Source: Takakia lepidozioides (lineage: Eukaryota; Plantae; Bryophyta). From it: a stretch of 64,000 nucleotides of DNA. The position numbers were made by a program, and so were the translations under genes. Shown here one piece after another: positions 1 through 64,000 of this stretch. The stretch's first letter is position 1; every line of letters begins with the position of its first letter. Under the pieces are notes generated by a model. The model made no database searches and had not been told where the DNA came from. It worked only from the letters and a program-made list of their open reading frames with translations. The stretch covers positions 9,486,001-9,550,000 of the forward strand of contig CM060732.1 in assembly GCA_030704615.1 (NCBI GenBank), in the 5' to 3' direction.

Positions 1-1224
1 TACCTTAGCGATGACCCAGACTTCATCTACTCATGGGCTGACCCCTCCAATGACAAGACAATGTACACGGCTGGTATTGCCAGAGACTGGAGCAGGGCGC
101 ACTTCAGAGACTGTGGGTGGTACCTCGATCTGCCAAAACAGGACACACCATTCGATGAAGTTGTTTTGAGAAACCTTAACGACAACGCCGCGGCACTTGC
201 CCCACTGGCTGACAAAGACATTCAGGACATAATCATTGCTGCTCTGGCTGCAAAGAGCCTGAGAAATCTGCTACTCCAAAACGGAAGGGGAAGATTGTCG
301 GGGATCCGAAGGAGAAGGGGAAGAGTGCAGCTCCGCAGGATCAGGGCCCATCAGAGGTCGCTGAAAGACAGCCTTCTCCAACTAGGAGGGATAGGAGAAT
401 AGCAAAGTCAAGGGAGTAGCCTTTCGATGCGAGAGAACATCCATCCAGGGTTTTGGGCCAGTTCCATCGTAAGGTGGTGAATGAAAGTTTTCTGGCAATG
501 ATGGAATCCAGGAAGTCCACATTCAAAGGGGTGCCCTCGAAATCATGGGACATGCTTGTTTCGTTCCTCACTCAGGTAAGCACATATGTCTTAATTGTTG
601 TGTGAATAATTTTGTTTTGGCAACTTGTTCTGGCTTGTCGAGGGGATTGATTTCCTGTTGGATCTGGATTGGGCTTGTGACACTGTCTCCTGTTTTTTGT
701 TGTAGGTCACAAAAAGGCGGGATTGGGTGAATGGAGTTCAGCAGGCATACGCGACTGACCTTGTGGTGCTGGACATTCCTGACGGTTTCCCTGTCCCTGA
801 TGTGTTGCCTTCCAATTCGACCCCCACTTGGAAGAAATTGGATTCTCGTTACTAGCAGTGGGCTTTCTCATTCAGCAACAAATTCCTTTCTGACTCGGGG
901 GCTCTTCTTCTCATGCAGTCAAAGGTCATGTCGGCACGGAGAACTCTTTTCAGCTACATGAAAGCTTCCGGGTTTCGTGTCATCAAAACTTGGACATGCA
1001 TCAACACTCTGCCTCTTACGAAGGGCGAGTTCCCGGGGCAGAAAGTGAGTTGGTTCCTTTGAATTAAAGTTTCGTGGTTCTTCAGTATATATCAAAAGTT
1101 GGTTCGTGTCTTTTGCCTCATGCTCTCTTCGTGATTATTGACAGACTCGGGTGTTCGAAGCTTTGTGCCTGGTGAGGGTGCGTAAGGACACTCTTCCTCA
1201 TGGTATTGCTGAGTTCCTGTTGTA
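1..1224 (+). pseudogene. Spliced, decayed gene remnant with a possible N6A/N4C amino-methyltransferase-like region (probably transposon cargo)
   Basis: GT-AG introns at 576-705 and 1045-1144. The exon 706-1044 reads ...ATDLVVLDIPDGFP...RY*QWAFSFSNKFLSDSGALLLM..., resembling the DL(I/V)xxDPPY and LxxxG motifs of beta-class amino-MTases. In-frame TAG at 853-855. The gene appears truncated at a GGGG-started element at 1225. Confidence 0.4.
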
Positions 1225-1330
1225 GGGGAATGCTTGCGCGTGAGCCTGGTCGCGTGAGCCTGTGAGCCTGGCTAGGCTCACTGCAGGCCCTAATTCCGTG
1301 CCTCCCCCCCCCCCCCCCCCCCCTATTACC
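1225..1330 (+). mobile_element. Probable DNA transposon terminus (GGGG followed by GTGAGC subterminal repeats)
   Basis: GGGG at 1225-1228 followed by three GTGAGCC copies; same layout as the ends near 54109 and 60194. Confidence 0.35.
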
Positions 1331-2439
1331 GCGGATCGGTTGTCGCCTATGTCCTTATTTTTTGATCCCTCTTCATCGCCCCCACATGAATATTCTTTCC
1401 GACCGAGAACAATGGTAGGTTTGTGGATGGTTTAGGATTGAGGACATGATTTTTGAATGAGGAGATCGCCCGCTAGAGAATTGAATATTAACAGCAAACC
1501 CCTTCTTTTGCAAAGTAGTTCATTCATTCCAACCCACAAACACTTTTCAATGCCGGAATCTGAAGACCTACCCCAGGCAATCCCTAACTGTACTTACGGG
1601 AACGCACGAAGAACTTGAAAAACAGTTTGGGGATGGAAGCAAAACCAAAACATATTTTATTAAGTCTCGGTACTTGAACCTCAAGAACTATTGGAGGTTT
1701 CAAAGGAACTACTTCCAGAGTCTGCAGCAATATCATCTATGAACACAACAGCCCATCCGCGACGTTTTTTTTTTTCCGTGACCCCCATGGAGAGGCAAAT
1801 ACATTGTTTGTTGGGACAACATGCACTTACTCACATGAGAAATCGGAATCAACATCCAGCGCATCGGGCTCTTGCAGATTTGTTTTTTCCCATCTCATGT
1901 GGGGGGGAATATGAATATTGCCCGGGTATGTATATGAAATATTTAGTAGATTCAAGAAAATATTCAATAACATGAGAAAAAGAATTGACCTTCACAATGG
2001 ATCACAATTACAACACAATGCACATAGTTCATACACATTGCACATTGCTAAAATATACCATACCATACATGTATTTTTACACATTGCATATAAAGTAGAT
2101 GTCATAAATGCCAACATGCCCTTGAATTCCCTTGCCCTAACTCCACACATACACCTAATGTGCCTTTGGAGGCTCACATAGCAGCAATACTGGTATCAAT
2201 ACCAATCTTGTCCATTGCTATACCAGACGTGTATGGTATATACCATAGTATAGAGCAAGGTATATATTGCCTCTAGTATGGTATTGCCCGGGTATTGGCC
2301 ACCCTACCTACCACCCGGGTATGGTATTACCTACCCAGGTTGATATCAGTATTGATACCCGGGTTGGACCTATATACCGGTCCAACACTGGTTCACACAT
2401 GGTCGCTGGAAATTTGTGGAAAATAGCAAAGTGGGCCTT

Positions 2440-3100
2440 CTTGGAACAATGAATGGATATATTACTAAATAAATTCATGAAAAAAATCAATTGAATTTTT
2501 CAATAGTTTATTTCTTTGTTTTCAAGTGTTTTTTTCAACTCTTTACACATGAAGTTGGCTTTCCGAGGACAATGATTGGATATCTGTATTAGTAGGGGTG
2601 CACCGGCTTCTTCTCATGATTTTTGGACCTGCGGGGTGGGAGATATGGAATTTCAAGTACTTTTGGTCCCTGCAAATTCCAAGAAAATAGCTTTCATGGA
2701 ACAATGAATGGATATATTACTAAATAAATTCATGGAAAAAAAAAAAATGGTGTTTCCAATATATGAAGCAAGTAGTTTATTCGTTTGTTTTCAAGTGTTT
2801 TTTTCAACTCTTCACACAAGTGGATTTTCCTCGGACAATGTTTGGATACCTAAATAGCTTTCGTAGAACAATGAATGGATATATTACTAAATAAATTCAT
2901 GGAAAAAATTAAACTGGTTTTTCTAATATATGAAGCAAGTAGTTTATTTGTTTGTTTTCAAGTGTTTTTTCCAACTCTTCACACAAGAAGTGGATTTTCC
3001 TCGGACAATGATTGTATATCTAAAAGCTTTCGTAGAACACTGAATGGATATATTACTAAATAAATTCATGGAAAAAAAAAACATTTTTTCAATATATGAA
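2440..3100. repeat. Degenerate AT-rich tandem repeat, about 170-bp unit, 4 copies
   Basis: TGAATGGATATATTACTAAATAAATTCATG recurs at about 2450, 2705, 2872 and 3041. Confidence 0.8.
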
Positions 3101-3105
3101 TCAAC

Positions 3106-3233
3106 TAATTTGTGGAGGGCTATCTCTAGTACCCCCCAATGCCCGAAAATAGAGATAGCACCTTCATGCCATCTGGGTAGAGTTGTCGTAGCACTGAGAA
3201 GTGAAATGCAACTGTGTACACAGATAAGCTTTG
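3106..3233 (-). pseudogene. DRM: Fragment of a DRM-type (domains-rearranged) cytosine methyltransferase, motif X to motif I junction
   Basis: Translates QSLSVYTVAFHFSVLRQLYPDGMKVLSLFSGIGG, then frameshifts into LEIALHKL. This matches the DRM pattern NSFQVDTVAYHLSVLK..FP.G.NVLSLF.GIGG.EVALHRL. Confidence 0.8.
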
Positions 3234-4444
3234 AACGATGGCTGCCCACATCGAAGGCAGGAAGCGCTTCAAATCATCCACCAACAGCACGTGACGTCCG
3301 ACGTGATGCACATTTGGATGGGACCACTCTTCAACCTCCATTGGAGGCTCCATAGAGCCCAATTGGAGAAAGTAATCAGCAACTGGTAGTGTGCGGAGGC
3401 AAGGCTTGGTCGATATATGTGGATGGGACCAGCCGTCAACCTCCATTGGAGGCTCCACAGAGACTAACTTGTTCATCTGCATAGGGGTCTTTGGATGTGA
3501 TGTTGCTTTCTGTGGGCGCTTCTATCATCTAAATGCTTGGCCAGAAAGCTGACTCCAGCGTCTGAACGAACAGCACTAGCAGAGCGCATTAATCAAGGTG
3601 TAGACACATTGTGCTGCCCGTTGCATACATGCAAGAAATGTGGAAATGCAGAGAACAAATAAATTGAGAATATGTAGCTTCTTCTTCTTCATCATTCTTC
3701 CTTAGCATTGGTTGAGGAGTTAAGCTAGAAACTGTTTTGATGGTATAGCTTCTCGACTGGTGCACTTTCGCTTAGTTTCTTCAAGAGTGCTCACTTTTGG
3801 GATTTCCATAATTGGAGGTCTTGTAGAGGTTGGAGGTCTTCCAATGTTGGAGGTATTTTGTAGAGGTTGTGATGGACGTTGCCCGTCTGGTAGGGATGTG
3901 ATCTCTGAAGTTGCAATCTATTTTAGGGCAGTCTCCAAAGCGCGAGCATCTAGATAACAACGGCAATCGGGCCGAGTATACTTTAACTGATGGAATCCGT
4001 TTGAACAGTGATAAAATGATTGGGGGTTCTAATGCAAGCATTGAAAACTCGTCACCGCTCACAATGCTTCACCTTCTGCATCTTCACTGCCCGGACATTG
4101 CCCTATAAATTGTCGGTGTTCTTCTGGCTACAAATGACGCTCATCAAATCATCAAATCATCAAATTGTTTCTGGAGGAACAATCAATACAACTAGCTTTG
4201 GCATGAAACCCAATACGTGTATGATGAAACGATTAACAAGCAATCCATCAACTCCACGAGTATACCACGATTTAATTTCTACCTTGAGTTCTTTGTACAC
4301 AGATCCATGGTTCTTTACAAACACAATGGCATCAAATAGTTGTTGGTGTGTCGGACTGCACCCAACTTTCAATCTCACATTGGTTAGCATCCACTCAATG
4401 TTTGGAGACAAAGTTGTCCAAGAACTCATTGTCCATCGTGAGAA

Positions 4445-5190
4445 AAAAGAATCGGCCGTCAATTGTGCGGTCACTTCATTTTCTTTTTATAATTTTTTTT
4501 TAAATTTTGTTTTTCAAAAAAACCTAATCGCCACGCGTCCCGTATTCTCACATAGCAGGAGTTTTTGAAATATTTATCTTATTTTTATTTTCCTTCCATT
4601 TTTGAAAGGAGCGTCGTCCAAACGATGGGCGCGCTACGCTCAGGCTATTTTCTCAGCATTGCATGAGTTTTTTAAATTAAGAGAGAGAAGACTCCGGCCG
4701 TAGCCGGCATACTAAGAGCCACTTCGCCTTGCGGCTCTTGCCCCTTTTCAGGGGTGGGCCCTGTTTTTTAAATTAAAAAAAGAAGTGGCCGTCAATGGTG
4801 CGGTCACTTTATTTTCTTTTTATAAAAAAGATTTTATTTTTTATTTTTTTCAAAAAAAAAATCGACCTCTGACCTGGACACACACGTCTGTATTCTCACA
4901 TTGCAGTAGTTTTTGAAATATTTATCTTATTTTCATTTTATTTTCATTTTTGAAAAGAGCGTCCAACCGATGGACACGCTACGCTCAGGCTATTTTCTCA
5001 CCATTGCATGAGTTTTTTAAATTAAAAAAGAAGCGGCCATCAATTGTGCGGTCACTTTCTTTTCTTTTTATAAGAAAGAAAATGTTTTTTCTAATTTTAT
5101 TTTAAAAAAATCGACCTCTGACCAAGACGCGCGCGTCCTGTATTCTCACATTGCAAGAGCTTTTGAAATTAAAAAAAGAAATGACCGTCA
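4445..5190. repeat. AT-rich tandem repeat, about 250-bp unit, 3 copies; inverted core motif at about 10380 and 11040
   Basis: GGCC(G/A)TCAAT(T/G)GTGCGGTCACTT at about 4454, 4787 and 5035; TATTCTCACAT also recurs; reverse-complement AAGTGACCGCACAATTGA at about 10387 and 11048. Confidence 0.75.
4681..4762. mobile_element. 82-bp GC-rich multi-hairpin insertion flanked by a 14-bp direct repeat; second copy at about 9453-9533
   Basis: GTTTTTTAAATTAA at 4667-4680 and 4763-4776; the paralogous repeat unit at about 5012 shows the empty site. Confidence 0.65.
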
Positions 5191-6812
5191 AGGATGGTGT
5201 TTTTCTGTGATAGTTCTGTGCGCTACATGCCCTTGTGAACTGTATAAACCGCACGCTTTGCTTATCACTAATCCCTCCCACTTACTCCTAACCATACTGA
5301 TGTTTACACTACAAACCTCACTAATCTACGGCCAACTCACTAATCAGGCTGCCGGTAGGGCTGCTAATTCGCAATTAGCAGAATAATTATCTGGACAGCT
5401 TAGCGAAAAACGTACTAAATAAAAGATTACAAAATAATAATAGGCAATAACTAATTGAATGAACTATCAAATACGTTCACAAGTTGTCATCTTGGAGACG
5501 TCTTTTATTATTTTCCCTGCAATATTTATTGTCCTCCTTTACCCGAACTCTAATCGCCTCCAATTGCTTTAGACAAGACTCGGCGAGGCATCGTAGTCGT
5601 TGCACTCTTGTGCAGCTTCCAAACTCACTAGTTCAATTTCAGTCTAATTATATGTTATGATGTAGATATGTTTTGAATCGGCCTATCTGATTCTAACAAG
5701 GAGCCATCCAATCTTCGCCTTACTGTTTGTCTAGGAGCTTCTCGCAGAGTTCGTGCAACAACATGTCAATAAGTTCAAAGAAAGAGTCACCCTTCAAGAC
5801 CCCTGTGGCCGACTATGGCTGGTCTGTGCGCTCATTCATTTTGCGTATCGTCCACCCAGCCTGGTTGTAGGTGAAATGCATTGCGTGTCTCATAAATTGC
5901 AACTGTCGTCTTGGTTGCATTAGCCCCAGCATTCATAATGCCCATACATAGAAGCTCATTTGCATGTACAAGAAGACTAAGTAGAGAATATCAAATATTT
6001 CGTAACTTTCCGGCCTTTGGAACCCACCTCCACCTTAAGCAAGCCGGCCTCATGCTTGAAGTGGTAGGGCGCCCGGAAGCAGAAAAGTGAGAGATCCGTA
6101 AACTCTAGCAGTTCATCCATTTTCCTGGAACCAAACCAAATGTCGGACGTCAAACATCACGTCCAAACGTGAATTGAAAGCCTTGGCTCTTTGGTGCAAG
6201 ATTTGGCTTCACATTAAAATGTTGGACTGAGCAAGTGGAAGCTGGCAGCCTAGCTTCTTGTGGCAGGCCCCTAGCCAGCTTTCTTTCGTAATCCTTTCGG
6301 CACCAAATATATAGGGGTGGAGGGATGGTGTTCTTATGTTATAGTTCCTCATTGGTTGTTTCGTCCACCCAACAATATTCAACACAACAAACAATCAACA
6401 CAACCAGCTTTGGTCGTGAAACCAACCGATGCGCACATGCTCAGGTAGGATGGAAGAGCTTTGTAGGGGCTGAAACAAGCACATAACAAATTTATGTTGG
6501 TGCGCGGGGTTCCTGAAATGTGTCATTGGGATGCAGCTCGACAGCTACAAGGTGGAAGCCCAGGTGGTGGGGTTATCTAGATTACCCTTACTTCGAACCC
6601 AGTGGACATGGGATCTTCATGCAAACCAAGAGGCGATGATCACTGGAGCCATGGTGCTGTTGGAGATGATGACGGCCGACACGATGAGCTGTATTATGTG
6701 AATTACGAGTATGTGGAAGTGGATGTGGACGCTACAAACGGACATTGCGTTTTGTAATGAGTGTGACTCCCAACGAATTATGTTATATTTATGAGGAGAT
6801 TCTTGTCTTGCC

Positions 6813-8221
6813 GTGTTTGAAGATACAAGGAAAGCCTTCCGCATACTGTCGATGACATCTTTGACATTATGGAGTTCAATGGGTACAGCAAACCCACTTT
6901 CAATTTGGAGCCTATTTCCAACTCTGTGGAAGGAAGAGGGGGATGTAACAAGCAAAGAGCAAGTTTTGCCAAATAAGTCCAAGAGGCTGAAGCTTTCCGC
7001 CACATTGGTAGAGCAAGCACATGCCTTTGTATAGAAGAACACCCCGTGTATAGTGGAGTGGGAGGCAAGACATGCGAATGAGAATGCACGGCGGTTGGAG
7101 GCGAATCACACTTGGAGACGCACACATGGACGGGATCAGGCGCGTGCATCACGAGGGCAAGGCCCCGGGCGAGGGCCGGTTTCCGCTTTGCCTTCTGATT
7201 TGTAGCAATTGAGACCCTTCCGTCATTGGCTTTGGAGTGCAGTTGAGCATGCAATGAACAACGATGAGGTGGTGTCACCCTTGGTGCGCGAGCTAGCGAG
7301 GGGGCCATCCCAATATGCTCTTTTGTTCATGACCTCAATGTGGGTTCATGGTCGCCATTTCCGCATCCGCTCTCTTGACATGCGCCGGAAGACCACTTTT
7401 GACTCCGGTTTGTGTGCAACATATGGCAAGATTCCGTGTCAAGCAAAAGGGACACTCGACCCGAAAGAAGCAAGCTTGAATATATTGGGGAGCTTGATGC
7501 CATTTTGCAACTTCAGTATGATGAGTATCGACCTATTATTTTCAAGGGGAGGTGGTTCCGATCCAACACTGTAGGGGCAAATGCAACACTACGACAAGAT
7601 GAATGTGGCTTCATGCGAGTCAATGCGGATAGGATCCTTCCCTGTAGTCGCATCACTGATGAGCCGTTTGTATGGCCTTCCGATATGGAGCAAGTCTTCT
7701 TTTCTGCGGATAATACTAGATCGGGCAATTGGAAGGTGGTTGTGCATGCTCGGCCAAGAGAAAGGCGCATTTATCATGGCGAGGGTTCTAAGTGGGGTAC
7801 GGAAGATGGAGACCCACGAGATCACGAAGAGGAGAGGGAAGAGGCCGTGCAAGAGGAAGAGGAGGCCAAGGATGAGGGTGGAGATGATGATGCATGGGTG
7901 GAGGCAATTGAGGAACAACTGGCCTCCAACACTAACGTTGGAGATCGTAAAGTAAACATTGAGGTGGGCATTGAAGAGGAGGATGACGAGGAGGCGTCTG
8001 AAGATGAGGAAGAGGACGATAATGAAGAACATGAAGAACATGATCCTCATCCTATGGTTCAGCCGGTGCATGAGCCATATCATGGGTATACGGATAATGA
8101 TTCACCGTGTGATGAGGCTTCAGATAGGGAGGACATTAATGTTGATGATGATCATGAGTACGCTAGAGAAGATTTGGAGCTTGACAATGAAGATGACCCT
8201 CCCGATGATATTCCGGAGTAG
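6813..8221 (+). pseudogene. CACTA/En-Spm transposase C-terminal part (DUF4216-like) with acidic tail, frameshifted
   Basis: WVHGRHFR..TTFDSGL, YIGELDAILQLQY, IFKGRWF, DECGFMRVN, DEPFVWPSDMEQVFF..D....WKVV are typical of CACTA TnpD/Tnp2 C-termini. Confidence 0.85.
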
Positions 8222-8469
8222 TAGTATCCGTGTGTGCTAGTAGGACTAGTATTAGCACTGAGTTAATTGCATCCTACAAGTTCTCGCTGGATGCTTGGGA
8301 CCTTAGGATACAACATAAGTGGGATGTATATGACAGACGTAAGGTTGTTTTGAGACCGGGATCGCGTAGAGGGGCATAGTAGATATTCTCTTGATGTAGT
8401 TTGTATACATTAACCGATTAACTGATTGATGGATATCTTTCTTCTTGTTGCTCATCTTTAATAAAACAA

Positions 8470-8770
8470 AGTTTCAAAGTTTCAAAGCAAACAAAAATCA
8501 TTTGGATGGGCAACCATCCGTTGGCCCATTGAATGAATTTTGATTGATCTCATTTTTGTCCGGGACATGTCGGATGGTATGCAGAACATACCTACAAAGT
8601 TTCAAAGCAAAAAAAAAATCATTTGGATGGGCGACGATTTGATCGTCTTTTGAATAAATTTTGATTGATGTCATATTTGTCTGGGACCTATCAAATAGTA
8701 TTCTGAACATACTGACAAAGTTTAAAAGTAAACAAAAATCATTTGGATGGTCAACTGTTCGTTCGCCCTT
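8470..8770. repeat. About 120-bp tandem repeat, 2.5-3 copies
   Basis: AAAATCATTTGGATGG, with TTTGG at 8501, 8622 and 8742. Confidence 0.75.
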
Positions 8771-9639
8771 TGAATGGACATATACATGTTGTGGAGACGG
8801 AAAGCTGCTCACCTGCACATGATTTTTTTTTAACTCCATTTTTCAACCATATACTTAATGACAACATATGCAATGTGCGTGCAAAATTTGGGAGTGAACA
8901 AAAGTCATATGCACCCAAAACCATAATTTCTACCCTTATTTGCACTCCAAAGTTGATTTGAATTCAACTTCATGCACTCTTCATAGAGAGTTCTGCAATA
9001 ATGACCCAAGATTTTATTTATTATTTTTATTCATTTTTATTTATTATTTTGGTTTGGTCCGAATTTTTGCATGGATGTAGTAGTGTGGGGTTTGAATTTA
9101 CAAAACAAAATTGAGCAAAAATAAAAATCAGTGTGTAGCAAAAACCTGCAATCATAGTCATTCTAAATCCAATTTTTGTATTTAAAAGTCATTAAAATCC
9201 GATTTAATTCAAAATTGGTTGACGAGTGAGTGCGTTGTTGGGGAGACAATTTTTTTTTTTTTTTCTATTGAATCTTTGCACATGTGTTACACATATATTC
9301 AAGCATATGCGGGCAAAAGTTGAGCTTGAACCACATCCGTTCATGGGTGCAATAGCCGTTTACCCACGAGAGGATTTTTTCTTACAATGAACAAAATTGG
9401 ATGATAGGGTGAACTTGTCCTTGGGGGGCAAATGAATTTGTTTTGTTTTGAAAGAGAAGACTCCGGTCGAGGCCGGCATAACTAAGAGCCACTACGCCAT
9501 GCGGCTACTGCCCCTTTTTCAGGGGTGGCCCTTGTAATAAAGTAAAGTTTCAAAGGTAGATTCGTTTTTATTATTTAGGCGCCTCACCTAGGTAATTTCC
9601 AAACATTAGGCAAGTATTACAGTTGACCCTGGATAATAA

Positions 9640-9955
9640 CGAACAATTATTTTTTACCTCCCTCAAAAACTATTGTTGAGGTAATTTTCTTGTAAAGAAA
9701 CATAATGGTCTTGAAAATAGATATTACCTCAACAATTGTTTATGACCTCCCTAAAAACTATTGTTGAGGTAATTTTCTTGTAAAGAAACATAATGGTCTT
9801 GAAAATAGATATTATCTCAACAATTGTTTATGACCTCCCTAAAAACTATTGTTGAGGTATTTTTCTTGTAAAGAAACATAATGGTATTGAAAATTGATAT
9901 TATCTCAACATTATTTTTTACCTCTCTCAAAAACTATTGTTGAGGTAATTTTCTC
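9640..9955. repeat. 88-bp tandem repeat, about 3.5 copies, with internal inverted repeat
   Basis: TATTGTTGAGG at 9671, 9759, 9847 and 9935; units contain TTGTTGAGGTAAT...ATTA(C/T)CTCAACA. Confidence 0.9.
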
Positions 9956-10174
9956 TTTAAAAAAATATAATGCTTGATATGTGATTGAGAGCATGAGCCG
10001 ATGTCTTGCAAACATGCATATCGAGGATGATGATGTTCATGACCTTAACATTCTCTCAGATTCAGAAGATTCACATGAGATAGGTGATGAGAGTTATGAA
10101 GATGTAGTTGCATGAATGCAGGGCCCTTTCGAAGTTGTGTGGACATGAAATTATAAATTGCAGGCACATTTTCC

Positions 10175-11112
10175 ATTTTTTGGACTTTAAATAATACAAT
10201 TTAGACATTTGTTTTTCACAATTTTCGAGCAATTAGGCACTTCTCACAAAAAAATTCCAAGTTTTAGGCACATTTTCCAAAATTTCTCCAAAATTTAATT
10301 AGGCACTTGATTTTGAATTAATTATTGCCTAATAAGCTAGGTCAGTACGGTAGCGGCCGCTTCATAGTTTTTTTTTAAAGAAAATAAAGTGACCGCACAA
10401 TTGACGGTCGTTTCTTTTTAAATTTAAAAAATATTAAGCGACCGCCACACTGGTGGTAGTTTGTATTTTTAATTTCATAAATATAAAGCCATACTGACAG
10501 TCGCTTGTATTATTAATCTCATAAATATAAAGCCATATTGGCGGTCGATTTTTTTCTCATTTTAAAAATTTGAAGCGACGGTCATATTGGTGGTCGTTTG
10601 ATTTATATTTAAAAACAATATGAAGTGAAGATTGGAGGGCTCATTGTCAAAATCAGATAGGGCGATTCAAAACATACCTACATCATAGCATATGATTAGC
10701 AAAAATGCACAATCATAGATCTAAATCCAATTATTTACTTGAAATTTATTTAAATTCGATTTAATTCAAAATTGGTTCAAGGGTGAGTGCGTCGTTGGGG
10801 AGGCAAATGTTTTTGGACTTTAAGCTTTCTTTGGACTTTATATAATACAATTTAGACATTGTTACATTTTGGTGTTTTTCACAATTTTTGAACAATTAGG
10901 CACTTCTCAGGAAAATTTTCCAAGTTTTAGGCACATTTTCCAAAAATATTCTAAATTTAATTAGGCACTTGATTTTGAATTAATTATTGCCTAATAAGCG
11001 AGGTTAGTACGGTAGCGGCCGCTTCATAGTTCTATAAAACGAAAATAAAGTGACCGCACAATTGATGGTCTTTTTTTTTAAAAACAATTAAGCAACCGCC
11101 ATACTGGAGGTC
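10175..11112. repeat. Direct duplication of an about 280-bp block (about 10175-10460 and 10830-11112)
   Basis: Shared TTGGACTTTA..TAATACAATTTAGACATTG...AGTACGGTAGCGGCCGCTTCATAGTT...AAAGTGACCGCACAATTGA. Confidence 0.8.
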
Positions 11113-11129
11113 GCAAAGATATAGGGGTC

Positions 11130-12437
11130 ACGTTCACCAGGCCTACAGTTTGCATTGCCACACCAGCCTCATGGTGCCCACACCAAGATGATCACCTCTC
11201 AGCTTTTTTTTCCCCCCTGGTTAAGTTTGCCAGTACACGAAGAAGTGACGAGCACACATTCTTCTCAATATGCATGGGATCAAGGAGGTGCCGGATTTTC
11301 AGATCTTGCGCATCACGAAATTTCCATATAATTTGTCATAAACCCTAAACTCGATGCAATTTCATATGAGAAATTTGAGGACATTCAAGGGAATCATCTG
11401 TATGGAGGGATGCATTTTGGACTTGTACCTCCCAATAAGGTGGAGGTCTCCTCTCCACGGTTCCATCAAATAATTTCTTGCCTCTCGTTCTCCATGGATG
11501 GTCGAGAGGTAGAAATTTCCGGTAGTTGGGATAGATCATTTTCCCGACATTCTTCGAATGCTTTGCATCAAGGTTATCCAGCCCACAACATGAACATCCT
11601 ACATATCCCTTTGTGCTTAGTCCCAAACAAACTGAAAGCCCTACACAAAACCATGAATTTAGTTGGGATTTAACATTATGCGCCTCGTATTTCAATAAAC
11701 CTTGTAAACATGAATTGCTAAAGGAAAATCATGACGAGTACATACAAACACATGGTATACAGAAGAAATATTAATCATATAGATAATATCAAATTAAGTT
11801 GTACCTGGATAGTCATGCATTGTCCATAGCAAAAGCCCTCGCAAGAGAAAAGAACGTCGGCCAGTGGGTGCCGATGCATCATAGGCTGGAACTCCATTCC
11901 ATAAAAGCTTCAATTCGTCAACCAATGGACGCATATACACATCCATGTCCTTCACTTGTTTTTTCCATACAACACAAGTTATTTACAATACATATCAGAT
12001 TGTTTCAAATACAAACAAAACAAATCATCTTGGTTACATATATATTCGACATTGTACTACCACGTACATCGTAAAGCAACAAGAAAGAGTTGTGTTATTT
12101 CACCCGGCACAATGGCAGCCAACATAATATGACTCTTCTTGACAAGATAGGGAGGGATGTTGTAATTAACCAGTGTCAAAGGCAAAGTTGAATAGCTATT
12201 GGACTGGACTGAGAATGGATTGACACCATCCATAGACAAGCCGAGACGGACATGTCTAGGATCTTCCTTCAGAAAAGGCCGTTTCTCCTCGGTGTGTTTC
12301 CATGCTTGAGAATCATGGGGGCCACACACCTTTCCCGGGGGGCTTCGATGTGTCACATAACACTTCATGAGTTGTACGAAGGATGGACTTCAAAATTGTG
12401 CTTTCAAGCGTGGGATGATTGGAAAATAATGCATTTT
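11130..12437 (-). pseudogene. CACTA transposase (Transposase_21/Tnp2 core), downstream exons
   Basis: KMHYFPIIPRL, HDSQAWKH, DPRHVRLGLSMDGVNPF, YNIPP, KGYVGCSCC, YRKFLPLDHPWR, DLKIRHLLDPMHIEKNVC; has introns, stops and frameshifts. Confidence 0.92.
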
Positions 12438-12531
12438 CTAACCCCACCCATGAGCAATATGACAAAATCAACTTCATGTTTATATTTCCATATACTCTCA
12501 TATTACACATACATACATATGAATTGCACAA

Positions 12532-13257
12532 TGTCGCGGCCCTTTGCTTTGAGGGCAGGGGGGTCGGGACACAAGAGGGGCTGCCCCTGTGGTAGGGGCA
12601 GTCGCAACAATAGGTAGGGGGGCTGAAGCACCCTTGAGGGCCCAAGGCACTCAAGGAGGCGAAGGCACTTACTAGGTGGAGCCCCGCGCACCGGGTTGCG
12701 GTGGGGGTGGTTCCACGAGGGGTGGTGGTAGCTTAGTGGGTCTTAGTGGGGGTGACATATGACTCACCATGGGGCGGAGACCTTGTGGTAGGAGTCGTGG
12801 GGAGTCTTGGGACTCATCACGGTCCATTGGGGCCGTGGTGGGTGAGCCAAGATTCACCGCGACTCATCACCGGGAGTCAAGGATCTTCGTGGTGGTTCGC
12901 CATAAAAGGACGGTGTTGTTTGTGAAACCCCCGCGGACAGTCACAAAACTATATATAGGGAGTAGTAACCTCGAGAACGGTGCAAGCCCATTGGTGACCA
13001 AAAACTAGTGCGTAAGCGTGCGAGCTGGAAAGCGACCAAGGTGTGGGGAGCTATTCCGGACTGCCAACAACCAAAGGGAATTTTCACTAGGCCCAAAGTG
13101 AGTGAGGGTCTTGTGGAGGAGCAAAGGGGGACCGTTATGTCCCGGTGAACAGTCGAAGCTCCGAGTTGGCCCGGCGGCCAGTTTGGGAGTTAGGCACGCG
13201 CATCAAAGCGAGTAATTATGACTTGAAGAGGAGCTTACTGAAGTGATGTGCGCGACT
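12532..13257 (+). repeat. 5' LTR of Gypsy B
   Basis: Starts TGTCGC and ends GCGCGACT (terminal CA mutated); its last approximately 280 bp match 33073-33352; TATA-like TATATATAG at about 12950. Confidence 0.9.
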
Positions 13258-13259
13258 CT

Positions 13260-13271
13260 TCGTATCAGAGC
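13260..13271 (+). promoter_or_regulatory. Primer-binding site, initiator tRNA-Met type
   Basis: TCGTATCAGAGC, one mismatch to the canonical TGGTATCAGAGC, 2 nt after the LTR. Confidence 0.85.
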
Positions 13272-13405
13272 TTAGAGTTCAGTACGCGATCGTCCTTGAG
13301 ATTGGCCTCACCATGGGGTCGGGCAAGACAAAGTGAAAGCAGAACGGCCCAAAAGACAATGATCCTGGTGAGCTCGGTGGGGGCGACGTGTCACCGAAGC
13401 GGCAA

Positions 13406-14412
13406 ATGGAAGAGGTGATTTATGCTTATGAAAGCAAAGCCACTCAAGAACGGGAGGAATTTGGGGAGTCGGAGCCCGAGGACTTTCCAGAGGCTCCGCC
13501 AGACCAACAGATGCCTCCCATGCCAGCAGCCTTTTGAGAAGGGTTGTTGGCGCAGTTTGGCGAGACGTTGAAAGACGTGATGAGGGCGGCTAATGCCACT
13601 TCCACTAAGGCGAAGTTTAAGGTAAAGCCTAAGGAACCCGGCACCTTCGAGGGCGTCTGAAATCGGAAGACACTTAACACCTGGCTCTTGGAGCTGGAGC
13701 AGTACTTCCGGGCAGCCAAGTTGAGTGATGAGGATCGGGTGGAAGTGGCTCCTACCTATTTGAGAGGCTATGCTCAACAATGGTGGCAGAAACGCCTTCA
13801 TGACCAAGGTCCAAACCCAGAAACCTTGAGCTGGAGTAGGTTCAAGGAACTTATGAAAAGACAGTTTGTGCCCCTCAACGCGTCTTGGCTCGCCCGGGAC
13901 AAAATGAGGAATTTGAAGCAAACGGATGACATTCGGGGATATGTTCATGCTTTCAATGTGCTGTTGCTTGAAGTCACGGATATGGCGGAACCAGAAATGG
14001 TCTTCAACTTTGTAGCGGGACTGGCCCCATGGGCCAGGCGGAAGTTGGAAGAGAAGCCACCTAAGACTGTGAACGAGGCAATTGAAAGGGCTGAATGTGT
14101 CTCGGATGTCCCTAGGGGCGAAAGACAAGGCCGTACGGAGCTGAACCACAAGAAGGCCCGACGAGAGGGTGACTCCTTCCGACCGGAAAAGAAGTGGGAT
14201 AGGCCACGCGGCAACAATGACACATGGAAATCGAAGGGAGGACCTTCACACGTCAAAGCGGCACTTGGTGCTCCAAAAGAAAAATCAGGTGCGGCGGCTT
14301 ATGGTGGACAGAAGACGACCTTCGATGGAGTGTGCTTTAATTGCGGGGAGCCCGGGCACATGGCTAAGAAGTGCGCAAAACCCCGACAATTGAACATGAC
14401 TCAGGCGACCAC
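13406..14412 (+). pseudogene. gag: Gag of Gypsy B, interrupted by the CACTA insertion
   Basis: KPKEPGTFEG, WLLELEQYF, LRGYAQQWW, LKQTDDIRGYVHAF, zinc knuckle CFNCGEPGHMAKKC; two in-frame stops upstream of 13688. Confidence 0.92.
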
Positions 14413-15009
14413 CACTAGTACAAATTAACGTTTTTATGACTACGGGTGATATAAACCTTGGTTACCATGACTATATAGGTGACTACAGAGTGACGAAACC
14501 CATTGTTGGACGAAATTTAATATATTGTAATCTAATGAAGTCATACATATTACTACATGACTAGGAGCCACGGTAAAACATTGTTGACCAAGAACAGAGG
14601 CTTGGTTTATATAATTAGTAGTCATATGCACTACTACACGTCAACAAGTGCTACATAAGCTTATGACTAAATGACTACACCATTACTACACATTGATGAC
14701 ATGCCATAGAAGCTTATGACTACATGACTACATGGGTTTCACAGCTCTGTTTATATGCGACATCACTACACGTGGCATCTTAAGGCATATACATGAATGG
14801 GTTCATCCATTGGATGACCTCATCCATCTATCTTTAATAAAGCACTTGAGTCATTGGATGACACAAAGTGCAAAAAGTTAAAAAATTCAAAAAGTTTTTT
14901 TAGGGTTGCCCACGTTCAGCCGTGAACAGAGGGCTGGAACTTAGCCTCCTTTTGTCTCCCGTGCTACGATCAGTTTTGTTTTCTTAGTATCGAGCCGAAG
15001 CAGCGACAA

Positions 15010-15945
15010 CTTGTGTCATGGAATGCCATGATCGCATGATATGCAATACAGGGGTGTGAGATAGAGGCTTTGAGACCTATTCTTGAGCAAATGATGTAGG
15101 AAGGGCGAGGATATGCACATCAGGGGCATGGTATAGAGGCTTTGGAGACGTATGAGCAAATAATGTGGGAAGGGGTGAAGCCGGACCGGGTTGTGTTTGC
15201 AATGCGTGTGCGGGCCTAGCAGTCCTGGAAAAGGGTAAAAGGTCCATGGTGCCATTGTCAAATTTGGAATTGTACCCGATGTCATTCTGGACAATACCCT
15301 CGGGGACATGTATGCCAAATGTGGCAGTATTGAGGATACAAATGGAGTGTTTGAGAATATGGCTGAACGAAATGTCGTGTCCTGGAGTGTGATGATCGCT
15401 GGATAATCCCCAGCATGGATGCGGGATGGAGGCATTGGAGACCTATGAGCAAACGATGCGGGAAGGGGTAAAGCCAGACCCAGTCACGTTCGTTTGTATA
15501 TGCAATGCGTGTGCGAGCCTGGCAACCCTGAAAAAGGGCAAAGGTGACATCATCAGAGCTAGAATTGTACCCGACATCATTCTGAACAATACACTCGTGG
15601 ACATGTATGCGAAATGTGGGTGCATCGAGGATGCGAAGGGAGTTTTCAACAGTATGGCTGAACGAGCCCGACCACATCACGTTTGATGGCATTTGCAATG
15701 CATGTGCAAGCCTAGCAGCCCTGGAAAAGGGCAAAGAGATCCATGGTGACTTGTTAGAGCTGGAATCGTACCCGATGTCATTCTGAATAGTACTCTCGTG
15801 GACATGTATGCAAAATGTGGGTGCATCGAGGATGCAAAGGGAGTGTTCAATAGTATGGCTGAACGAGATGTGGTGTCGTAGAGTGCGATGATTGCAGGAT
15901 ATGCACAGCAAGGGCGTGGGATGGAGGCTTTGGAGACCTATGAGC
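15010..15945 (+). pseudogene. PLS-class pentatricopeptide repeat fragments
   Basis: Repeated NTLVDMYAKCGCIEDAKGVFNSMAE, EALETYEQ..EGVKPD.VTFVCICNACASL; many stops and frameshifts. Confidence 0.92.
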
Positions 15946-16513
15946 ACCTTCTTCAACACATTTCAGCCTGTTTTCCTTGTTATCAGAGTCGTCCCTAAAA
16001 TTTCAGGTTGAATTCTGCAAGTTAGCTCTTTGGTGCAAAAAAGTGAAGGCCTGTTGGAAGCGCAAGTCAGCATATGAACTAGTGTGATAAGTAGGGTTAG
16101 GGTGTTTGCTGGAACAAATCTAGGCTGTCATTGTCAGCTGCTAGGAGCAAGGCAAGGATGTGTGCATGATTTGTGCAAAGGCAGAGATAGCTGAAGGAGC
16201 AGGGATAGAGAGTGGGTCCAGATTCATCCAAAAGGGCCAGATTTCAAGCACAAGATTACTTATGATTCCCTGTCATTTGTGTTATTCAAAGCACTTACAA
16301 GGCACAGTGGGGAAGACATCATCCATTTCAACTTCAGTTTCTTGCTGTTTGTGGGTGTGACCACTACTAATGGACAGACTTTACTTACTGCAGGATGGGA
16401 GGATATGGAAGAAGAGACTGGCAGCAAGTGCCAGACAGAGGGTTGAATTTACCAGTACCATGCGAGATAATGATCATACCTTGTTCTATAGCAATGTTCC
16501 TCATCGTCAATGC

Positions 16514-16830
16514 TGTCAAGTTATTTTACCACTAGTGTGAAACTAGCTAGGAAATAGCTAGCTTTTACATATTGACATTTGGGATCGGCCCAAGTGTCAA
16601 TCCAGGGGTCAAGGCAGATTTAGGCCCTGGAGTGGTTATCTTCACGGCAAGCGCGGGAGGCTCATCTTTCTCGAGTTGAGCCTCACCGCGCCTAGCTATG
16701 GCGCCGTAGTGTGGATTCCCCATGGCGTGGGGTGCACTTGGCTTGACTTGTATTTGAGTGATGAGGTTATATATGCACGAGTTTATGCTTCAGATTTGTG
16801 AGCTCGTGCTTGTATTCTTCTTCTTTATCA
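16514..16830 (+). repeat. Repeat A1 (317 bp; 3' part of the LTR)
   Basis: Matches 27633-27949; I see one mismatch (GGATCGG versus GGATTGG). Confidence 0.95.
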
Positions 16831-16842
16831 CTCGAGAAAGAT
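16830..16842 (+). promoter_or_regulatory. Putative self-priming PBS
   Basis: ACTCGAGAAAGAT is the exact reverse complement of 16664-16676 (ATCTTTCTCGAGT) within repeat A; no TGG-started tRNA PBS is present. Confidence 0.75.
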
Positions 16843-18259
16843 CAACTCGTATCTGTGAGTGCCAGATACGAGTTAGTTGTAGCACTTGTGGTTTTTGCTT
16901 GAGAATGAGAGAAACCAAGTTGTTATGCAAGGAGCACCGTGGAGCTCTTAGTTGTTAGAAGCGGAGGCGATGTGGGTTACGAGGTGGTAGACCTTGGCAT
17001 TCGATCTTCAGCTTCAGAGATGAAAGCACCATGCTGCAGGTAATTCCAGAGCACCTTGATGGTTCCAGATTGTGTACATGCATGAGCAAGCACGATTGGG
17101 AAGAGGACCAGTCAAGAGCAGGTTATAGTGGCTTTGGTGGCAAAGCTGAGAACTGGACTTGGGAATGCGAGCTTTCATTGTGTGAAGGATTGCAAGACCA
17201 AGCGAAAGGGCTGATTTTGCTTGGGGCAAATCAGTGCACTTTGTGGAGTATGGTGAGATTGGGTTTCAATCTCGAGCTTCAGCATTGAGAGGGCTCTTGT
17301 CATGGCAAGAGCAGGGTTGGAACATGAGCTAAGAGGTGCGGCAAGGCCATGGAATGTGCACCTAGGGTTTCAGAGCTTGGAAGAAGAGCTCTTGCACCAC
17401 AAGAGAAGTGTCTTGTGGCTGGAAATGTAAGCCTTAGGGTTTCAGGAGCTTGGCAAAGGCTGTGGAGTGCTTAGTCTTGTCTTAGAGAGCATCAAGGAGC
17501 CAAGGAGCCAAGATAGGGGGCTGATATCTCTTGTGTGAAGAGGTTGCATGTGTGGAGCATGTATTCAGCTCATTGAAGCTTCCATCTTCAAGCTTGGAGG
17601 GCAAGCAAGGAAGAGGGGGCTGGTTTCCCTGTAGGGCATGTGGAGCATGCTTTCAGCCTGCTGAAGCTTGTATTTTCGGGTTTGTGGGTGCAAGAAATGA
17701 AGCAAAGGAGCTGATTCTCTTATGGTGAGAGTGGGGCATGTGTGGAGCATGCCTTCAGCCCATTGAGGCTCTTGTTTTCAAGCTTTAGAGAGCTAGAACG
17801 GAAGGTCTAGGGCTGGTTTCCACTTGGAGTGAAAGAAAAGCACTTGTAGGGCCTATGTGAGTTGGGGTTTCAACTTCAAGCTTGAAGGGAGCGCAACTCT
17901 TGAAGCAGCAGGTGTAGGGGGCTGGAATAGGCTCTAAGACAGATGCTATGGCCAAGGAGAGTGCTTGAATGAGTGCTCACAAGGGCTGGGAACCAGCAGG
18001 GCTTGGTTGTTTGCCATTGAGTTTAGTGGCGTGTTTGGGGAGGCTAAGTGAGAAAGAAGGCTTGGTTTGTGGCAACCACCTCATGGCTTAGGGCTACTAT
18101 GGTGGTGTGTGGGAGCCGAAAGAGCAAGAATACCTTGCTGATTTCCTCACAGCCGCCATAGCTCGGTGGAAAGAAGCCTAGAGTCCAAGAGACACAAACC
18201 CTAGCTTGGCGTGGCTAAACCCCTTGGAGAAATGGCTAAACTGCCAGAGCGGCCATGGA

Positions 18260-19200
18260 TGGGGCTGTGACGGGCTGTGCCCATGGCCTTTGGGGCTGTG
18301 ATGGGCTGTGACGGGCTGTGACAGGCTGTGCCCATGGCCTTTGGGGCTGTGATGGGCTGTGAGGGGCTGTGACAGGCCGTGCCTGAGGCCTTTGAGGCTG
18401 TGACAGGCTGTGCCCATGGCCTGTGGGGCTGTGACTGGCTGTGCCCAGTGGCCTGTGGGGCTGTGACGGGCTGTGAGGGGCTGTGACAGGCTATGCCCAT
18501 GGCCTTTGGGGCTGTGATGGGCTGTGAGGGGCTGTGATAGGCCGTGCCTGAGGCCTGTGGGGCTGTGACGGGCTGTGCGGGGCTGTGACAGGCTGTGCCC
18601 GTGGCCTTTGGGGCTGTGAGGGGCTGTGACAGGCTGTGCCTGAGGCCTTTGAGGCTGTGACGGGCTGTGAGGGGCTGTGACAGGCTGTGCCCATGGCCTT
18701 TGGGGCTGTGATGGGCTGTGAGGGGCTGTGATAGGCCGTGCCTGAGGCCTTTGAGGCTGTGACGGGCTGTGACAGGCCGTGCCTGAGGCCTTTGGGGCTG
18801 TGACGGGCTGTGAGGGGCTGTGACAGGCTGTGCCCAGTGGCCTGTGGGGCTGTGACGGGCTGTGCGGGGCTGTGACAGGCTGTGCCCAGTGGCCTGTGGG
18901 GCTGTGACGGGCTGTGAGGGGCTGTGACAGGCTGTGCCATGGCCTTGGGGCTGTGAGGGGCTGTGAGGGGCTGTGACAAGCCGTGCTTGAGGCCTTTGGG
19001 GCTGTGACGGGCTGTGAGGGGCTGTGTCAAGCCGTGCTTGAGGCCTTTGGGGCTGTGAGGGGCTGTGAGGGGCTGTGCGGGGCTGTGACGGGCTGTGACA
19101 GGCTGTGGCGAGCTGTGACGGGCTATGAGGGCTGTGACAGGCTGTGCCCAGTGGCCTGTGGGACTGTGACGGCTGTGACCAGTGAGCTGTGTGGGCCTGT
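18260..19200. repeat. About 10-bp-period GGCTGTG minisatellite in the 5' leader of element A
   Basis: Dozens of variants of GGGCTGTGAC/GGGCTGTGAG/AGGCTGTGCC. Confidence 0.97.
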
Positions 19201-20084
19201 GCTGGTCTGTGGTGGCCCGTGTTGACCTATGGACGGCCTGTGCTGACTTGTGGAGGCACTGGTGGACTGCCTAAGGACTGGCATATGGTCTGGAAGGCCG
19301 AATTTTGAAGCTCGTGGAGGGCGGTTTGAAGAGTATCTTCATGATATTCCCATGGTCATGCAAGTGAGGGAGAGAGGAGAGGAAGAGTGTTGGGATGAGG
19401 GCATGCTGGGGTTAGGCATTGCTTTAGCTTCTCTTCCTTGTAGTTTCCACCCTCTCATTAGGCCAAGACCTTTCCGTAGGTGGAGGCAAGAGTCAGTCCG
19501 GGTTTGGGCTGGGGTGTCCTTGCAGGAGCAACACCGTGGAGTTGTTTTTTGGTGTGGGGAGTTGTCGTTCTGATTTCTTGTGTTTGGATCCCCTCCATAC
19601 CTGCATGCTTGACTGTGCGCCATGCTAGTTTTGTTTGGGCGCTTGTTTTTATAGGTGATTGGTCCGGATTTGATCACCGGCCAGTCCCTAGAGCATGCTG
19701 TCGATGTGAGGCTGGGTGACACCAGCCAGCCCTCTTGGTTTCTCTCTGTGGTCAGGAGAACCAGCCACCATGTGGTCTAGGCTTGCTAGGTGGATGACCA
19801 TTCAGCCAACATTTCTAGCTTGCTTACCCATGGTAACTATTTAACCATACATACCATAACAGGTTCTCTACCCGGTTACCTTGGAGAGGGGGTTAGGGAC
19901 ATGTTCATGACCGGTTGAGTGTCAACACAGAGGTGCCACTAGTTGCTGGGGACAGTGCCGGTTCAAGCACTAGCGATACTAGTGGGTACACGAGACGAGG
20001 TGTGCGGTTTAGGCCACCTTCACCTCTTGTGTCTTCACGGAAGGTTCTGATTCGGATTGTGAATCAGGAGGACTCATACCGGCG

Positions 20085-21680
20085 GTGCAAGTTGTTTCTT
20101 TGCCATTGTTGTGGGACACAATGGAGGAGATGTATGGAGCTACCAAGGGGCCACGAAGGTACTCTGGGGCGGTGGGCACCATCGAGTTGGATGATTTTAT
20201 CCAAGAGTTTGATAGTTGGTGTGATTTGCAGCAAATGCGCAATCCACAACTATTTACGCCTTTCATGGCATGGAAGGGGTTATTTCAGCACCTTGAGGGG
20301 CCGCCTATGGATGATTATCATGAGTTCAGGCGGGGGCATGAGGTTGAGATCGAGGAGTGGAGGATGTACTGGTCACCCGACTATGTCTCCATCACTAGGG
20401 CACTAGAGCCACGAGGGCAGTGGCTACACCTGCCGCTGCACCGGCAGCTTCAGCAAGTAGTAGAGGGACAAAGGACTAGTGGTACAGTAGCTACGACGTC
20501 CACCCAAGCCACTACCGCACCAGCACTAGTACCCGTGCCTGCCTTCAACCCTGTTGTGGAGTTCTTCGAAGAGTTGAGAGGGAACTACCAAGGGGTGAGG
20601 ACAGAGAAGTTGCGGAGCTTGCAAGAGTTCCAACGGAAGCCGACCGAGAGCTTGGGGAGGCTTTCACTCGCATGAGGCGCTTGATAAATGTAACCCAAGG
20701 GGTTACGGAAGCTCAGGCAGTCCAATTCTGGTATGGGATATTGGACAAGGAGCTGAGGAGAAGGGTGCGGGATGCAACTCTCCTACAAGCGGCCCAACCC
20801 ACCTTAGCAAATGTGGTTTTTGCTGGCAGAGCGGATAGAGCTCAACATGGTGGAGGAACGAGTGGTCATGGTGGGATTTGCTAAGGAGACACCACGGGGT
20901 AGTGGTGCTCCTAGCCAACCACTACCTCAACGTGCTCAAGGCAACAAGGAGGCTGAGGTAAAGCTCAGGGAAGGGCAGAGAGGACCTCAGATGCAGGGGT
21001 CTCTCCCTTCATTTGCTGGCCAACAACGGGCGGATGTGGTGTGCTGGACATGTGGAGGACCCCATATCAAGAAGGATTGCCCAGAGGGAGGCAAAGGGTC
21101 GGCACATGCACAGCCTGCACAGTTGCAGTGTGGGCATTGTGGCAAGCACGGGCATGGAGAGGCCCAGTGTTATGGTTTGCATCCTGAGTTGCGCCCAGGC
21201 CAGTTCCAAGGGAACAATGGTGGCCGGGGGCGAGGTGGAGCAGCCCAGAGAGGACGAGGTGGCCAGCCACGAGGTGCAGGCCAAGGGCAAGCTCAACGTG
21301 GCCAAGGACGCGGAGGTCAGGGTGCTGACCAAGGCATGGCCAACCGGCTTCAGCAGCTAGAGCAGAGGCTCGCTGCTATGGCTACAGCTCAGGTGGTATC
21401 GGCTCTAAGGCCGGATGGTCCACCTCCTGCTCCTGAGGGAGGAGATATGGGAGGCATGGGATTCATGTGTGGAGCAGCACTACCACTAGTGCAGGTGGAG
21501 TCTGCTGCAACCGTGACTCGAGGAGCAGCACGAGTTCCTGAGCCACGAGGTGCAGAGGTGGAGTTGGATCCACAGCGTGGGGAGGCAAGCCGTCAGGCTA
21601 GGCTTCCTCAGTCATTCACATTGGCGGAGACAGTGTCGAGGCGGAGGTTACTATGCCATTGGGGAGAGCTACACGGGTAG
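20085..21680 (+). pseudogene. gag: Gag of element A (frameshifted)
   Basis: PRRYSG...LDDFIQEFDSW, LQEFQRKPTESL, knuckles CWTCGGPHIKKDC and CGHCGKHGHGEAQC, RGG-rich tract. Confidence 0.85.
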
Positions 21681-21989
21681 CACCACTACCTAGTGTTGCC
21701 AAGGCTGCGGCTGCTAGTGTGCTGCTAGGAGCGGCCACATCTGTATGTCAGGCTCCATTGTTCTCGGCTACCATGATTGCGACGCCGGGGGTAAAACCAG
21801 TTGAGGTGTTCAGGCTGGCAGCTACACTCTGTGAGAGTGGGGAGGTTACTTCATCTTCTGCGGAGATAGTGGGAGGTGTAGTGCCGGAGGGATCCTCGGA
21901 TTTGAGGGTCAAGACAACTACGGCGGCGCCATGGCAAGCTGCAGCTGCCAGGTTGGTGGAGCTGCCAGCTAGGCCAGCCATTGAGTGCG

Positions 21990-22420
21990 CCATGGTGACA
22001 CCTGGAGTTGTCATGTTAGACAACCAGGATGGCATTTTCTGTTTGAGTGGACCGGCATGCAAGAGGTACCGGCCACTGCGGGTCTTGTTGGACTCGGGAG
22101 CTCAGCCATTGATGCTGGGCAGAGCTGCTATTGCAGGCTTGGGCCTCACGGAGGCGGATATGGAGCCTTCTCCTTTCCAGATACAGACGTCTCTGGGAGG
22201 ATCGGAGCAGGCTCGGGGCATGACACGGCGTGAGTTGGCTATCAGACTACGGCCGGATCACCTATAGATGGCTCAGTGATGCGAGCCAAGGCCATTGTGA
22301 CAGACGCAGTCTCATACGATGTCCTGGTTGGTGGGGCAGTGTTGTACCCCATGGGCTTCACCCTGGATTTTTGGGAGGAGTCAGCTTCCTATAGGCCTGC
22401 ATGGCAGTCAGGGGAGGGCC
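21990..22420 (+). pseudogene. Aspartic protease of element A
   Basis: RVLLDSGAQ catalytic motif and downstream YDVLVGG. Confidence 0.85.
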
Positions 22421-22788
22421 AGCGTGTGCAGCTCCCTGTGACGTTCATAGGAGGAGTTGCGGTTGCCCAGCGAGGCAAGATGCCGACACTAGCAGCATTC
22501 ACAGTGGCAATGAGTTGGCCTAGAGAGTTGCTTGAGGGCAATGCTCATTCAGAGGATGTACCACCTCCGGGAGAGTAGGATGACATGTATGGTATGGCGG
22601 AGTTGCCTACCATGGTTGCTCAGACTCCATTGTGGGGCACGAGCAAGGATTTGCAGCGGGATGCTGATCGACGGGTGCAACAAGCCTGGGTGGAGGCTTT
22701 TGTACCGTCAGGAGAGGAGGAGAGTGTGGGGATTGCACCACAACCACCTCAATTGTCTCCATTGGACACCACACCTATTGTGTGGTAG

Positions 22789-23760
22789 TATCCGGATGAA
22801 GGCATTTGTCTTCTGGACTTGTTTGGCGGGATCAGCACCGGATTGGCTGCTGTGTTACAAGCAGGTGTACGAGTTCGGCGTTACTTGTATGTAGAGAGGG
22901 ATGAGACTGCACGACGCATTTCACTTTGCCATGTTGCTCAGTTGGTGCAGCGGTACCCTGAGTTGTTGTCGGTGTCTGCAATTCGTGGACATCAACAGGC
23001 CTTGCCAGCAGACATTTCGTTGTGGGGGCGCAGGATTTGGAGCGGGTTGGCTCCATTGATCTGGTAGTGGCAGGTTGGCCCTGCCAAGGGCATTCATCAG
23101 CGGGGCATGGCAATGGATTGCGAGACTCGAGGTCGGGTCTGTTTTGGGAGATGGTGCGGGTTTTGCGCCACTTGCAGCTTCATCAAGCTATATCTCCAGC
23201 ATACATCTTAGAGAATGTGCCACTGATGGGCGATTCTCGGACCAGGGTGATGGCCAGTGTGCATCAAGTCCGGTCGTGGCTTGGGTCAGCAGTGTTGCTA
23301 GACGCAGCTACAGTGGGGTCACGGGCTCATCGTCCACGGCTATGGTGGACTAACTTGATGCCACCCGCACTGCTCAAGCGTGCATTTGATGGGGTGCAGC
23401 GGCCAGCACATCTCACAGTGGATAACATTCTGGACACAGGGAGGCAGTCTCAAGCGTGAGACACGATGACCGTTCACCTTTGGCAGTGGTCAACAAGGTG
23501 GGTCAACCACGAGCAGCATTACCTACACTGCTCAGCTTCCCAGGATCGCATGCTTTCCAGGATAGTGGACCTGGCCTCCTGTGGGATGCTCAGTTGCAGC
23601 AGTTAGTGGAGCCTAATTCTGACGAGCGTGAGCGGGCAATGGGTTTTACCACTGGTACCACGGCGGTGTCGTCTCTTTCTGAGGCATCACGGCATCAAGT
23701 GTTGGGGCAAGCAATGGATCTCAATTGCTTGACATGGATTATCTGCTTGGCTTTGGCTGA
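22789..23760 (+). pseudogene. C5-cytosine DNA methyltransferase domain (DNMT3/DRM-like, canonical motif order) within pol
   Basis: Motif I LDLFGGIS (22813-22836), II YVERD, IV DLVVAGWPCQG (PC at 23079-23084), VI ILENV (23211), VIII AHRPRLWWTN, IX ERAMGF, X RHQVLGQAM; frameshifts near 23020 and 23455. Confidence 0.95.
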
Positions 23761-24179
23761 GCAACGCAGAGTGCGGAGTACACTTCCCTCAATGGTCTCT
23801 CTGCCTACCGAGACGGTACATGCAGTGAGTGGGGGCGAGCATGTGAGGACCGCGGGGTGCATGCATCCATGGCACACGTGGGAGGTGCTCGAGGTTCAGA
23901 GGGAGTTGGCAGCCAAGGCGGCTGTGATGGATGAGGTTGGGGATTCTTCTCGGGTTGAGGAGGTCCTCAAGGATGAGATGATGGGGCAGGATGAGGCCTT
24001 GTCATTGACTGAGCAGGCAGGGAGTACTGCTCAAGAGGTTGCAACATAGCAACCACTGGACGCGTCCTCTACCTCTAAGCCCACTGGACTTAAGGTTGCA
24101 ATTACGGAGGACAATTGGGAGCCTGACATTGGACCCATTGTCACCGGAGGAGAGAGACGACGTATACGGCAATTCCTGA

Positions 24180-25545
24180 GGGCTTACAAGAATTGCTTTG
24201 CCTTCAGTTTGAAGGACTTGAGAGCACTGAAGGGTCAAGAGATCCGTATTGAGTTGGCCACTGACACGCCAATCTTTCGGAGACCCTATAGATACAGTGA
24301 CATGGAGAGGTCTTTGATTCAGATGAGGACTCAAGATCTCTGGGAGGCAGGTTTGGTGGAGCTCTCTGGGGGAGAGTATGCTTCAGCCACAGTGATGCCA
24401 GCCAAGAAGGATGTCTATGGCAATTAGACGGAGAGACGTATGTGCGGTGATTACCGGCCTGTAAATCGTCAGACCAAGTCCGATAAGTATGCCATGCCAA
24501 CACCAGATGAGATCTTTGATGCCATCGGGCATGCTAAGGCCTTTAGCACTTTGGATTTACGATCCGGATATCACCAGTTGCCAATCAAGGAGGCGGACAA
24601 GCAAAAGATGGCATTCTGGGGGATCAATGAGCACGGCAAGGATTGCCTATATCAGTGGCGGTTCTTACCATTTGGGCTTAAGAATGCTCCTGCAGAGTTT
24701 CAGAGAGTCATGGATAGGATTCTAGCAGGGGTGGACTTTGCTCGGTGCTACATAGATGACATTATCATCTTTAGTGTTACGATGGAGGAGCATGAGAGAC
24801 ACCTTCAGGTGGTATTGGAGCGCTTGAGAGCGCACGGATTGAAGTTGCATCCGGGAAGTGCAAGTTTTTCCACAACCAGATTGAGTATCTGGGTCACATG
24901 ATATATCCTGGAGGATTGGGGGTACAGCAGACTAAGGTAGAGGCCATTGCCCAAATTCCACGCCCCACGGATGTGAGCCGAGTTCGAGCTTTCATGGGGT
25001 TGGCAAACTATTATAGACGGTTTGTCAAGGGATTTAGCACCATTGCAAAGGCTCTAACCAAGCTGACCAAGGTGGACCAGGAGTGGCAGTGGGAAGATGA
25101 GCAGGAACGAGCTTTTCAAGAGCTCAAGGCGAGGTTGACCTCGGCGCCTATCTTGAGACGACCTATCAGGGGGCGTCCCTTTCAGCTGCATACGGATTGG
25201 AGCATGCTGGGGCTTGGAGCGGTGCTCACACAGGTGGATGATGAGGGAAGAGAGTTCGTAGTGGCTTATGCTAGCCGCTTGAACAACGCTGCAGAATCTA
25301 AGTATAGCTCATATGAGGGGGAGTGCTTAGCTGCAGTGTGGGCCGTGGCACACTTCAGGTGCTATCTATACGACAATCTTTTCAGCCTTGTCATGGATCA
25401 CCAGCCACGCAAGTGGTTGATGGAGTCAGACAAGCTTACGGGGAAGCTTGCACGGTGGGCACTTATACTCCAGGAGTATGACTTTCAGGTTGTGCATCGA
25501 CCGGGTTTGGTCAATCGGGATGCGGATGGATCGAGTCGCAATCCA
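24180..25545 (+). pseudogene. pol: Reverse transcriptase and RNase H of element A
   Basis: RMCGDYRPVN, LDLRSGYHQ, PFGLKNAPAEFQR, YIDD; RNase H LHTDWS..GLGAVL, EGECLAAVWAV, RDADG; stop at 24425 and frameshift near 24855. Confidence 0.97.
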
Positions 25546-25929
25546 TGCATGAGCCAGCAGGATGACACTGGAGCTCGGTGGCATGGTGAGACGGACGAGG
25601 AGATGGTGCCGGGATGGCACGCATCTGCATTTTTGTGTATCTTGGCATCGGGAGGTCAGATTGGACCTACAACAGGGATGACTGTAGACGGAGTGTCTGA
25701 GGACCCTAAGGCTAGTGATGAGCTAGGTGGTGCCAGAGATATACATGAGGATTCGGCTGTGTTGGACTACCTCCACATGGGAGACACGGCAGCCATTGTG
25801 ACTGCCAGGGAGAGGGGTCGGATCCTGCAACGAGCCAAGAGGTTCAAGTGGGATGGGATACACCTACTTCAAGTGTGGGAGGATGGTCGGGTGAGGATTG
25901 TGCCTCACCCCACACAGCGTGCACGGTTA

Positions 25930-27182
25930 GTGCGGCATGCCCATGAGGAGTTGGGGCATTTTGGAGTGCGACGCACTCACAGTTTACTGCAGGGGCAGTA
26001 TTGGTGGCGTGGTATGCATACAGAGGTGCAACAGTTCGTGGCTAGGTGCATGGTGTGTGACAGGGTGCGTGCTTCATTCAACGCCCCTACACCACAGTTG
26101 CATCCTTTGCCAATCATGGGATTGGGCTACAGGTGGAGTCTTGACTTCGCAGGACCGTTGCCACTGACTATGCGCCACCACAGATATGTGTTGGTGATGG
26201 TGGAGCACTTCTCCAAGTGGATTGAGTTGGTTCCATTGCCTGACAAGGCTAGTGAGGGGGCTGCGTATGCATTCTTGGATCGTGTGCTTAGCCGATTTGG
26301 TGCTCCAGCTGAGGTACTCACGGACCAAGGGAGAGAGTTTTGGGGGAGTTTCAGGCTTTGTGTGATAAAGCCTTGATAGACCACCGCACCACTTCTCGGG
26401 ATCATCCTGAGGCCGATGGCTTAGCAGAGAGAGTTGTTCAAACGGTGAAGAGGGGTTTGCGCAAGTATGGCTTGCAGAAGGGACACCTAGGAGATTGGGA
26501 TCTTCAGGTTCCTTGGTTAGCCATGGGCTACAGGTTCAGCAAACAAGCATCACTTGCCTCCTTCTCACCATATTTCCTTCTCTTTGGCCGAGAGCCGGAT
26601 TTGCCTGCAGCCATTCGTAGGGACACTACTCAAGTCTTTAACCTTGACGATCCGGACGTGTGGGTACGTGCATGTGATCAGCATGCAGAGTTGTTCAAGA
26701 AAGTCATGCCCATGGCTTTTGAGAACCTTGCCATTGCACAGCACCGTGATACGTTGAGGTATGCCACTATACGTGGTGGAGGATATCGTCCTGGGGTTCG
26801 GAGGTTTAGCCCTGGTGACTATGTTTATTTGCAGCAGACTGCTCCTACGACTCTAGATGTTACTGCAGGGCGTGTTATTCTGAGGGTTCGAGAGGTGTTG
26901 CCCTCAGGGGTCCTGATCTTGGAGGGTCGGGATGGCATGACTTGGAAGGACCATGTGCGTAATTGTGCGCCATGTCACCTTCCCAATGTCGATGGCAGAG
27001 TTGACCCAAACTTGGCAGTGGTACCTGCAGGTTTGAGGTGCATGCTCTGTGGGTCTGCCAAAGGGGCAGCCACCATGCTGGTGTGTGATCGATGCTCAAG
27101 GGGTTGGCATATGGGATGCTTGACACCACCTCTTGAGAAGGTTCCTGACGGAGATTGGTTGTGTCCACACTGCTTGGGATAG
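25930..27182 (+). pseudogene. DDE integrase with C-terminal PHD finger, element A
   Basis: HEELGH...CMVC zinc-binding domain; WSLDFAGP, LTDQGREF, AERVVQ; C4HC3 CMLC..CDRC..WHMGC..WLCPHC at about 27039-27173; frameshift near 26340. Confidence 0.95.
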
Positions 27183-27431
27183 TGGCAGTGGACATGACTG
27201 GAGGCAGCTAACAAGACATGGGAGGCCAAGCTCATATGAGTCAATACATGAGATCCCAAGCTCAAGTTCACAGGTTGCAAGACGGCGACTAATGATGGGG
27301 CAACTCTTGCACCCGGCCTCTTGATCTATCGAGTTTGAGTGTAGTAGGGATAGTGGTGGAGGACTTAGTGAGGCTATGGTCACTATCACATCTTGTGGCT
27401 ACCTGGACTTAGAGGGACCTAAGCACCAGCT

Positions 27432-27440
27432 AGGGGGGCG
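27432..27440 (+). promoter_or_regulatory. Polypurine tract of element A
   Basis: AGGGGGGCG followed by AT and then TG at 27443. Confidence 0.7.
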
Positions 27441-27442
27441 AT

Positions 27443-27949
27443 TGTGTGGACTAGTGACTGCCATAGTGGGCAGCATAGTGGCAGCCTAGTGACTGACTAG
27501 TTGTAGCCTAGTGGTTGGACTAGTGGCTGGACTAGTGGTGGACTAGTGGTATACTAGTGTATGGTGTGCACATGTGTTGTGTGGTTTTGGACAGCGATGT
27601 AGTTGTGTAGCGATATGTATGCGCACGACAGCTGTCAAGTTATTTTACCACTAGTGTGAAACTAGCTAGGAAATAGCTAGCTTTTACATATTGACATTTG
27701 GGATTGGCCCAAGTGTCAATCCAGGGGTCAAGGCAGATTTAGGCCCTGGAGTGGTTATCTTCACGGCAAGCGCGGGAGGCTCATCTTTCTCGAGTTGAGC
27801 CTCACCGCGCCTAGCTATGGCGCCGTAGTGTGGATTCCCCATGGCGTGGGGTGCACTTGGCTTGACTTGTATTTGAGTGATGAGGTTATATATGCACGAG
27901 TTTATGCTTCAGATTTGTGAGCTCGTGCTTGTATTCTTCTTCTTTATCA
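27443..27949 (+). repeat. Complete LTR of element A (B1 + GC + A2, 507 bp, TG...CA)
   Basis: Begins TG 2 nt after the PPT and ends TTTATCA; palindrome GACAGCTGTC at 27627-27636. Confidence 0.85.
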
Positions 27950-28138
27950 TTGTGTGGACTAGTGACTGCCATAGTGGGCAGCATAGTGGCAGCCTAGTGA
28001 CTGACTAGTTGTAGCCTAGTGGTTGGACTAGTGGCTGGACTAGTGGTGGACTAGTGGTATACTAGTGTGTGGTGTGCACATGTGTTGTGTGGTTTTGGAC
28101 AGCGATGTAGTTGTGTAGCGATATGTATGCGCACGACA
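27949..28138 (+). repeat. Repeat B2 (190 bp)
   Basis: Matches 27441-27630 with one visible mismatch; ends GCACGACA. Confidence 0.95.
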
Positions 28139-28348
28139 ATGCCGTGGCCCTTCCGGCGAGACATTTTTGCTTCTAGCGCACAGCGCTCCTGGACATGTAT
28201 TGCACAAATCTTTGGAATAAGATGCATCATGTTGTTGTTAATGGTGTAGGGTTTTGGTTGTGAATATTTGTGTATGAGAAATATACGATACGATGCTAGG
28301 GATATAGTGCAGTCGATGTCATTTTACTGCCCAAATGACAAGTCAAGA

Positions 28349-28889
28349 GCCGGAGCGCAGATCGATCCGGCTGAAATACTTCGCTCCTGCCAACCGATCG
28401 AAAAGGTCGTCGATCCTTGGCAAAGGGTACCGGTTTTTGATAGTCACCTTATTCAAAGCCCTGTAATCGACACACATCCGCAGCGTCCCATCCTTCTTGT
28501 CTGCGAATAGCACCGGGGCTCCGTAAGGTGACTTACTCGGCCGGATGTACCCCTTTGACATTAGATCTTTGAGCTGAGTCTTCAGCTCGACCAACTCTTT
28601 GTGGCTCAACCGGTAGGGCACCTTGGCAGGCGGTTCCGATCCCGGTATCACCTCAATCTTGTGGTCAACTCCTCTTCGCGGTGGCAAGCCGCTTGGTAAA
28701 TCCTCCGACATCACATCCTGGTATTTCTCCAAAATCCCCTTGATCCAATCTGGGCTCGGCTCCCCATCGCCTTCTCTCTTCACTTCTCTAATGTAAAGCA
28801 AAAACTGGGGCTCGTGTGCCTCCTCCACGGCCCACTCCCTTACTGACAGAAGGTTTATTCGCCCTCCCACGGGTTTGGGCGTTTCCGAC
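28349..28889 (-). pseudogene. pol: Inverted Gypsy pol (RT N-terminal) fragment of family B
   Basis: Homologous to 32471-33010: [27 protein letters not shown]...[11 protein letters not shown]. Confidence 0.92.
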
Positions 28890-29912
28890 TGAGGCATAGG
28901 TAGTTTTGCTTTAACAAGGATAGGTTGAAGTTAGGACAGATGTGTTGCTAGTATAATAGCTAACTTTCAAGAAATCGATGAACTGAGATTGATTGAATAG
29001 ATAAGTGCGGGCTTTGATTGTTATGGTTGTGTTAGGAGTGTGCTTAGGCCCTTCAGCTTTTAGCACTGTGTTTATTGCCCTTTAAACATCTGTTCTGTAC
29101 ATGCAGGTTGAGAGTGGGGAGGAGCTGCTGACACACAGTAGTACCCACAGTTGTGGAGTAGAGGCACAAACGGCCCTCAAACATTGTCAGAGGCCAAGAG
29201 ATAACGCGACAGAGAGACATGTGCAGGGCTATCCACAGCTTATGGAGTACCAGCATGGAAACATGTAAGAGACTCATTGTGGTTTATTCCTTGACACAAG
29301 ATCAAGGACAATGTGGTGAGCGCACCTTCTTCAACCTTTTGGCAGTCTGTTTTGCCCTCTCATCATTAGGGTTGGGGTATTTGCTGGAAGAACTTCACGC
29401 TGTCAGTATGAACTGAAGGACTGTCAGGCAGAGATAACTGAAAGACTAGGGATACAGGTCCAGATTCATCCAAGAGGACCGGGTTTTAGATGTAAGATTA
29501 CTTCTGATTCCCTGTGGATCAATAGCTACAAGAAATCTGCGTGGGTAGATGGTCAACTGGAAACATAAGCGGCAGCAGCACAATTGATAGAACAAGGCAC
29601 TGCTATTGAAGGCACCTTCAACACATTTCAGCCTGTTTTCCCATGTTATCAGAGTCGTACCTAAATTTTTGTGTTGAATTCTGCAAGTTAGCTGGTTGAG
29701 TGAACCTTTGATTGTTTGGAGTGATTGACATGATACGGCCAACATGTGACAACAGGGAAGTTTCCAGAAACAGGTAACAGAGACGCTCAGAGAAGTTGTG
29801 GAATGGATACTTTTCTGACCACAGTCATCAATGATGGGACAATTGAGGCAAAAAGGTGAATACCTGTGGGATTACAGAGAGTAGCAGATGCAATAGGCCA
29901 ATGACCTAGGAT

Positions 29913-30496
29913 CAAATGATGGGGGAAGGGGTGAAGCCCAACCACATCATGTTTGTGTGCATTTGCAATGCATGTGCAAGCCTGGAAGCCCTGGAAAAGG
30001 GCAAAGAGGTCCATAGTGACATTGTCAGAGCTAGATTGTAATTCTGAAGTACAATACCCTGGTGGATATGTATCCAAAATGTGGGTGCATCAAGGATGCA
30101 AAGGGAGTGTTCGATAGTATGGCTGAACAAGATATGGTGTCATGGAATGCCATGCTTGCAGGATATGCACAGCAGGGGCGCGAGATGGAGGCAAGACCTA
30201 TGAGCACATGATGGGGGAAGGGGTGAAGTGTAACCAGATCACGTTTGTGTGTTTGCAATGCTTGTGCAAGCCTGGGCAGCCCTGGAAAAGAGCAAAGAGA
30301 TGCATGGTGACATCATCAAATCTGGAATTGCACCTGTCATTCTGAACACTGCCCTGGTGGACATGTATGCCAAATGTGGGTGCATTGAGGATGCAAATGG
30401 AGTGTTCGACAGTATGGCTGAATGACATGTGGTATTGTGGAGTGATGATTGCAGGATATGCATAGCAAGGGCGCGGGATGGAGGCTTTGGAGACTT
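29913..30496 (+). pseudogene. Second block of PLS-class PPR fragments
   Basis: Same motifs as 15010-15945 (EGVKPNHIMFVCICNACASL, LVDMYAKCGCIEDA); frameshifted. Confidence 0.9.
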
Positions 30497-31054
30497 AGGG
30501 GCAAATGACAAGAAGTTGTGGAATGATTACTTTTCTGACCCCAGTCAATGGTGGGACGACTGAGGCAAAAAGGTGAATGCCTGTTACATTTCAGAGAGTA
30601 GCAGACGCAATATCAGCATAGGAACTAGTGTGATAAGCTGAGTTGGGTGTTTCCTAGACAAATATAGGCTGCTGCTAGCAACAATGCAAGGATGAATGCA
30701 TCATTTGTGCATAGGCATGGATACCTGAAGGAGCAGAGATAGAGTGTGGGTCCAGATTCATCCAAGGGGGTCAGATTTCAAGCACAAGATTACCTATGAT
30801 TCCCTGTGGATCAATAGCTACAAGAAACCTGCATGGGTAGAATCTGATGGTCTATTCCGTGGGACTCAATCTGTCACTGAAGTCTTGCATTATGAGGATC
30901 AGAAATGCTTGGCAGCTTACCTGCACGAGGCCTTGACCTTTAGGCAATCCCCTGAGCAATAGTTGCGTTTGGGCTGCTATTGTATGTAGCTGGTTGCTAG
31001 TCCAGCACTTCTAAGGAGTTTTGATATATACTTCTATGTATTTGGGAGTTGGGA

Positions 31055-31330
31055 TGATAGTTCAAGGTGGGAGATCATGTTCGGCTACTTGATGTCAACA
31101 GCAAACGCACCAAGGTTGGATGTGGACTTTTTGTTGGTCTGCAAAGGAGCATGGTGGGTGACGGGTACCCTGTGGTGCCACTCCATTATGCTGCTATATC
31201 CATCAAAGAGGCAAGCATAAGTAATTCTCCTCTGAGAGAGTTGGGGCAGGTGAAACACCACAATTTGGAGCCTGAAGCTCCCGAAACATGATGCAATGTA
31301 GTTGAAAATATGCCACCGTGGTGATATATA
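31055..31330 (+). pseudogene. Possible CACTA TnpA-like C-terminal remnant
   Basis: VGDHVRLLD...KVGCG...VPLHYAAISI resembles the TnpA-associated domain; it lies near the 3' end of the CACTA element. Weak evidence. Confidence 0.35.
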
Positions 31331-31987
31331 AATAGAACTCTTCAATTGTAGGAGTACTAGTGGACTGCTGCCCCTATGTGGGCTTGGGTTTTTGGAACTT
31401 GTAGCTTTTGAGGCTTGGTTATTTATCCATGTGGCCTTTCAGGCTTCTTGATTGTAGAGCCTTTGTCGCATCCATGGGAACATTTTTCCCATTGGATTTT
31501 TGCAGTATGAGTGACATTCCAGAGACAATCTATGTATTTGTGTGAAATTCTTTCATTCAATTAAATATATTGCTTTGTATATTTAAACACATCTGAATAT
31601 CAAAACGATAAATAAAATTTACATGAAATTAATAAATAAAATAGCATTAATGGTTTTATAAACTAATTGAATAAAGACACGTGTTAGATGACCTACCATA
31701 ACCAGAACGAAGCTATAGTGATGGAGTCATATTTGTAGTCATGAAATATGCCACATGCTACCCTCAGTGATGTAGTGAGTAGTGATATAGTCATAAATGT
31801 AGTCATATACATCCATGGGGTCACACGTGTCTGCAGTGATGCCCATCACTTCGCACTTATCACTCCGCAGTGATGGTAGAACTGACTTCGTGTTTGTCAC
31901 TGCATAGTGATGTAGTCATAATCGCACTTATCATTGCAAATGTAGTGATATTTGCAGTCATAAAAACGATAATCTGTACTAGTGCAC

Positions 31988-33068
31988 GGAGCTGTCCGAA
32001 GATTCCATCAGCCGCTTGGTGGAAGCGGTGGTTGCCAAGACTTGCAAGGTAGACAACTACTCTTGTGAGTTGTATCAGGAGACTGGCCCCTTGCGTAAAT
32101 GAAGTCAGTTACTCTTCGTGAGTGGGATAATTTCCGGAACTAACGTGTCGCTGTTGGTGGACACAAGAGCGCCGCACTCCTTCATGACACCGGCAACGAC
32201 ACGGAAGCTGGGGCTCCCGACAAGTGATGTGGGGGCCTCTATTGAAGTGCGTTCTGTCAAAGGAGAACCACAACTGGCGACAAGGTTGGCATTCGATGTT
32301 CCTCTTCAGTTGGGGAGTTGGGATGGACGTGAGAACTTCACCATTTGCGAGATCAATGGAGTGGATCTCATTTTGGGGATGACCTTTTTGAGCAAATCCG
32401 GAGCGGTCATAGATGGCCACAAGAGAGTAGTCACGCTACCGTGTGGGGATGGTGGCAAAGTTTTACGGGTGTCGGAAACGCCCAACCGAGTGGGAGGGCA
32501 AATAAACTTGCTGACAGCAAAGGAGTGGGCCGTGGAGGAGCCACACGAACCCCAGTTTTTGCTTTACGTAAAACAAGTGGAAAGAGAAGTCGATAGGGAG
32601 CCGAGCCCAGATTGGATCAATGGGATCCTGGAGAAATATCAGGATGTGATGCCGGAGGATTTACCAAGCGGCTTGCCACCGTGAAGAGGAGTTGACCACA
32701 AGATAGAAGTGATACCGGGATCGGAGCCGCCTGCCAAGGCGGCCTACCGGTTGAGCCACAGAGAGTTGGTCGAACTGAAGGCCCAGCTCAAGGATCTAAT
32801 GTCAAAGGGGTACATCCAGCCGAGTATGTCACCTTACGGAGCCCCGGTGCTATTCGCAGACAAGAAGGATGGGACGCTGCGGATGTGTGTCAATTACAGG
32901 GCTCTGAATAAGGTGACTATAAAAAACCGGTACCCTTTGCCAAGGATCGACGACCTCTTCGATCGGTTGGCAGGAGCAAAGTATTTCAGCCAGATCGATT
33001 TGCGCTCAGATTACCATCAAATCCGAGTGGCGGAAGGAGATGAGAAGAAAACCGCGTGCAAGACGAGA
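31988..33068 (+). pseudogene. pol: Protease and 5' RT of Gypsy B, truncated by deletion into the 3' LTR
   Basis: LLVDTRA (DTG variant), [34 protein letters not shown]; CGAGA microhomology at the deletion junction. Confidence 0.93.
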
Positions 33069-33072
33069 TAAG

Positions 33073-33352
33073 GGTGCAAGCCCGTTGGTGACAAAAAAAC
33101 TAGTGAGTAAGCGTGTGAGCCGGAAAGCGACCAAGGTGTGGGGAGCTGTTCCGGACTGCCAACAACCAAAGGGAATTTCCACTAGGCCCAAAGTGAGCGA
33201 TGGTCTTGTGGAGGAGCAAAGGGGGACCGTTATGTCCCAGTGAGCAGCCGAAGCTCCGAGTTGGCCCGGCGGCCAGTTTGAGAGTTAGGCGCGCGTATCA
33301 AAGCGAGTAACTATGACTTAAAGGGGAGCTTACCGAAGTGAGGTGCGCGACA
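33073..33352 (+). repeat. Truncated 3' LTR of Gypsy B
   Basis: Matches 12979-13257; ends GCGACA followed by the TSD. Confidence 0.92.
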
Positions 33353-33592
33353 CACAACATACGAATTGAGAACAATATGCTACCTTGAACCCTAAACCCT
33401 AAATTACACTAACATCACCTATACCAATGTCAATGAATATTTGATTTACCTATTCCTTGCATATTTCATGCATCATATATTTATTCTTCTCTATGTACTA
33501 ACATTTATAAATTGCAAAATTATTCCAGCAATATCAGAACCTTCAAAACCCAAAACCCTACCAAGTTATACAATGGAAATTAGATAATTTAC

Positions 33593-33825
33593 CTTTCGTG
33601 GGATCTTCTTTCCTTGAACATCATCTCGGTATCTAGATTGTTTGCACCGGGGACACGTGATAGCACGCTCATGGTCTCCATAGTACAAGGTCCGATCACA
33701 AGGACATGTTATGGATAATTTTGTAACCCATCCCCACTGAGTCAAGGACTTGTCTTGCCTCTTTTCTCAAGCGTGGCAGTTTTTGACTCTAAATGGGGGG
33801 CGAGGATGTAGTCTCCAATAGTGCA
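33593..33825 (-). pseudogene. Upstream exon of the same CACTA transposase (intron 33592 to 12438 contains Gypsy B)
   Basis: LPRLRKEARQVLDSVGMGYKIIH..CPCDRTLYYGDHERAITCPRCKQSRY...KKIPRK, then a GT donor at 33592. It splices in frame to the AG acceptor at 12438 (KMHYFPIIPRL). Confidence 0.85.
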
Positions 33826-33839
33826 GCATGATTGCAGAC

Positions 33840-36114
33840 ATACCACATGTCGAATGTGGGGTCAGACAGTTTGTCCGGTTTGGGGAAGCTCCACATGTCC
33901 CTTGTACTTTGGGAACCATTCCAGATTTGGAGCCACCGGGTCTGTCCAACCACCCAGCATATTCGTAAGCGCCAAACACCACAAAAACGAGTTGTTGCCA
34001 CCACAATTTGGTTAAGAATGTATCACCTTTTCTGTTGCATCCACATAGGATGTGGCTAGACGATGGAGCTTCTCCAATGTCATCGTGGGCTTCAGAGCAC
34101 GGGAGTAGTGCTTCCCCACCTCTACCAGAAAGTCGGCACCAAGGGCGGGATCAGCTATGGCCACGTACTTTACCATCCGCGACTTGTACTTTATACGGGC
34201 CTACGATTCGAGTGTCGGGAGGGTTAGATTCTTCTCCTTTGACTCCATGTAGAACCTCCGCGCATGTGCCAAATCCTGCTGAATTTTCGTCTGTCAAGAA
34301 TGCGCACATAAGATTAGAGATCCTGCTCAACACTTTTTCTTCTATTGGGGGAGGAGAGACACATTAGTTCAACAAAACAGTGAGGAGCTTTATCCGAAAT
34401 ATGTAGTCCACCATGGCATCCATGCTCAGCCTATACCAGGTTCTGTCTGCCTTTGCCTCCGACTTGCGCAGGAGGTCGGCACTGAGCGAATTGGCAAACT
34501 CTTGCACCCCCTGCTTCCCGACATCCTTCACTCGGAAGAGCATATGGGACAAGTTGGTGGCAATAAAGGCATTCTCAGTCACCCTGCAATGCCACATTTC
34601 CATCAAACAATACTGAAATGGGAATTTTCAACAAATATGAGGATTCGCAATGAAATGACTTACAATCGGATGGGTCCAAAAGCAAGAGGCGTTGTAACTT
34701 ACGAGTTGATGTCCGCCATTGCAGCTTTGAGAAGACTGCGATCTTTGGGCCCCGCAACCTTCAGCACAACACATTCCACGGCAAAATGCCAATTGAGGTC
34801 GTTGGGGTGGGCTTCGGCTATGTGCTCCATCCATGCCAGGAGGCGATGATTGCCGTCCCACACGTAAAACATCTTACCAGACAAGTGCTGGAAAAGAGGA
34901 TCAATAGCAATCGTTCTCTCGAACTCCTCATTTCGCCTTTGCCAATGGGGACCCCATTTGTCCACCTCATCGGAAGTGTGGGCACGGGAAGCTCCGTGGT
35001 CATTCTCAATGGAAACGTAAAACGCGGCAGACCCCATTCGATATCCATCCCGGAAAGAGAATTTCAGCTTGTCGATATCGCCTGGGAGGGCAGGTCTCAC
35101 CACCTGCAATGACACCAAGCGGCAAAGGGGAATCCGAAGCTTGGCCGGGTACACCATGCCCCCCAGCACCCTGCCAATGTTGCTGTGGGTTGCCTCCAAC
35201 ATCTTGGCAGCGGCCAACTTCATATCCGCCTCCGACATGACGTCTGCTGCAAAGGAGTTCTCCGGCAGCCCACCAGGACCGCCAAATCCAGCCTGTATGT
35301 TGCGGGTTTGGGGCCTGGGGATGTCCGGGAGGATGTCATCCTGGTCAGAAAGCTCCCTGTCGTCCTCCTCAACATGGTTAGCCACCGGCGAAACCACCTC
35401 GAGCACTCTCCCCGTCTGTACTGCCCTCTCCCCGGCTTCACCTGGCACAATCCGTGCTCTTTCTGGTGTTCTTTCCTCTCCTCCACTCTCCACCGTATGG
35501 GTAATTGCAGGGGCTGCTCTTGCCCGCGATGGTCTAACCGGTGTGTTACTGCCTCTTTGTGGTGTCTTGGAGGGATCCACCGTCTCTGTGCGTCCCTCGC
35601 TTACATTGGCATCTGTCATTTGGGCACCCCTGGCCTCTTCAGTGGCCTTTTCTCTTTCCTCCTGGCTAGCATTCTGTCCCGCCTGTTCTTTTGCCCTCTC
35701 TTTTGCCCTCTCACGGGCTTTCTGTTTCTTACTAGGGCTAGCAGCAGGGGAGCCCTCTAGGACGACCACCTTTGATTGAGGCGAACTGACACCCTCGCGC
35801 GCACTGCTTACTCCCCCCTCCGCAGCTCGTGACGGCTCTCTCGCCGGGGATTGCATGTGCATAGCTTTCTTCTTCTTCTTTGCGTGGGCGGGCCCTACTG
35901 CATGTGCATCAACAACCTCCATTGCCAGATCTGTTGTCCTCACGTCCTCACGCCCTTCACCTGCCATGCCGCCTGCACCAACCTCCCCAATGCCTATTCT
36001 GTCGTACTCTCGCTGCAGGTCCTCCCGTCCACCAACAAAAGGTTTAAGTTTGCCCTCTCGCCCCAAGTTGGGGGATTCAAACATGCGATGAGTTGGAGCT
36101 GTCGATGATACCAC
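33840..36114 (-). CDS. Spliced gene with low-complexity N-terminus and a ParB/Sulfiredoxin-like domain; 3'-truncated
   Basis: 471-aa open exon 34699-36114 with VRP..DIDKL..SF..GY...FYVWDGNHRLLAW (DGNHR at 34843-34857); GT donor after ADINS; further exons near 34590-34400, 34200-34030 and 33970-33845. Confidence 0.7.
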
Positions 36115-37049
36115 CAGCGTGCCGGGCTCGTCGTCACTCTGTCATTCCCAAAAATCGTGAGAACCAACATCGGTGCCAAAACCAGCATCGCAACGAGCAG
36201 CGCAACCACCATAGCAACAATCGTGGAACAACAATGAAAACAAAACAAGTTTAGGAAGTATGGAGTGCCATGGAACAACAATGAAAACAAATCCAACCAA
36301 TGCCTAAGAATGACATGCACAAGCAGCCTTCTCCAAAGCTGCCGGCTTTGCACACGCATTGCAAACTATGTAAGGTTCACTCAACCGGTAATATGAAACA
36401 CGATGAACAAATGATCAGGAATTCCATAAGACGGGAAAACAAGGTGAAATGTTTTGAAGGCATTTCATCTGCTCAGACATTCTTCTCAGCTCAGCATGGA
36501 TTTCCTTAATTTTTAACCACTCAGACCTTGATCATTCTTCGCAACAGCTCCTGCTTTTGCAATGCAACCATATGCTTCCAGCGATGCCAGGATGAAGATG
36601 CAAAAACAAAGCGAAACAACAAAGCGAAAGCAGAAGTGGCTTGCCTGAGAGTACTCGGCTTCAGTTGGCGCGGGTTGTGAGCAAGACACTAGAATCTCCT
36701 GCTGGAGCTTGAGTTTGGCCATGCGAGAGATTGGCCGTCATCCAAAGTACAAAGCTCTCAACTTCCGCCGCGGTCTGGATGTGGGGTCTCTCTTAGGAGA
36801 GCCACGCCCTTCAGGCGGCATAAGTCCCAGCCAAAAAGAAAAAAGATCTCAGTTTTTTGGGGTACATGCCTCGAATAGAAGTTAATCAGAGTTTAGCATC
36901 AGATTTAGGGTACGTATCGAGGAAGCAACCGCGGAATCCCTGTATCGCCAGCCCGAATCAAAACGGACGGAGGTGGACATTTAATGCCCAACTACGCAAT
37001 TAAATGTCGGATGAAGCCCTCCCTGTCGGATGAAATATGACGCAACACG

Positions 37050-38246
37050 GCCCCGAATTTCCAACGTAGAGGTAATTCGGAGCGCGGAAGGATGGGAATC
37101 CGGCGCCGGATTTCCATCCTGCAGGTAATTCGGAGCGCGGATAAATGGAAATCCGGCGCCGGATTTCCATCCGCCAGGTAGGGCGGCGGGCGAAATTTCC
37201 GTCACGCAGGTAATTCTGCGCGCGGATGGATGGAAATCCGGCGCCGGATTTCCATCCGCCAGGTAGGGCGGCGCGCCAAATTTCCGAAACGCAGGTAATT
37301 CTACGCGAGGATGGATGGAAACCCGGATTTCCATCCGCCAGGTAGGGCGGCGCGCCAAATTTTCGTCATGCAGGTAATTCGGAGCGCCGCAGGATGGAAA
37401 TTCGGCGCCGAATTTCCATCCAGCAGGTAACTCGGATCGCTGGCGGATAGAAATTCGGCGCCGAATTTCCATCCGCCAGGTAAGTCTAACCGCCAAATTA
37501 CCATCCTGCAGGTAATTTTGCGCGCGGATGGATGGAAATCCGGCGCCGGATTTCCATCCACCAGGAAGGGCGGCGCGCCAAATTTTCGTCATGCAGGTAA
37601 TTCGGAGCGCCACAGGATGGAAATTCGGCGCCGAATTTCCATCCTGCAGGTAATTTCAAGCGCCTAATTTCCGCCATGCAGGTAATTCGGAGCCCGGATG
37701 GATGGAAATTCGGCGCCGAATTTCCATTCGCCAGGTAAGTCTAAGCGCCGAATGACCATCCTACAGGTAATTCTGAGCGTGGCCGCTTGGTTTTTCGGAG
37801 AAAAACACAGTAAACTGTTAGTTTTGTGGCTGAAGTCCACTTTTAGACACGTTTTTCATGGACTCCTCGACTGCTAGAGGAAAATCGGAACGGCCCCGGA
37901 TGGAAATTCGGCGCCATTTTTCCATCCTGGGAGGTTTTTATATCGTCCAGTTTTCGGCCTCACCACCCGACCGGACTTCCTTTGATGGGGCCCGGATGGA
38001 AATTCGGCGCCGAATTTCCATCCGGGGGATGCTCTCTGTCGGACAGGTGCCGTCCTCTCCGCCCGAGGCGACTTCATCCGGGCGTCCCCTGTTGGATATT
38101 CGGTGCCGAATTTCCGTCCGGGGGTTGAAATGTGACGGCCAGGTGCCGGCCTCTCCCCCCTCCCCGACTGCATCCGAACAGGAAATTCGGCGCCGTTTTT
38201 CCATCCTGGAAGGTTTTTATGTCGACCAGTTTTCGGCCTGACCCCC
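37050..38246. repeat. Array of 30-bp GC-centred palindromes, left part
   Basis: GGATGGAAATTCGGCGCCGAATTTCCATCC (perfect at 37392-37421; 34 bp at 37613-37646) and variants, about 12 copies. Confidence 0.95.
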
Positions 38247-39177
38247 TGTTAGAGGGCTGCTTGGGACTTAGACGCTTTTACGGGATCTGTGGGGTACCCT
38301 TAATTTTTACACAGACTGAGACCAACAGGAGCCTTAGGGGTGACAGCAACAGGCTTTAGGGGGGAGATACACAGCCCGACACAGTCCATCACAGCCCGAC
38401 ACAGCCGTCACAGCCCGTCACAGTCCAACACAGCCAGTCACAGCCCGATACAGCCACCACAGCTTCGCACAGCCCTACACAGCCCGACACAGCCAGTCAC
38501 AGCCCGCCACAGCCTGATACAACCAGTCACAGCTCGGCACAGCTGGGGGACAGTTATCATTGGCAGGGAACAACGGTGGGGAACGACATCTGAAAAAGGA
38601 ACGTGTACTACAGGGATGACGGTTAGTTAGGAAAGCGGTTAGAACAGCTTGTAGGTAGAAAAAGCGAAGAGCGGGGACGTCTAAAAATCACTTCTGGGTG
38701 GAGGACTTCTGACATCAGGGCTTGGAAATAGAGGGGAGAGCACATCTCTGAGTGGAAAGATGAAGAGCACGGAGTAGGAGAAGTGACGATCTGTTGTTAC
38801 TTGATGAATGTAAGCTGTAGAATTGTAATGTAGAGTAGATTAGAGACACCATGGCTTCAGCCTGATACTTGATAGATATTAATTTGATACATACTTCATA
38901 CTCACACTGTGTAGAGAGACCTGAGTGAAGCTGTGGAATGAATGGATGGAACTTGATAGATTTATGAAGCAAACTGATACTTAATTGCAGATAGTAAGGT
39001 AACTCGCTAACATGAATGCGGGAAGGAGTACAAATAGGAAACACCCCCATGATACACTAGCTGTAGGTCATGACTGATTGTTCTGAGCGGGCTGAGTGCT
39101 TAGAGATTTCCAACTCTTCTATCTTGGAGTTCCCACCTCGGATAGCGAAGGGATGGGTGAGTAAAAGCCGCTCGACA
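38247..39177 (+). repeat. 5' LTR of element C (931 bp)
   Basis: TGTTAGAGGG...CTCGACA; near-identical to 50629-51514 except for minisatellite copy number and scattered changes. Confidence 0.97.
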
Positions 39178-39179
39178 TT

Positions 39180-39196
39180 TGGCGACCATACTGGGG
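39180..39196 (+). promoter_or_regulatory. PBS of element C (probably tRNA-Arg type)
   Basis: TGGCGACCATACTGGGG, 2 nt after the LTR; conserved in the copy at 60318-60334 (minus strand). Confidence 0.8.
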
Positions 39197-39788
39197 AACT
39201 GGGTCATGAACAACCAGATGTAACAGACATCTAGTGGGATCATGGTGGATGGAGAATTAAAGAATTTGATGTGAATCAAATTCCCTGTGAAACTGAGAAG
39301 GAAAGATTGTCCAAATGATTCTTTCAGAGGTTCTTGGAATTGCCAGACGGGTGTAAAGAAAACATTTTTAAAAGAGTGCATGATGCTGACCCTGAATGGG
39401 GTCTGGAGAAAGGAGTGATAAAGATTTATCAGCTGGCCTGTAGAGGAAGAGCTTTGGTTACCAACACAAGTTTATGTGATAGCATTGCTATCCATTAAGC
39501 GAGTAGAGTTTGAAGGCTGGGAGGAAAGAAAGGTGAATGTTTATACTCATATGCATGAAGAGCTTGTACTGGTAAAGAATTGGATTCCAAAGGATATTTT
39601 GTGGATCAAACTCACACCAAGAACAGCTTTCCAGACTTGTTTGCCATATGGTTATATGGTAATGAAGACTTCTAGTATAGCCAAGGGTGCCTTGAAGCTT
39701 GAAAGAAACCCAGGCATATACGAGAGATATTACAAAAGAGAGTTTTGGTTATTGCCACATTAAAAGAAATGAAAGACATGGGACATGA

Positions 39789-42138
39789 GTGATGAAAGAG
39801 AAAGCTAGACTCCAGAGATATTCAGCAAAAAGAGAAAGCTCTCTGAAAGCTAATTATCCATATCTTTGGGAGAGAGGAATAGACATAGGGGAATCATCTG
39901 GACCTCTCACACCATTAAGATCAGAGAGTACATCACCCATACCGGAAGAACTAGAGTTGGATGTCACTCCTTCTTTTTCTTTGCAAGAAAGATTAAGGGA
40001 ATTGGTACGGGAAGAAGATCAATCACGAGGTGAAAGATCTGAGGTACATCCCTGGATAAAAGATTTGACAGAAATCTTTGATAAGAGTTGGCATGGAACA
40101 CCAAAAGCAGGAACTCCAGTTTCTGAAGCAGAGGGTGAAGAAGGAGGAGAGGATGTGGCAGAGCCAATGGAGAGTTCAGACTCTCCAACACCATTGCAGT
40201 TGAGTTACATGAGTGAAGAAGAAACCCAAGGGCAGAACTTGGAGGATGAAAATAGAGAGAAGTTGGAAGAGGAAGAGTATGAAGAAGTAGACCCAACAGC
40301 TGAGGTTGAGACTACAACCAGGACATCCCAACCCGTTGGACCTGGATCAAGTGGAGCACTTGGATCACAGGCCAACGAAGGTGTCGGCTCAGGGGGATCA
40401 GGCGGGCTGCCTGGATCTGGCTCTGGGGGACAGAGAGTGTGGGAAGTAGTGCAACTGGAGCTGGGAATACTGTGAATATCGTGGGGCCAGTAGCAGGGAG
40501 TGCTCAGGGGCCACCACTTGGTGGAAGATCCACCACAACTACAATAGGTCCTCAAGGACCAGCACCAGCAAGGGTGTCAGCACCTGTCAGTGGGCAGAAG
40601 GAAGGGCCACAGATGGCGTTACAACCAACACGGGCAAAACCACCTTTTCCAATATATTCAGGAAAAGGGGATCCCGATGTACACATTAGCCAATTTGAGC
40701 ACATGTGTATATGAACAATGAGAATGGCGATGATGCCAAGATGAGATTGTTTCCTTGTTCACTTATCAAGAAAGCAAGTGAATGGTATGCAAGATTCCCT
40801 GATAATCATTTCCTAACCTGGAATGGCTTGAATACAGCATTCCGAAATAGGTTCAGGACAAGTAAAACTGAGGATGAAGTGTATGGAAGTTTACAACAGT
40901 TAAAGCAAAAAAAGCATGAAACTGTTGAGGAGTATATGGAAAAGATGGAATTGATGATGAAAAAGCTGGGTGTTGTACCAGCACCAGGTTTACAGAAGAC
41001 TTGGTTTGTGAGTGGACTACGACTAGAGTTGCAGAAGAAAGTGGATATGTTACCCCATAATACAGTGGAGGAGGCATTTGAAACTGCAAACAGAATTGAG
41101 CAATTGGGAATGCTCAGGAGAGAGAAAAGGGATGATGAGGACTCTGAGGATGAGTCAGATGAAGAAGAAGAGCAAGAACTGAAAAGGAAGAGTAAGAGAA
41201 AGGAGAAGTTGAAGAGGGATAACTATGATAAAAGATTAGAAGAAATCTTGAAGAAGTATGCCACAGAGGCTGCAACACATTGGAGGAAGGGTGTTTGGTG
41301 TGCAAAGTGCCAGAATGAAGGCCATACCACCACTGAATGCCACATGAAGGAGAAATATTGTATCATCTGTAAGATGGATAACCATTCTACTGAGAATTGT
41401 TACTACAACAGAAGGACAGCTGCAAGAGAACCTAGGCAAGTAAAGGTGCATCAAGTGCAGCCCCAGCCAAGAAGAAACAGTGATCAGGACCACTATGGTA
41501 GGCCTGGTGGTTATAACAATGGCATGGAAGGGAGAGGGAATCCAAGAGGGAATTACCAAGGAAATTCCAGAGGCAACTATCAGGGTAATCCAAGGGGGAA
41601 TTACTTGCCAGGGAATCAGGATTACAGAAATAATCCAAGAGCAGACCAAGGGCGAGGACCCAATGGTGAAGAACTGTGTTACTATTGTAATCAGCCAGGA
41701 CATCGCAAGGCAGCCTGTTCATTCTGGATTAGACACCAGAATGAGATGAGAGCTCCTGTGAATGAGGGGCCAGTGGTGGCAGCTCACATGGTTAGGCCAT
41801 GTGTTGTACCAGAGGTAAGTACAATGATAGTAACAAGAAGCAAAGCCAAACTAATACCTCCAGTAGTTGAGGAAGATGATGATAATGAAGATGGTAGTGA
41901 TATGCCTGAAGATGATGAGGCTTGGGGAGATGAGAAGGAACTGCACAAGGAAGTGGCAGATACCATAAGGGAAATGCAGAAGAGTACTGATATTCCTGTG
42001 GTAGATTCCTCTGATTCTGATGGAGAAGAAGAAGTGAGTGAGGACGAAAGGAAGAAAGAAGCTGCAGACATGCAAAGTAATGAAGGGACTTTGGCTGAAG
42101 TGATATGCCAGACCAGAGCAGAGATTACCATTGGATAG
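39789..42138 (+). pseudogene. gag: Gag of element C (frameshifted)
   Basis: YSGKGDPDVHISQF, RLFPCSL..ASEWY, LKQKKHETVEEY; three CCHC knuckles. Confidence 0.92.
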
Positions 42139-42141
42139 CTA

Positions 42142-45100
42142 TTGGCTGTGGCACCTTATTGTAGACACAGGCTGTATCAAGCAATCAATCAAATTGCCCA
42201 GGAGACAGGAAACACAGACCTAAACAGCAAGGTGACCAATTATAATGTGAAGCCGGAAGGGCGAGAAACAGTCATGGACTTTGATGATTCTATGGCAGTA
42301 ATCCAATTGAGAATTGGAAGCACAGAACTAACTGATGTACTGATAGATGGAGGCTCTGGAGTAAATGTCATGACAGACCAATTAAGGAAGAAGCTTGGTC
42401 TAAGTAACATGAAACCAGCCCCATTTACAGTAACAATGGCAGATCAAAGAAGTGTACAGCCATTGGGATTGATAAGAGGAGTTAAGATACAGATACAAAA
42501 GATGATCTTTATGATCACAGTAACTGTGTTGAAGATGGATGAAGTCATGGAGGCTTACTCCTTATTATTGGGACGTCCGTGGTTGAAACAGGCCAGGGTA
42601 TTCCATGACAGGAATTCTCAGTTACTAACTGTGCATAATGGGATGCACGAGATACAAATTACCACTAAGAAATCTAGTAGATTACCTGCTACAAGAAGAC
42701 CTCGAGGGGTCAGAGAGTATGACTGGAGGGGAGGACTGGATGAGGAGCAGGAAGCTACCCTGTTCGATGCACACCCAGAGTGGGAGCAGGTTGCAGAGAT
42801 GCGGCTGGAAGGCCTAAGTTGTTTAAGAAGTATCTGATGTGGTGTAGTGTCAGCAACACCAATTGAAGAGGAAACCAGCAGTTACCCATCACATTTCTAT
42901 GAAGAAAGAGAAGGAGAAATGGAAATCCTAGAGGAACCAGCCACTGTGAGTTTACAGGATGAAGTGGTGACTGGTTGGACAATCACAGCTGATGAGCAGG
43001 TGAGGGAAGTGAATGTGGGAACTAAAGAGGAACTGAGGATGGTGAAGGTAGGAGCTGATTTGGAGCTAAAATTCTTTGAAGAAGCTAAGAGTTTGTTCAT
43101 CAAATACAGAGATGTATTTGCTTGGAGCTACGAGGATCTAAAAGGGATACCACCTGAGATCTGTCAGCATAAGATTGAACTGGAACCAGGATCAGTACCA
43201 ATCAAGCAGGCAAGGTACAAAATGAATCCCAACTATGCACAGAAGGTTGGAGAAGAGATCAAGAAGTTGGCTGAGGCTAGGTTTATATACCCAATAGAGT
43301 ATACAACTTGGTTGTCACCCATTGTGATAGTTCCCAAGAAGAATGGTAAACTGAGAGTTTGTGTGAACTATAAGAAGTTGAATGCTTGCACGAAGAAAGA
43401 TCCATTTCCCTTGCCATTCACAGAAGCAGTATTGGACACTGTGGCAGGCCATGAGATGTACTCATTCATGGATGGCTTCAGTGGTTATAATCAAGTGCAA
43501 GTGGCAGAAGAAGACCAGGGAAAGACAACTTTCATCACAGACTGGGGTGCTTATGCATACAAAGTCATGCCTTTTGGACTTTGTAATGCACCAGCAACCT
43601 TTCAGAGAGTGATAAGTGAATCTTTTCATGAGTATCTGGATGATTTCATGCAGGTGTTCTTGGATGATTTTAGTGTGTACAGCTCTAAGAATGAGCACTT
43701 GCATAAATTGGAGTTATGTCTGGCCAGATGCAGAATGAGAGGTCTGGGCCTGAATCCAGAGAAGTGTACTTTCTGTGTGAACTCAGGGGTGCTTCTGGGA
43801 CACATTGTGTGTAAGAGGGGACTTCTTGTGGATCCCAGGAAGACAGAGGCCATAAAAGCCTCACCACCACCAGTAAATGTTAAGAATCTAAGGAGATTCC
43901 TTGGACAAACCAGTTATTACAGAAGATTTGTCAAAAGGTATGCACAGATAGCAGCACCATTGAGCAAGCTTCTGAAGAAAGATGCAGTGTTTGCATGGAC
44001 AGCTGAATGTCAACAGGCTTTTGAGGAACTTACATTGTCAGTAACAACTACACCTGTGCTGATTAACCCTCACTGGCATGTGGTATTTCATGTTCACTGT
44101 GATGCCTCAGGAGAAGCGTTGGGAGCGGTGTTAGCCGAGAATGTTACAGGAAATATAGATTCACCTGTGTACTATGCTAGCAGGTTGATGAACAGTGCTG
44201 AAAGGAACTATAGCACAACTGAAAGAGAAGCACTGGCAATGATTTATGCAGTCAAGAAATTCAGGCATTACCTATTGGGAAGAAAGTTTATGTTTTATGT
44301 GGATCACCAGGCTCTGATATATCTGGTGAACAAACCTTTGATAAGTGGAAAAATAGCGAGGTGGTTAATAATCTTGCACGAGTTTGAGTTCGAAGTTGTT
44401 TACAAGCCTGGCCATTTGCATCTTGTGGCAGATCATTTGTCACGACTAACAACAGGAGAGGCCGCCACAGGAGTAGACGATCAGTTACCTGATGCGAGTT
44501 TATTTGTAATGGAGGTGCAAGGAAGTGCAGATGAATGGTTAGATTGGCAGTGGCCAATCAAATACTACCTTACTCATGGTCAGTGCCCACCTAGTTATGG
44601 TAAGGAGCAGAGGAAGAGAATCGCTATCAAGGCTTTACCTTATACTATGGTAGGAGGCAGAATGTATAAGCTAGGACCTGATGGAGTACTTAAACGATGC
44701 TTGTACCACCATGAAGTAAATAAAGTTTTGGAGGAAGTTCATAAAGGAGTGGCTGGAGGTCATTTTGGAGAAGATACTACTTGCAGGTTACTGGTGGCCT
44801 ACTTTGTTCAAAGATGTACACAAGTATTGTCAGAGTTGTGATGAATGTCAGAGGCTAGGACCTTTGCAGAGATCTGGGAAGATGGCTTTGCATCCTACAA
44901 TGCCTACTGAACAATTTCAGAAATGGGGACTAGACTTTGTTGGACCAATTAACCCACCAGCCAAGAATACACAGAACAGGTACATAATTACGGCCACTGA
45001 TTATACTACGAAGTGGGTGGAAGCTAAAGCTTTGAGGGACAACACAGCCAAGTCCACAGCAAGGTTCCTGTATGAGAACATACTTACACGATTTGGCTGT

Positions 45101-45800
45101 CCCTTGGAATTTATCAGTGATCAGGGAAGTCACTTCATTAATGAGACCATTGAACTATTGACTAAAGAGTTCATGATTGTGCATAGGAAGAGTACAACGT
45201 ATTACCCACAGGGTAATGGGCAGGCAGAGGCTACCAACAAAATACTATGTACTATCTTGGCTAAGATAGTCAATGCAAACAGAACGGATTGGGATACAAA
45301 GCTGCTGACAGCTTTGTGGTCATACAGGACTTCATATAAAGTCACCACTAAGTATACACCATTCCAATTAGTTTATGGTATGGAAGCTTTACTTCCAGTG
45401 GAATTCCTGTTACCTACCATGAGAACGGAATGGGGAAAGAGAATGGAATTGCAAGATTCAATTAAGGTCAGGAAACATGAATTATACCATGTGGAAGAAG
45501 TACGTGCTGATGCAGCTGATAACATGACCAGAATTCAGATGAAGAGAAAGGAACAGTTTGATGAAGACAAGTTAAAGACTTTTAAGACGGGAGATTTGGT
45601 TCTTTGGTTGCAGAAGAAGGGAAAGATTAAAGCTTCTAAGCTTAAATCACCATGGAAAGGACCTTATGTCATACAGAAGATGTATGATAACAACACCGCC
45701 ATGTTACAAACCATTAACAAAGAGATGCTGGGAAGAGTCAATGCCAATAAGTTGAAGGGGTACAGTGGTATCCATGACAAACCATTGCAGCATGATTTGC
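42142..45800 (+). pseudogene. pol: Pol of element C (PR-RT-RH-IN)
   Basis: LIDGGSGVN; DGFSGYNQ, MPFGLCNAPATFQR, FLDD; HCDAS, EREALA; WGLDFVGP, SDQGSHF, QAEATN, WKGPY; stop at 42835 and frameshift near 44780. Confidence 0.97.
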
Positions 45801-45903
45801 ATGTTGAAACGCAGAAGCAGTCACGGGCTGCGCTAGTGATACCAACGGAGTATGGAGCACTTGTCGCTAGGCCGAGCATATATGACCAGGGCAGGCAGTA
45901 CAA

Positions 45904-46310
45904 GTGCGACACAGCCTATCACAGCTTACCACAATGCGACACAGCCTATCACAGCCCATCACAGTGTGGCACAGCCTATCACAATCTATCACAGCCCATC
46001 AAGGCGCGACACAGCCTATCACAGCCCATCACAGTGTGGCACAGCCTATCACAGCCCATCACGGCGCGACACAGCCTATCACAGCCCATCACAGTGTGGC
46101 ACAGCCTATCACAGCCCGACACGGCGCGGCACAGCCTATCACAGCCCATCACGGCGCGACACAGCCTATCACAGCCCATCACAGCGTGACACAGCCTATC
46201 ACAACCTACCACAGCGTGTCACAGCCTATCACAGCTTACCACAGTGCCACACAGCCTATCACAGTGTACCACAGTATGACACAGCCTGTCACAGCTCAAC
46301 ACAGCCTACT
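45904..46310. repeat. 10-bp CACAGCC minisatellite downstream of integrase
   Basis: ACAGCCTATC/ACAGCCCATC units in exact 10-bp register. Confidence 0.97.
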
Positions 46311-46970
46311 GGGGTTACACAATCCATAGGATCAATGACAGGTGGACGTGGGTTAACATCCGGAGAGTGGCCGGCGGAAAAGTGGACGGAGACACATTTA
46401 GAAATGGACACGTGGACGCCAGGGCGAGACACACAGCCGGACATGGATTGCAAGAACGACTGTCATCAAGGAAGAAGACAAAATTGGCCGTCAAAGTACC
46501 TACCCGGCACATTAACTTATTATGGGCCCATTAATGCATACAGGGAAAGGGTAACGGAACCCTTTAAAAGAACCAAAAAGCGAAATCCATGTCACATGTG
46601 CTATCCTAGTGGACAAGTGGAAAATCCATGGAAGGAAATTAAATTACAAATCAAATCACACAGCCAATAGCCAATCATGAGCCAGAATTACTTGCAGAAG
46701 GTATTTTCCAAGAAGAGAAATCAAGAAATTGGAAGGATTCTGAGCGCAAGAGTCGGCGTCGTTCCAAGTAACGGGCGTCTCGTCAAGAGAGACAATCAAA
46801 GCTATAGCTTTGAAGCTATGGCGGAAATAACAGACTACCCGCTCACCTTACTACTTACGCAAAGTAACAAGGACAGACGAACGGAGAGTACATTTTCTCT
46901 AAATCGCTACTTGCAAGCCCCACAGGCTTACAAGCACTTACCCATTTCATTCTGCGCCAACCATACTTTT

Positions 46971-49900
46971 ATGTTTTGTGCCCTGCAGGCGTTTCTTCAA
47001 TTGTTGCAACCAAAACCTGCATGTTTGTCCAGAATGAAGAGAGTGAGAGGAATGGAAGATATCAAGGTGAAAAGCACCACAATCTTATAGAAGCAAACGA
47101 TCGCTGCACCACAGGCGGTGCAGCTACTGAAGGAGCTGCGATTGGAGGGATTGCTACGCAAGGACTGGTCCTTGCATCATTGGCAGTTCATGATACAATT
47201 CCTTCAAAACTTTGAGCCTCGGACAGGAGTTACTCAGGTGAGGGGAGTAGATATAGAAATTACTCCCCAGTACCTGCAGCAACTGTTTGATTTGCCATCA
47301 GGACATGTGGAGGTGGATGAGCACAGGGCAAGATTGCAGATAGGGAATTTGTTCCAAGAAGGGAGTTTCTTTAAAACTCAAGGTTTTGCTTGTACCAAAG
47401 CCGAGTACCCAGGGCTTAGGGAGGTTGGCCAAATCTTGAACGTTCTGTTTGCCATGAAACAGAACCAACAGTATTTGAGCAGGTCCTTCACAGAGGAGAT
47501 CCTGAAAGCTTTGAGGGGAGAGGATGTCGCTTGGGCGGAGTTAATGTACAACGGATTGGTGGACGAGATGAAGAGGTTACAGGGCACTACTGCAAAGTCT
47601 CCGATCATTGTGTCTGGTCCAATCATTGCTCAAATAATTCTTGATTCTTGCATACTTGATACTCGGGAGAGAAAGGAGATGGGAGTGTTTGAAACAGAAA
47701 CCACTGCAATTGAAGAGCAAGGCTCTTCACACAGTGAGGGTGGACTGGCAGTGCAACCCCAGTCTAAGAGACAGAGGCGGGGAAAGATTGTAGTGGCGGA
47801 TCCACTGGCTTCACGGAAACCGCATGATAATGTTTCCCAAGCTCTTGTGCAGGAAGGGGCACAGCAGCACAGAGAGCTGCTATTATTGGAAGCAGGGCCT
47901 TCAGAGAGGGAAGAGGAAGTCACTTCGATGTCACAGCCACCACAGCCAATTGACTCTGTTGTTTTAGAGGTTCCACAATTAGTATATGCTGTGACATCAC
48001 CCCCAATTACTCAAGAAGGAGAAAGATTAGACATTCCCACTACAGAACAGGTCGTGGCCGAAATTGAGAAGGGTGACCTTCTCTATGAAAATTCAGGCTT
48101 GATAAGGGAAACAATGATTCCAGAGGTGCAGCGAGTGTCTAGGGGAAACCCTGCTGTGCATGTAATAACCACACCTGTGATGGAGGTACAAGGGGGAGAA
48201 TATCAAGACACTGCAGCACCTGTGGTGGATGAGGTGGTTCAGGAAGAAAATCTGGTAGGGCAATGGCCTGAATGGTTCGTGAGGCATCACACTGTTGAGG
48301 ATCAGGGAGAACAGCAGCAAACTCACCATGATGACCCTCAGCATGCCATGCTTATGAGTTCCATAAGCATGACACTTAATTTGTTGGGCACTTATGTGAA
48401 ATCCCATGTTCCATCTACCCAATTGACAGCTTTGAGGGAGGAACTCAGGAAGGAGTTTGAGGCTCGACTTGCCACTGAGTGTGCAAACAAGGTTGATGAG
48501 GAGGTCACTATCAAGTTACAGCAAGAGTTAGAGGATACAACAGCTGCTTTGCAGTTGGCCAAAGAACATTTGATTGAAGCAGGCCTCGCGCAGGACCAGT
48601 TGCACGAAGCACATAAGCAACAACTATACCAAATGCAGGTTAAACATGAGAGCAAGTTGCAAGAAGTAAATGCACTACATACGGAGTTGCAGACAGTGCA
48701 TGACAGGATGGCCATACAATGTGCTACACTCACAACTACGCTTGAGCAAACTACAAAAGAAGTTAACAACCAAGCGGAAAGATGTATAAAAGCACAGGCA
48801 GATAATGTCGAGCAGACAAAACTCATTATTGATATGAAGAATACAATCTGTCACAATGAGAATACTTTCAAGCAATACTGGCAGGTTGAAGCTACCCAAG
48901 AGAGGTACATCCTGGAATTGCAACAAACGCTCATGGCCAATAGAAATGAACTCTCTGTGGCTAACAAGGCTTGGAAGGGGCCAATAATCTGCTGCTGCCT
49001 ATGCGAGTTTGGTTGAACCTCATGCGAAGCGCATGGAGGCTTTACAGCAGCAGTTAGATATGTACAAACTCAAAGAGGAGCAGACTCTCAGAGGTACCAC
49101 AACCAACTTGGTGGATAACCACCTTCTGCAGGTCTGGTTAGCACAAGGACCAGTGGAAGGCAAAGCACCACGAAAGCTCACCCAAGCCGAGATGAATGAG
49201 CTCAGGCTGCAGGTGCAAAACATTGCCACAACTACTATAGACAATGTCTATAGTAGGATAGCAGAGCTACAAGAGGATGTAGACGGCCTGCAAACTCAGG
49301 TGGAGGACCTGACATCAAATATTGACAAGAGAGTCTTTGTACCTGAGGAGCAGCTGATGGCTTCTTATTTACAAGCCAGAACTTTAGCTTTTCAGTCTTC
49401 TTCGCAGGGGGTGCAGGAGATGCCAGTGGTACAAGAGCCAGTGCTACCAATACCACAACAAGTGACTGTGACAGTAGCTGACCCTGTTGTTACTACAACC
49501 ACACCACAACCGCCACAGCCTGAGGTATGGGGGGATGCTGCTTTTAACCCACCTAAAACTCCTGCTGCACGGGAGTACAGTCGGGCTATGATTATGCCCT
49601 TCAACCAGATTTCCATTGTGTTGGATTTGGCTTGGAAGGAATTTAGTCCTCCGCAATCGTTGGCACATTACTACCAAATCATGCGCATTTTGCTACCAGT
49701 GGCAACTAGGACTAAGGTTCTTCCGAACAATCGACCCATTGAGGATCATCACTTTGCGAGATACTGGCATGAGGCAAGTACCATGTTGAAGGAATTAATT
49801 GCCTTCCAAGTTGTACATGGATTCATTTATACCAAGACCAAGGAGGTAGCAAGTATTGTCATGGGCTGTGGGCTATACTACGCTGCTTGTTTTCTGGCAC

Positions 49901-50589
49901 GTTATCACATTGAATAGCAGAAGATGCAATCGCGCTTTCTGAGTTATTCCAGTGGGGATCATTGGATCTTACTTGCAGTGCCACCTCATATGTACCTATA
50001 TGAGGCAAAAGTTATGATGCAAAAGAATTCTCAAATTCGTTCATGGTTTCATGCGGCCTGGAACAATTTGTCAACACAGAAATTCGGGCCTGACGATATT
50101 TTCTTTAAGGGCCATGAGGCATGGAAAAACTTGCACAATTCACAAGTCATTGGTACACCACTTACCTGGACAGACAAGGAGTTCAGGGTCTTCACCAATT
50201 TTGCAATTCAGCGCTTACAACAAGTTTTACAGATTAAACTTCCAGACATGGTGGGACCACATTGTATGCCCCAGAGGATTCCAGTTAGAGTTCGACCGTT
50301 AAAACACCTCAGGGGGGAAGACGATTCTGATACTACTGGTTCTTCAGCGGACTCTTTTGACATGGCAGAGGACTATGCAATTCAGATGGCAGAGAAGAAG
50401 CGACGGGGATCTCCTATGCCTGAAAGATTACCTCGATATCAGCCAAATGAAGGACTGACATTTCCAGGTAGTGCTCAATCATCTCCCTCAACCAGTGACA
50501 GGACACGGGCTCGCACACGGAGTCCTTCACGAGACTCTCAACGTCACAAGGGTGCTCGCTCACAAAGGTTTGCTAATCCCAAACAGTAA
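46971..50589 (+). pseudogene. Extra sense ORF of element C (about 1200 aa; Athila-ORF/plant-transposon-like N-terminus plus coiled coil)
   Basis: ORFs 47118-49016, 49009-49917 and 49924-50589 are joined by single lesions; QVRGVDIEITPQYLQQLFDLP motif; Q/E/L-rich heptads; conserved in the second copy at 61315-64000. Confidence 0.8.
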
Positions 50590-50610
50590 ACCGTGAGGAC
50601 ACGGCTTTTT

Positions 50611-50624
50611 GAGAGGAGGAGGGG
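50611..50624 (+). promoter_or_regulatory. Polypurine tract of element C
   Basis: GAGAGGAGGAGGGG just upstream of the 3' LTR. Confidence 0.9.
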
Positions 50625-50628
50625 TAAA

Positions 50629-51514
50629 TGTTAGAGGGCTGCTTGGGACTTAGACGCTTTTACGGGATCTGTGGGGTACCCTTAATTTTTACACAGACTG
50701 AGACCAACAGGAGCCTTAGGGGTGACAGCAACAGGCTTTAGGAGGGAGATACACAGCCCGACACAGCCGTCACAGCCCGTCACAGTCCAACACAGCCAGT
50801 CACAGCCCGATACAGCCGCCACAGCTTCGCACAGCCCTACACAGCCCGACACAGCTAGTCACAGCTCGGCATAGCTGGGGGACAGTTATCATTGGCAGGG
50901 AACGACGGTGGGGGAACGACATCTGAAAAAGGAACGTGTAGTACAGGGATGACGGTTTGTTAGGAAAGCAGTTAGAACAGCTCGTAGGTAGAAAAAGCGA
51001 AGAGCGGGGACGTCTAAAAATCACTTCTGGGTGGGGGACTTCTGGCATCAGGGCTTGGAAATAGAGGGGAGAGCACATCTCTGAGTGGAAGATGAAGAGC
51101 ACGGAGTAGGAGTAGGAGAAGTGACGATCTGTTGTTACTTGATGAATGCAAGCTGTAGAATTGTAATGTAGAGTAGATTAGAGACACCATGGCTTCAGCC
51201 TGATACTTGATAGATATTAATTTGATACATACTTCATACTCACACTGTGTAGAGAGACCTGAGTGAAGCTGTGGAATGAATGGATGGAACTTGATAGATT
51301 TATGAAGCAAACTGATACTTAATTGCAGATAGTAAGGTAACTCGCTAACATGAATGCGGGAAGGAGTACAAATAGGAAACACCCCCATGATACACTAGCT
51401 GTAGGTCATGACTGATTGTTCTGAGCGGGCTGAGTGCTTAGAGATTTCCAACTCTTCTATCTTGGAGTTCCCACCCGGATAGTGAAGGGATGGGTGAGTA
51501 AAAGCCGCTCGACA
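50629..51514 (+). repeat. 3' LTR of element C (886 bp)
   Basis: Direct repeat of 38247-39177. Confidence 0.97.
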
Positions 51515-52310
51515 CCCCCCGACACGACTTCCTTTGGGGGGGCCCGGATGGAAATTCGGCGTCGAATCTCCATCCAGGGGATGCTCTCTGTCGGACACGT
51601 GCCGGCGTCTCCGCCCGAGGCGATTTCATCCGGGCGTCCCCTGTTGGATATTCGGTGCCGAATTCCCGTGGTTGAAATGTGACGGCCAGGTGCCGGCCTC
51701 TCCCCCCTCCCCGACTGCATCCGAATGGCCCCGGATGGAAATTCGGCGCCGTTTTTCCATCCGGGGAGGTTTTTATGTCGACCAGTTTTCGGCCTGACCC
51801 CCCGACACGACTTCCTTTGGGGGGGCCCGGATGGAAATTCGGCGCCGAATCTCCATCCAGGGGATGCTCTCTGTCGGACACATGCCGGCCTCTCCGCCCG
51901 AGGCGACTTCATCCGGGCGTCCCCTGTTGGATATTCGGTGCCGAATTTCTGTCCGGGGGTTGAAATGTGACGGCCAGGTGCCGGCCTCTCCCCCCTCCCC
52001 GACTGCATCCGAACGGCCCCGGATGGAAATTCGGCGCCGTTTTTCCATCCGGGGAGGTTTTTTATGTCGACCAGTTTTCGGCCTGACCCCCCGACACGAC
52101 TTCCTTTGGGGGGATCCGGATGGAAATTCGGCACTGAATTTCCATCCGGGGGATGTTCTCTATCGGACAGGTGCCGGCCTCTCTGCCCCAGGCGACTTCA
52201 TCCGTGCGGCCCCGGTTGGATATTCGGTGCCAAATTTCCATTCGGGGATAGTAATGGGACGGCACGGTGCCGGCTTCTCCCCTTCAGCCGACATCATCCG
52301 GACGGCCCCC
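51515..52310. repeat. Palindrome array, right part (about 285-bp higher-order unit, about 2.7 copies)
   Basis: GACACGACTTCCTTTGGGGGG at about 51521, 51804 and 52093; each unit has three GGA(TG)GAAATTCGGCGCCG-type palindromes. Confidence 0.93.
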
Positions 52311-52545
52311 CACTTTCTGACTGCATACCGTTGGCAATTATTACGCAAAGACCAGGGGCCGCATTCCGGAGACAAGGTTCATTAACACTCTGACTGTGGA
52401 TTTTTGAGATAGTTGGCTCCCTGGATTTGGATCAGGCTTCGTCGCTCGGACAATTCGGCACCGCATTCCTTTCCATCGCTGCATCCCCCTTCTACCAGGG
52501 AGCTTGCCCGCATGCCATCCTGGGAGTCTTGTGTGCACATCTCCC

Positions 52546-53875
52546 ATGGCGGAAAACCCAAGCGCTATAGTGTACTGCCCTCCTCACGAGCATAGAGCTT
52601 CATTTCCGTGCAGAGGGGACATCTGCCGGGTGATGGAGAAATATCTGTGCGTTCGATACCACCTGAAACCGGGGTCGGTTTTTTTGGAGGAGGAAAGGAA
52701 GGACTCAAACGGCGTTGTTGTCGAGAGTATTGTTGTGCTCCACGATGATTTCGGCGATGGCAGGGAATGGCGAGTTCCACCATCGGACAACGTCATATAC
52801 AGGGCTGTTGGGGACTTCATTTGCCCGCCAAATGCACCTTCTATCCTGGCGCCTTCATCGAAACAATCCGCAAATCAGAGAGTGGGTACCTCAAAGAGAG
52901 AAGTCCGCAACGAAGTAAATCCAGAGCCGAACCCATCAATGAAGACGAGCGAGAACCGGGTTGTTCACAACCTGTCCAACTCAGACGAGGTCATGGAAGT
53001 TCCGAGATCGTCCTGGAGATCAGGCAAGTCCTCAATGGACGTCAGTGGACGAGGGAGTCATATTCCCAGCACGAGCACCGCAGTTCGATCTATTCTTGAA
53101 ATTCTGCGAGGGCTTCACATGGAGGGACACCGCTCGGAGCTGGCTAGGCTGGACTACAGCAAGTTCGCAATTAAATCGGTTACATGCCTTCCCGCAGACG
53201 TCGACCGTAATATCTTCTTTGAGTTCCCTCCTCGGGCGGACTACTCGAGGGCGTCCGGAATGTTGACAGATATGGATAGAAAACATGACGTCATCCTTGG
53301 TGCGTTACCAAAACCACCAGCATGAAGATGCTCGATGGTGTGCGGGTGCGCTACGTTGTTTGTGCGGGCGCGTTGCGGTGTTTCTCCCCAACTTGCTTCC
53401 ACATTAAATCCAGAGGTCACAGGAACGAGACCGATTGGACAGGCACAACTCATCAACCATTTCGAGCTCAGGAGAAGGTTCCGAACTCCACATTTAAGTG
53501 TGCGCATTGCAAAGAACCACCACACTGCATGTCTGTTTGTAATGCCAAGCAGTTCTATGTGTTGCACCGTTTCCCTGACCTCACCCGAGCTTGCATACAC
53601 GTTGGTTCCCATTGTCACAAATTAGCGAGGGGGAACTCGCGGGAGGCTGCCCACGAGGCAGAGCAGCTCGTTTAGGAGGAGGTTAAGTTGAGACCGGGTG
53701 CCAAACCCAAACAGATACAGCTCCAAGCCGCCCAAGTGGACAGTCCCCCAAGGAGAGGACGGAATTTTTGAGAGGCATAGTGGAACTGATGCATCACAGA
53801 GCTCCGAGGATGGGGGGGATGAGGGGGATGAGGAGGAAGGCGGGGCAAGTTCCTCGGAGGGTGTAGGAGAGTAGT
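52546..53875 (+). pseudogene. Cys/His-rich (GCM-like) ORF paralogous to the N-terminus of the MULE transposase; no DDE domain
   Basis: HLKPGSVFLE, FFEFPP, MDRKHD, VCAGALRC..TC, CAHC..C..C, TRACIHVGSHCH align with 58862-57850; frameshift near 53290. Confidence 0.75.
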
Positions 53876-53999
53876 GCTCATTCCGGCTATGACAGTTACG
53901 ACACACTTGTATAGATGTGGCTTGCCACAAAATTTGCAATAAAATGTTGCATTTCATTGCTATGACGAGTCCACTGGTGCCAAATTCCAACTTCAAATG

Positions 54000-54109
54000 A
54001 CCCTATTTCCGTGCCTCCTAACCCTATTTCCGTGGACACACAATGGTCCGCTCATGCTTCTTTTTTTTTCCGCTCATGCTCATGCCCCTCATGAAATAGC
54101 AACCCCCCC
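54000..54109 (-). mobile_element. Putative DNA transposon terminus (GGGG followed by ATGAGC repeats)
   Basis: CCCTATTTCCGTGGACAC...CTCATG repeats...GAAATAGCAACCCCC resembles 60070-60194; the Gypsy fragment is cut exactly here. Confidence 0.6.
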
Positions 54110-54790
54110 TGTAAACTCACAGTGGCTGGTTCCTCTAGGATTTCCATTTCTCCCTCTCTTTCTTCATAGAAATGTGGTGGGTAACTGCTTGTTTCACCCT
54201 CAATTGGTGTTGCTGTCACTACACCACAACAGATACCTTTTAAACAACTTAGGCCTTCCAGTTGCATCTCTGCAACCTGCTCCCACTCTGGGTGTGCAGC
54301 GAACAGGGTAGCTTCCTGTTCCTCATCAAGTCCTCCCCTCCAGTCATACTCCCTGACCCCTCGAGGTCTTCTCATAGCAGGTAGTCTACTAGATTTCTTA
54401 GTGGTGATTTGTATCTTGTGCATTCCATCATGCACAGTTAGTAACTGGGAATTCCAGCCATGGAATACCCTGGCCTGTTTCAGCCACGGTCGACCCAGCA
54501 ATAAGGAGTAAGCTTCCATGACTTCATCCATTTTCAACACAGTTACTGTGATCTTAAAGATCATCTTTTGAATCTGTATCTTAACTCTTCTTATCAATCC
54601 CAATGGCTGAACACTTCTTTGATCTGCCATTGTTACTGTAAATGGGGCTGGTTTCATGTTACTTAGACCAAGCTTCTGCCTTAATTGGTCTGTCATGATA
54701 TTCACTCTAGAGCCTCCATCTATCATTACATCAGTTAGTTCTGTGCTTCCAATTCTCAATTGGATTACTGGCATAGAATCATCAAAGTCC
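54108..54790 (-). pseudogene. pol: Protease region of another family C copy
   Basis: Closely similar to 42276-42958 in reverse orientation. Confidence 0.95.
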
Positions 54791-57700
54791 AACGACGCAA
54801 TGGCGTGAGCGTTGTGCGTGAGCGCGCGAGCGTACGCTCATGCCAGCTGACGTGGCGTGAGCGTCATGTCAGCATGCTGATGTGGCGGCAAATGATGACG
54901 TGGCACTGTCCGTCATCTGCCACGTCAGCATCAACATGCACCGCCTATAACCGAGGATGGTCCTATGATCGTGGAATTAATGCAGGGAATCTTGCCTGAA
55001 TAGAATCAAGACTACCATGTGGCCTACAATTGTAGCATCCAACATTGTGCAATTACAAATGCTTGTTTCACTTTTGCAATTACGAGGATGAGAAAATATC
55101 CTCACAAAGTGTGCGCCATAAAGGCTGCCACGGGAAGACCTTCCTCCCTCCTCAAATAACAATGAGAGTTAGGATCATCTTCAAAAGATGATTGTAGTGC
55201 ATAGCGACAGCAAGACATGTAGACTTCGAACGGTGCAATGACAAATGTGCTTTTAAAAGTTGCCACTCAGAGCTCACTCCGTATAGTTGGAGGCCATATC
55301 ATTGCACCGCCGACGAATTGATGTGAATTACACATTTCAAATCATGGTCGTCCACATACCACATTGCATAGTTGATGCTACCTATGTGTTGTATCCCGCT
55401 GCAATAGAGTATCGACCTCATTGAAACTCATAGTGGCCTGGTGAATGAAGTTGTCACGTTTGGGATCGCAAACCATCCTCTTCAAAAATATGAAATACAA
55501 ATGTTTGCAAGGTATGAATTTACCTCTCTTGCCCAAACTGGTTGATAGCATATTCACAAAATCAGGACATGTGCAATTGGGGAAATTGGAAACCGTGATG
55601 TCGTAGGTCCTATCATGAACAGCAGATGTGGAAGTGATGATTGTGAATACCCGACCATATCCTGGATCGGGTACTTCCGTGGTGCTTCCAACACGAGCTT
55701 GGAGCATTCTTGCGGACTCCACTTTGCCAAAGTGTTCAGCGGTGGAGGGAAACGCCGAACGAGCTTTCCATCTCGTTTGGTTGGCCACAAGTCAGGATTT
55801 GCTGGGGGGACCCGGGAGGACGCAGAAGTAGTAGCACATGCATGGAGTTGGGGTTGTCTCGCAAGGGAAAAACCTGCCTCCTCCAACATTTCAATCTCAT
55901 GAAAGCTGAGATGTGTTCCCACCTTCACGGGCCAAACGGTTGGAGGAGATGGCTTCATCACTACGGAAGGACGCATAGTTCCATGCACACATCTGGCACA
56001 ATCATCTGCGCAGAACCAGAACTTGTGGTTCTTGGCTTCTGGTTGACCGTATGGACGCATCAAACCCGTGAAAGTCGGAGCAGGAGTACGGGCACCACCT
56101 CTGGATATAGATGAAGTGCACTTCTCGAAATTAGTTGCCCTGATCGCTGTACATTTCACACGAGACCCTACACTTGTGCGTTCTATGTGCCAAACGTGGT
56201 CAGGGCATGCGGACTCAAGCACATCAAGGGGGTTGTTTCTCTCCTGCACCATTTCAGTGGCACTGTTTGATGCTGGAGCTTGCCGTCGTGTTGGAGGTTC
56301 CTCCACAATGGAGGTTCCGGACATGGAGCTGTCATGCAGGGGAACACGAGGCTTTGAGAAGTTATCACGGTCTGCCCTGTGCAAATCGGAATCCGAACCA
56401 GGTGGAGGTTCAATTTCCTCTTACAGAAGCCGAATCTCTCCTCCCCTTCAAGATGTGGAACTCTAGAAACAAGTGGCGTTCCCTGGGCATACATGCTCAC
56501 CGCCCGTGCTATCTTGATTGGATCCCCAGATCTGTTTGCAGCACGCAACATCATTTCCCATTTGTCCGGACCCTTGCCACCAACCTCACCTCGTAAGAAA
56601 TCACGGTATCGGGTTTATTGTTGCAAGGCACGTATCAAATCATCTGTTGTTGCCACATACAAATCCCGACCTTGTTTCCCAGACTGCTGCAACCATGCGT
56701 TGTGCACATTTTCTGCCAAATTGCAAGATGGCATGTCCGCCATTTCCTCAATGGACATGTTCTGCAAAGTGCAGAACCACACTTCAAAACAGTGAACAGA
56801 AAACAACATAAAGAAAGCGAGGACACAATAAAATGGAAAGTAAATGTATGAATAAAGCAATAAATATAAGCCTCGTACCACTGGCATGGCTGCTCCCCAC
56901 TGTCTATACCGGAAGTGCCAAAACGCCAGCCAATCTTCTAATGTTCTCATACTCTCAAGTGATGCAGCTCCAGAAGAGAACCACCAGGCACGAATTGTCT
57001 GGAACAAAGTGTCCGCCTCCTTCATTGTTCTAGCATCTTTGTACTCTTTACACAATTTACGGTGCTGAGTCTGCATCTCTGGTTTGATGTCCAACTTTGT
57101 ATGTTTTTCCAGAGATTGTGTCCAATGGAATAGACATGTACGCTCTCTTCTTCGCATTGGCACTTTTGGGTCGCCCGATCCGAAGACAATACAAACAGCA
57201 TTGAAATTTGCTTGAGTACTATCCGCCATGAAACCTGCGAAATTTGGAGATGGCAGCCCATGACACGTATCAGGGAATTCCACATGAGCTTCTGGGATTC
57301 CGTATCCTCGGATTGCATGTCACAAACTGCAATTGTCATAACTCGTTGGTACACTGGATCGTAGACATGACAAGCCATTGTCGTCCAATCCTTCACTCGT
57401 TTCACATGATCAAACATAAGAAAACAGTTCTGCAAGTCCCCAGTCTTCTGCATCCGCTTCACGAGGCTAACCCCACTGCCCTTCCCGACAGTCGACATTT
57501 TGAAAAGAAAAACTTTGATGGCACCTTGACCTAGAAATACATTGTCCTAGATGTAATCGTACTTGCTCACTCGTTTCAACTCCAAAATGTTGTCTATGTA
57601 GTCTCTGATACCAGAGCCCATTCTTAATGCATTGATCTGATGCCGAATGTTAGGTGAACTCAAACTGGAGAAATGATCCATGACCAGGTCCAATGCTGCA

Positions 57701-60194
57701 CCGTCAAGTTTAGTCCCCACATAATCCCCTTCACTCAAAATATGGCTTTCCAAGAAGGACTTGCTTGCGCCAAGAGCAATTGCAGATGTTGTTGCGGATG
57801 GGTTTCTCCCGAACTCATGTTTAATCAACCTCGATACTGTCTCAACACTCTCCCTGTAATCCCCCTTCGAGACAGGATGGTTATGGAATCCGAAATGCAC
57901 ACAAGCTCTTGTCATTGTTTTCAAACGGTGGACAACATAGTGTACCAAGCAGGATGGCACAAGTTTGCAGAATTTCAGACGAAAGTGTTTGCCGGTGGTG
58001 GGGCAGTCCCAGGCTGAAATGGATTTTCCGCCAGACCCTCCCATTCGCTTTGATTATGAACCCCAGACTGAAGAAAATGTCTGCAATTCAAATTATCACA
58101 CCTAAGGTATCCATTGCAAACTGTTTTCCTGAAAACAAGCTTGTCATCATTCTCAATATTGGATGTTTTTGTTCTGCACCACGGGTGCCCGTCGTGTTTC
58201 TTGTCCATTCCATGCATCATGATTGTTACACCTCCAACTCGTGGAGGAGGAGGCAGCTCGAATAGGATATCGCCATCAAAAGTCTCTGGCAAGAACTTCA
58301 CAGGCACCTGCTTCAAAGATTCCCAATCAATTCCTTGCAACTCACTTTTGAATCCAGTCATTCCTCCCATCGCCCGTAGTTTTGGGATGACACTACAAAT
58401 CTCTTCTTCATCAGCTTCTCCAACCACAGTAGGAAGGACTGGATTTGGAATTTCACTTATGTCATCATTGGACGAATCCGAAAGCTCAACGATTGGAGTG
58501 GAGGACGTCTGTTCTTTTTTCACCACCACCTCCCTCTTGTCTTCAACGACCGAAGCAGCAGTCCCGGGCATCACATATGACCCAAGGGACTTTCGCCGAG
58601 GCTCTCCAAGTACTTTGTATCGACCAGGGCGCACTCTCCACTGGCTGACATGAGCCGTCTCATCACGGTTTTGGAAAGAGTATTTCAACCACTTCCCTTT
58701 CAAATCGTACACCTTTTTCTCCAAAAAGATGGAGCCATTCTGAAGCTGAAAATGGGTAGCCAAGACATGTTCCAGAACAATTGCAAATCCATTGTCAAGG
58801 ACTTCCTGGGAGAACGGCATTGGTTTGTCGTCAGAGAAGAACTCCGCTTCAGAGGAAGCCATCTTCCTTCCTCGTGTACGTTGATACCTTGCTATCGCAG
58901 ACCTTCAGTGTAAATCGGTTTACTGATCCAGAACACAGTTGAAGAATGAGCAGAGAATATGGCGGAGGAAGCTCAGACGACGACTGTGCATATTATGTTA
59001 TTCCTTCTAGATATGCAGCCGTCCATTTTAATTACTTTTCTTGTGGGCCCAGTGGTCAAAGTATCCCTAGGAGCAATGTCGGCAGCTGTTAAACCGTTAA
59101 TCAAAACCTCATCAATAAACACAATAACAAGCCGACTTCCTGGAAGCATGCCACAGGATCTGAGGGTGGGATTGCAGATTAAGTAAATGTATCTTTATAC
59201 TACTACCAATGATCATGCGCACCTGGAAAGTTCAAAATGTGAAATGAACGTGGGGTTGGCTAACAAGGATGAACGTGTATGATATCCCAAAATTTGTCAT
59301 CAAACTCTCGTTCATTTACATATATTTGTCTAAGACTGTGCGCCAAGATTTCTGGGATTCGCTGTTATTTTTAAATATTGAAACCGTTCTAATAAAGAAC
59401 ACGCCGTTTATTTTGGGCGACACACGTCAGACATCAATAACTGAATATGAACAGTTGTACACTAATTGCTGGCATGTGCACTATTAAGGGAACGACTATG
59501 TGTAACGGTCACGCGAGAGGGAATCCGATGCTTCTAGAGACAAGCATCAACGCACACAATCCCGCAAGAAATCGGGAGTCACTTCGTTTTTCTACTTTTC
59601 GCGCTTAGAGGGAGAGTGGTAGTCAAGCTAGAGAGGGTTCCTTCTACAATACGAAAGAGAAAGTCTCTTTATTTTACTTCCCTTAGAGAGAGACGCAGAG
59701 CAAGAGAGCAAATGACGAGGCGTCATTTGTTGGAGCTACCGACCATCACCACAAAACAACGGTGATTTGCTTTCTACTCCTCTGTCAAGGGTTTACCGCA
59801 CAATGAGTGGGTGACTGACGGTACCGTCAATCACCGTTGTTCAGATCATACAGTCTGTCTGATTGCCTTTCAAGCAGTCCTTCCTCTTCCCTTCTTTAGC
59901 AGGAACATGTAATTGAAGTCTACTGAATTGTGAGATGGGCCCCCATTGTACAGAGCAGTACCACCCTACCATTCGCGAAACATTGCCTTTCAATATGTAA
60001 TTCTAAAAAACATTGCCGAACCTCCTTCATCGGGAGGTCCTTCTCCCCCTAAGACAGTGACACCCTAAACCCTATTCCCGCGGACACTCATTTCCGGAAA
60101 ATAGTCTTGCTCATGTTTTTTCGACACTTACGACTCTGCTCCTGGCTCATGCCGCTCATGGCTCATGGCTCATGGCTCATGAAATACAGCCCCC
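54791..60194 (-). mobile_element. Mutator-like (MULE) DNA transposon; left end apparently deleted
   Basis: Transposase gene; GGGGG + ATGAGCC repeats at the 60194 end; GTGAGC repeats at 54806-54862; interrupts a Gypsy C copy. Confidence 0.7.
55378..58862 (-). pseudogene. MULE-like DDE transposase with GCM-like N-terminus and SWIM finger, frameshifted
   Basis: MFDHVKR (D1), GFMADS (D2), CLFHW (CxxH), SCNLAENVH (E), SWIM CTCPDF...PCKH; intron 56762-56878. Confidence 0.85.
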
Positions 60195-61314
60195 ATTGTT
60201 TGGACAATCTTTCCTTCTCAGTTCCACAGGGAATTTGATTCACATCAAATTCTTTAATTCTCCAACCACCATGATCCCACCAGATGCCTGTCACATCTGG
60301 TTGTTCATGACCCAGTTCCCCAGTATGGTCGCCAAATGTCGAGCGGCTTTTACTCACCCATCCCTTCGCTATCCGAGGTGGAAACTCCAAGATAGAAGAG
60401 TTGGATATCTCTAAGCACTCAACCCGCTCAGAACAATCAGTCATGACCTACAGCTAGTGAATCATGGTAGTGCTTCCTATTTGTATTCCTTCTTACCTTC
60501 ATGTTATCAATTTACCTTACCGTGTATACTGAAGCATCAGATTGCTTCAGTATCTACTATGTTCCAATTAATCATGCATTCATTCCACAGCTTCTCTCAT
60601 GTCTCTCTACACAGTATGTTTGTATCGATTCAGTATCGGATTAAGATTAATCATGTATCATGCCTATGCCATGGTGTCCCTAATCTACCCTACTGTATAA
60701 TTTTACAGCTTGCATGAATTAAGCCTCAATCAAGTCATCATCTCCTCTTCACTGTTTCCGCTCTCTGTTACGTCTCCCCTTTCTGAACAAGTCGCCCTCC
60801 TCCCGAAGTGCTCCTCTTCCTGTTGCCGCCCTGCCTAATCTACCCACAAGCTGTTCTAACCACCTAACTAACTAACCGTCACCCCTAAAGTAACATGTTC
60901 CCTTTGCAGATGTCGTTCCCTGTCAATGATAACTGTTCCCCATGTACACTGTGACAGGCTGTGTCAAGCTGTGCCGAGCTGTGACTGGCTGTGTATAGCT
61001 GTGTCGGGCTGTGACTGGCTGTGCGAAGCTGTGTGGGGCTGTGTAAAGCTGTGTCGGGCTGTGACTGGCTGTGCGAAGCTGTGTGGGGCTGTGTAAAGTT
61101 GTGTGGGGCTGTGCGAAGCTGTGTCGGGTTGTATCAGACTGTGTCTAGCTGTGATAGACCGTGACAAGCTGTCTACCCCCCCCCCCCTAAAGCCTGCGCT
61201 TGCCACCCCTAAGGCTCTTGTTGGTCTCAGTCTACCATTCATAAGTCTGCGCAAAAATTAAGGGTACCCCACAGAACCCGTAAAAGCGTCTAAGTCCCAA
61301 GCAGCCCCCTAACA
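60195..61314 (-). mobile_element. 5' LTR (60337-61314), PBS and start of leader of a diverged family C copy
   Basis: Reverse complement starts TGTTAGGGGGCTGCTTGGGAC and ends CTCGACA, followed by TTTGGCGACCATACTGGGG; contains the CACAGC minisatellite. Confidence 0.93.
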
Positions 61315-64000
61315 GGACTAAATTTCTTCCAAGCCAAATCCAGCACAATGGGAATTTGGTTGAAGGGCATAATCATAGCCTGACTGTACTCCCGTGCAGC
61401 AGGAGTCCTAGGTGGGTTAAAAGCAGCATCCCCCCATACCTCAGGCTGTGGTTTTGCTGTAGTAGCAACAGGGTCAGCTACATGCACAGCCACTTGCTGT
61501 GGTATTGGTACCACTGGCCCTTCTACCATTGGCATCTCCTGTGAAGAAGACTGAAAAATTAGAGTCCTGGCATGTAAATAAGTAGCCATCAGCTGCTCCT
61601 CAGGAACAAAGACTCTCTTGTCAATATTTGAACTCAGGTCATCCACTTGAGTCTGTAGGCCTTCCACATCCTCCTGTAGCTCCGCTATCCTACTATAGAC
61701 ATTGTCTATAGTAGTTGTGGCAATGTTTTGCACCTGCAATCTGAGCTTATTCATCTCGTCCTGGGTGAGCTTCCTTGGTGTTTTGCCTTCTACCGGCCCT
61801 TGTGCTAACCATACCTACATAAGGTGGTTATCCACCAAGTCCTGTGTGGCACCCCTGAGAGTCTGCTCCTCCGTGAGTCTGTACACATCTAATTGCTGCT
61901 GTAAAGCCTCCATACGCTTCGCATGAGGTTCAACCAGACCTGCATAGGCAGCAGCCAGATTATTGGCTTCCTTCCAAGCCTTGTTAGCCACAGAGAGTTC
62001 ATTTCTATTGACCATGACTGTTTGTTGCAACTCCAAGATGTACCTCTCCTGGTTAGCCTCAACCTGTCTGTATTGTTTGAAAGTATTCTCATTACGACAG
62101 ATTGTATTCTTCATATCAACAATGAGTTTTGCTTGCTCTATTATCTCAGCTTCTGCCTTCATACATCTCTCCCCTTGTCTGTTAACTTCTAATGTAGTTT
62201 GCTCAAGAGTAGTTGTGAGTGTAGCACATTGTATGGTCATCTTCTCATGTACTGCCTCCAACTCAGTATTTAGTACATTCACTTCTTGCAACTTGCCCTC
62301 ATGTTTCACCTACAATTGGTATAACTGTTGCTTATGTGCTTCATGCAACTGGTCCTGCTTCAATCAAATGTCCCTTGGCCAACTGCAAAGCAGCCTTTGT
62401 GTCCTCCAATTCTTGCTGTAACTTGAGATTGACCTCCTCATCTACCTTGTTAGCACACTCAGTGGCAATTCAAGCCTCAAACTCCTTCCTGAGTTCCTCC
62501 CTCAAAGCTGCCAATTGGGTAGATAGAACATGGGATTTCACATAAGTACCCAACAAATTAAGTGTCCTGCTTATGGAACTCATAAGCATGGCCTGCTGAG
62601 GGTCATCATGGTGAACTTGCTGCTGTTCTTCCTGATCGCCCACAGTGTGATGCCTCACCAACCATTCAGGCCATTGCCCCACCAGATTCTCTTCCTGAAC
62701 CACCTCATCCTCCACATGTGTTGCAGTGTCCTTATATTCTACCTCTGGTACCTCCGTCACAGGTGTGGGTATTACATGTACAGCAGGGTTTTCCCTGGAC
62801 AAACGCTGCACCTCTAGAACCACTGATTCCCTTACCAAGCCAGAGTTTTCATAGAGAAGGTCACCCTTCTCAATTTCAGCCACGACCTGCTCTGTAGTGG
62901 GAATGTCCAACCTTTCTCCGTCCAGAGCAATTGGGGGTGGTGTCACAGCATGTTCTAACTGTGGAACCTCTAAGACAACTGAGTCAACTGGCTGTGGTGG
63001 CTGTGGTACCAAATTGACTTCCTCTTCCCTCTCCAAAGGCCGTGCTTCCAATAAGAACAGCCCCCTGTGCTGCTGTGCCCCATCCTGCACAAGAGCTTGG
63101 GAAACATCATCTTGTGGTTTCCGTGAAGCCAGTGGATCCGCCACTACAGTCATACCCCGCTTTTGTCTCTTAGACTGGTGTTGCCCTGCCAGTCCACCCT
63201 CACTATGTGAAGAGCCCTACTCTTCAATTGCAGTGGTTACTGCCTCAAACACTCCCATCTCCTTACGTTCCCGAGTATCAAGTATGCAAGAGTCAAGAAT
63301 GATTTGGGCAATGACTGGACCAGACACAATGATCGGAGACTTAGCAGCAGTGCCCTGTAACCTCTTCATCTCGTCCACCAGACCATTGTACATTAACTCC
63401 GCCCAAGCTACATCCTCTCCCCTCAAAGCTTTCAGGATCTCCTCTGTGAATGACCTGCTCAAATATTGTTGGTTCTGTTTCATGGCAAACAGAACGTTCA
63501 ATATTTGGCCAACTTCTCTGAGCCCTGGGTACTCGGCTTTGGTACAAGCGTAACCTTGAGTCTTAAAGAAACTCCCTTCTTGGAACAAATTCCCTATCTG
63601 CAATCTTGCCCTGTGCTCATCCACATCCACATGACCCGATGGCAAATCCAACAATTGCTGCAAGTACTGGGGAGTAATTTCTATATCTACTCCCCTCACC
63701 TGGGTAACTCCTGTCTGAGGCTCAAAGTTCTGAAGAAATTGAATCATATACTGCCGATGATGCAAGGATTAGTCATTGCGTAGCAGCCCCTCCAATCGCA
63801 ACTCCCTCAGCAGCTGCACTGCCTGCGGTGTAGCAATTGTTTGCTTCTGCAGAATCGTGGTGCTCTTCACCCTGATATCCTCCATTCCCCTCACTCTCTT
63901 CATTCTAGACAAACAGAAAGGCTTTGTTTGAAACAGCTGAAGGAAAGCTTGCAGGGCACAGAGCATGAAGATATGGTTGGCACAGAATGGAACAGGTAAG
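61315..64000 (-). pseudogene. Extra ORF of a further family C copy (runs off the window)
   Basis: Colinear with about 46937-49649; several frameshifts and stops. Confidence 0.93.

Follow-up and report, generated by a model that had tools for sequence, protein, structure and literature searches.

The window, by which we mean the whole stretch of 64,000 nucleotides of Takakia lepidozioides DNA that was analysed, contains a Gypsy-type retrotransposon whose repeats are split and arranged in the order A...B-A-B, with ATGC copies on both flanks which represent a 4-bp target duplication. Two full terminal LTRs are not found. The parts of the element outside the priming region are the following, with the two bases GC separating B1 from A2:

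16510-16513, forward strand: left 4-bp target-site duplication ATGC, matching 28139-28142
16514-16830, forward strand: repeat A1, 317 bp, TG...CA, with a promoter part and an R/U5-like part
18210-19211, forward strand: tandem-repeat array of 10/51-bp units in the 5' leader
20013-21680, forward strand: gag-like frames in pieces, with two Cys/His knuckles; tblastn homologues in L074, L098, L110 and L115, no Pfam match
21716-22440, forward strand: protease region with an LLDSGA motif, matching P0040 and P0018 (P0018 with the Pfam aspartyl protease)
22789-23740, forward strand: C5 cytosine methyltransferase (Dnmt) domain, frameshifted (PF00145, E 1.7e-13)
24047-24052, forward strand: in-frame TAG-CAA between Dnmt and RT, conserved, a likely read-through stop
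24089-27030, forward strand: RT, RNase H and DDE integrase with two frameshifts and one stop in RT (PF00078, PF17917, PF17921, PF00665)
27039-27173, forward strand: PHD finger at the integrase C-terminus, without a chromodomain match (PF00628, E 4e-11)
27432-27441, forward strand: polypurine tract (PPT); a G-run lies at the same place in relatives
27442-27630, forward strand: repeat B1, which begins at the PPT and ends in CACGACA
27627-27636, forward strand: palindrome GACA-GC-TGTC at the B1/A2 join, putative internal integrase site; the CA-NN-TG spacing is kept in relatives
27633-27949, forward strand: repeat A2, with a second primer copy (27783-27794) within a complete hairpin
27950-28138, forward strand: repeat B2, abutting the end of A2, a putative end-to-end junction of the cDNA
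28139-28142, forward strand: right target-site duplication ATGC

A1 and A2 differ at one of 317 positions and B1 and B2 at one of the 188 compared, therefore the insertion appears to be young. An earlier note on this DNA had spoken of an LTR. The repeat does exist, but it is only the A half of the split repeat, a split which had gone unnoticed. Tools which seek TG...CA LTR pairs would likewise take the A repeats as the LTRs and miss both B2 and the target duplication. That the order is a one-off rearrangement was considered and rejected, because the same layout is common to 11 distinct insertions.

The element apparently lies inside an older Gypsy fragment (12973-16273 and 29457-33351), in which the repeats of 15108-16273 resume at 29903-30807; its gag lies at 13661, its protease at 32103. 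A conventional Gypsy element with LTRs of about 0.9 kb, a TGG-type primer-binding site (PBS) and a 5-bp duplication occupies 38247-51514. Its extra ORFs after pol (47091-50589) have no Pfam match, and a related minus-strand copy extends from 61314. Related 10-bp CTGTG-rich tandem units are found at 18210-19211, 38370-38580, 45836-46306 and 60919-61188, that is in two unrelated Gypsy families and in opposite orientation. The ORF at 7403-8221 matches DUF4216 (E 4e-7), a domain of CACTA-type transposons.

The coding region comprises gag-like frames, a protease region, a C5 methyltransferase, RT, RNase H, DDE integrase and a PHD finger; the D-35-E spacing of the integrase was counted in the relative P0001. 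Because the window copy has at least five frameshifts and a stop within RT, it is either non-autonomous or mis-assembled. No chromodomain match was obtained in the window element or in four relatives, which carry the PHD finger instead. Our first idea, a tyrosine-recombinase element of the PAT/Ngaro kind (split-repeat elements of DIRS order), was rejected since the ORFs encode a DDE integrase: none of the 21 element ORFs scanned matches a tyrosine recombinase, while rve and H2C2 do match. An Rfam scan over 16300-28400 gave nothing meaningful (two matches, E 3.4 and 4.6) and no ribozyme.

The window element is a Dnmt- and PHD-carrying Gypsy of the KnitGypsy-Dnmt3 clade, with which it shares the C5 methyltransferase in a Gypsy Pol, the DIRS-like repeat order and the RT-RNase H clade. 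In KnitGypsy-Dnmt3 of Klebsormidium nitens the Dnmt likewise lies within the Gypsy Pol, and according to the Fig. 4c legend its repeats are arranged as in DIRS while its domains are those of Gypsy (de Mendoza et al. 2018, PMC5890265). The available text of that paper gives no priming or integration mechanism (PMC5890265), and our literature search found no account of priming, including self-priming, or of integration in this clade. Relatives from Marchantia, Coleochaete, Klebsormidium, Closterium, Tetraselmis and Chlamydomonas group with the window element in a single RT-RNase H clade, the Klebsormidium Dnmt-Gypsy proteins among them (30 of 66 rows, SH-aLRT 97), in a quick tree without bootstrap whose rows include no labelled Tf1 or Tcn1. 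One protein, P0042, appears from its domains to be a KnitGypsy-Dnmt3 copy. The window element is nearer to P0040 from Marchantia polymorpha and to the metagenome families than to KnitGypsy-Dnmt3, the Klebsormidium repeats being known from the legend alone.

The scans for relatives gave 80 metagenome and 74 genome-collection loci, of which the subset L067-L158 and L001 was analysed. Besides that of the window, three families could be mapped (F110, F083 and F147, each named for a member locus). The priming set consists of 26 distinct copies with A1 and the bases that follow it: the window, four of F110, 20 of F083 and L147, the latter a collapsed circular contig from a genome with only two contigs of the family. 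The repeat sightings L093 and L101 were dropped, and the families L079, L099, L076 and L115 stood outside the priming test. The contigs of L147 and L150 lie in a genome labelled as a cyanobacterium, where bin contamination is likely for this eukaryotic retrotransposon family; many other Gypsy matches in the prokaryote collection look alike. The viral collection held no close relative of the element (66 loci, best 42% identity), and none of the 78 viral loci with the 14-base palindrome pattern has an RT match.

An in-frame stop followed by CAA between Dnmt and RT is found in the window, in all seven F110-type loci (L067, L073, L074, L091, L098, L110, L119; one with TAA) and in L147; it is not at that place in five F083 loci. 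UAG-CAA is a leaky read-through context. Because the conserved stop and CAA resemble it, RT, RNase H, integrase and PHD finger are likely to be made by programmed read-through, as far as can be judged from the sequence.

The features of the priming region are:

16651-16691, forward strand: hairpin of 14 bp across the putative transcription start, its 5' arm upstream of the putative +1 (z -4.9)
16664-16675, forward strand: candidate self-primer, presumably the first 12 nt of the transcript, the start being taken from relatives; 12 of 12 pairs with the PBS, compensatory changes against L147, L110 and L096
16740-16749, forward strand: predicted partner of 16673-16682 in the fold from 16664, which leaves out the upstream arm; a similar segment lies in F110
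16767-16774, forward strand: TATA-like run named by the earlier note, not conserved in relatives
16831-16842, forward strand: PBS without TGG
16843-16875, forward strand: leader hairpin directly after the PBS (z -4.8); relatives, judged by eye, have none this strong

The window hairpin is as the earlier note had described it, a 14-bp stem with one bulge (16651-16664 with 16677-16691) and a 12-nt loop (16665-16676). It folds at -32 kcal/mol and none of 200 shuffles is as stable. The base 16664, which is the first of the primer, closes the stem and is therefore outside the loop. The 13-base perfect complement between 16664-16676 and 16830-16842, likewise claimed at the outset, is exact. In 20,000 Markov-resampled repeats compared with the zone 16828-16850 the longest complement was 12 bases (six times) and 13 was never reached. 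Its placement immediately after the LTR end holds for the site as a whole, but 16830 is still the last base of the repeat. Therefore we define the PBS as 16831-16842 and the primer as 16664-16675. The window has two copies of the primer 12-mer, at 16664 and 27783, and a single copy of its complement, at 16831. The bases 16842-16849, at the end of the PBS and just beyond it, are also complementary to 16672-16679 (the 3' end of the primer and the next bases) and contribute the 5' arm of the leader hairpin, a possible alternative pairing in the window's family only.

Across the priming set at least 10 of 12 Watson-Crick pairs between primer and PBS are kept in 20 of 26 copies. Measured against the shuffles of each copy, the pairing stands out in 17 copies (6/300 or better) but not in the other nine. 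In 24 of the 26, the 12 bases following A find their best complement 122-176 bases upstream, at the homologous site, ties being resolved in favour of this distance. The primer site is gone from L098, and L072 is a decayed copy. The PBS and primer letters differ between the four families and pairing is kept in each; between the window and L147 there are two changes in the primer, each matched by a compensating change in the PBS. In an alignment of 12 rows from the 26 copies, whose ends were chosen by complementarity and eight of whose rows are one family, 96.5% of the cells are paired. Ten of the 12 pairs change on both sides, so that the covariation which the earlier note had named as a check is indeed found. 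None of 500 shuffles scores as high and slid controls give 38-62%. Four PBS edges of F083 were re-anchored by a motif.

Because this alignment is anchored on the complement and comes mostly from one family, a second test was run on 20 F083 copies, anchored on the TATA. Pairing peaks at TATA+32 with a mean of 9.4 pairs, against a mean of 3.4 and a maximum of 6.1 elsewhere. Conservation drops beyond PBS base 12, at which 18 of 20 F083 copies carry the commonest base; at bases 13-16 it is carried by 8-11 of them. The control in which partners were swapped between families is not a clean one, as the window PBS finds 11 of 12 pairs in the L110 repeat and 10 in the L147 repeat. None of the 26 PBS 12-mers has a TGG-type start, in line with the earlier reading of the window. 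The neighbouring Gypsy at 38247-51514, used as a control, has such a site, as do four of four ordinary LTR loci, in which the self-complement does not exceed 5 bases. A de novo hunt for an 11-base complement upstream, in 14 loci without a mapped A1, gave AT-rich or isolated matches only.

The start site was approached through the relatives. All 20 F083 copies have a TATA 31-34 bases ahead of the paired A, and TATA-like runs at a similar distance are present in F110 (TATAAAG in L098) and in L147 (TATAG, 29 bases before the primer). The window copy has no canonical TATA, only TTATCT at -28. A distance of about 31-34 bases between TATA and start is typical of plants, therefore the primer is likely to be the 5' end of the transcript. 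A TATA-like site near 16767 had been offered as an alternative start downstream of the primer; the run TTATATAT is present at 16767-16774 but aligns with GTATGTGT-type sequence in the nearest family. Tf2 is known to use alternative starts (PMC5341516).

When folded from +1, primer and PBS pair in five of five copies tried; in the window, primer bases 1-9 pair with the PBS and bases 10-12 do so with a probability of at most 0.02. The Tf1 transcript pairs with its PBS through its first 11 bases, and RNase H cleaves it between base 11 and base 12 (PMC7175516). The window element has an RNase H domain and its repeat edge falls after primer base 12. On these comparisons the element probably primes reverse transcription with the first 11-12 nt of its own transcript in the manner of Tf1. 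The compensated pairing in four families and the fixed TATA distance in the largest of them support the self-priming independent of a tRNA which the earlier note had suggested. Transcription would begin at or beside 16664, leaving the 5' arm of the hairpin out of the 5' end of the RNA, and this end is predicted to fold back onto the PBS. If cleavage follows Tf1, RNase H would cut after base 12, and minus-strand DNA would begin at 16830.

What the hairpin does can be asked by comparing families. L147 has a 12-pair stem with a 4-nt loop, in which half of the primer is buried (z -6.3), the hairpin of L074 is weaker (z -2.2) and F083 (L096) has none (z +2.0). In folds which do not model pseudoknots, adding 25 upstream bases reduces the predicted primer-PBS pairing to 0 in the window and in L147, and the binding energy at the PBS changes from -19.5 to 0 kcal/mol (window) and from -17 to -5.2 (L147). 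In F110 and F083 the upstream arm scarcely alters it: F083 shows no such lock and F110 a weak one, its upstream bases lengthening the duplex to 17 pairs. Since the 5' end of the RNA would lack the upstream arm, which A2 contains, the hairpin likely serves, in some families and as far as these folds indicate, to hide the duplicate primer at 27783-27794 in the 3' repeat rather than to display the primer. The 3' copy is predicted to form the full hairpin and to be kept off the PBS until strong-stop DNA, whose 3' end matches the 3' arm of the hairpin, opens it.

The earlier note had instead proposed a pseudoknot or switch between loop and PBS. With an upstream start the hairpin would display its 12-nt loop and the loop would pair with the PBS before cleavage. 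The window alone would fit this well, as loop and primer nearly coincide, the stability of the stem is very high, +1 is not pinned down by a canonical TATA, and the folds leave pseudoknots out. However, half of the primer is hidden in the stem of L147, F083 lacks a hairpin to display it, the upstream arm abolishes the predicted pairing, and the TATA spacing of the relatives sets +1 at the first base of the primer. Moreover, a 12-bp helix within a 12-nt loop without a linker should strain the stem open. A loop-PBS pseudoknot is thus disfavoured by the conservation, and we hold display by the loop to be quite improbable. Slightly better placed, though still unlikely, is a primer supplied by the element in trans: the PBS would be bound by the 5' end of the other packaged RNA, or by a small RNA cut out of the 3' copy's hairpin. 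Covariation is blind to the difference between cis and trans and a stable hairpin covers the primer in three of the four families, but the folds from +1 pair in cis with high probability in all five copies tried, and F083 offers no hairpin to be processed.

The complement might also not be a primer at all, but an internal complementary region as in DIRS, or a DNA-level fold which helps the cDNA to circularise. The repeat layout, which is DIRS-like also in the Fig. 4c legend of PMC5890265, speaks for this. Against it, the site sits exactly at that edge of A which is found fused to the PPT edge of B, the position required for the end of a minus-strand primer, and its partner lies at the putative +1 and not at an end of the element. 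A target duplication is present, and a tyrosine recombinase match is missing from the 21 ORFs; we regard such a function as very unlikely. Least probable of all is priming by a host tRNA or tRNA half with an incidental self-complement. Plant Copia lineages do include cases of half-tRNA priming without TGG (PMC6317226), and ARAGORN found no tRNA gene in the 64-kb window with which the PBS could be compared. But four PBS sequences, each matched by its own repeat, would require four tRNA switches and four coincidences. Self-priming in cis from the 5' end of the transcript is the reading on which we build below.

The cDNA made by LTR-type reverse transcription is expected to end at the edge of A facing the PBS and at the edge of B facing the PPT, therefore the working LTR is B-gc-A, although the integrated copy reads A...B-A-B between its 4-bp duplications. 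These two edges are found joined at A2|B2. This junction is exact in the window, in four of four F110 copies and in eight of 17 F083 copies, and imprecise in the other nine, with gains or losses from 1 base to more than 200 (duplicates L068 and L113 dropped; L095, L099 and L150 unclassifiable). The A1|PBS edge, unlike the variable A2|B2, reads AAT|T in 18-20 of the 20 F083 copies. The inserted ends lie at the palindrome CA-NN-TG in every two-ended copy, and among 14 such copies the 4-bp duplication is exact in eight and one base off in five. As the integrated ends are not the ends of reverse transcription, integration from a circle is indicated. The simplest reading is that the cDNA ends would be joined into a circle (A2|B2) and that the DDE integrase would then make a staggered cut at the internal CA-GC-TG palindrome. 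Two observations do not fit this reading. The mirror form A-B-A...B, which a symmetric two-repeat circle should give too, was found in none of 25 insertions with A1 mapped. No full PBS was seen at A2|B2, whereas about 50% of Tf1 cDNA retains PBS DNA at its 3' end (PMC11042837). Apart from the A...B-A-B insertions there are four A...B-only copies (L098, L105, L122, L135), three of them with a target duplication, which could derive from a one-repeat circle or from recombination between B1 and B2.

Self-priming as such is already known from Tf1. Tf1 and Tf2 of Schizosaccharomyces pombe, Tj1, the Tf1/sushi group and the plant Tcn1 clade have the same Ty3/Gypsy domain order (PMC7175516, PMC4600332, PMC5341516, PMC6317226). 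As in the Tf1 group, the PBS of the window element complements an 11-12-nt stretch of the 5' repeat at the putative start and is not of the tRNA type. Unlike that group, the window element has a PHD finger and not a chromodomain, a Dnmt between protease and RT, and split repeats; a hairpin covers the start in three of the four families, and start and cleavage are here deduced by comparison. Because chromodomain and full terminal LTRs are missing, we do not file the element under the Tf1/sushi-Tcn1 chromoviruses. According to the portion of a plant survey available to us, self-priming is predicted for 12% of plant elements, and for Tcn1 and TAR only (PMC6317226). TAR is a Copia lineage, whereas the window element is a Gypsy. 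Phygy and Selgy, Gypsy elements of non-seed plants, share the 4-bp duplications but have a tRNA-type PBS (Trp 81%, Ala 90%) and no extra domain (PMC6317226). Elements of DIRS order (A-coding-B-A-B), such as SymbioDIRS-Dnmt3 (PMC5890265), have the same order and an internal B|A junction which matches the two element ends. The window element differs from them by its DDE integrase, protease, PPT, PBS and 4-bp target duplication and by the lack of a tyrosine recombinase match. In retroviral 2-LTR circles a palindromic circle junction likewise serves as integrase substrate (PMC4372172, PMC1180852, PMC1905944). There it represents a side route at the end-to-end junction, whereas in the window's clade the palindrome lies inside the repeat and the end-to-end junction A2|B2 is kept.

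We propose tentatively, and with slightly less than even confidence, that this green-lineage Gypsy clade has uncoupled reverse transcription from integration, the normal route being self-priming, a 3' primer masked by a hairpin, a cDNA circle and a DDE integrase acting on an internal palindromic att site. If this is true, the ragged ends of self-primed cDNA would stop mattering for insertion. The hairpin across the start offers a testable answer to the question how a self-priming RNA avoids its second primer copy. Self-priming matters here as it fixes the positions of the cDNA ends, which form a junction within the element, whereas the ends of the insertion are at the internal palindrome. Therefore the clade represents a natural test of circles as a regular integrase precursor, and whether a circle can be the regular precursor for an LTR-type DDE integrase is an old question for retroviral 2-LTR circles.

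Follow-up and report, generated by a model that had tools for sequence, protein, structure and literature searches.

Why would a retrotransposon of a land plant carry a C5 cytosine methyltransferase, and is such an element new? The first-pass annotation of a 64-kb stretch of Takakia lepidozioides DNA (the window, to which all coordinates refer) had described a methyltransferase that sits between protease and reverse transcriptase (RT) and whose motifs are not permuted. We confirm a C5 cytosine methyltransferase (DNMT) domain at 22789-23773 (+), between protease and RT, and its motifs do run from I to X:

22813-22842 (+), motif I, LDLFGGISTG
22888-22905 (+), motif II, YVERDE
23058-23090 (+), motif IV, DLVVAGWPCQG, with the PC pair
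23202-23219 (+), motif VI, YILENV, with ENV
23322-23354 (+), motif VIII, RAHRPRLWWTN
23624-23647 (+), ERERAMGF
23690-23719 (+), motif X, RHQVLGQAMD

A search with PF00145, proposed along with that description, matched the middle piece of the domain (E 1.7e-13). The family profile matches all three pieces (E 1e-73, 3e-51 and 5e-31) and found no further match within the 64-kb window. The pieces lie in three frames, with frameshifts near 23022 and 23453 and an in-frame stop directly upstream of the domain (22786-22788). Because the stop and the two frameshifts split the motifs in this way, the window copy is unable to make the enzyme. The breaks look private to this copy. At the upstream stop, 661,388 of 666,503 units of summed depth in run X1 read otherwise than the window copy, and length differences occur at both frameshifts (70,105 of 243,756 and 27,399 of 150,605 of the depth), counts that are likely too low because short contigs end at such places.

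The domain had been called DNMT3/DRM-like; the DNMT3 part of that label stands, while an affinity to DRM does not. A profile of 20 sequences compared with solved structures places DNMT3A/B at the top with 94 bits, the best DRM-type chain at 61 and HhaI at 40. With a relative (P0002, from Calypogeia) as query, the solved structures again rank in the order DNMT3A/B, DRM-type chains, bacterial enzymes. DNMT3A/B also appear in all top fold matches listed for a structure model of another relative (P0011; pLDDT 79; E 5e-17). The window domain is 66-75% identical to bryophyte-type element domains, 43% to a Klebsormidium protein (P0072) and 24% to all four of the DRMs compared. Given that identity and motifs that are not circularly permuted, membership in DRM was rejected. 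In a tree of element domains, the four DRMs and 12 short methylases, the window domain is nested among element domains with a support of 0.99, and the bryophyte grouping is as in the RT tree. Since this tree held no host DNMT3, it is the ranking of PDB structures, by sequence and by modelled fold, that indicates DNMT3 as the closest class.

The domain belongs to a decayed 11.6-kb copy of a Gypsy retrotransposon (16514-28138) laid out as A1-coding-B1-GC-A2-B2, with ATGC duplicated on both flanks. The coding region is ordered Gag-protease-DNMT, a conserved in-frame stop, then RT-RNase H-integrase-PHD:

16510-16513 (+), left target-site duplication ATGC, the same 4 bases following the right end
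16514-16830 (+), repeat A1, element start TGTC, 99.7% identical to A2
16664-16676 (+), predicted RNA 5' end and self-primer, a 13-bp complement of 16830-16842 (fold z -7.5; predicted start site)
16830-16842 (+), predicted self-priming primer-binding site directly 3' of A1
18261-19178 (+), 10/51-bp tandem array in the long leader
20088-21635 (+), Gag with zinc knuckles, broken, 39-44% identical to Gag of P0014, P0427, P0481 and P0482
21716-22450 (+), aspartic protease region, LLDSGA at 22085-22102, weak PF13650 match (E 0.012), frameshift near 22260
22789-23773 (+), DNMT3-like C5 cytosine methyltransferase domain, three frames
24047-24055 (+), TAG stop shared across the family, with CAA CCA after it; predicted readthrough site that parts ORF1 (Gag-PR-DNMT) from RT-RH-INT-PHD
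24089-24868 (+), RT, PF00078 (E 8e-27), YIDD at 24749-24760, stop at 24425-24427, frameshift near 24852
25174-25479 (+), RNase H, PF17917 (E 9.5e-33)
25909-26440 (+), DDE integrase, H2C2 finger and core, PF17921 and PF00665, frameshift near 26339
27039-27173 (+), C-terminal PHD finger, PF00628 (E 4.2e-11)
27432-27441 (+), polypurine tract, before B1 and not before A2; a G-tract precedes B in related loci
27442-27630 (+), repeat B1, ending GACA
27625-27638 (no strand), internal B1/A2 joint, palindrome GACA-GC-TGTC, predicted integrase attachment site; joint also in L007, L008 and L074
27633-27949 (+), repeat A2
27950-28138 (+), repeat B2, element end GACA, 99% identical to B1
28139-28142 (+), right target-site duplication ATGC

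Degenerate PPR repeats flank the element at 15000-16000 and 29900-30800 and are 75-83% similar to each other. Ty3-type fragments (Gag, RT) of another element lie at 28343-28930 (-), 32103-33351 and 13000-14428. A second Gypsy, at about 37900-52300, is nearly open for Gag, protease, RT, RNase H and integrase and is without a methylase; it has long direct repeats, 96-bp arrays, a CpG observed/expected ratio of 0.17 and an extra ORF region (47091-50589) with no Pfam match in the part scanned. Part of this second element is repeated in inverted orientation at 60199-64000. Both Gypsy families contain related tandem arrays with a 10-bp unit of the GGCTGTG type (18261-19178, 38370-38543, 45836-46307 and 60919-61182). 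A DUF4216 match and fragments near it, at 7403-8221 and 11300-12700, resemble a CACTA-type transposon. The long ORFs at 34699-36141 (-), 52408-53325 and 55554-58904 (-) gave no Pfam match where scanned and are possibly related to DNA transposons. A short DRM-like fragment at 3129-3263 (-) runs from motif X to motif I with 71-77% identity to DRM proteins; it enters a frameshift and looks like a piece of a pseudogene. Together with the PPR repeats, this fragment indicates a land-plant host.

The order of the repeats recurs in related loci, completely in L044, L067 and L074 and partially in L007, L008 and L049, with ends TGTC and GACA as in the window. An exact 4-bp duplication is found in six of eight evaluable loci; one has a single mismatch and one a damaged left end. 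The B1/A2 joint reads CA-NN-TG in all six loci that retain it, and GACA-GC-TGTC is common to window and metagenome repeats that can otherwise barely be aligned. Perfect pairing of at least 10 bp occurs at the matching place in 11 of 28 A1 copies of related loci, and 18 of 20 rows other than B2 have a G-tract before B. Quite probably, then, reverse transcription would be self-primed after A1 and plus-strand synthesis primed at the purine tract before B1, yielding a linear cDNA. Because the primer site follows A1 and the purine tract precedes B1, the predicted LTR of this cDNA is B-GC-A, and the A2/B2 boundary would therefore be a tail-to-head LTR joint. Four of the six distinct A2/B2 joints are tight, and in the other two there are 16-21 additional bases that look like primer-site or purine-tract sequence. 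End-joined circles carry leftover bases at their joints. A circle opened at the upstream internal palindrome would give exactly the observed A-coding-B-A-B layout, and the accessible text of one report has foamy-virus integrase cutting palindromic circle junctions (PMC1180852).

No circle would be needed for this layout if reverse transcription included one more template switch, leaving linear ends at the B/A joint that integrase would then trim in the normal way. Linear cDNA is, after all, the normal substrate of integrase, and the GC spacer is reminiscent of the two bases that 3' processing takes off. However, the primer site and purine tract set B-GC-A as the LTR, which leaves A2/B2 as its tail-to-head joint, ragged in two of six cases. 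Three further loci (L024, L041 and L056) have an A-coding-B form with intact 4-bp duplications, as expected from one-LTR circles, although recombination between B1 and B2 or assembly collapse could produce them as well. We consider the linear route rather unlikely. The ends, the internal palindrome and the ragged joints point instead, by sequence and by analogy, to a two-LTR circle that the DDE integrase opens, an account that we favour with some reserve. The cDNA would be end-joined into the circle and the integrase would open it at GACA-GC-TGTC, leaving A-coding-B-A-B, TG...CA ends and the 4-bp duplication.

The methylase had been placed inside Pol. However, a family-wide stop separates Gag-protease-DNMT from RT, though in the same frame, and because it precedes RT, Pol in the strict sense does not include the methylase, whose output would match that of Gag. 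At 24045-24056, around the TAG CAA CCA of the window, no variant reaches 3% in 1,086 contigs of run X1, while flanking bases vary; run X8 contributed no contigs here. Direct alignment over the site gives TAG (36) or TAA (20) followed by CAA C in all 56 loci, and TAG/TAA CAA C is the last stop before RT in 50 of the 55 loci that span DNMT and RT. These two domains are in one frame in 38 of the 55, over several spacer lengths, and in 16 of those 38 the stop is the sole break between them. Predicted proteins show the same division. Those of Marchantia and Calypogeia terminate about 90 residues past motif X, intron-free proteins of 1,280-1,331 aa cover Gag to DNMT and end at the stop, and the closest RT-INT-PHD proteins begin just before RT.

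CAR-YYA is the readthrough context of TMV (PMC2754532, in its accessible text). Among the 5,275 stop triplets of the window, 9 are followed by this context, and the site at 24047 matches UAG-CAR-YYA exactly and in frame, here with a stop that would part Gag-PR-DNMT from RT. The metagenome family has CAA CCC ATG after the stop, an imperfect CAR-YYA whose ATG could allow reinitiation. The RNA fold 3' of the stop is modest in the window (z -2.55). TAA stands in 17 of 46 distinct copies; as these are scattered over a star-like tree, in the manner of decay, they are no proof that the AG is dispensable. Our preferred reading is that the stop is likely leaky and read through at a low rate, which would put the DNMT at the level of Gag and RT and integrase at a few percent of it.

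RT and integrase might instead come from a spliced RNA or by reinitiation, the TAG being a splice acceptor or a plain stop. Ogre-type elements are an example of such expression. The metagenome family has an acceptor-like TTTGCR-TAG and its ATG two codons past the stop, a Coleochaete protein (P0127) was called as a separate RT-INT-PHD ORF, and the TAA copies look like decay. In the window family, by contrast, there is no ATG at that place and the context upstream of the stop is purine-rich. Moreover, the CAA C after the stop is the part conserved between distant hosts, the frame is maintained over several spacer lengths, and the X1 joints that were listed show no common skip. We find splicing or reinitiation improbable. 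Under any reading of the stop, leaky readthrough included, the methylase is by its sequence on the Gag frame.

The proposed land-plant lineage carrying the domain is borne out, with relatives in several bryophytes and the domain conserved much like RT. A domain search returned 134 longer proteins; the named hosts among the 120 listed are Marchantia, Calypogeia, Riccia, Sphagnum and Klebsormidium, with no fern, lycophyte, hornwort or seed-plant name among them. Relatives of the element occur in Marchantia, Calypogeia, Sphagnum, Closterium and chlorophytes, the family profile collected 513 clusters (E below 1e-30), and a search of viral contigs gave one distant locus. The first-pass annotation had allowed that related elements might lack the domain, but 68 of 120 listed RT/integrase relatives have it in the same protein (before RT in 23, after RT in 43 and without an RT match in 2). 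It is absent from 8, and the other 44 begin within 200 aa of RT, where its presence cannot be judged. In a large subclade (P0165-P0239, P0215 and P0228) that includes Chlamydomonas eustigma, the methylase follows RT and often has GWEC or GFEC for GWPC; many of these methylases are missed by precomputed Pfam tables. The RT tree, with 118 of 126 sequences kept, one outgroup and search-selected taxa only, joins the window element to Marchantia elements as its sister group (0.99) and places Coleochaete nearby.

Run X1 of the host species has 75,151 contigs that map on 6.35 kb of the element (21600-27950 covered), and the family is very abundant there. Summed contig depth per bin, which is not copy number, is 0.71-1.19 million over the domain and 0.89-1.38 million over RT and integrase. 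Against 80 related metagenome loci, pN of the domain is 0.21, far below a saturated pS of 0.75; it is near that of RT (0.17) and integrase (0.16), with protease at 0.31, Gag at 0.33 and the linker at 0.44. This is the check on neutral evolution that had been suggested, and the between-host ratio is rough because synonymous sites are saturated. Among young copies the ratio is 0.6-0.9, like that of dead copies. Most of the 80 loci belong to one family (46 of the 57 tested are distinct); they had been chosen by their motif IV/VIII patterns and come from short-read assembly, which could distort repeats. These comparisons support a DNMT3-type domain that is fixed in a land-plant Gypsy lineage and under purifying selection.

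Taken together, our results suggest an abundant land-plant Gypsy element, related to KnitGypsy-Dnmt3 of Klebsormidium nitens, whose DNMT3-like enzyme ends ORF1, is probably packaged together with Gag and probably methylates new cDNA; we hold this overall picture to be fairly likely. By sequence and by analogy, methylation of new cDNA is the most likely role. Indirect support for it comes from intact catalytic residues, selection on the domain and a position in ORF1 that would load many enzymes per particle. De Mendoza et al. proposed such a role for SymbioDIRS-Dnmt3 (PMC5890265, in its accessible main text). The cDNA or the circle would receive 5mC from the enzyme, probably in CG context, and might then pass as host DNA or be protected until insertion; on this last step we regard the chances as even. 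Neither CpG nor CHG depletion is specific to the element; the CpG observed/expected ratio is 0.47-0.62 here and 0.17 in the neighbouring Gypsy without the domain. Of 17 transitions scored in the window copy itself, 9 are at CG, 5 at CHG and 3 at CHH, which fits silencing by the host.

A different role can be considered, in which the domain is a DNA- or chromatin-binding module acting with the PHD finger, or an RNA methylase. The accessible text on KnitGypsy-Dnmt3 reports no methylation by its domain in yeast, a result that its authors called inconclusive (PMC5890265), motif IV reads GWEC and not GWPC in many distant relatives, and the loss of CpG is not special. Yet the catalytic cysteine, ENV and the motif VIII arginine are retained in the window copy and in most relatives (loci selected on two of these motifs), the modelled fold matches DNMT3, and SymbioDIRS-Dnmt3 enzymes do methylate CG in yeast according to the same text. 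A binding or RNA-directed role therefore seems doubtful to us. That a host DRM or DNMT3 fragment was captured just once or recently and evolves neutrally, as the broken window copy and the DRM-like fragment at 3129-3263 might suggest, is rejected as extremely improbable, given the many domain-bearing relatives, the 24% identity to DRM, the nesting among element domains (0.99), an RT tree with Marchantia elements as sister and then Coleochaete-level relatives, family reads that differ from the window copy at its breaks, and pN far below pS.

With cDNA methylation as the preferred role, a bolder version can be put forward, although we think it unlikely as a whole. In a green-plant-wide lineage, integration would proceed from a two-LTR circle through a DDE integrase acting at the internal palindrome, and DNMT3, loaded at coat-protein stoichiometry by the leaky stop, would methylate the circle, possibly marking CAGCTG so that one site is cut and the other survives. 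If the circle model is true, nature would here provide a DDE integrase that inserts circular DNA, a form long regarded as a dead end, and methylases would be tied to circular intermediates in both tyrosine-recombinase (YR) and DDE retroelements. With so many copies in the host, a de novo methylase encoded by the element could influence the host methylome as well.

Several known systems share parts of this design. SymbioDIRS-Dnmt3 of Symbiodinium has, in the accessible text of PMC5890265, DNMT3 in Pol and A-coding-B-A-B repeats but a tyrosine recombinase, whereas the window element has a DDE integrase, a protease and a 4-bp target duplication. A DIRS, PAT or Ngaro element was accordingly rejected: rve and H2C2 are present, there is no YR in the 12 ORFs scanned, and the 4-bp duplication is there. 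EpiLTRs and DAM-LTRs are LTR elements with methyltransferase and chromatin-reader domains; in the accessible part of that preprint (bioRxiv 10.64898/2026.05.21.726589) these are a DNMT4-related DNMT, DAM and a chromodomain, in contrast to DNMT3-like plus PHD here. Self-priming of the Tcn1/Tf1 kind is a further parallel; the accessible text of Neumann et al. 2019 (PMC6317226) has it as predicted for Tcn1. That paper also covers Phygy and Selgy, Gypsy lineages of non-seed plants, and the words methyltransferase and PHD are absent from its main text.

The closest system is KnitGypsy-Dnmt3, for which de Mendoza et al. 2018 describe, in the accessible text of PMC5890265, an unpermuted DNMT3-type domain in a Gypsy polyprotein under purifying selection, with DIRS-like A-coding-B-A-B repeats as in the window element; PHD, termini, target duplication, self-priming and a circle model are not mentioned in that text. 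The claim of a new system is therefore not upheld, since such a family has already been described, and the preprint cited above names "streptophytes (Gypsy-DNMT3)" as known. A streptophyte Gypsy-DNMT3 is mentioned there and in PMC12344493, and the tree figures of both may include bryophyte copies. The accessible texts of PMC12344493, PMC11982613 and PMC6453930 hold nothing on land-plant members, and a literature search that ran outside subscription papers and the main supplement of PMC5890265 turned up no publication dealing with such members, with the conserved stop or with the attachment site. What was not found in print is thus the conserved, likely leaky stop and the circle-type ends; the methylase-bearing Gypsy itself is already known. 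The land-plant family moves such elements from an algal curiosity to tractable hosts, where Marchantia relatives have open Gag-PR-DNMT frames (P0014 of Marchantia, like P0002 of Calypogeia, is naturally open) and where one could ask what a retrotransposon gains from an enzyme that its host uses for silencing.

With its protease, RT, RNase H and DDE integrase, the window element has the Gypsy set of the KnitGypsy-Dnmt3 type together with a DNMT3-like domain. Klebsormidium P0072, which is not confirmed as a named copy of that study, reads protease-DNMT-RT-RH-INT in the order of the window, with the domain 43% identical. The two sets of elements fall in the same broad clade in both RT and DNMT trees and in different subclades, the RT tree having one outgroup and search-selected taxa. 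Their hosts differ, a green alga in one case and a land plant with very many copies in the other. In KnitGypsy-Dnmt3 (accessible text of PMC5890265) and P0072, DNMT and RT share one ORF, and in other algal-type proteins too the methylase is continuous with RT, unlike in the window family. Because a family-wide stop interrupts that ORF, the element is a variant rather than a plain member of the KnitGypsy-Dnmt3 type.

Follow-up and report, generated by a model that had tools for sequence, protein, structure and literature searches.

A probable broken Mutator-type transposon with a predicted ParB-fold gene and a palindrome array in the moss Takakia lepidozioides

Bacterial ParB, KorB and Noc proteins are loaded as CTP-gated clamps at palindromic sites, and proteins of ParB type have been described on algal transposons too. 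In Ectocarpus, the element Sola1-1_Ec32 carries, on the strand opposite to its transposase, an accessory gene for a ParB-like/N4-N6 methyltransferase protein of ≈1,100 aa, for which the available passages of that report propose binding to, and modification of, the element that carries it (PMC12477816). PAG3/PAG2 are found on red-algal Plavaka elements, a superfamily other than the Mutator-type carrier described here, and also on Mutator elements of Chondrus; in the accessible part of the same paper VANDAL is named as the only case shown (bioRxiv 10.1101/2025.02.11.637652). Helpers of ParB type that bind and modify their own element have been proposed by two algal papers of 2025 (PMC12477816; bioRxiv 10.1101/2025.02.11.637652); a transposon with a ParB helper is thus not a new design. 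A literature search for ParB helper genes on land-plant transposons did not retrieve any result.

The locus analysed here lies in a stretch of 64,000 nucleotides of the T. lepidozioides contig CM060732.1 (GCA_030704615.1, positions 9,486,001 to 9,550,000), hereafter the window. Features are collected in Table 1. At least six elements are nested in the window, and the main remnant carries two deletions.

Table 1. Features of the window and their positions (position 1 is the first nucleotide of the window).
Position	Strand	Feature	Remark
1..1225	+	Separate ParB-methyltransferase gene fragment, 3' half	Degenerate motif DIPD
33590..33842	-	Presumed CACTA-type transposase fragment	Fused to the cut ParB gene; flank only
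33843..54107/8		Remains of a two-gene DNA transposon of Mutator type	≈7 kb after removal of Gypsy C
33843..36722	-	Pseudogene, 5' half of a ParB-(methyltransferase) gene	Corresponds to aa 238-567 of Ceratodon P0008
34705..35145	-	Predicted ParB/Srx-fold domain, motifs VRP and DGNHR	AF2 model, fold search, alignment
37090..38246		Left-hand part of the palindrome array: 12 copies of GGATGGAAATYCGGCGCCGRATTTCCATCC	Spacings mostly 53, 85 and 96 bp
38247..51514	+	Later Gypsy LTR retrotransposon insertion (Gypsy C), foreign to the element	CCCCC target duplication
51515..52243		Right-hand part of the palindrome array: 7 copies	96-bp subunits of a 289-bp unit
52546..53734	+	Mutator-type transposase, 5' half: N-terminal domain and Cys/His zinc-binding domain	The "GCM-like ORF" of the earlier note
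53736..54107/8	+	Right terminus, preceded by a 3' region and an acidic 3' reading-frame end (likely the transposase tail)	
54108..54791	-	Gypsy fragment, host of the inserted right end	Flank only
54791..60199	-	Decayed neighbour with a transposase of the same clade	Transposase whole, SWIM putative

As an earlier note on this DNA had estimated, about 7 kb is left once Gypsy C is taken out, namely 6,992 bp between positions 33843 and 54107. The insertion is delimited by an LTR pair (38247-39177 and 50629-51514; 13 substitutions in 879 columns) with CCCCC at either flank. In the rejoined element, a spliced ParB/Srx-fold gene on the minus strand is followed by 19 palindromes and by the 5' half of a transposase on the plus strand. 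The left part of the element is missing from 33843 outward and an internal deletion occurs at 53734/53736, while the right terminus was mapped to 54107/8, where TGAGC repeats precede a terminal C run (54103-54107/8). This right end is similar to that of the neighbouring element at 60199, a resemblance already pointed out in the note. The left flank is presumed to be of CACTA type from its motif pattern. Attribution of the ParB gene to this CACTA element was ruled out, contig depth on the latter being more than 100-fold (run X1) and more than 10-fold (run X5) lower; one contig of X6 diverges at the junction, 33843. The fragment at the window's left edge is another copy of a ParB-methyltransferase gene, possibly of the same family as the main element.

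The reading we put first, with a confidence that is about evenly balanced, is that of a broken two-gene Mutator-type transposon in which a ParB-fold helper, divergent from the transposase across the 19 palindromes, binds these and keeps the genes of the element on. A helper dimer would recognise the two-fold symmetric palindrome by means of the helices that follow the ParB domain; a nucleotide bound at VRP/DGNHR would shut the dimer into a clamp, as in bacterial ParB; several copies would then load and spread across the shared promoter, their occupancy keeping off host CpG methylation or recruiting transcription in a VANC-like manner.

The minus-strand gene that the note had taken for ParB/Srx-like is represented by an ORF containing WDGNHR (34702-36141). 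Its exons were inferred at ≈36722-36645 (with an inferred GC donor), 36138-34703, 34583-34394 (donor AT in the window copy, GT in other copies), ≈34285-34030 (with one stop) and ≈33944-33882. Pfam and PDB sequence searches with the ParB domain gave no significant match, and the PHROGs family phrog_1033 (ParB-like) matched it at E 0.025. The AF2 model of the domain, with a pLDDT of 94.8, retrieved KorB (Z 7.8, rmsd 2.4, 90 residues aligned), PadC (Z 7.5) and sulfiredoxin (Z 6.5) in the VIA structure search, where 12 of 13 rows are chains of the ParB/Srx superfamily, some of them assigned to it on our presumption. Noc, PadC and Srx were also found by Foldseek at a probability of 0.99, but at E values of only 0.03-0.06. 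GNH and VR are nearly invariant among 61 aligned ParB-domain sequences (G113, N114 and H115 conserved in at least 90%), with WDGNHR as the commonest form of the motif (16/61). Predicted fold and motif both agree with a ParB/Srx domain, as the note had proposed; DGNHR is presumably closer to the Srx/SerK/DndB-type motif than to GERR, the motif of partition CTPases. In the full-length Ceratodon model the domain is followed by a confidently predicted helical region. Structural alignments of this model with Noc/ParB stretch to ≈250 columns, but at an rmsd of 12-17 Å, an agreement too loose to identify the region as the helix-turn-helix that comes after the NTPase domain in ParB, KorB and Noc. No relative was found in the viral contigs searched.

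The fusion to an amino-methyltransferase, put forward as a possibility in the note, is seen in relatives only, the main ParB copy of the window being cut before this domain. Full-length relatives from moss, liverwort and fern have a C-terminal N6/N4 methyltransferase domain, and an N-terminal ParB part and the methyltransferase are joined in one protein in Ceratodon P0008 (1147 aa), Riccia P0160 (1207 aa) and the gene of metagenome locus L004. Genes of this type in Ceratodon include M758_1G295400 and KC19_4G114500. PF01555 scored 30.4 bits in P0008 and 31.4 bits in P0168, above the cut-off of 26.7, and 23.7 bits, below it, in P0160. The relatives have the beta-class layout, with a PF01555 domain and motif IV ahead of motif I. 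The catalytic consensus of beta-class N6/N4 methyltransferases is (D/N/S)PP(Y/F/W). Among nine sequences, motif IV reads DTPF (twice), DVPF, DLPT (twice), DMPS, DVPS (twice) and DIPD; thus the canonical PP is found in none, and the aromatic residue is kept in three and missing in six, including the window fragment (DIPD) and loci L001 and L004 (DVPS).

It might be supposed that the helper is an active methyltransferase which deposits 4mC or 6mA at the CpG-rich palindromes of its element, as a self mark blocking host 5mC. This is unlikely in our judgement. It would agree with the scores over the cut-off in Ceratodon P0008 and P0168, with matches to phage and bacterial DNA methyltransferases, with the three sequences that keep the aromatic residue and with the occurrence of 4mC in a liverwort, and the same has been proposed for the algal proteins in the available passages of PMC12477816. 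Against it stand the motif IV variants and the methyltransferase part of the full-length Ceratodon model, which lacks a confident fold (pLDDT ≈30, on a shallow alignment). Because the catalytic aromatic residue is mostly lost, the domain probably serves in this lineage to bind DNA or to shield bases, not to catalyse methyl transfer, and activity may persist where DTPF or DVPF is kept (Ceratodon, Adiantum).

The palindromes, which under the reading we favour would be the binding sites of the helper, were counted as matches to a 30-bp palindrome with up to 7 mismatches. The ≈2 kb array reported in the note is real: all 19 matches fall in 37090-38206 and 51546-52243, with no further one in the rest of the window. 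After rejoining, the array spans 1,881 bp; it reaches from ≈370 bp upstream of the start inferred for the ParB gene to ≈300 bp upstream of the transposase start. Its left half contains 9 of the window's 24 perfect palindromes of at least 12 bp, including all 7 of at least 20 bp. The repeat periods (53, 85, 96, 51 and 42 bp) are near whole helical turns (p ≈0.008, post hoc). A 12-bp core, TTCGGCGCCGAA, is common to the window palindromes and those of a metagenome family (L001/L003-4/L009/L011), despite ParB domains only 36-41% identical; in this family palindromes lie on the upstream side of the ParB gene and again in an intron that precedes the exons for the methyltransferase. This core pattern, selected after inspection of the data, has 7 matches in L001 and 5 in L004 versus shuffle maxima of 2 and 3, and no match in 8 of 17 loci. 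A second palindrome type, GGAGC-N4-GCTCC, is weak, with 5 occurrences in L002 versus a shuffle maximum of 1 and 0-3 in each of the other 16 loci. That the helper is the partner of the palindromes is suggested by the fact that they accompany it, while the same-clade neighbouring element (54791..60199) has neither a ParB gene nor a match to the 30-bp palindrome.

No protection of CpGs was seen in the array of the window copy, where they have decayed as fast as those of the LTR (5/31 versus 5/28). This result is in line with a different role of the bound helper, either as a sliding or bridging clamp pairing the ends of a long element in transposition or as a KorB-like repressor limiting the transposase, roles for which the nearest folds (KorB, Noc and ParB, which comprise DNA clamps and one repressor) and the operator-like position of the array in a divergent promoter would also speak. 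We regard such roles as quite unlikely, considering that the arrays seen are placed in promoter and intron, away from the mapped terminus, that the methyltransferase-type fusion suggests a role in chromatin, and that protection need not be visible in a dead copy.

The Cys/His ORF described as GCM-like in the note is indeed present on the plus strand, spread over two frames (52408-53325 and 53289-53675). It is not a gene of its own but the N-terminal part of a transposase: it aligns to the N-terminus of full transposases, so that a stand-alone GCM transcription factor was ruled out. Deep contigs of other copies lack both the frameshift at 53289 and the stop at 53673, and other copies continue past 53734 in all four runs. 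That the family as a whole encodes a truncated DNA-binding protein ending in an acidic stretch was likewise rejected, contigs leaving at 53734 and entering at 53736 with none of those listed crossing the join. The Cys/His pattern of the N-terminal domain is conserved; the zinc domain had no match in Pfam and PDB sequences and only scores below 0.9 in Atlas, nothing was found for the transposase in PDB sequences, PHROGs and NCBIfam, and the Pfam MULE family did not match the transposases of this clade. The motifs MFDH, FMADS, CLFHW and NLAE occur in P0169/P0170 and in the neighbouring element and may represent a DDE core with CxxH; the core is deleted in the window copy. SWIM (PF04434) was found in the neighbouring element just below the cut-off (E 0.0015, 18.4 bits versus 19.6). 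The MULE-related nature that the note had inferred for the element is supported.

With the array ending so close to the transposase start, and a Mutator transposase alone being able to activate cognate copies, as stated in the accessible part of bioRxiv 10.64898/2026.08.24.746577, the palindromes might instead be sites for the zinc domain of the transposase controlling the shared promoter, the ParB gene being cargo with another role. We find this improbable, as the neighbouring transposase of the same clade has no such array, the metagenome family has a second one within the ParB-gene intron, and in L001, where a transposase was not detected, arrays and ParB gene are both retained.

Whether the parts belong to one element, which the note had left unproven, can now be answered in the affirmative as very likely for ParB gene, array and transposase. 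In run X5 contig depth, a rough guide only to copy number, was 106-269 for the ParB gene, 214-243 for the transposase and 217 for the right end, versus 9.9 for the flanking CACTA piece; the corresponding values in X1 were 183,000-360,000 for the element parts versus 500-1,100. The element is apparently abundant and likely high-copy. Moreover, Gypsy C splits a single repeat unit of the array with a clean duplication. At the distant metagenome locus L003/L004 (one locus, 98.9% alike), a transposase gene of the same clade, 35-37% identical to P0169/P0170, and a complete ParB-methyltransferase gene diverge from either side of a group of palindromes; in both the window and L004, then, the helper lies on a DNA transposon, on the strand opposite to the transposase. 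A transposase was found upstream in one of three long metagenome loci (L004, not L001 or L017). Among the contigs listed none bridges ParB gene and transposase in another copy of the window family, and the Gypsy-free joint is not among the 15 of 297 joints listed. That nested insertions and deletions have joined unrelated pieces in this region rich in repeats, as the nesting of the window, the two deletions and the missing bridging contig might suggest, is extremely improbable in view of the similar depth of the parts, of L004, which repeats gene order, orientation and palindrome core, and of the opposite-strand layout in Ectocarpus.

Beyond the single locus, the helper reading could be extended to a transposon system widespread in seedless land plants, in which a nucleotide-gated ParB clamp on a palindrome core kept across distant families would spread and, through a mostly disarmed methyltransferase, shield CpGs, as a second, ParB/parS-like anti-silencing system independent of VANC; we offer this extension tentatively, as a possible but doubtful one. 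The present data widen the design to a carrier of Mutator type and, in host range, to mosses, liverworts and ferns, offer a candidate binding site of the helper with a core common to distant families, and, by the usually degenerate methyltransferase motif, bear on whether the helper writes a mark at all. Ceratodon purpureus is a transformable moss and has apparently intact helper genes, so the function of the helper is testable in a model moss. A ParB clamp sliding on plant chromatin, if confirmed, would be a surprise for the fields of both bacterial chromosomes and transposons.

In comparison with known systems, the transposase resembles those of MULEs with a WRKY-GCM1 domain in its N-terminal Cys/His domain, a putative catalytic core and a putative C-terminal SWIM, and differs from them, as far as described in the available part of that paper, in the lack of a Pfam MULE match and in an element with two genes and a palindrome array (PMC1702500). 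As in Plavaka with PAG3/PAG2, a ParB-like gene stands beside tandem inverted repeats and a PF01555 methyltransferase is encoded on the element; there, according to the passages available, a ParB-2OG oxygenase and a separate methyltransferase-SET gene are found, whereas here ParB and methyltransferase form one protein (bioRxiv 10.1101/2025.02.11.637652), the C-terminal methyltransferase domain of the full-length relatives meaning that the oxygenase fusion of PAG3 type is absent. With Sola1-1_Ec32 the shared traits are ParB and amino-methyltransferase in one protein and the opposite strand, a likeness by layout and domains; its host is a brown alga and its transposase Sola1, as opposed to land-plant relatives and a Mutator-type transposase, and the palindrome array present here is not mentioned for it in the passages available (PMC12477816). 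The ParB/Srx nucleotide-binding fold and the clustered palindromic sites recall bacterial ParB/parS, KorB and Noc, although a ParA partner as in ParB/parS was not seen. Finally, the Arabidopsis VANDAL/VANC system has in common with the element a Mutator-type carrier, a helper protein and non-coding regions with motifs arrayed in tandem; from what the available text of that source describes, VANC targets short, fast-diverging motifs, in contrast to a long palindrome with a core common to distant families, and the helper here has a predicted fold of prokaryotic type, for which we propose the anti-silencing role that has been shown for VANC (PMC10398659).

A minus-strand frame at nt 34702–36141 was found to encode a terminal domain with the motif WDGNHR, where a Pfam search found no ParB domain. 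An AF2 model of this domain, built from 61 sequences, reached a pLDDT of 94.8 and matched best KorB (Z 7.8), PadC (7.5) and sulfiredoxin (6.5), together with further ParB/Srx-fold chains; Foldseek was concordant with a probability of 0.99, but with E values of 0.03–0.06. The predicted ParB/Srx fold, already proposed in the earlier note, is supported by the concordance among these matches, none of them strong in score by itself. Homologue searches retrieved four proteins of near-equal length and a longer one, Ceratodon M758_1G295400 (1147 aa), while a profile search gave 980 representatives at E ≤0.001; the ten looked up included five from Riccia sorocarpa, two from Adiantum and one from Ceratodon, and the named relatives come from moss, liverwort and ferns, which points to a seedless land plant as the probable source of the window. 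The Ceratodon protein aligns to four exons of the window gene, reaching nt 33882, and ends in a C-terminal N6/N4 methyltransferase domain (PF01555, score above cut-off). The suggested fusion with an amino-methyltransferase thus holds for the Ceratodon relative, whereas the window gene is cut at about nt 33843, ahead of that domain, where a contig of the public run X6 departs from the window sequence. A separate 3' half of such a gene (see table) is cut at nt 1225 by an end starting GGGG with TGAGCC repeats, like both Mutator-type element ends. The Ceratodon proteins M758_1G295400 and P0168 are 96% identical and carry locus tags of different chromosomes (1G, 4G) in two assemblies, a pattern as expected of a mobile gene.

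The plus-strand Cys/His ORF, previously read as a stand-alone GCM-like gene, is instead the N-terminal part of a transposase: alignments place it at the N-terminal end of the transposase of the neighbouring element (27–38%) and over aa 179–409 of P0170, a full-length relative with a DDE-like core and, at its C-terminus, a SWIM-like motif, and no match confirming a GCM fold was obtained in the searches run. When contigs of four public runs were compared over nt 52250–54170, an extra base at 53289 was present in three (X6 had no coverage there) and the stop at 53673 was absent in all four. Contigs of all four runs depart at 53734 and others enter at 53736 in X1, X5 and X7, indicating that a deletion removed the transposase core from the window copy. 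Of the other contigs at 54108, some extend the flanking Gypsy and some have a different flank, which places a terminus there. The Mutator assignment rests partly on motifs that we take to be diagnostic, and on a SWIM match just under cut-off. The zinc-domain/core/SWIM architecture described in the available part of PMC1702500 is a further basis for the MULE relationship formerly suggested, whereas Pfam MULE had no match in these transposase proteins.

Within the element, the 30-bp palindrome GGATGGAAATYCGGCGCCGRATTTCCATCC has 19 matches at ≤7 mismatches, 12 to the left and 7 to the right of a nested Gypsy, and none outside the array in the 64-kb window at this threshold. The Gypsy, whose LTR pair shows 13 differences in 879 aligned columns, splits a single repeat unit; once it is taken out, nt 33843–54107 amount to 6,992 bp and the rejoined array to 1,881 bp, which leaves ~370 bp to the inferred start of ParB at one end and ~300 bp to the transposase start at the other, so that the array occupies the interval between a pair of divergent genes. 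In four copies two symmetrically placed changes leave the palindrome intact, perhaps through amplification of a single event. Run X8 includes a contig from a second organism with the 30-bp palindrome (window 37995–38028) in different flanking sequence, and other X8 contigs match the ParB gene.

Features of the window and their positions
Feature	Position (nt)	Details
Separate 3' half of ParB-methyltransferase gene	1–1225	motif DIPD
CACTA piece, opposite strand	7403–8221	with DUF4216
CACTA-type transposase gene, two parts	11000–12530; 33351–33842	between them a nested 21-kb Gypsy block, CACAA on either flank
Two decayed repeat clusters	15013–15950; 29900–30500	mutually 75–83% alike; presumably resembling PPR coding sequence
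Other Gypsy	16512–28138	C5 cytosine methyltransferase (PF00145, E 1.2e-13, ~22800–23400) before reverse transcriptase; PHD finger (E 4.2e-11, ~27040–27180) after integrase
Gypsy insertion within array	38247–51514	LTR pair; CCCCC on either flank
Extra coding sequence of array Gypsy	47091–50589	~3.5 kb, 3' of integrase; no confident Pfam match
Cys/His ORF (+)	52408–53675	
Neighbouring element (−)	54791–60199	decayed
Second copy of array Gypsy	61314–64000	
Arrays of 10-bp CACAGCC-type units	18260–19200; 38369–38543; 45903–46304; 50751–50855; 60949–61170	found repeatedly in at least two Gypsy families, in LTRs and in non-coding internal regions

The window is repeat-rich eukaryotic DNA with remains of Gypsy, CACTA-type and Mutator-type elements, and with gene fragments that we take to resemble PPR genes. 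Elements similar to the Gypsy at 16512–28138 have been published for charophytes and dinoflagellates (PMC5890265, partial text).

Contig depth in run X5 was 106–269 over the ParB gene, 214–243 over the transposase, 217 at the right end and 9.9 over the flanking CACTA piece, with the same pattern in X1; these depths hint at an abundant family, depth not being copy number. No contig bridging ParB gene and transposase in another copy was among the matches listed, and the 15 joints listed of 297 did not include the Gypsy-free one. Separate evidence that the parts form one element came from 17 metagenome loci with relatives (29–41% GC). At the locus L003/L004, a transposase of the same clade lies on the minus strand (9014–7050), positions 9091 and 9215 hold palindromes, and a plus-strand ParB gene continues to methyltransferase exons and has three further palindromes in an intron. 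This complete arrangement was found in one of three long loci: L001 carries arrays at both of these positions, but a transposase was not detected in the 6.8 kb upstream, and L017, likewise with no transposase, has a tandem array in decay.

Loci L001, L003/4, L009 and L011 form one family (76–83% alike), whose palindrome form CAACTT-TYRRYRYYRA-AAGTTG fits TTCGGCGCCGAA, the core of the window palindrome, with methylation-type decay. Matches to this core (shuffle maximum in brackets) numbered 13 (3) in the window, 7 (2) in L001, 5 (3) in L004, 4 (2) in L011, 2 (1) in L009, 3 (2) in L017, 2 (2) in L003, 1 (1) in L010, 1 (1) in L016 and none in eight further metagenome loci or in L002, in a test that overstates significance, the pattern having been built after the sequences were seen. 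In one L004 copy the core is nearly unchanged. Alignable DNA between the window element and these loci is near zero (three matches of 29–60 bp), and a core kept in spite of this points to a candidate protein-binding site. Expressed in 10.5-bp turns, repeat periods of 53, 85, 96, 51 and 42 bp all deviate by no more than 0.15 from a whole number (p ~0.008, post hoc). A second ParB-gene family (L002 199–790, L006 131–260) has a spaced palindrome of the GGGGAGC-N4-GCTCCCC type 1.5–2.7 kb upstream of the ParB gene; in L002 it reaches 5 matches, where shuffled sequence gave at most 1, a weak signal.

The putative palindrome binder is, with good probability, the ParB-(methyltransferase) protein, here termed the helper. 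A helper dimer would bind the palindromes, close on a nucleotide as ParB does, and coat the shared promoter, keeping both genes expressible; this whole chain is the likeliest account, with about an even chance of being right. In one rival reading the helper is a clamp that serves to pair the ends or to repress. Although CpG observed/expected is 1.0–1.3 in the array versus 0.1–0.9 elsewhere, CpG differences are equally frequent between array repeat units (5/31) and in the LTR pair (5/28): the array of the window copy was methylated like its surroundings, which speaks against the anti-silencing role once proposed. A dead copy would be expected to decay in this way, and the comparison does not bear on active ones. 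Alternatively, the palindromes could be transposase sites; the neighbouring element, with a same-clade transposase, has neither ParB gene nor palindrome, which makes the helper a likelier binder than the transposase, although that element could be a deletion product.

A further rival, rated slightly above the other rivals, makes the helper an active methyltransferase that marks its own element. Methyltransferase motif IV has a consensus with PP and an aromatic residue. Among nine sequences, some of them decayed copies, it reads DTPF in Ceratodon (n=2), DVPF in Adiantum, DLPT (n=2) and DMPS in Riccia, DVPS in L001 and L004, and DIPD in the window fragment; the canonical PP occurs in none and the aromatic residue is missing in six. 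Where a family is represented by two copies, both share their residue (DLPT twice, DVPS twice), which suggests a family-level loss, and for this lineage we rate a non-catalytic role of the domain above a catalytic one. That the parts lie together by chance is the weakest reading, since they very probably form one element.

The feature is real, and its kind was already published in 2025. In the available text of PMC12477816, a brown-algal Sola1 element carries a 1104-aa ParB-methyltransferase gene opposite its transposase, and similar proteins are noted in green and red algae. In that of bioRxiv 10.1101/2025.02.11.637652, ParB-2OG genes of red-algal Plavaka elements adjoin inverted-repeat arrays and have homologues on Chondrus Mutator elements. 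Further literature, likewise in partial text, comprises PMC4738411, PMC6446971, PMC10398659 and bioRxiv 10.1101/2021.02.12.428880, 10.64898/2026.05.21.726589 and 10.64898/2026.08.24.746577. No paper on this system in land plants was among the literature search results listed; the supplements and a 2011 chapter cited by PMC12477816 may list plant cases. The present variant is new in its land-plant hosts, its Mutator-type carrier, its methyltransferase, which is fused and for the most part degenerate, and its candidate site, whose core is conserved. As far as these partial sources go, the window element shares with Sola1 a ParB gene opposite a transposase, but in a land plant and on a Mutator-type carrier, and with Plavaka an array beside a ParB-type gene, which is ParB-2OG there and here, in relatives of the window gene, ParB fused to a methyltransferase.
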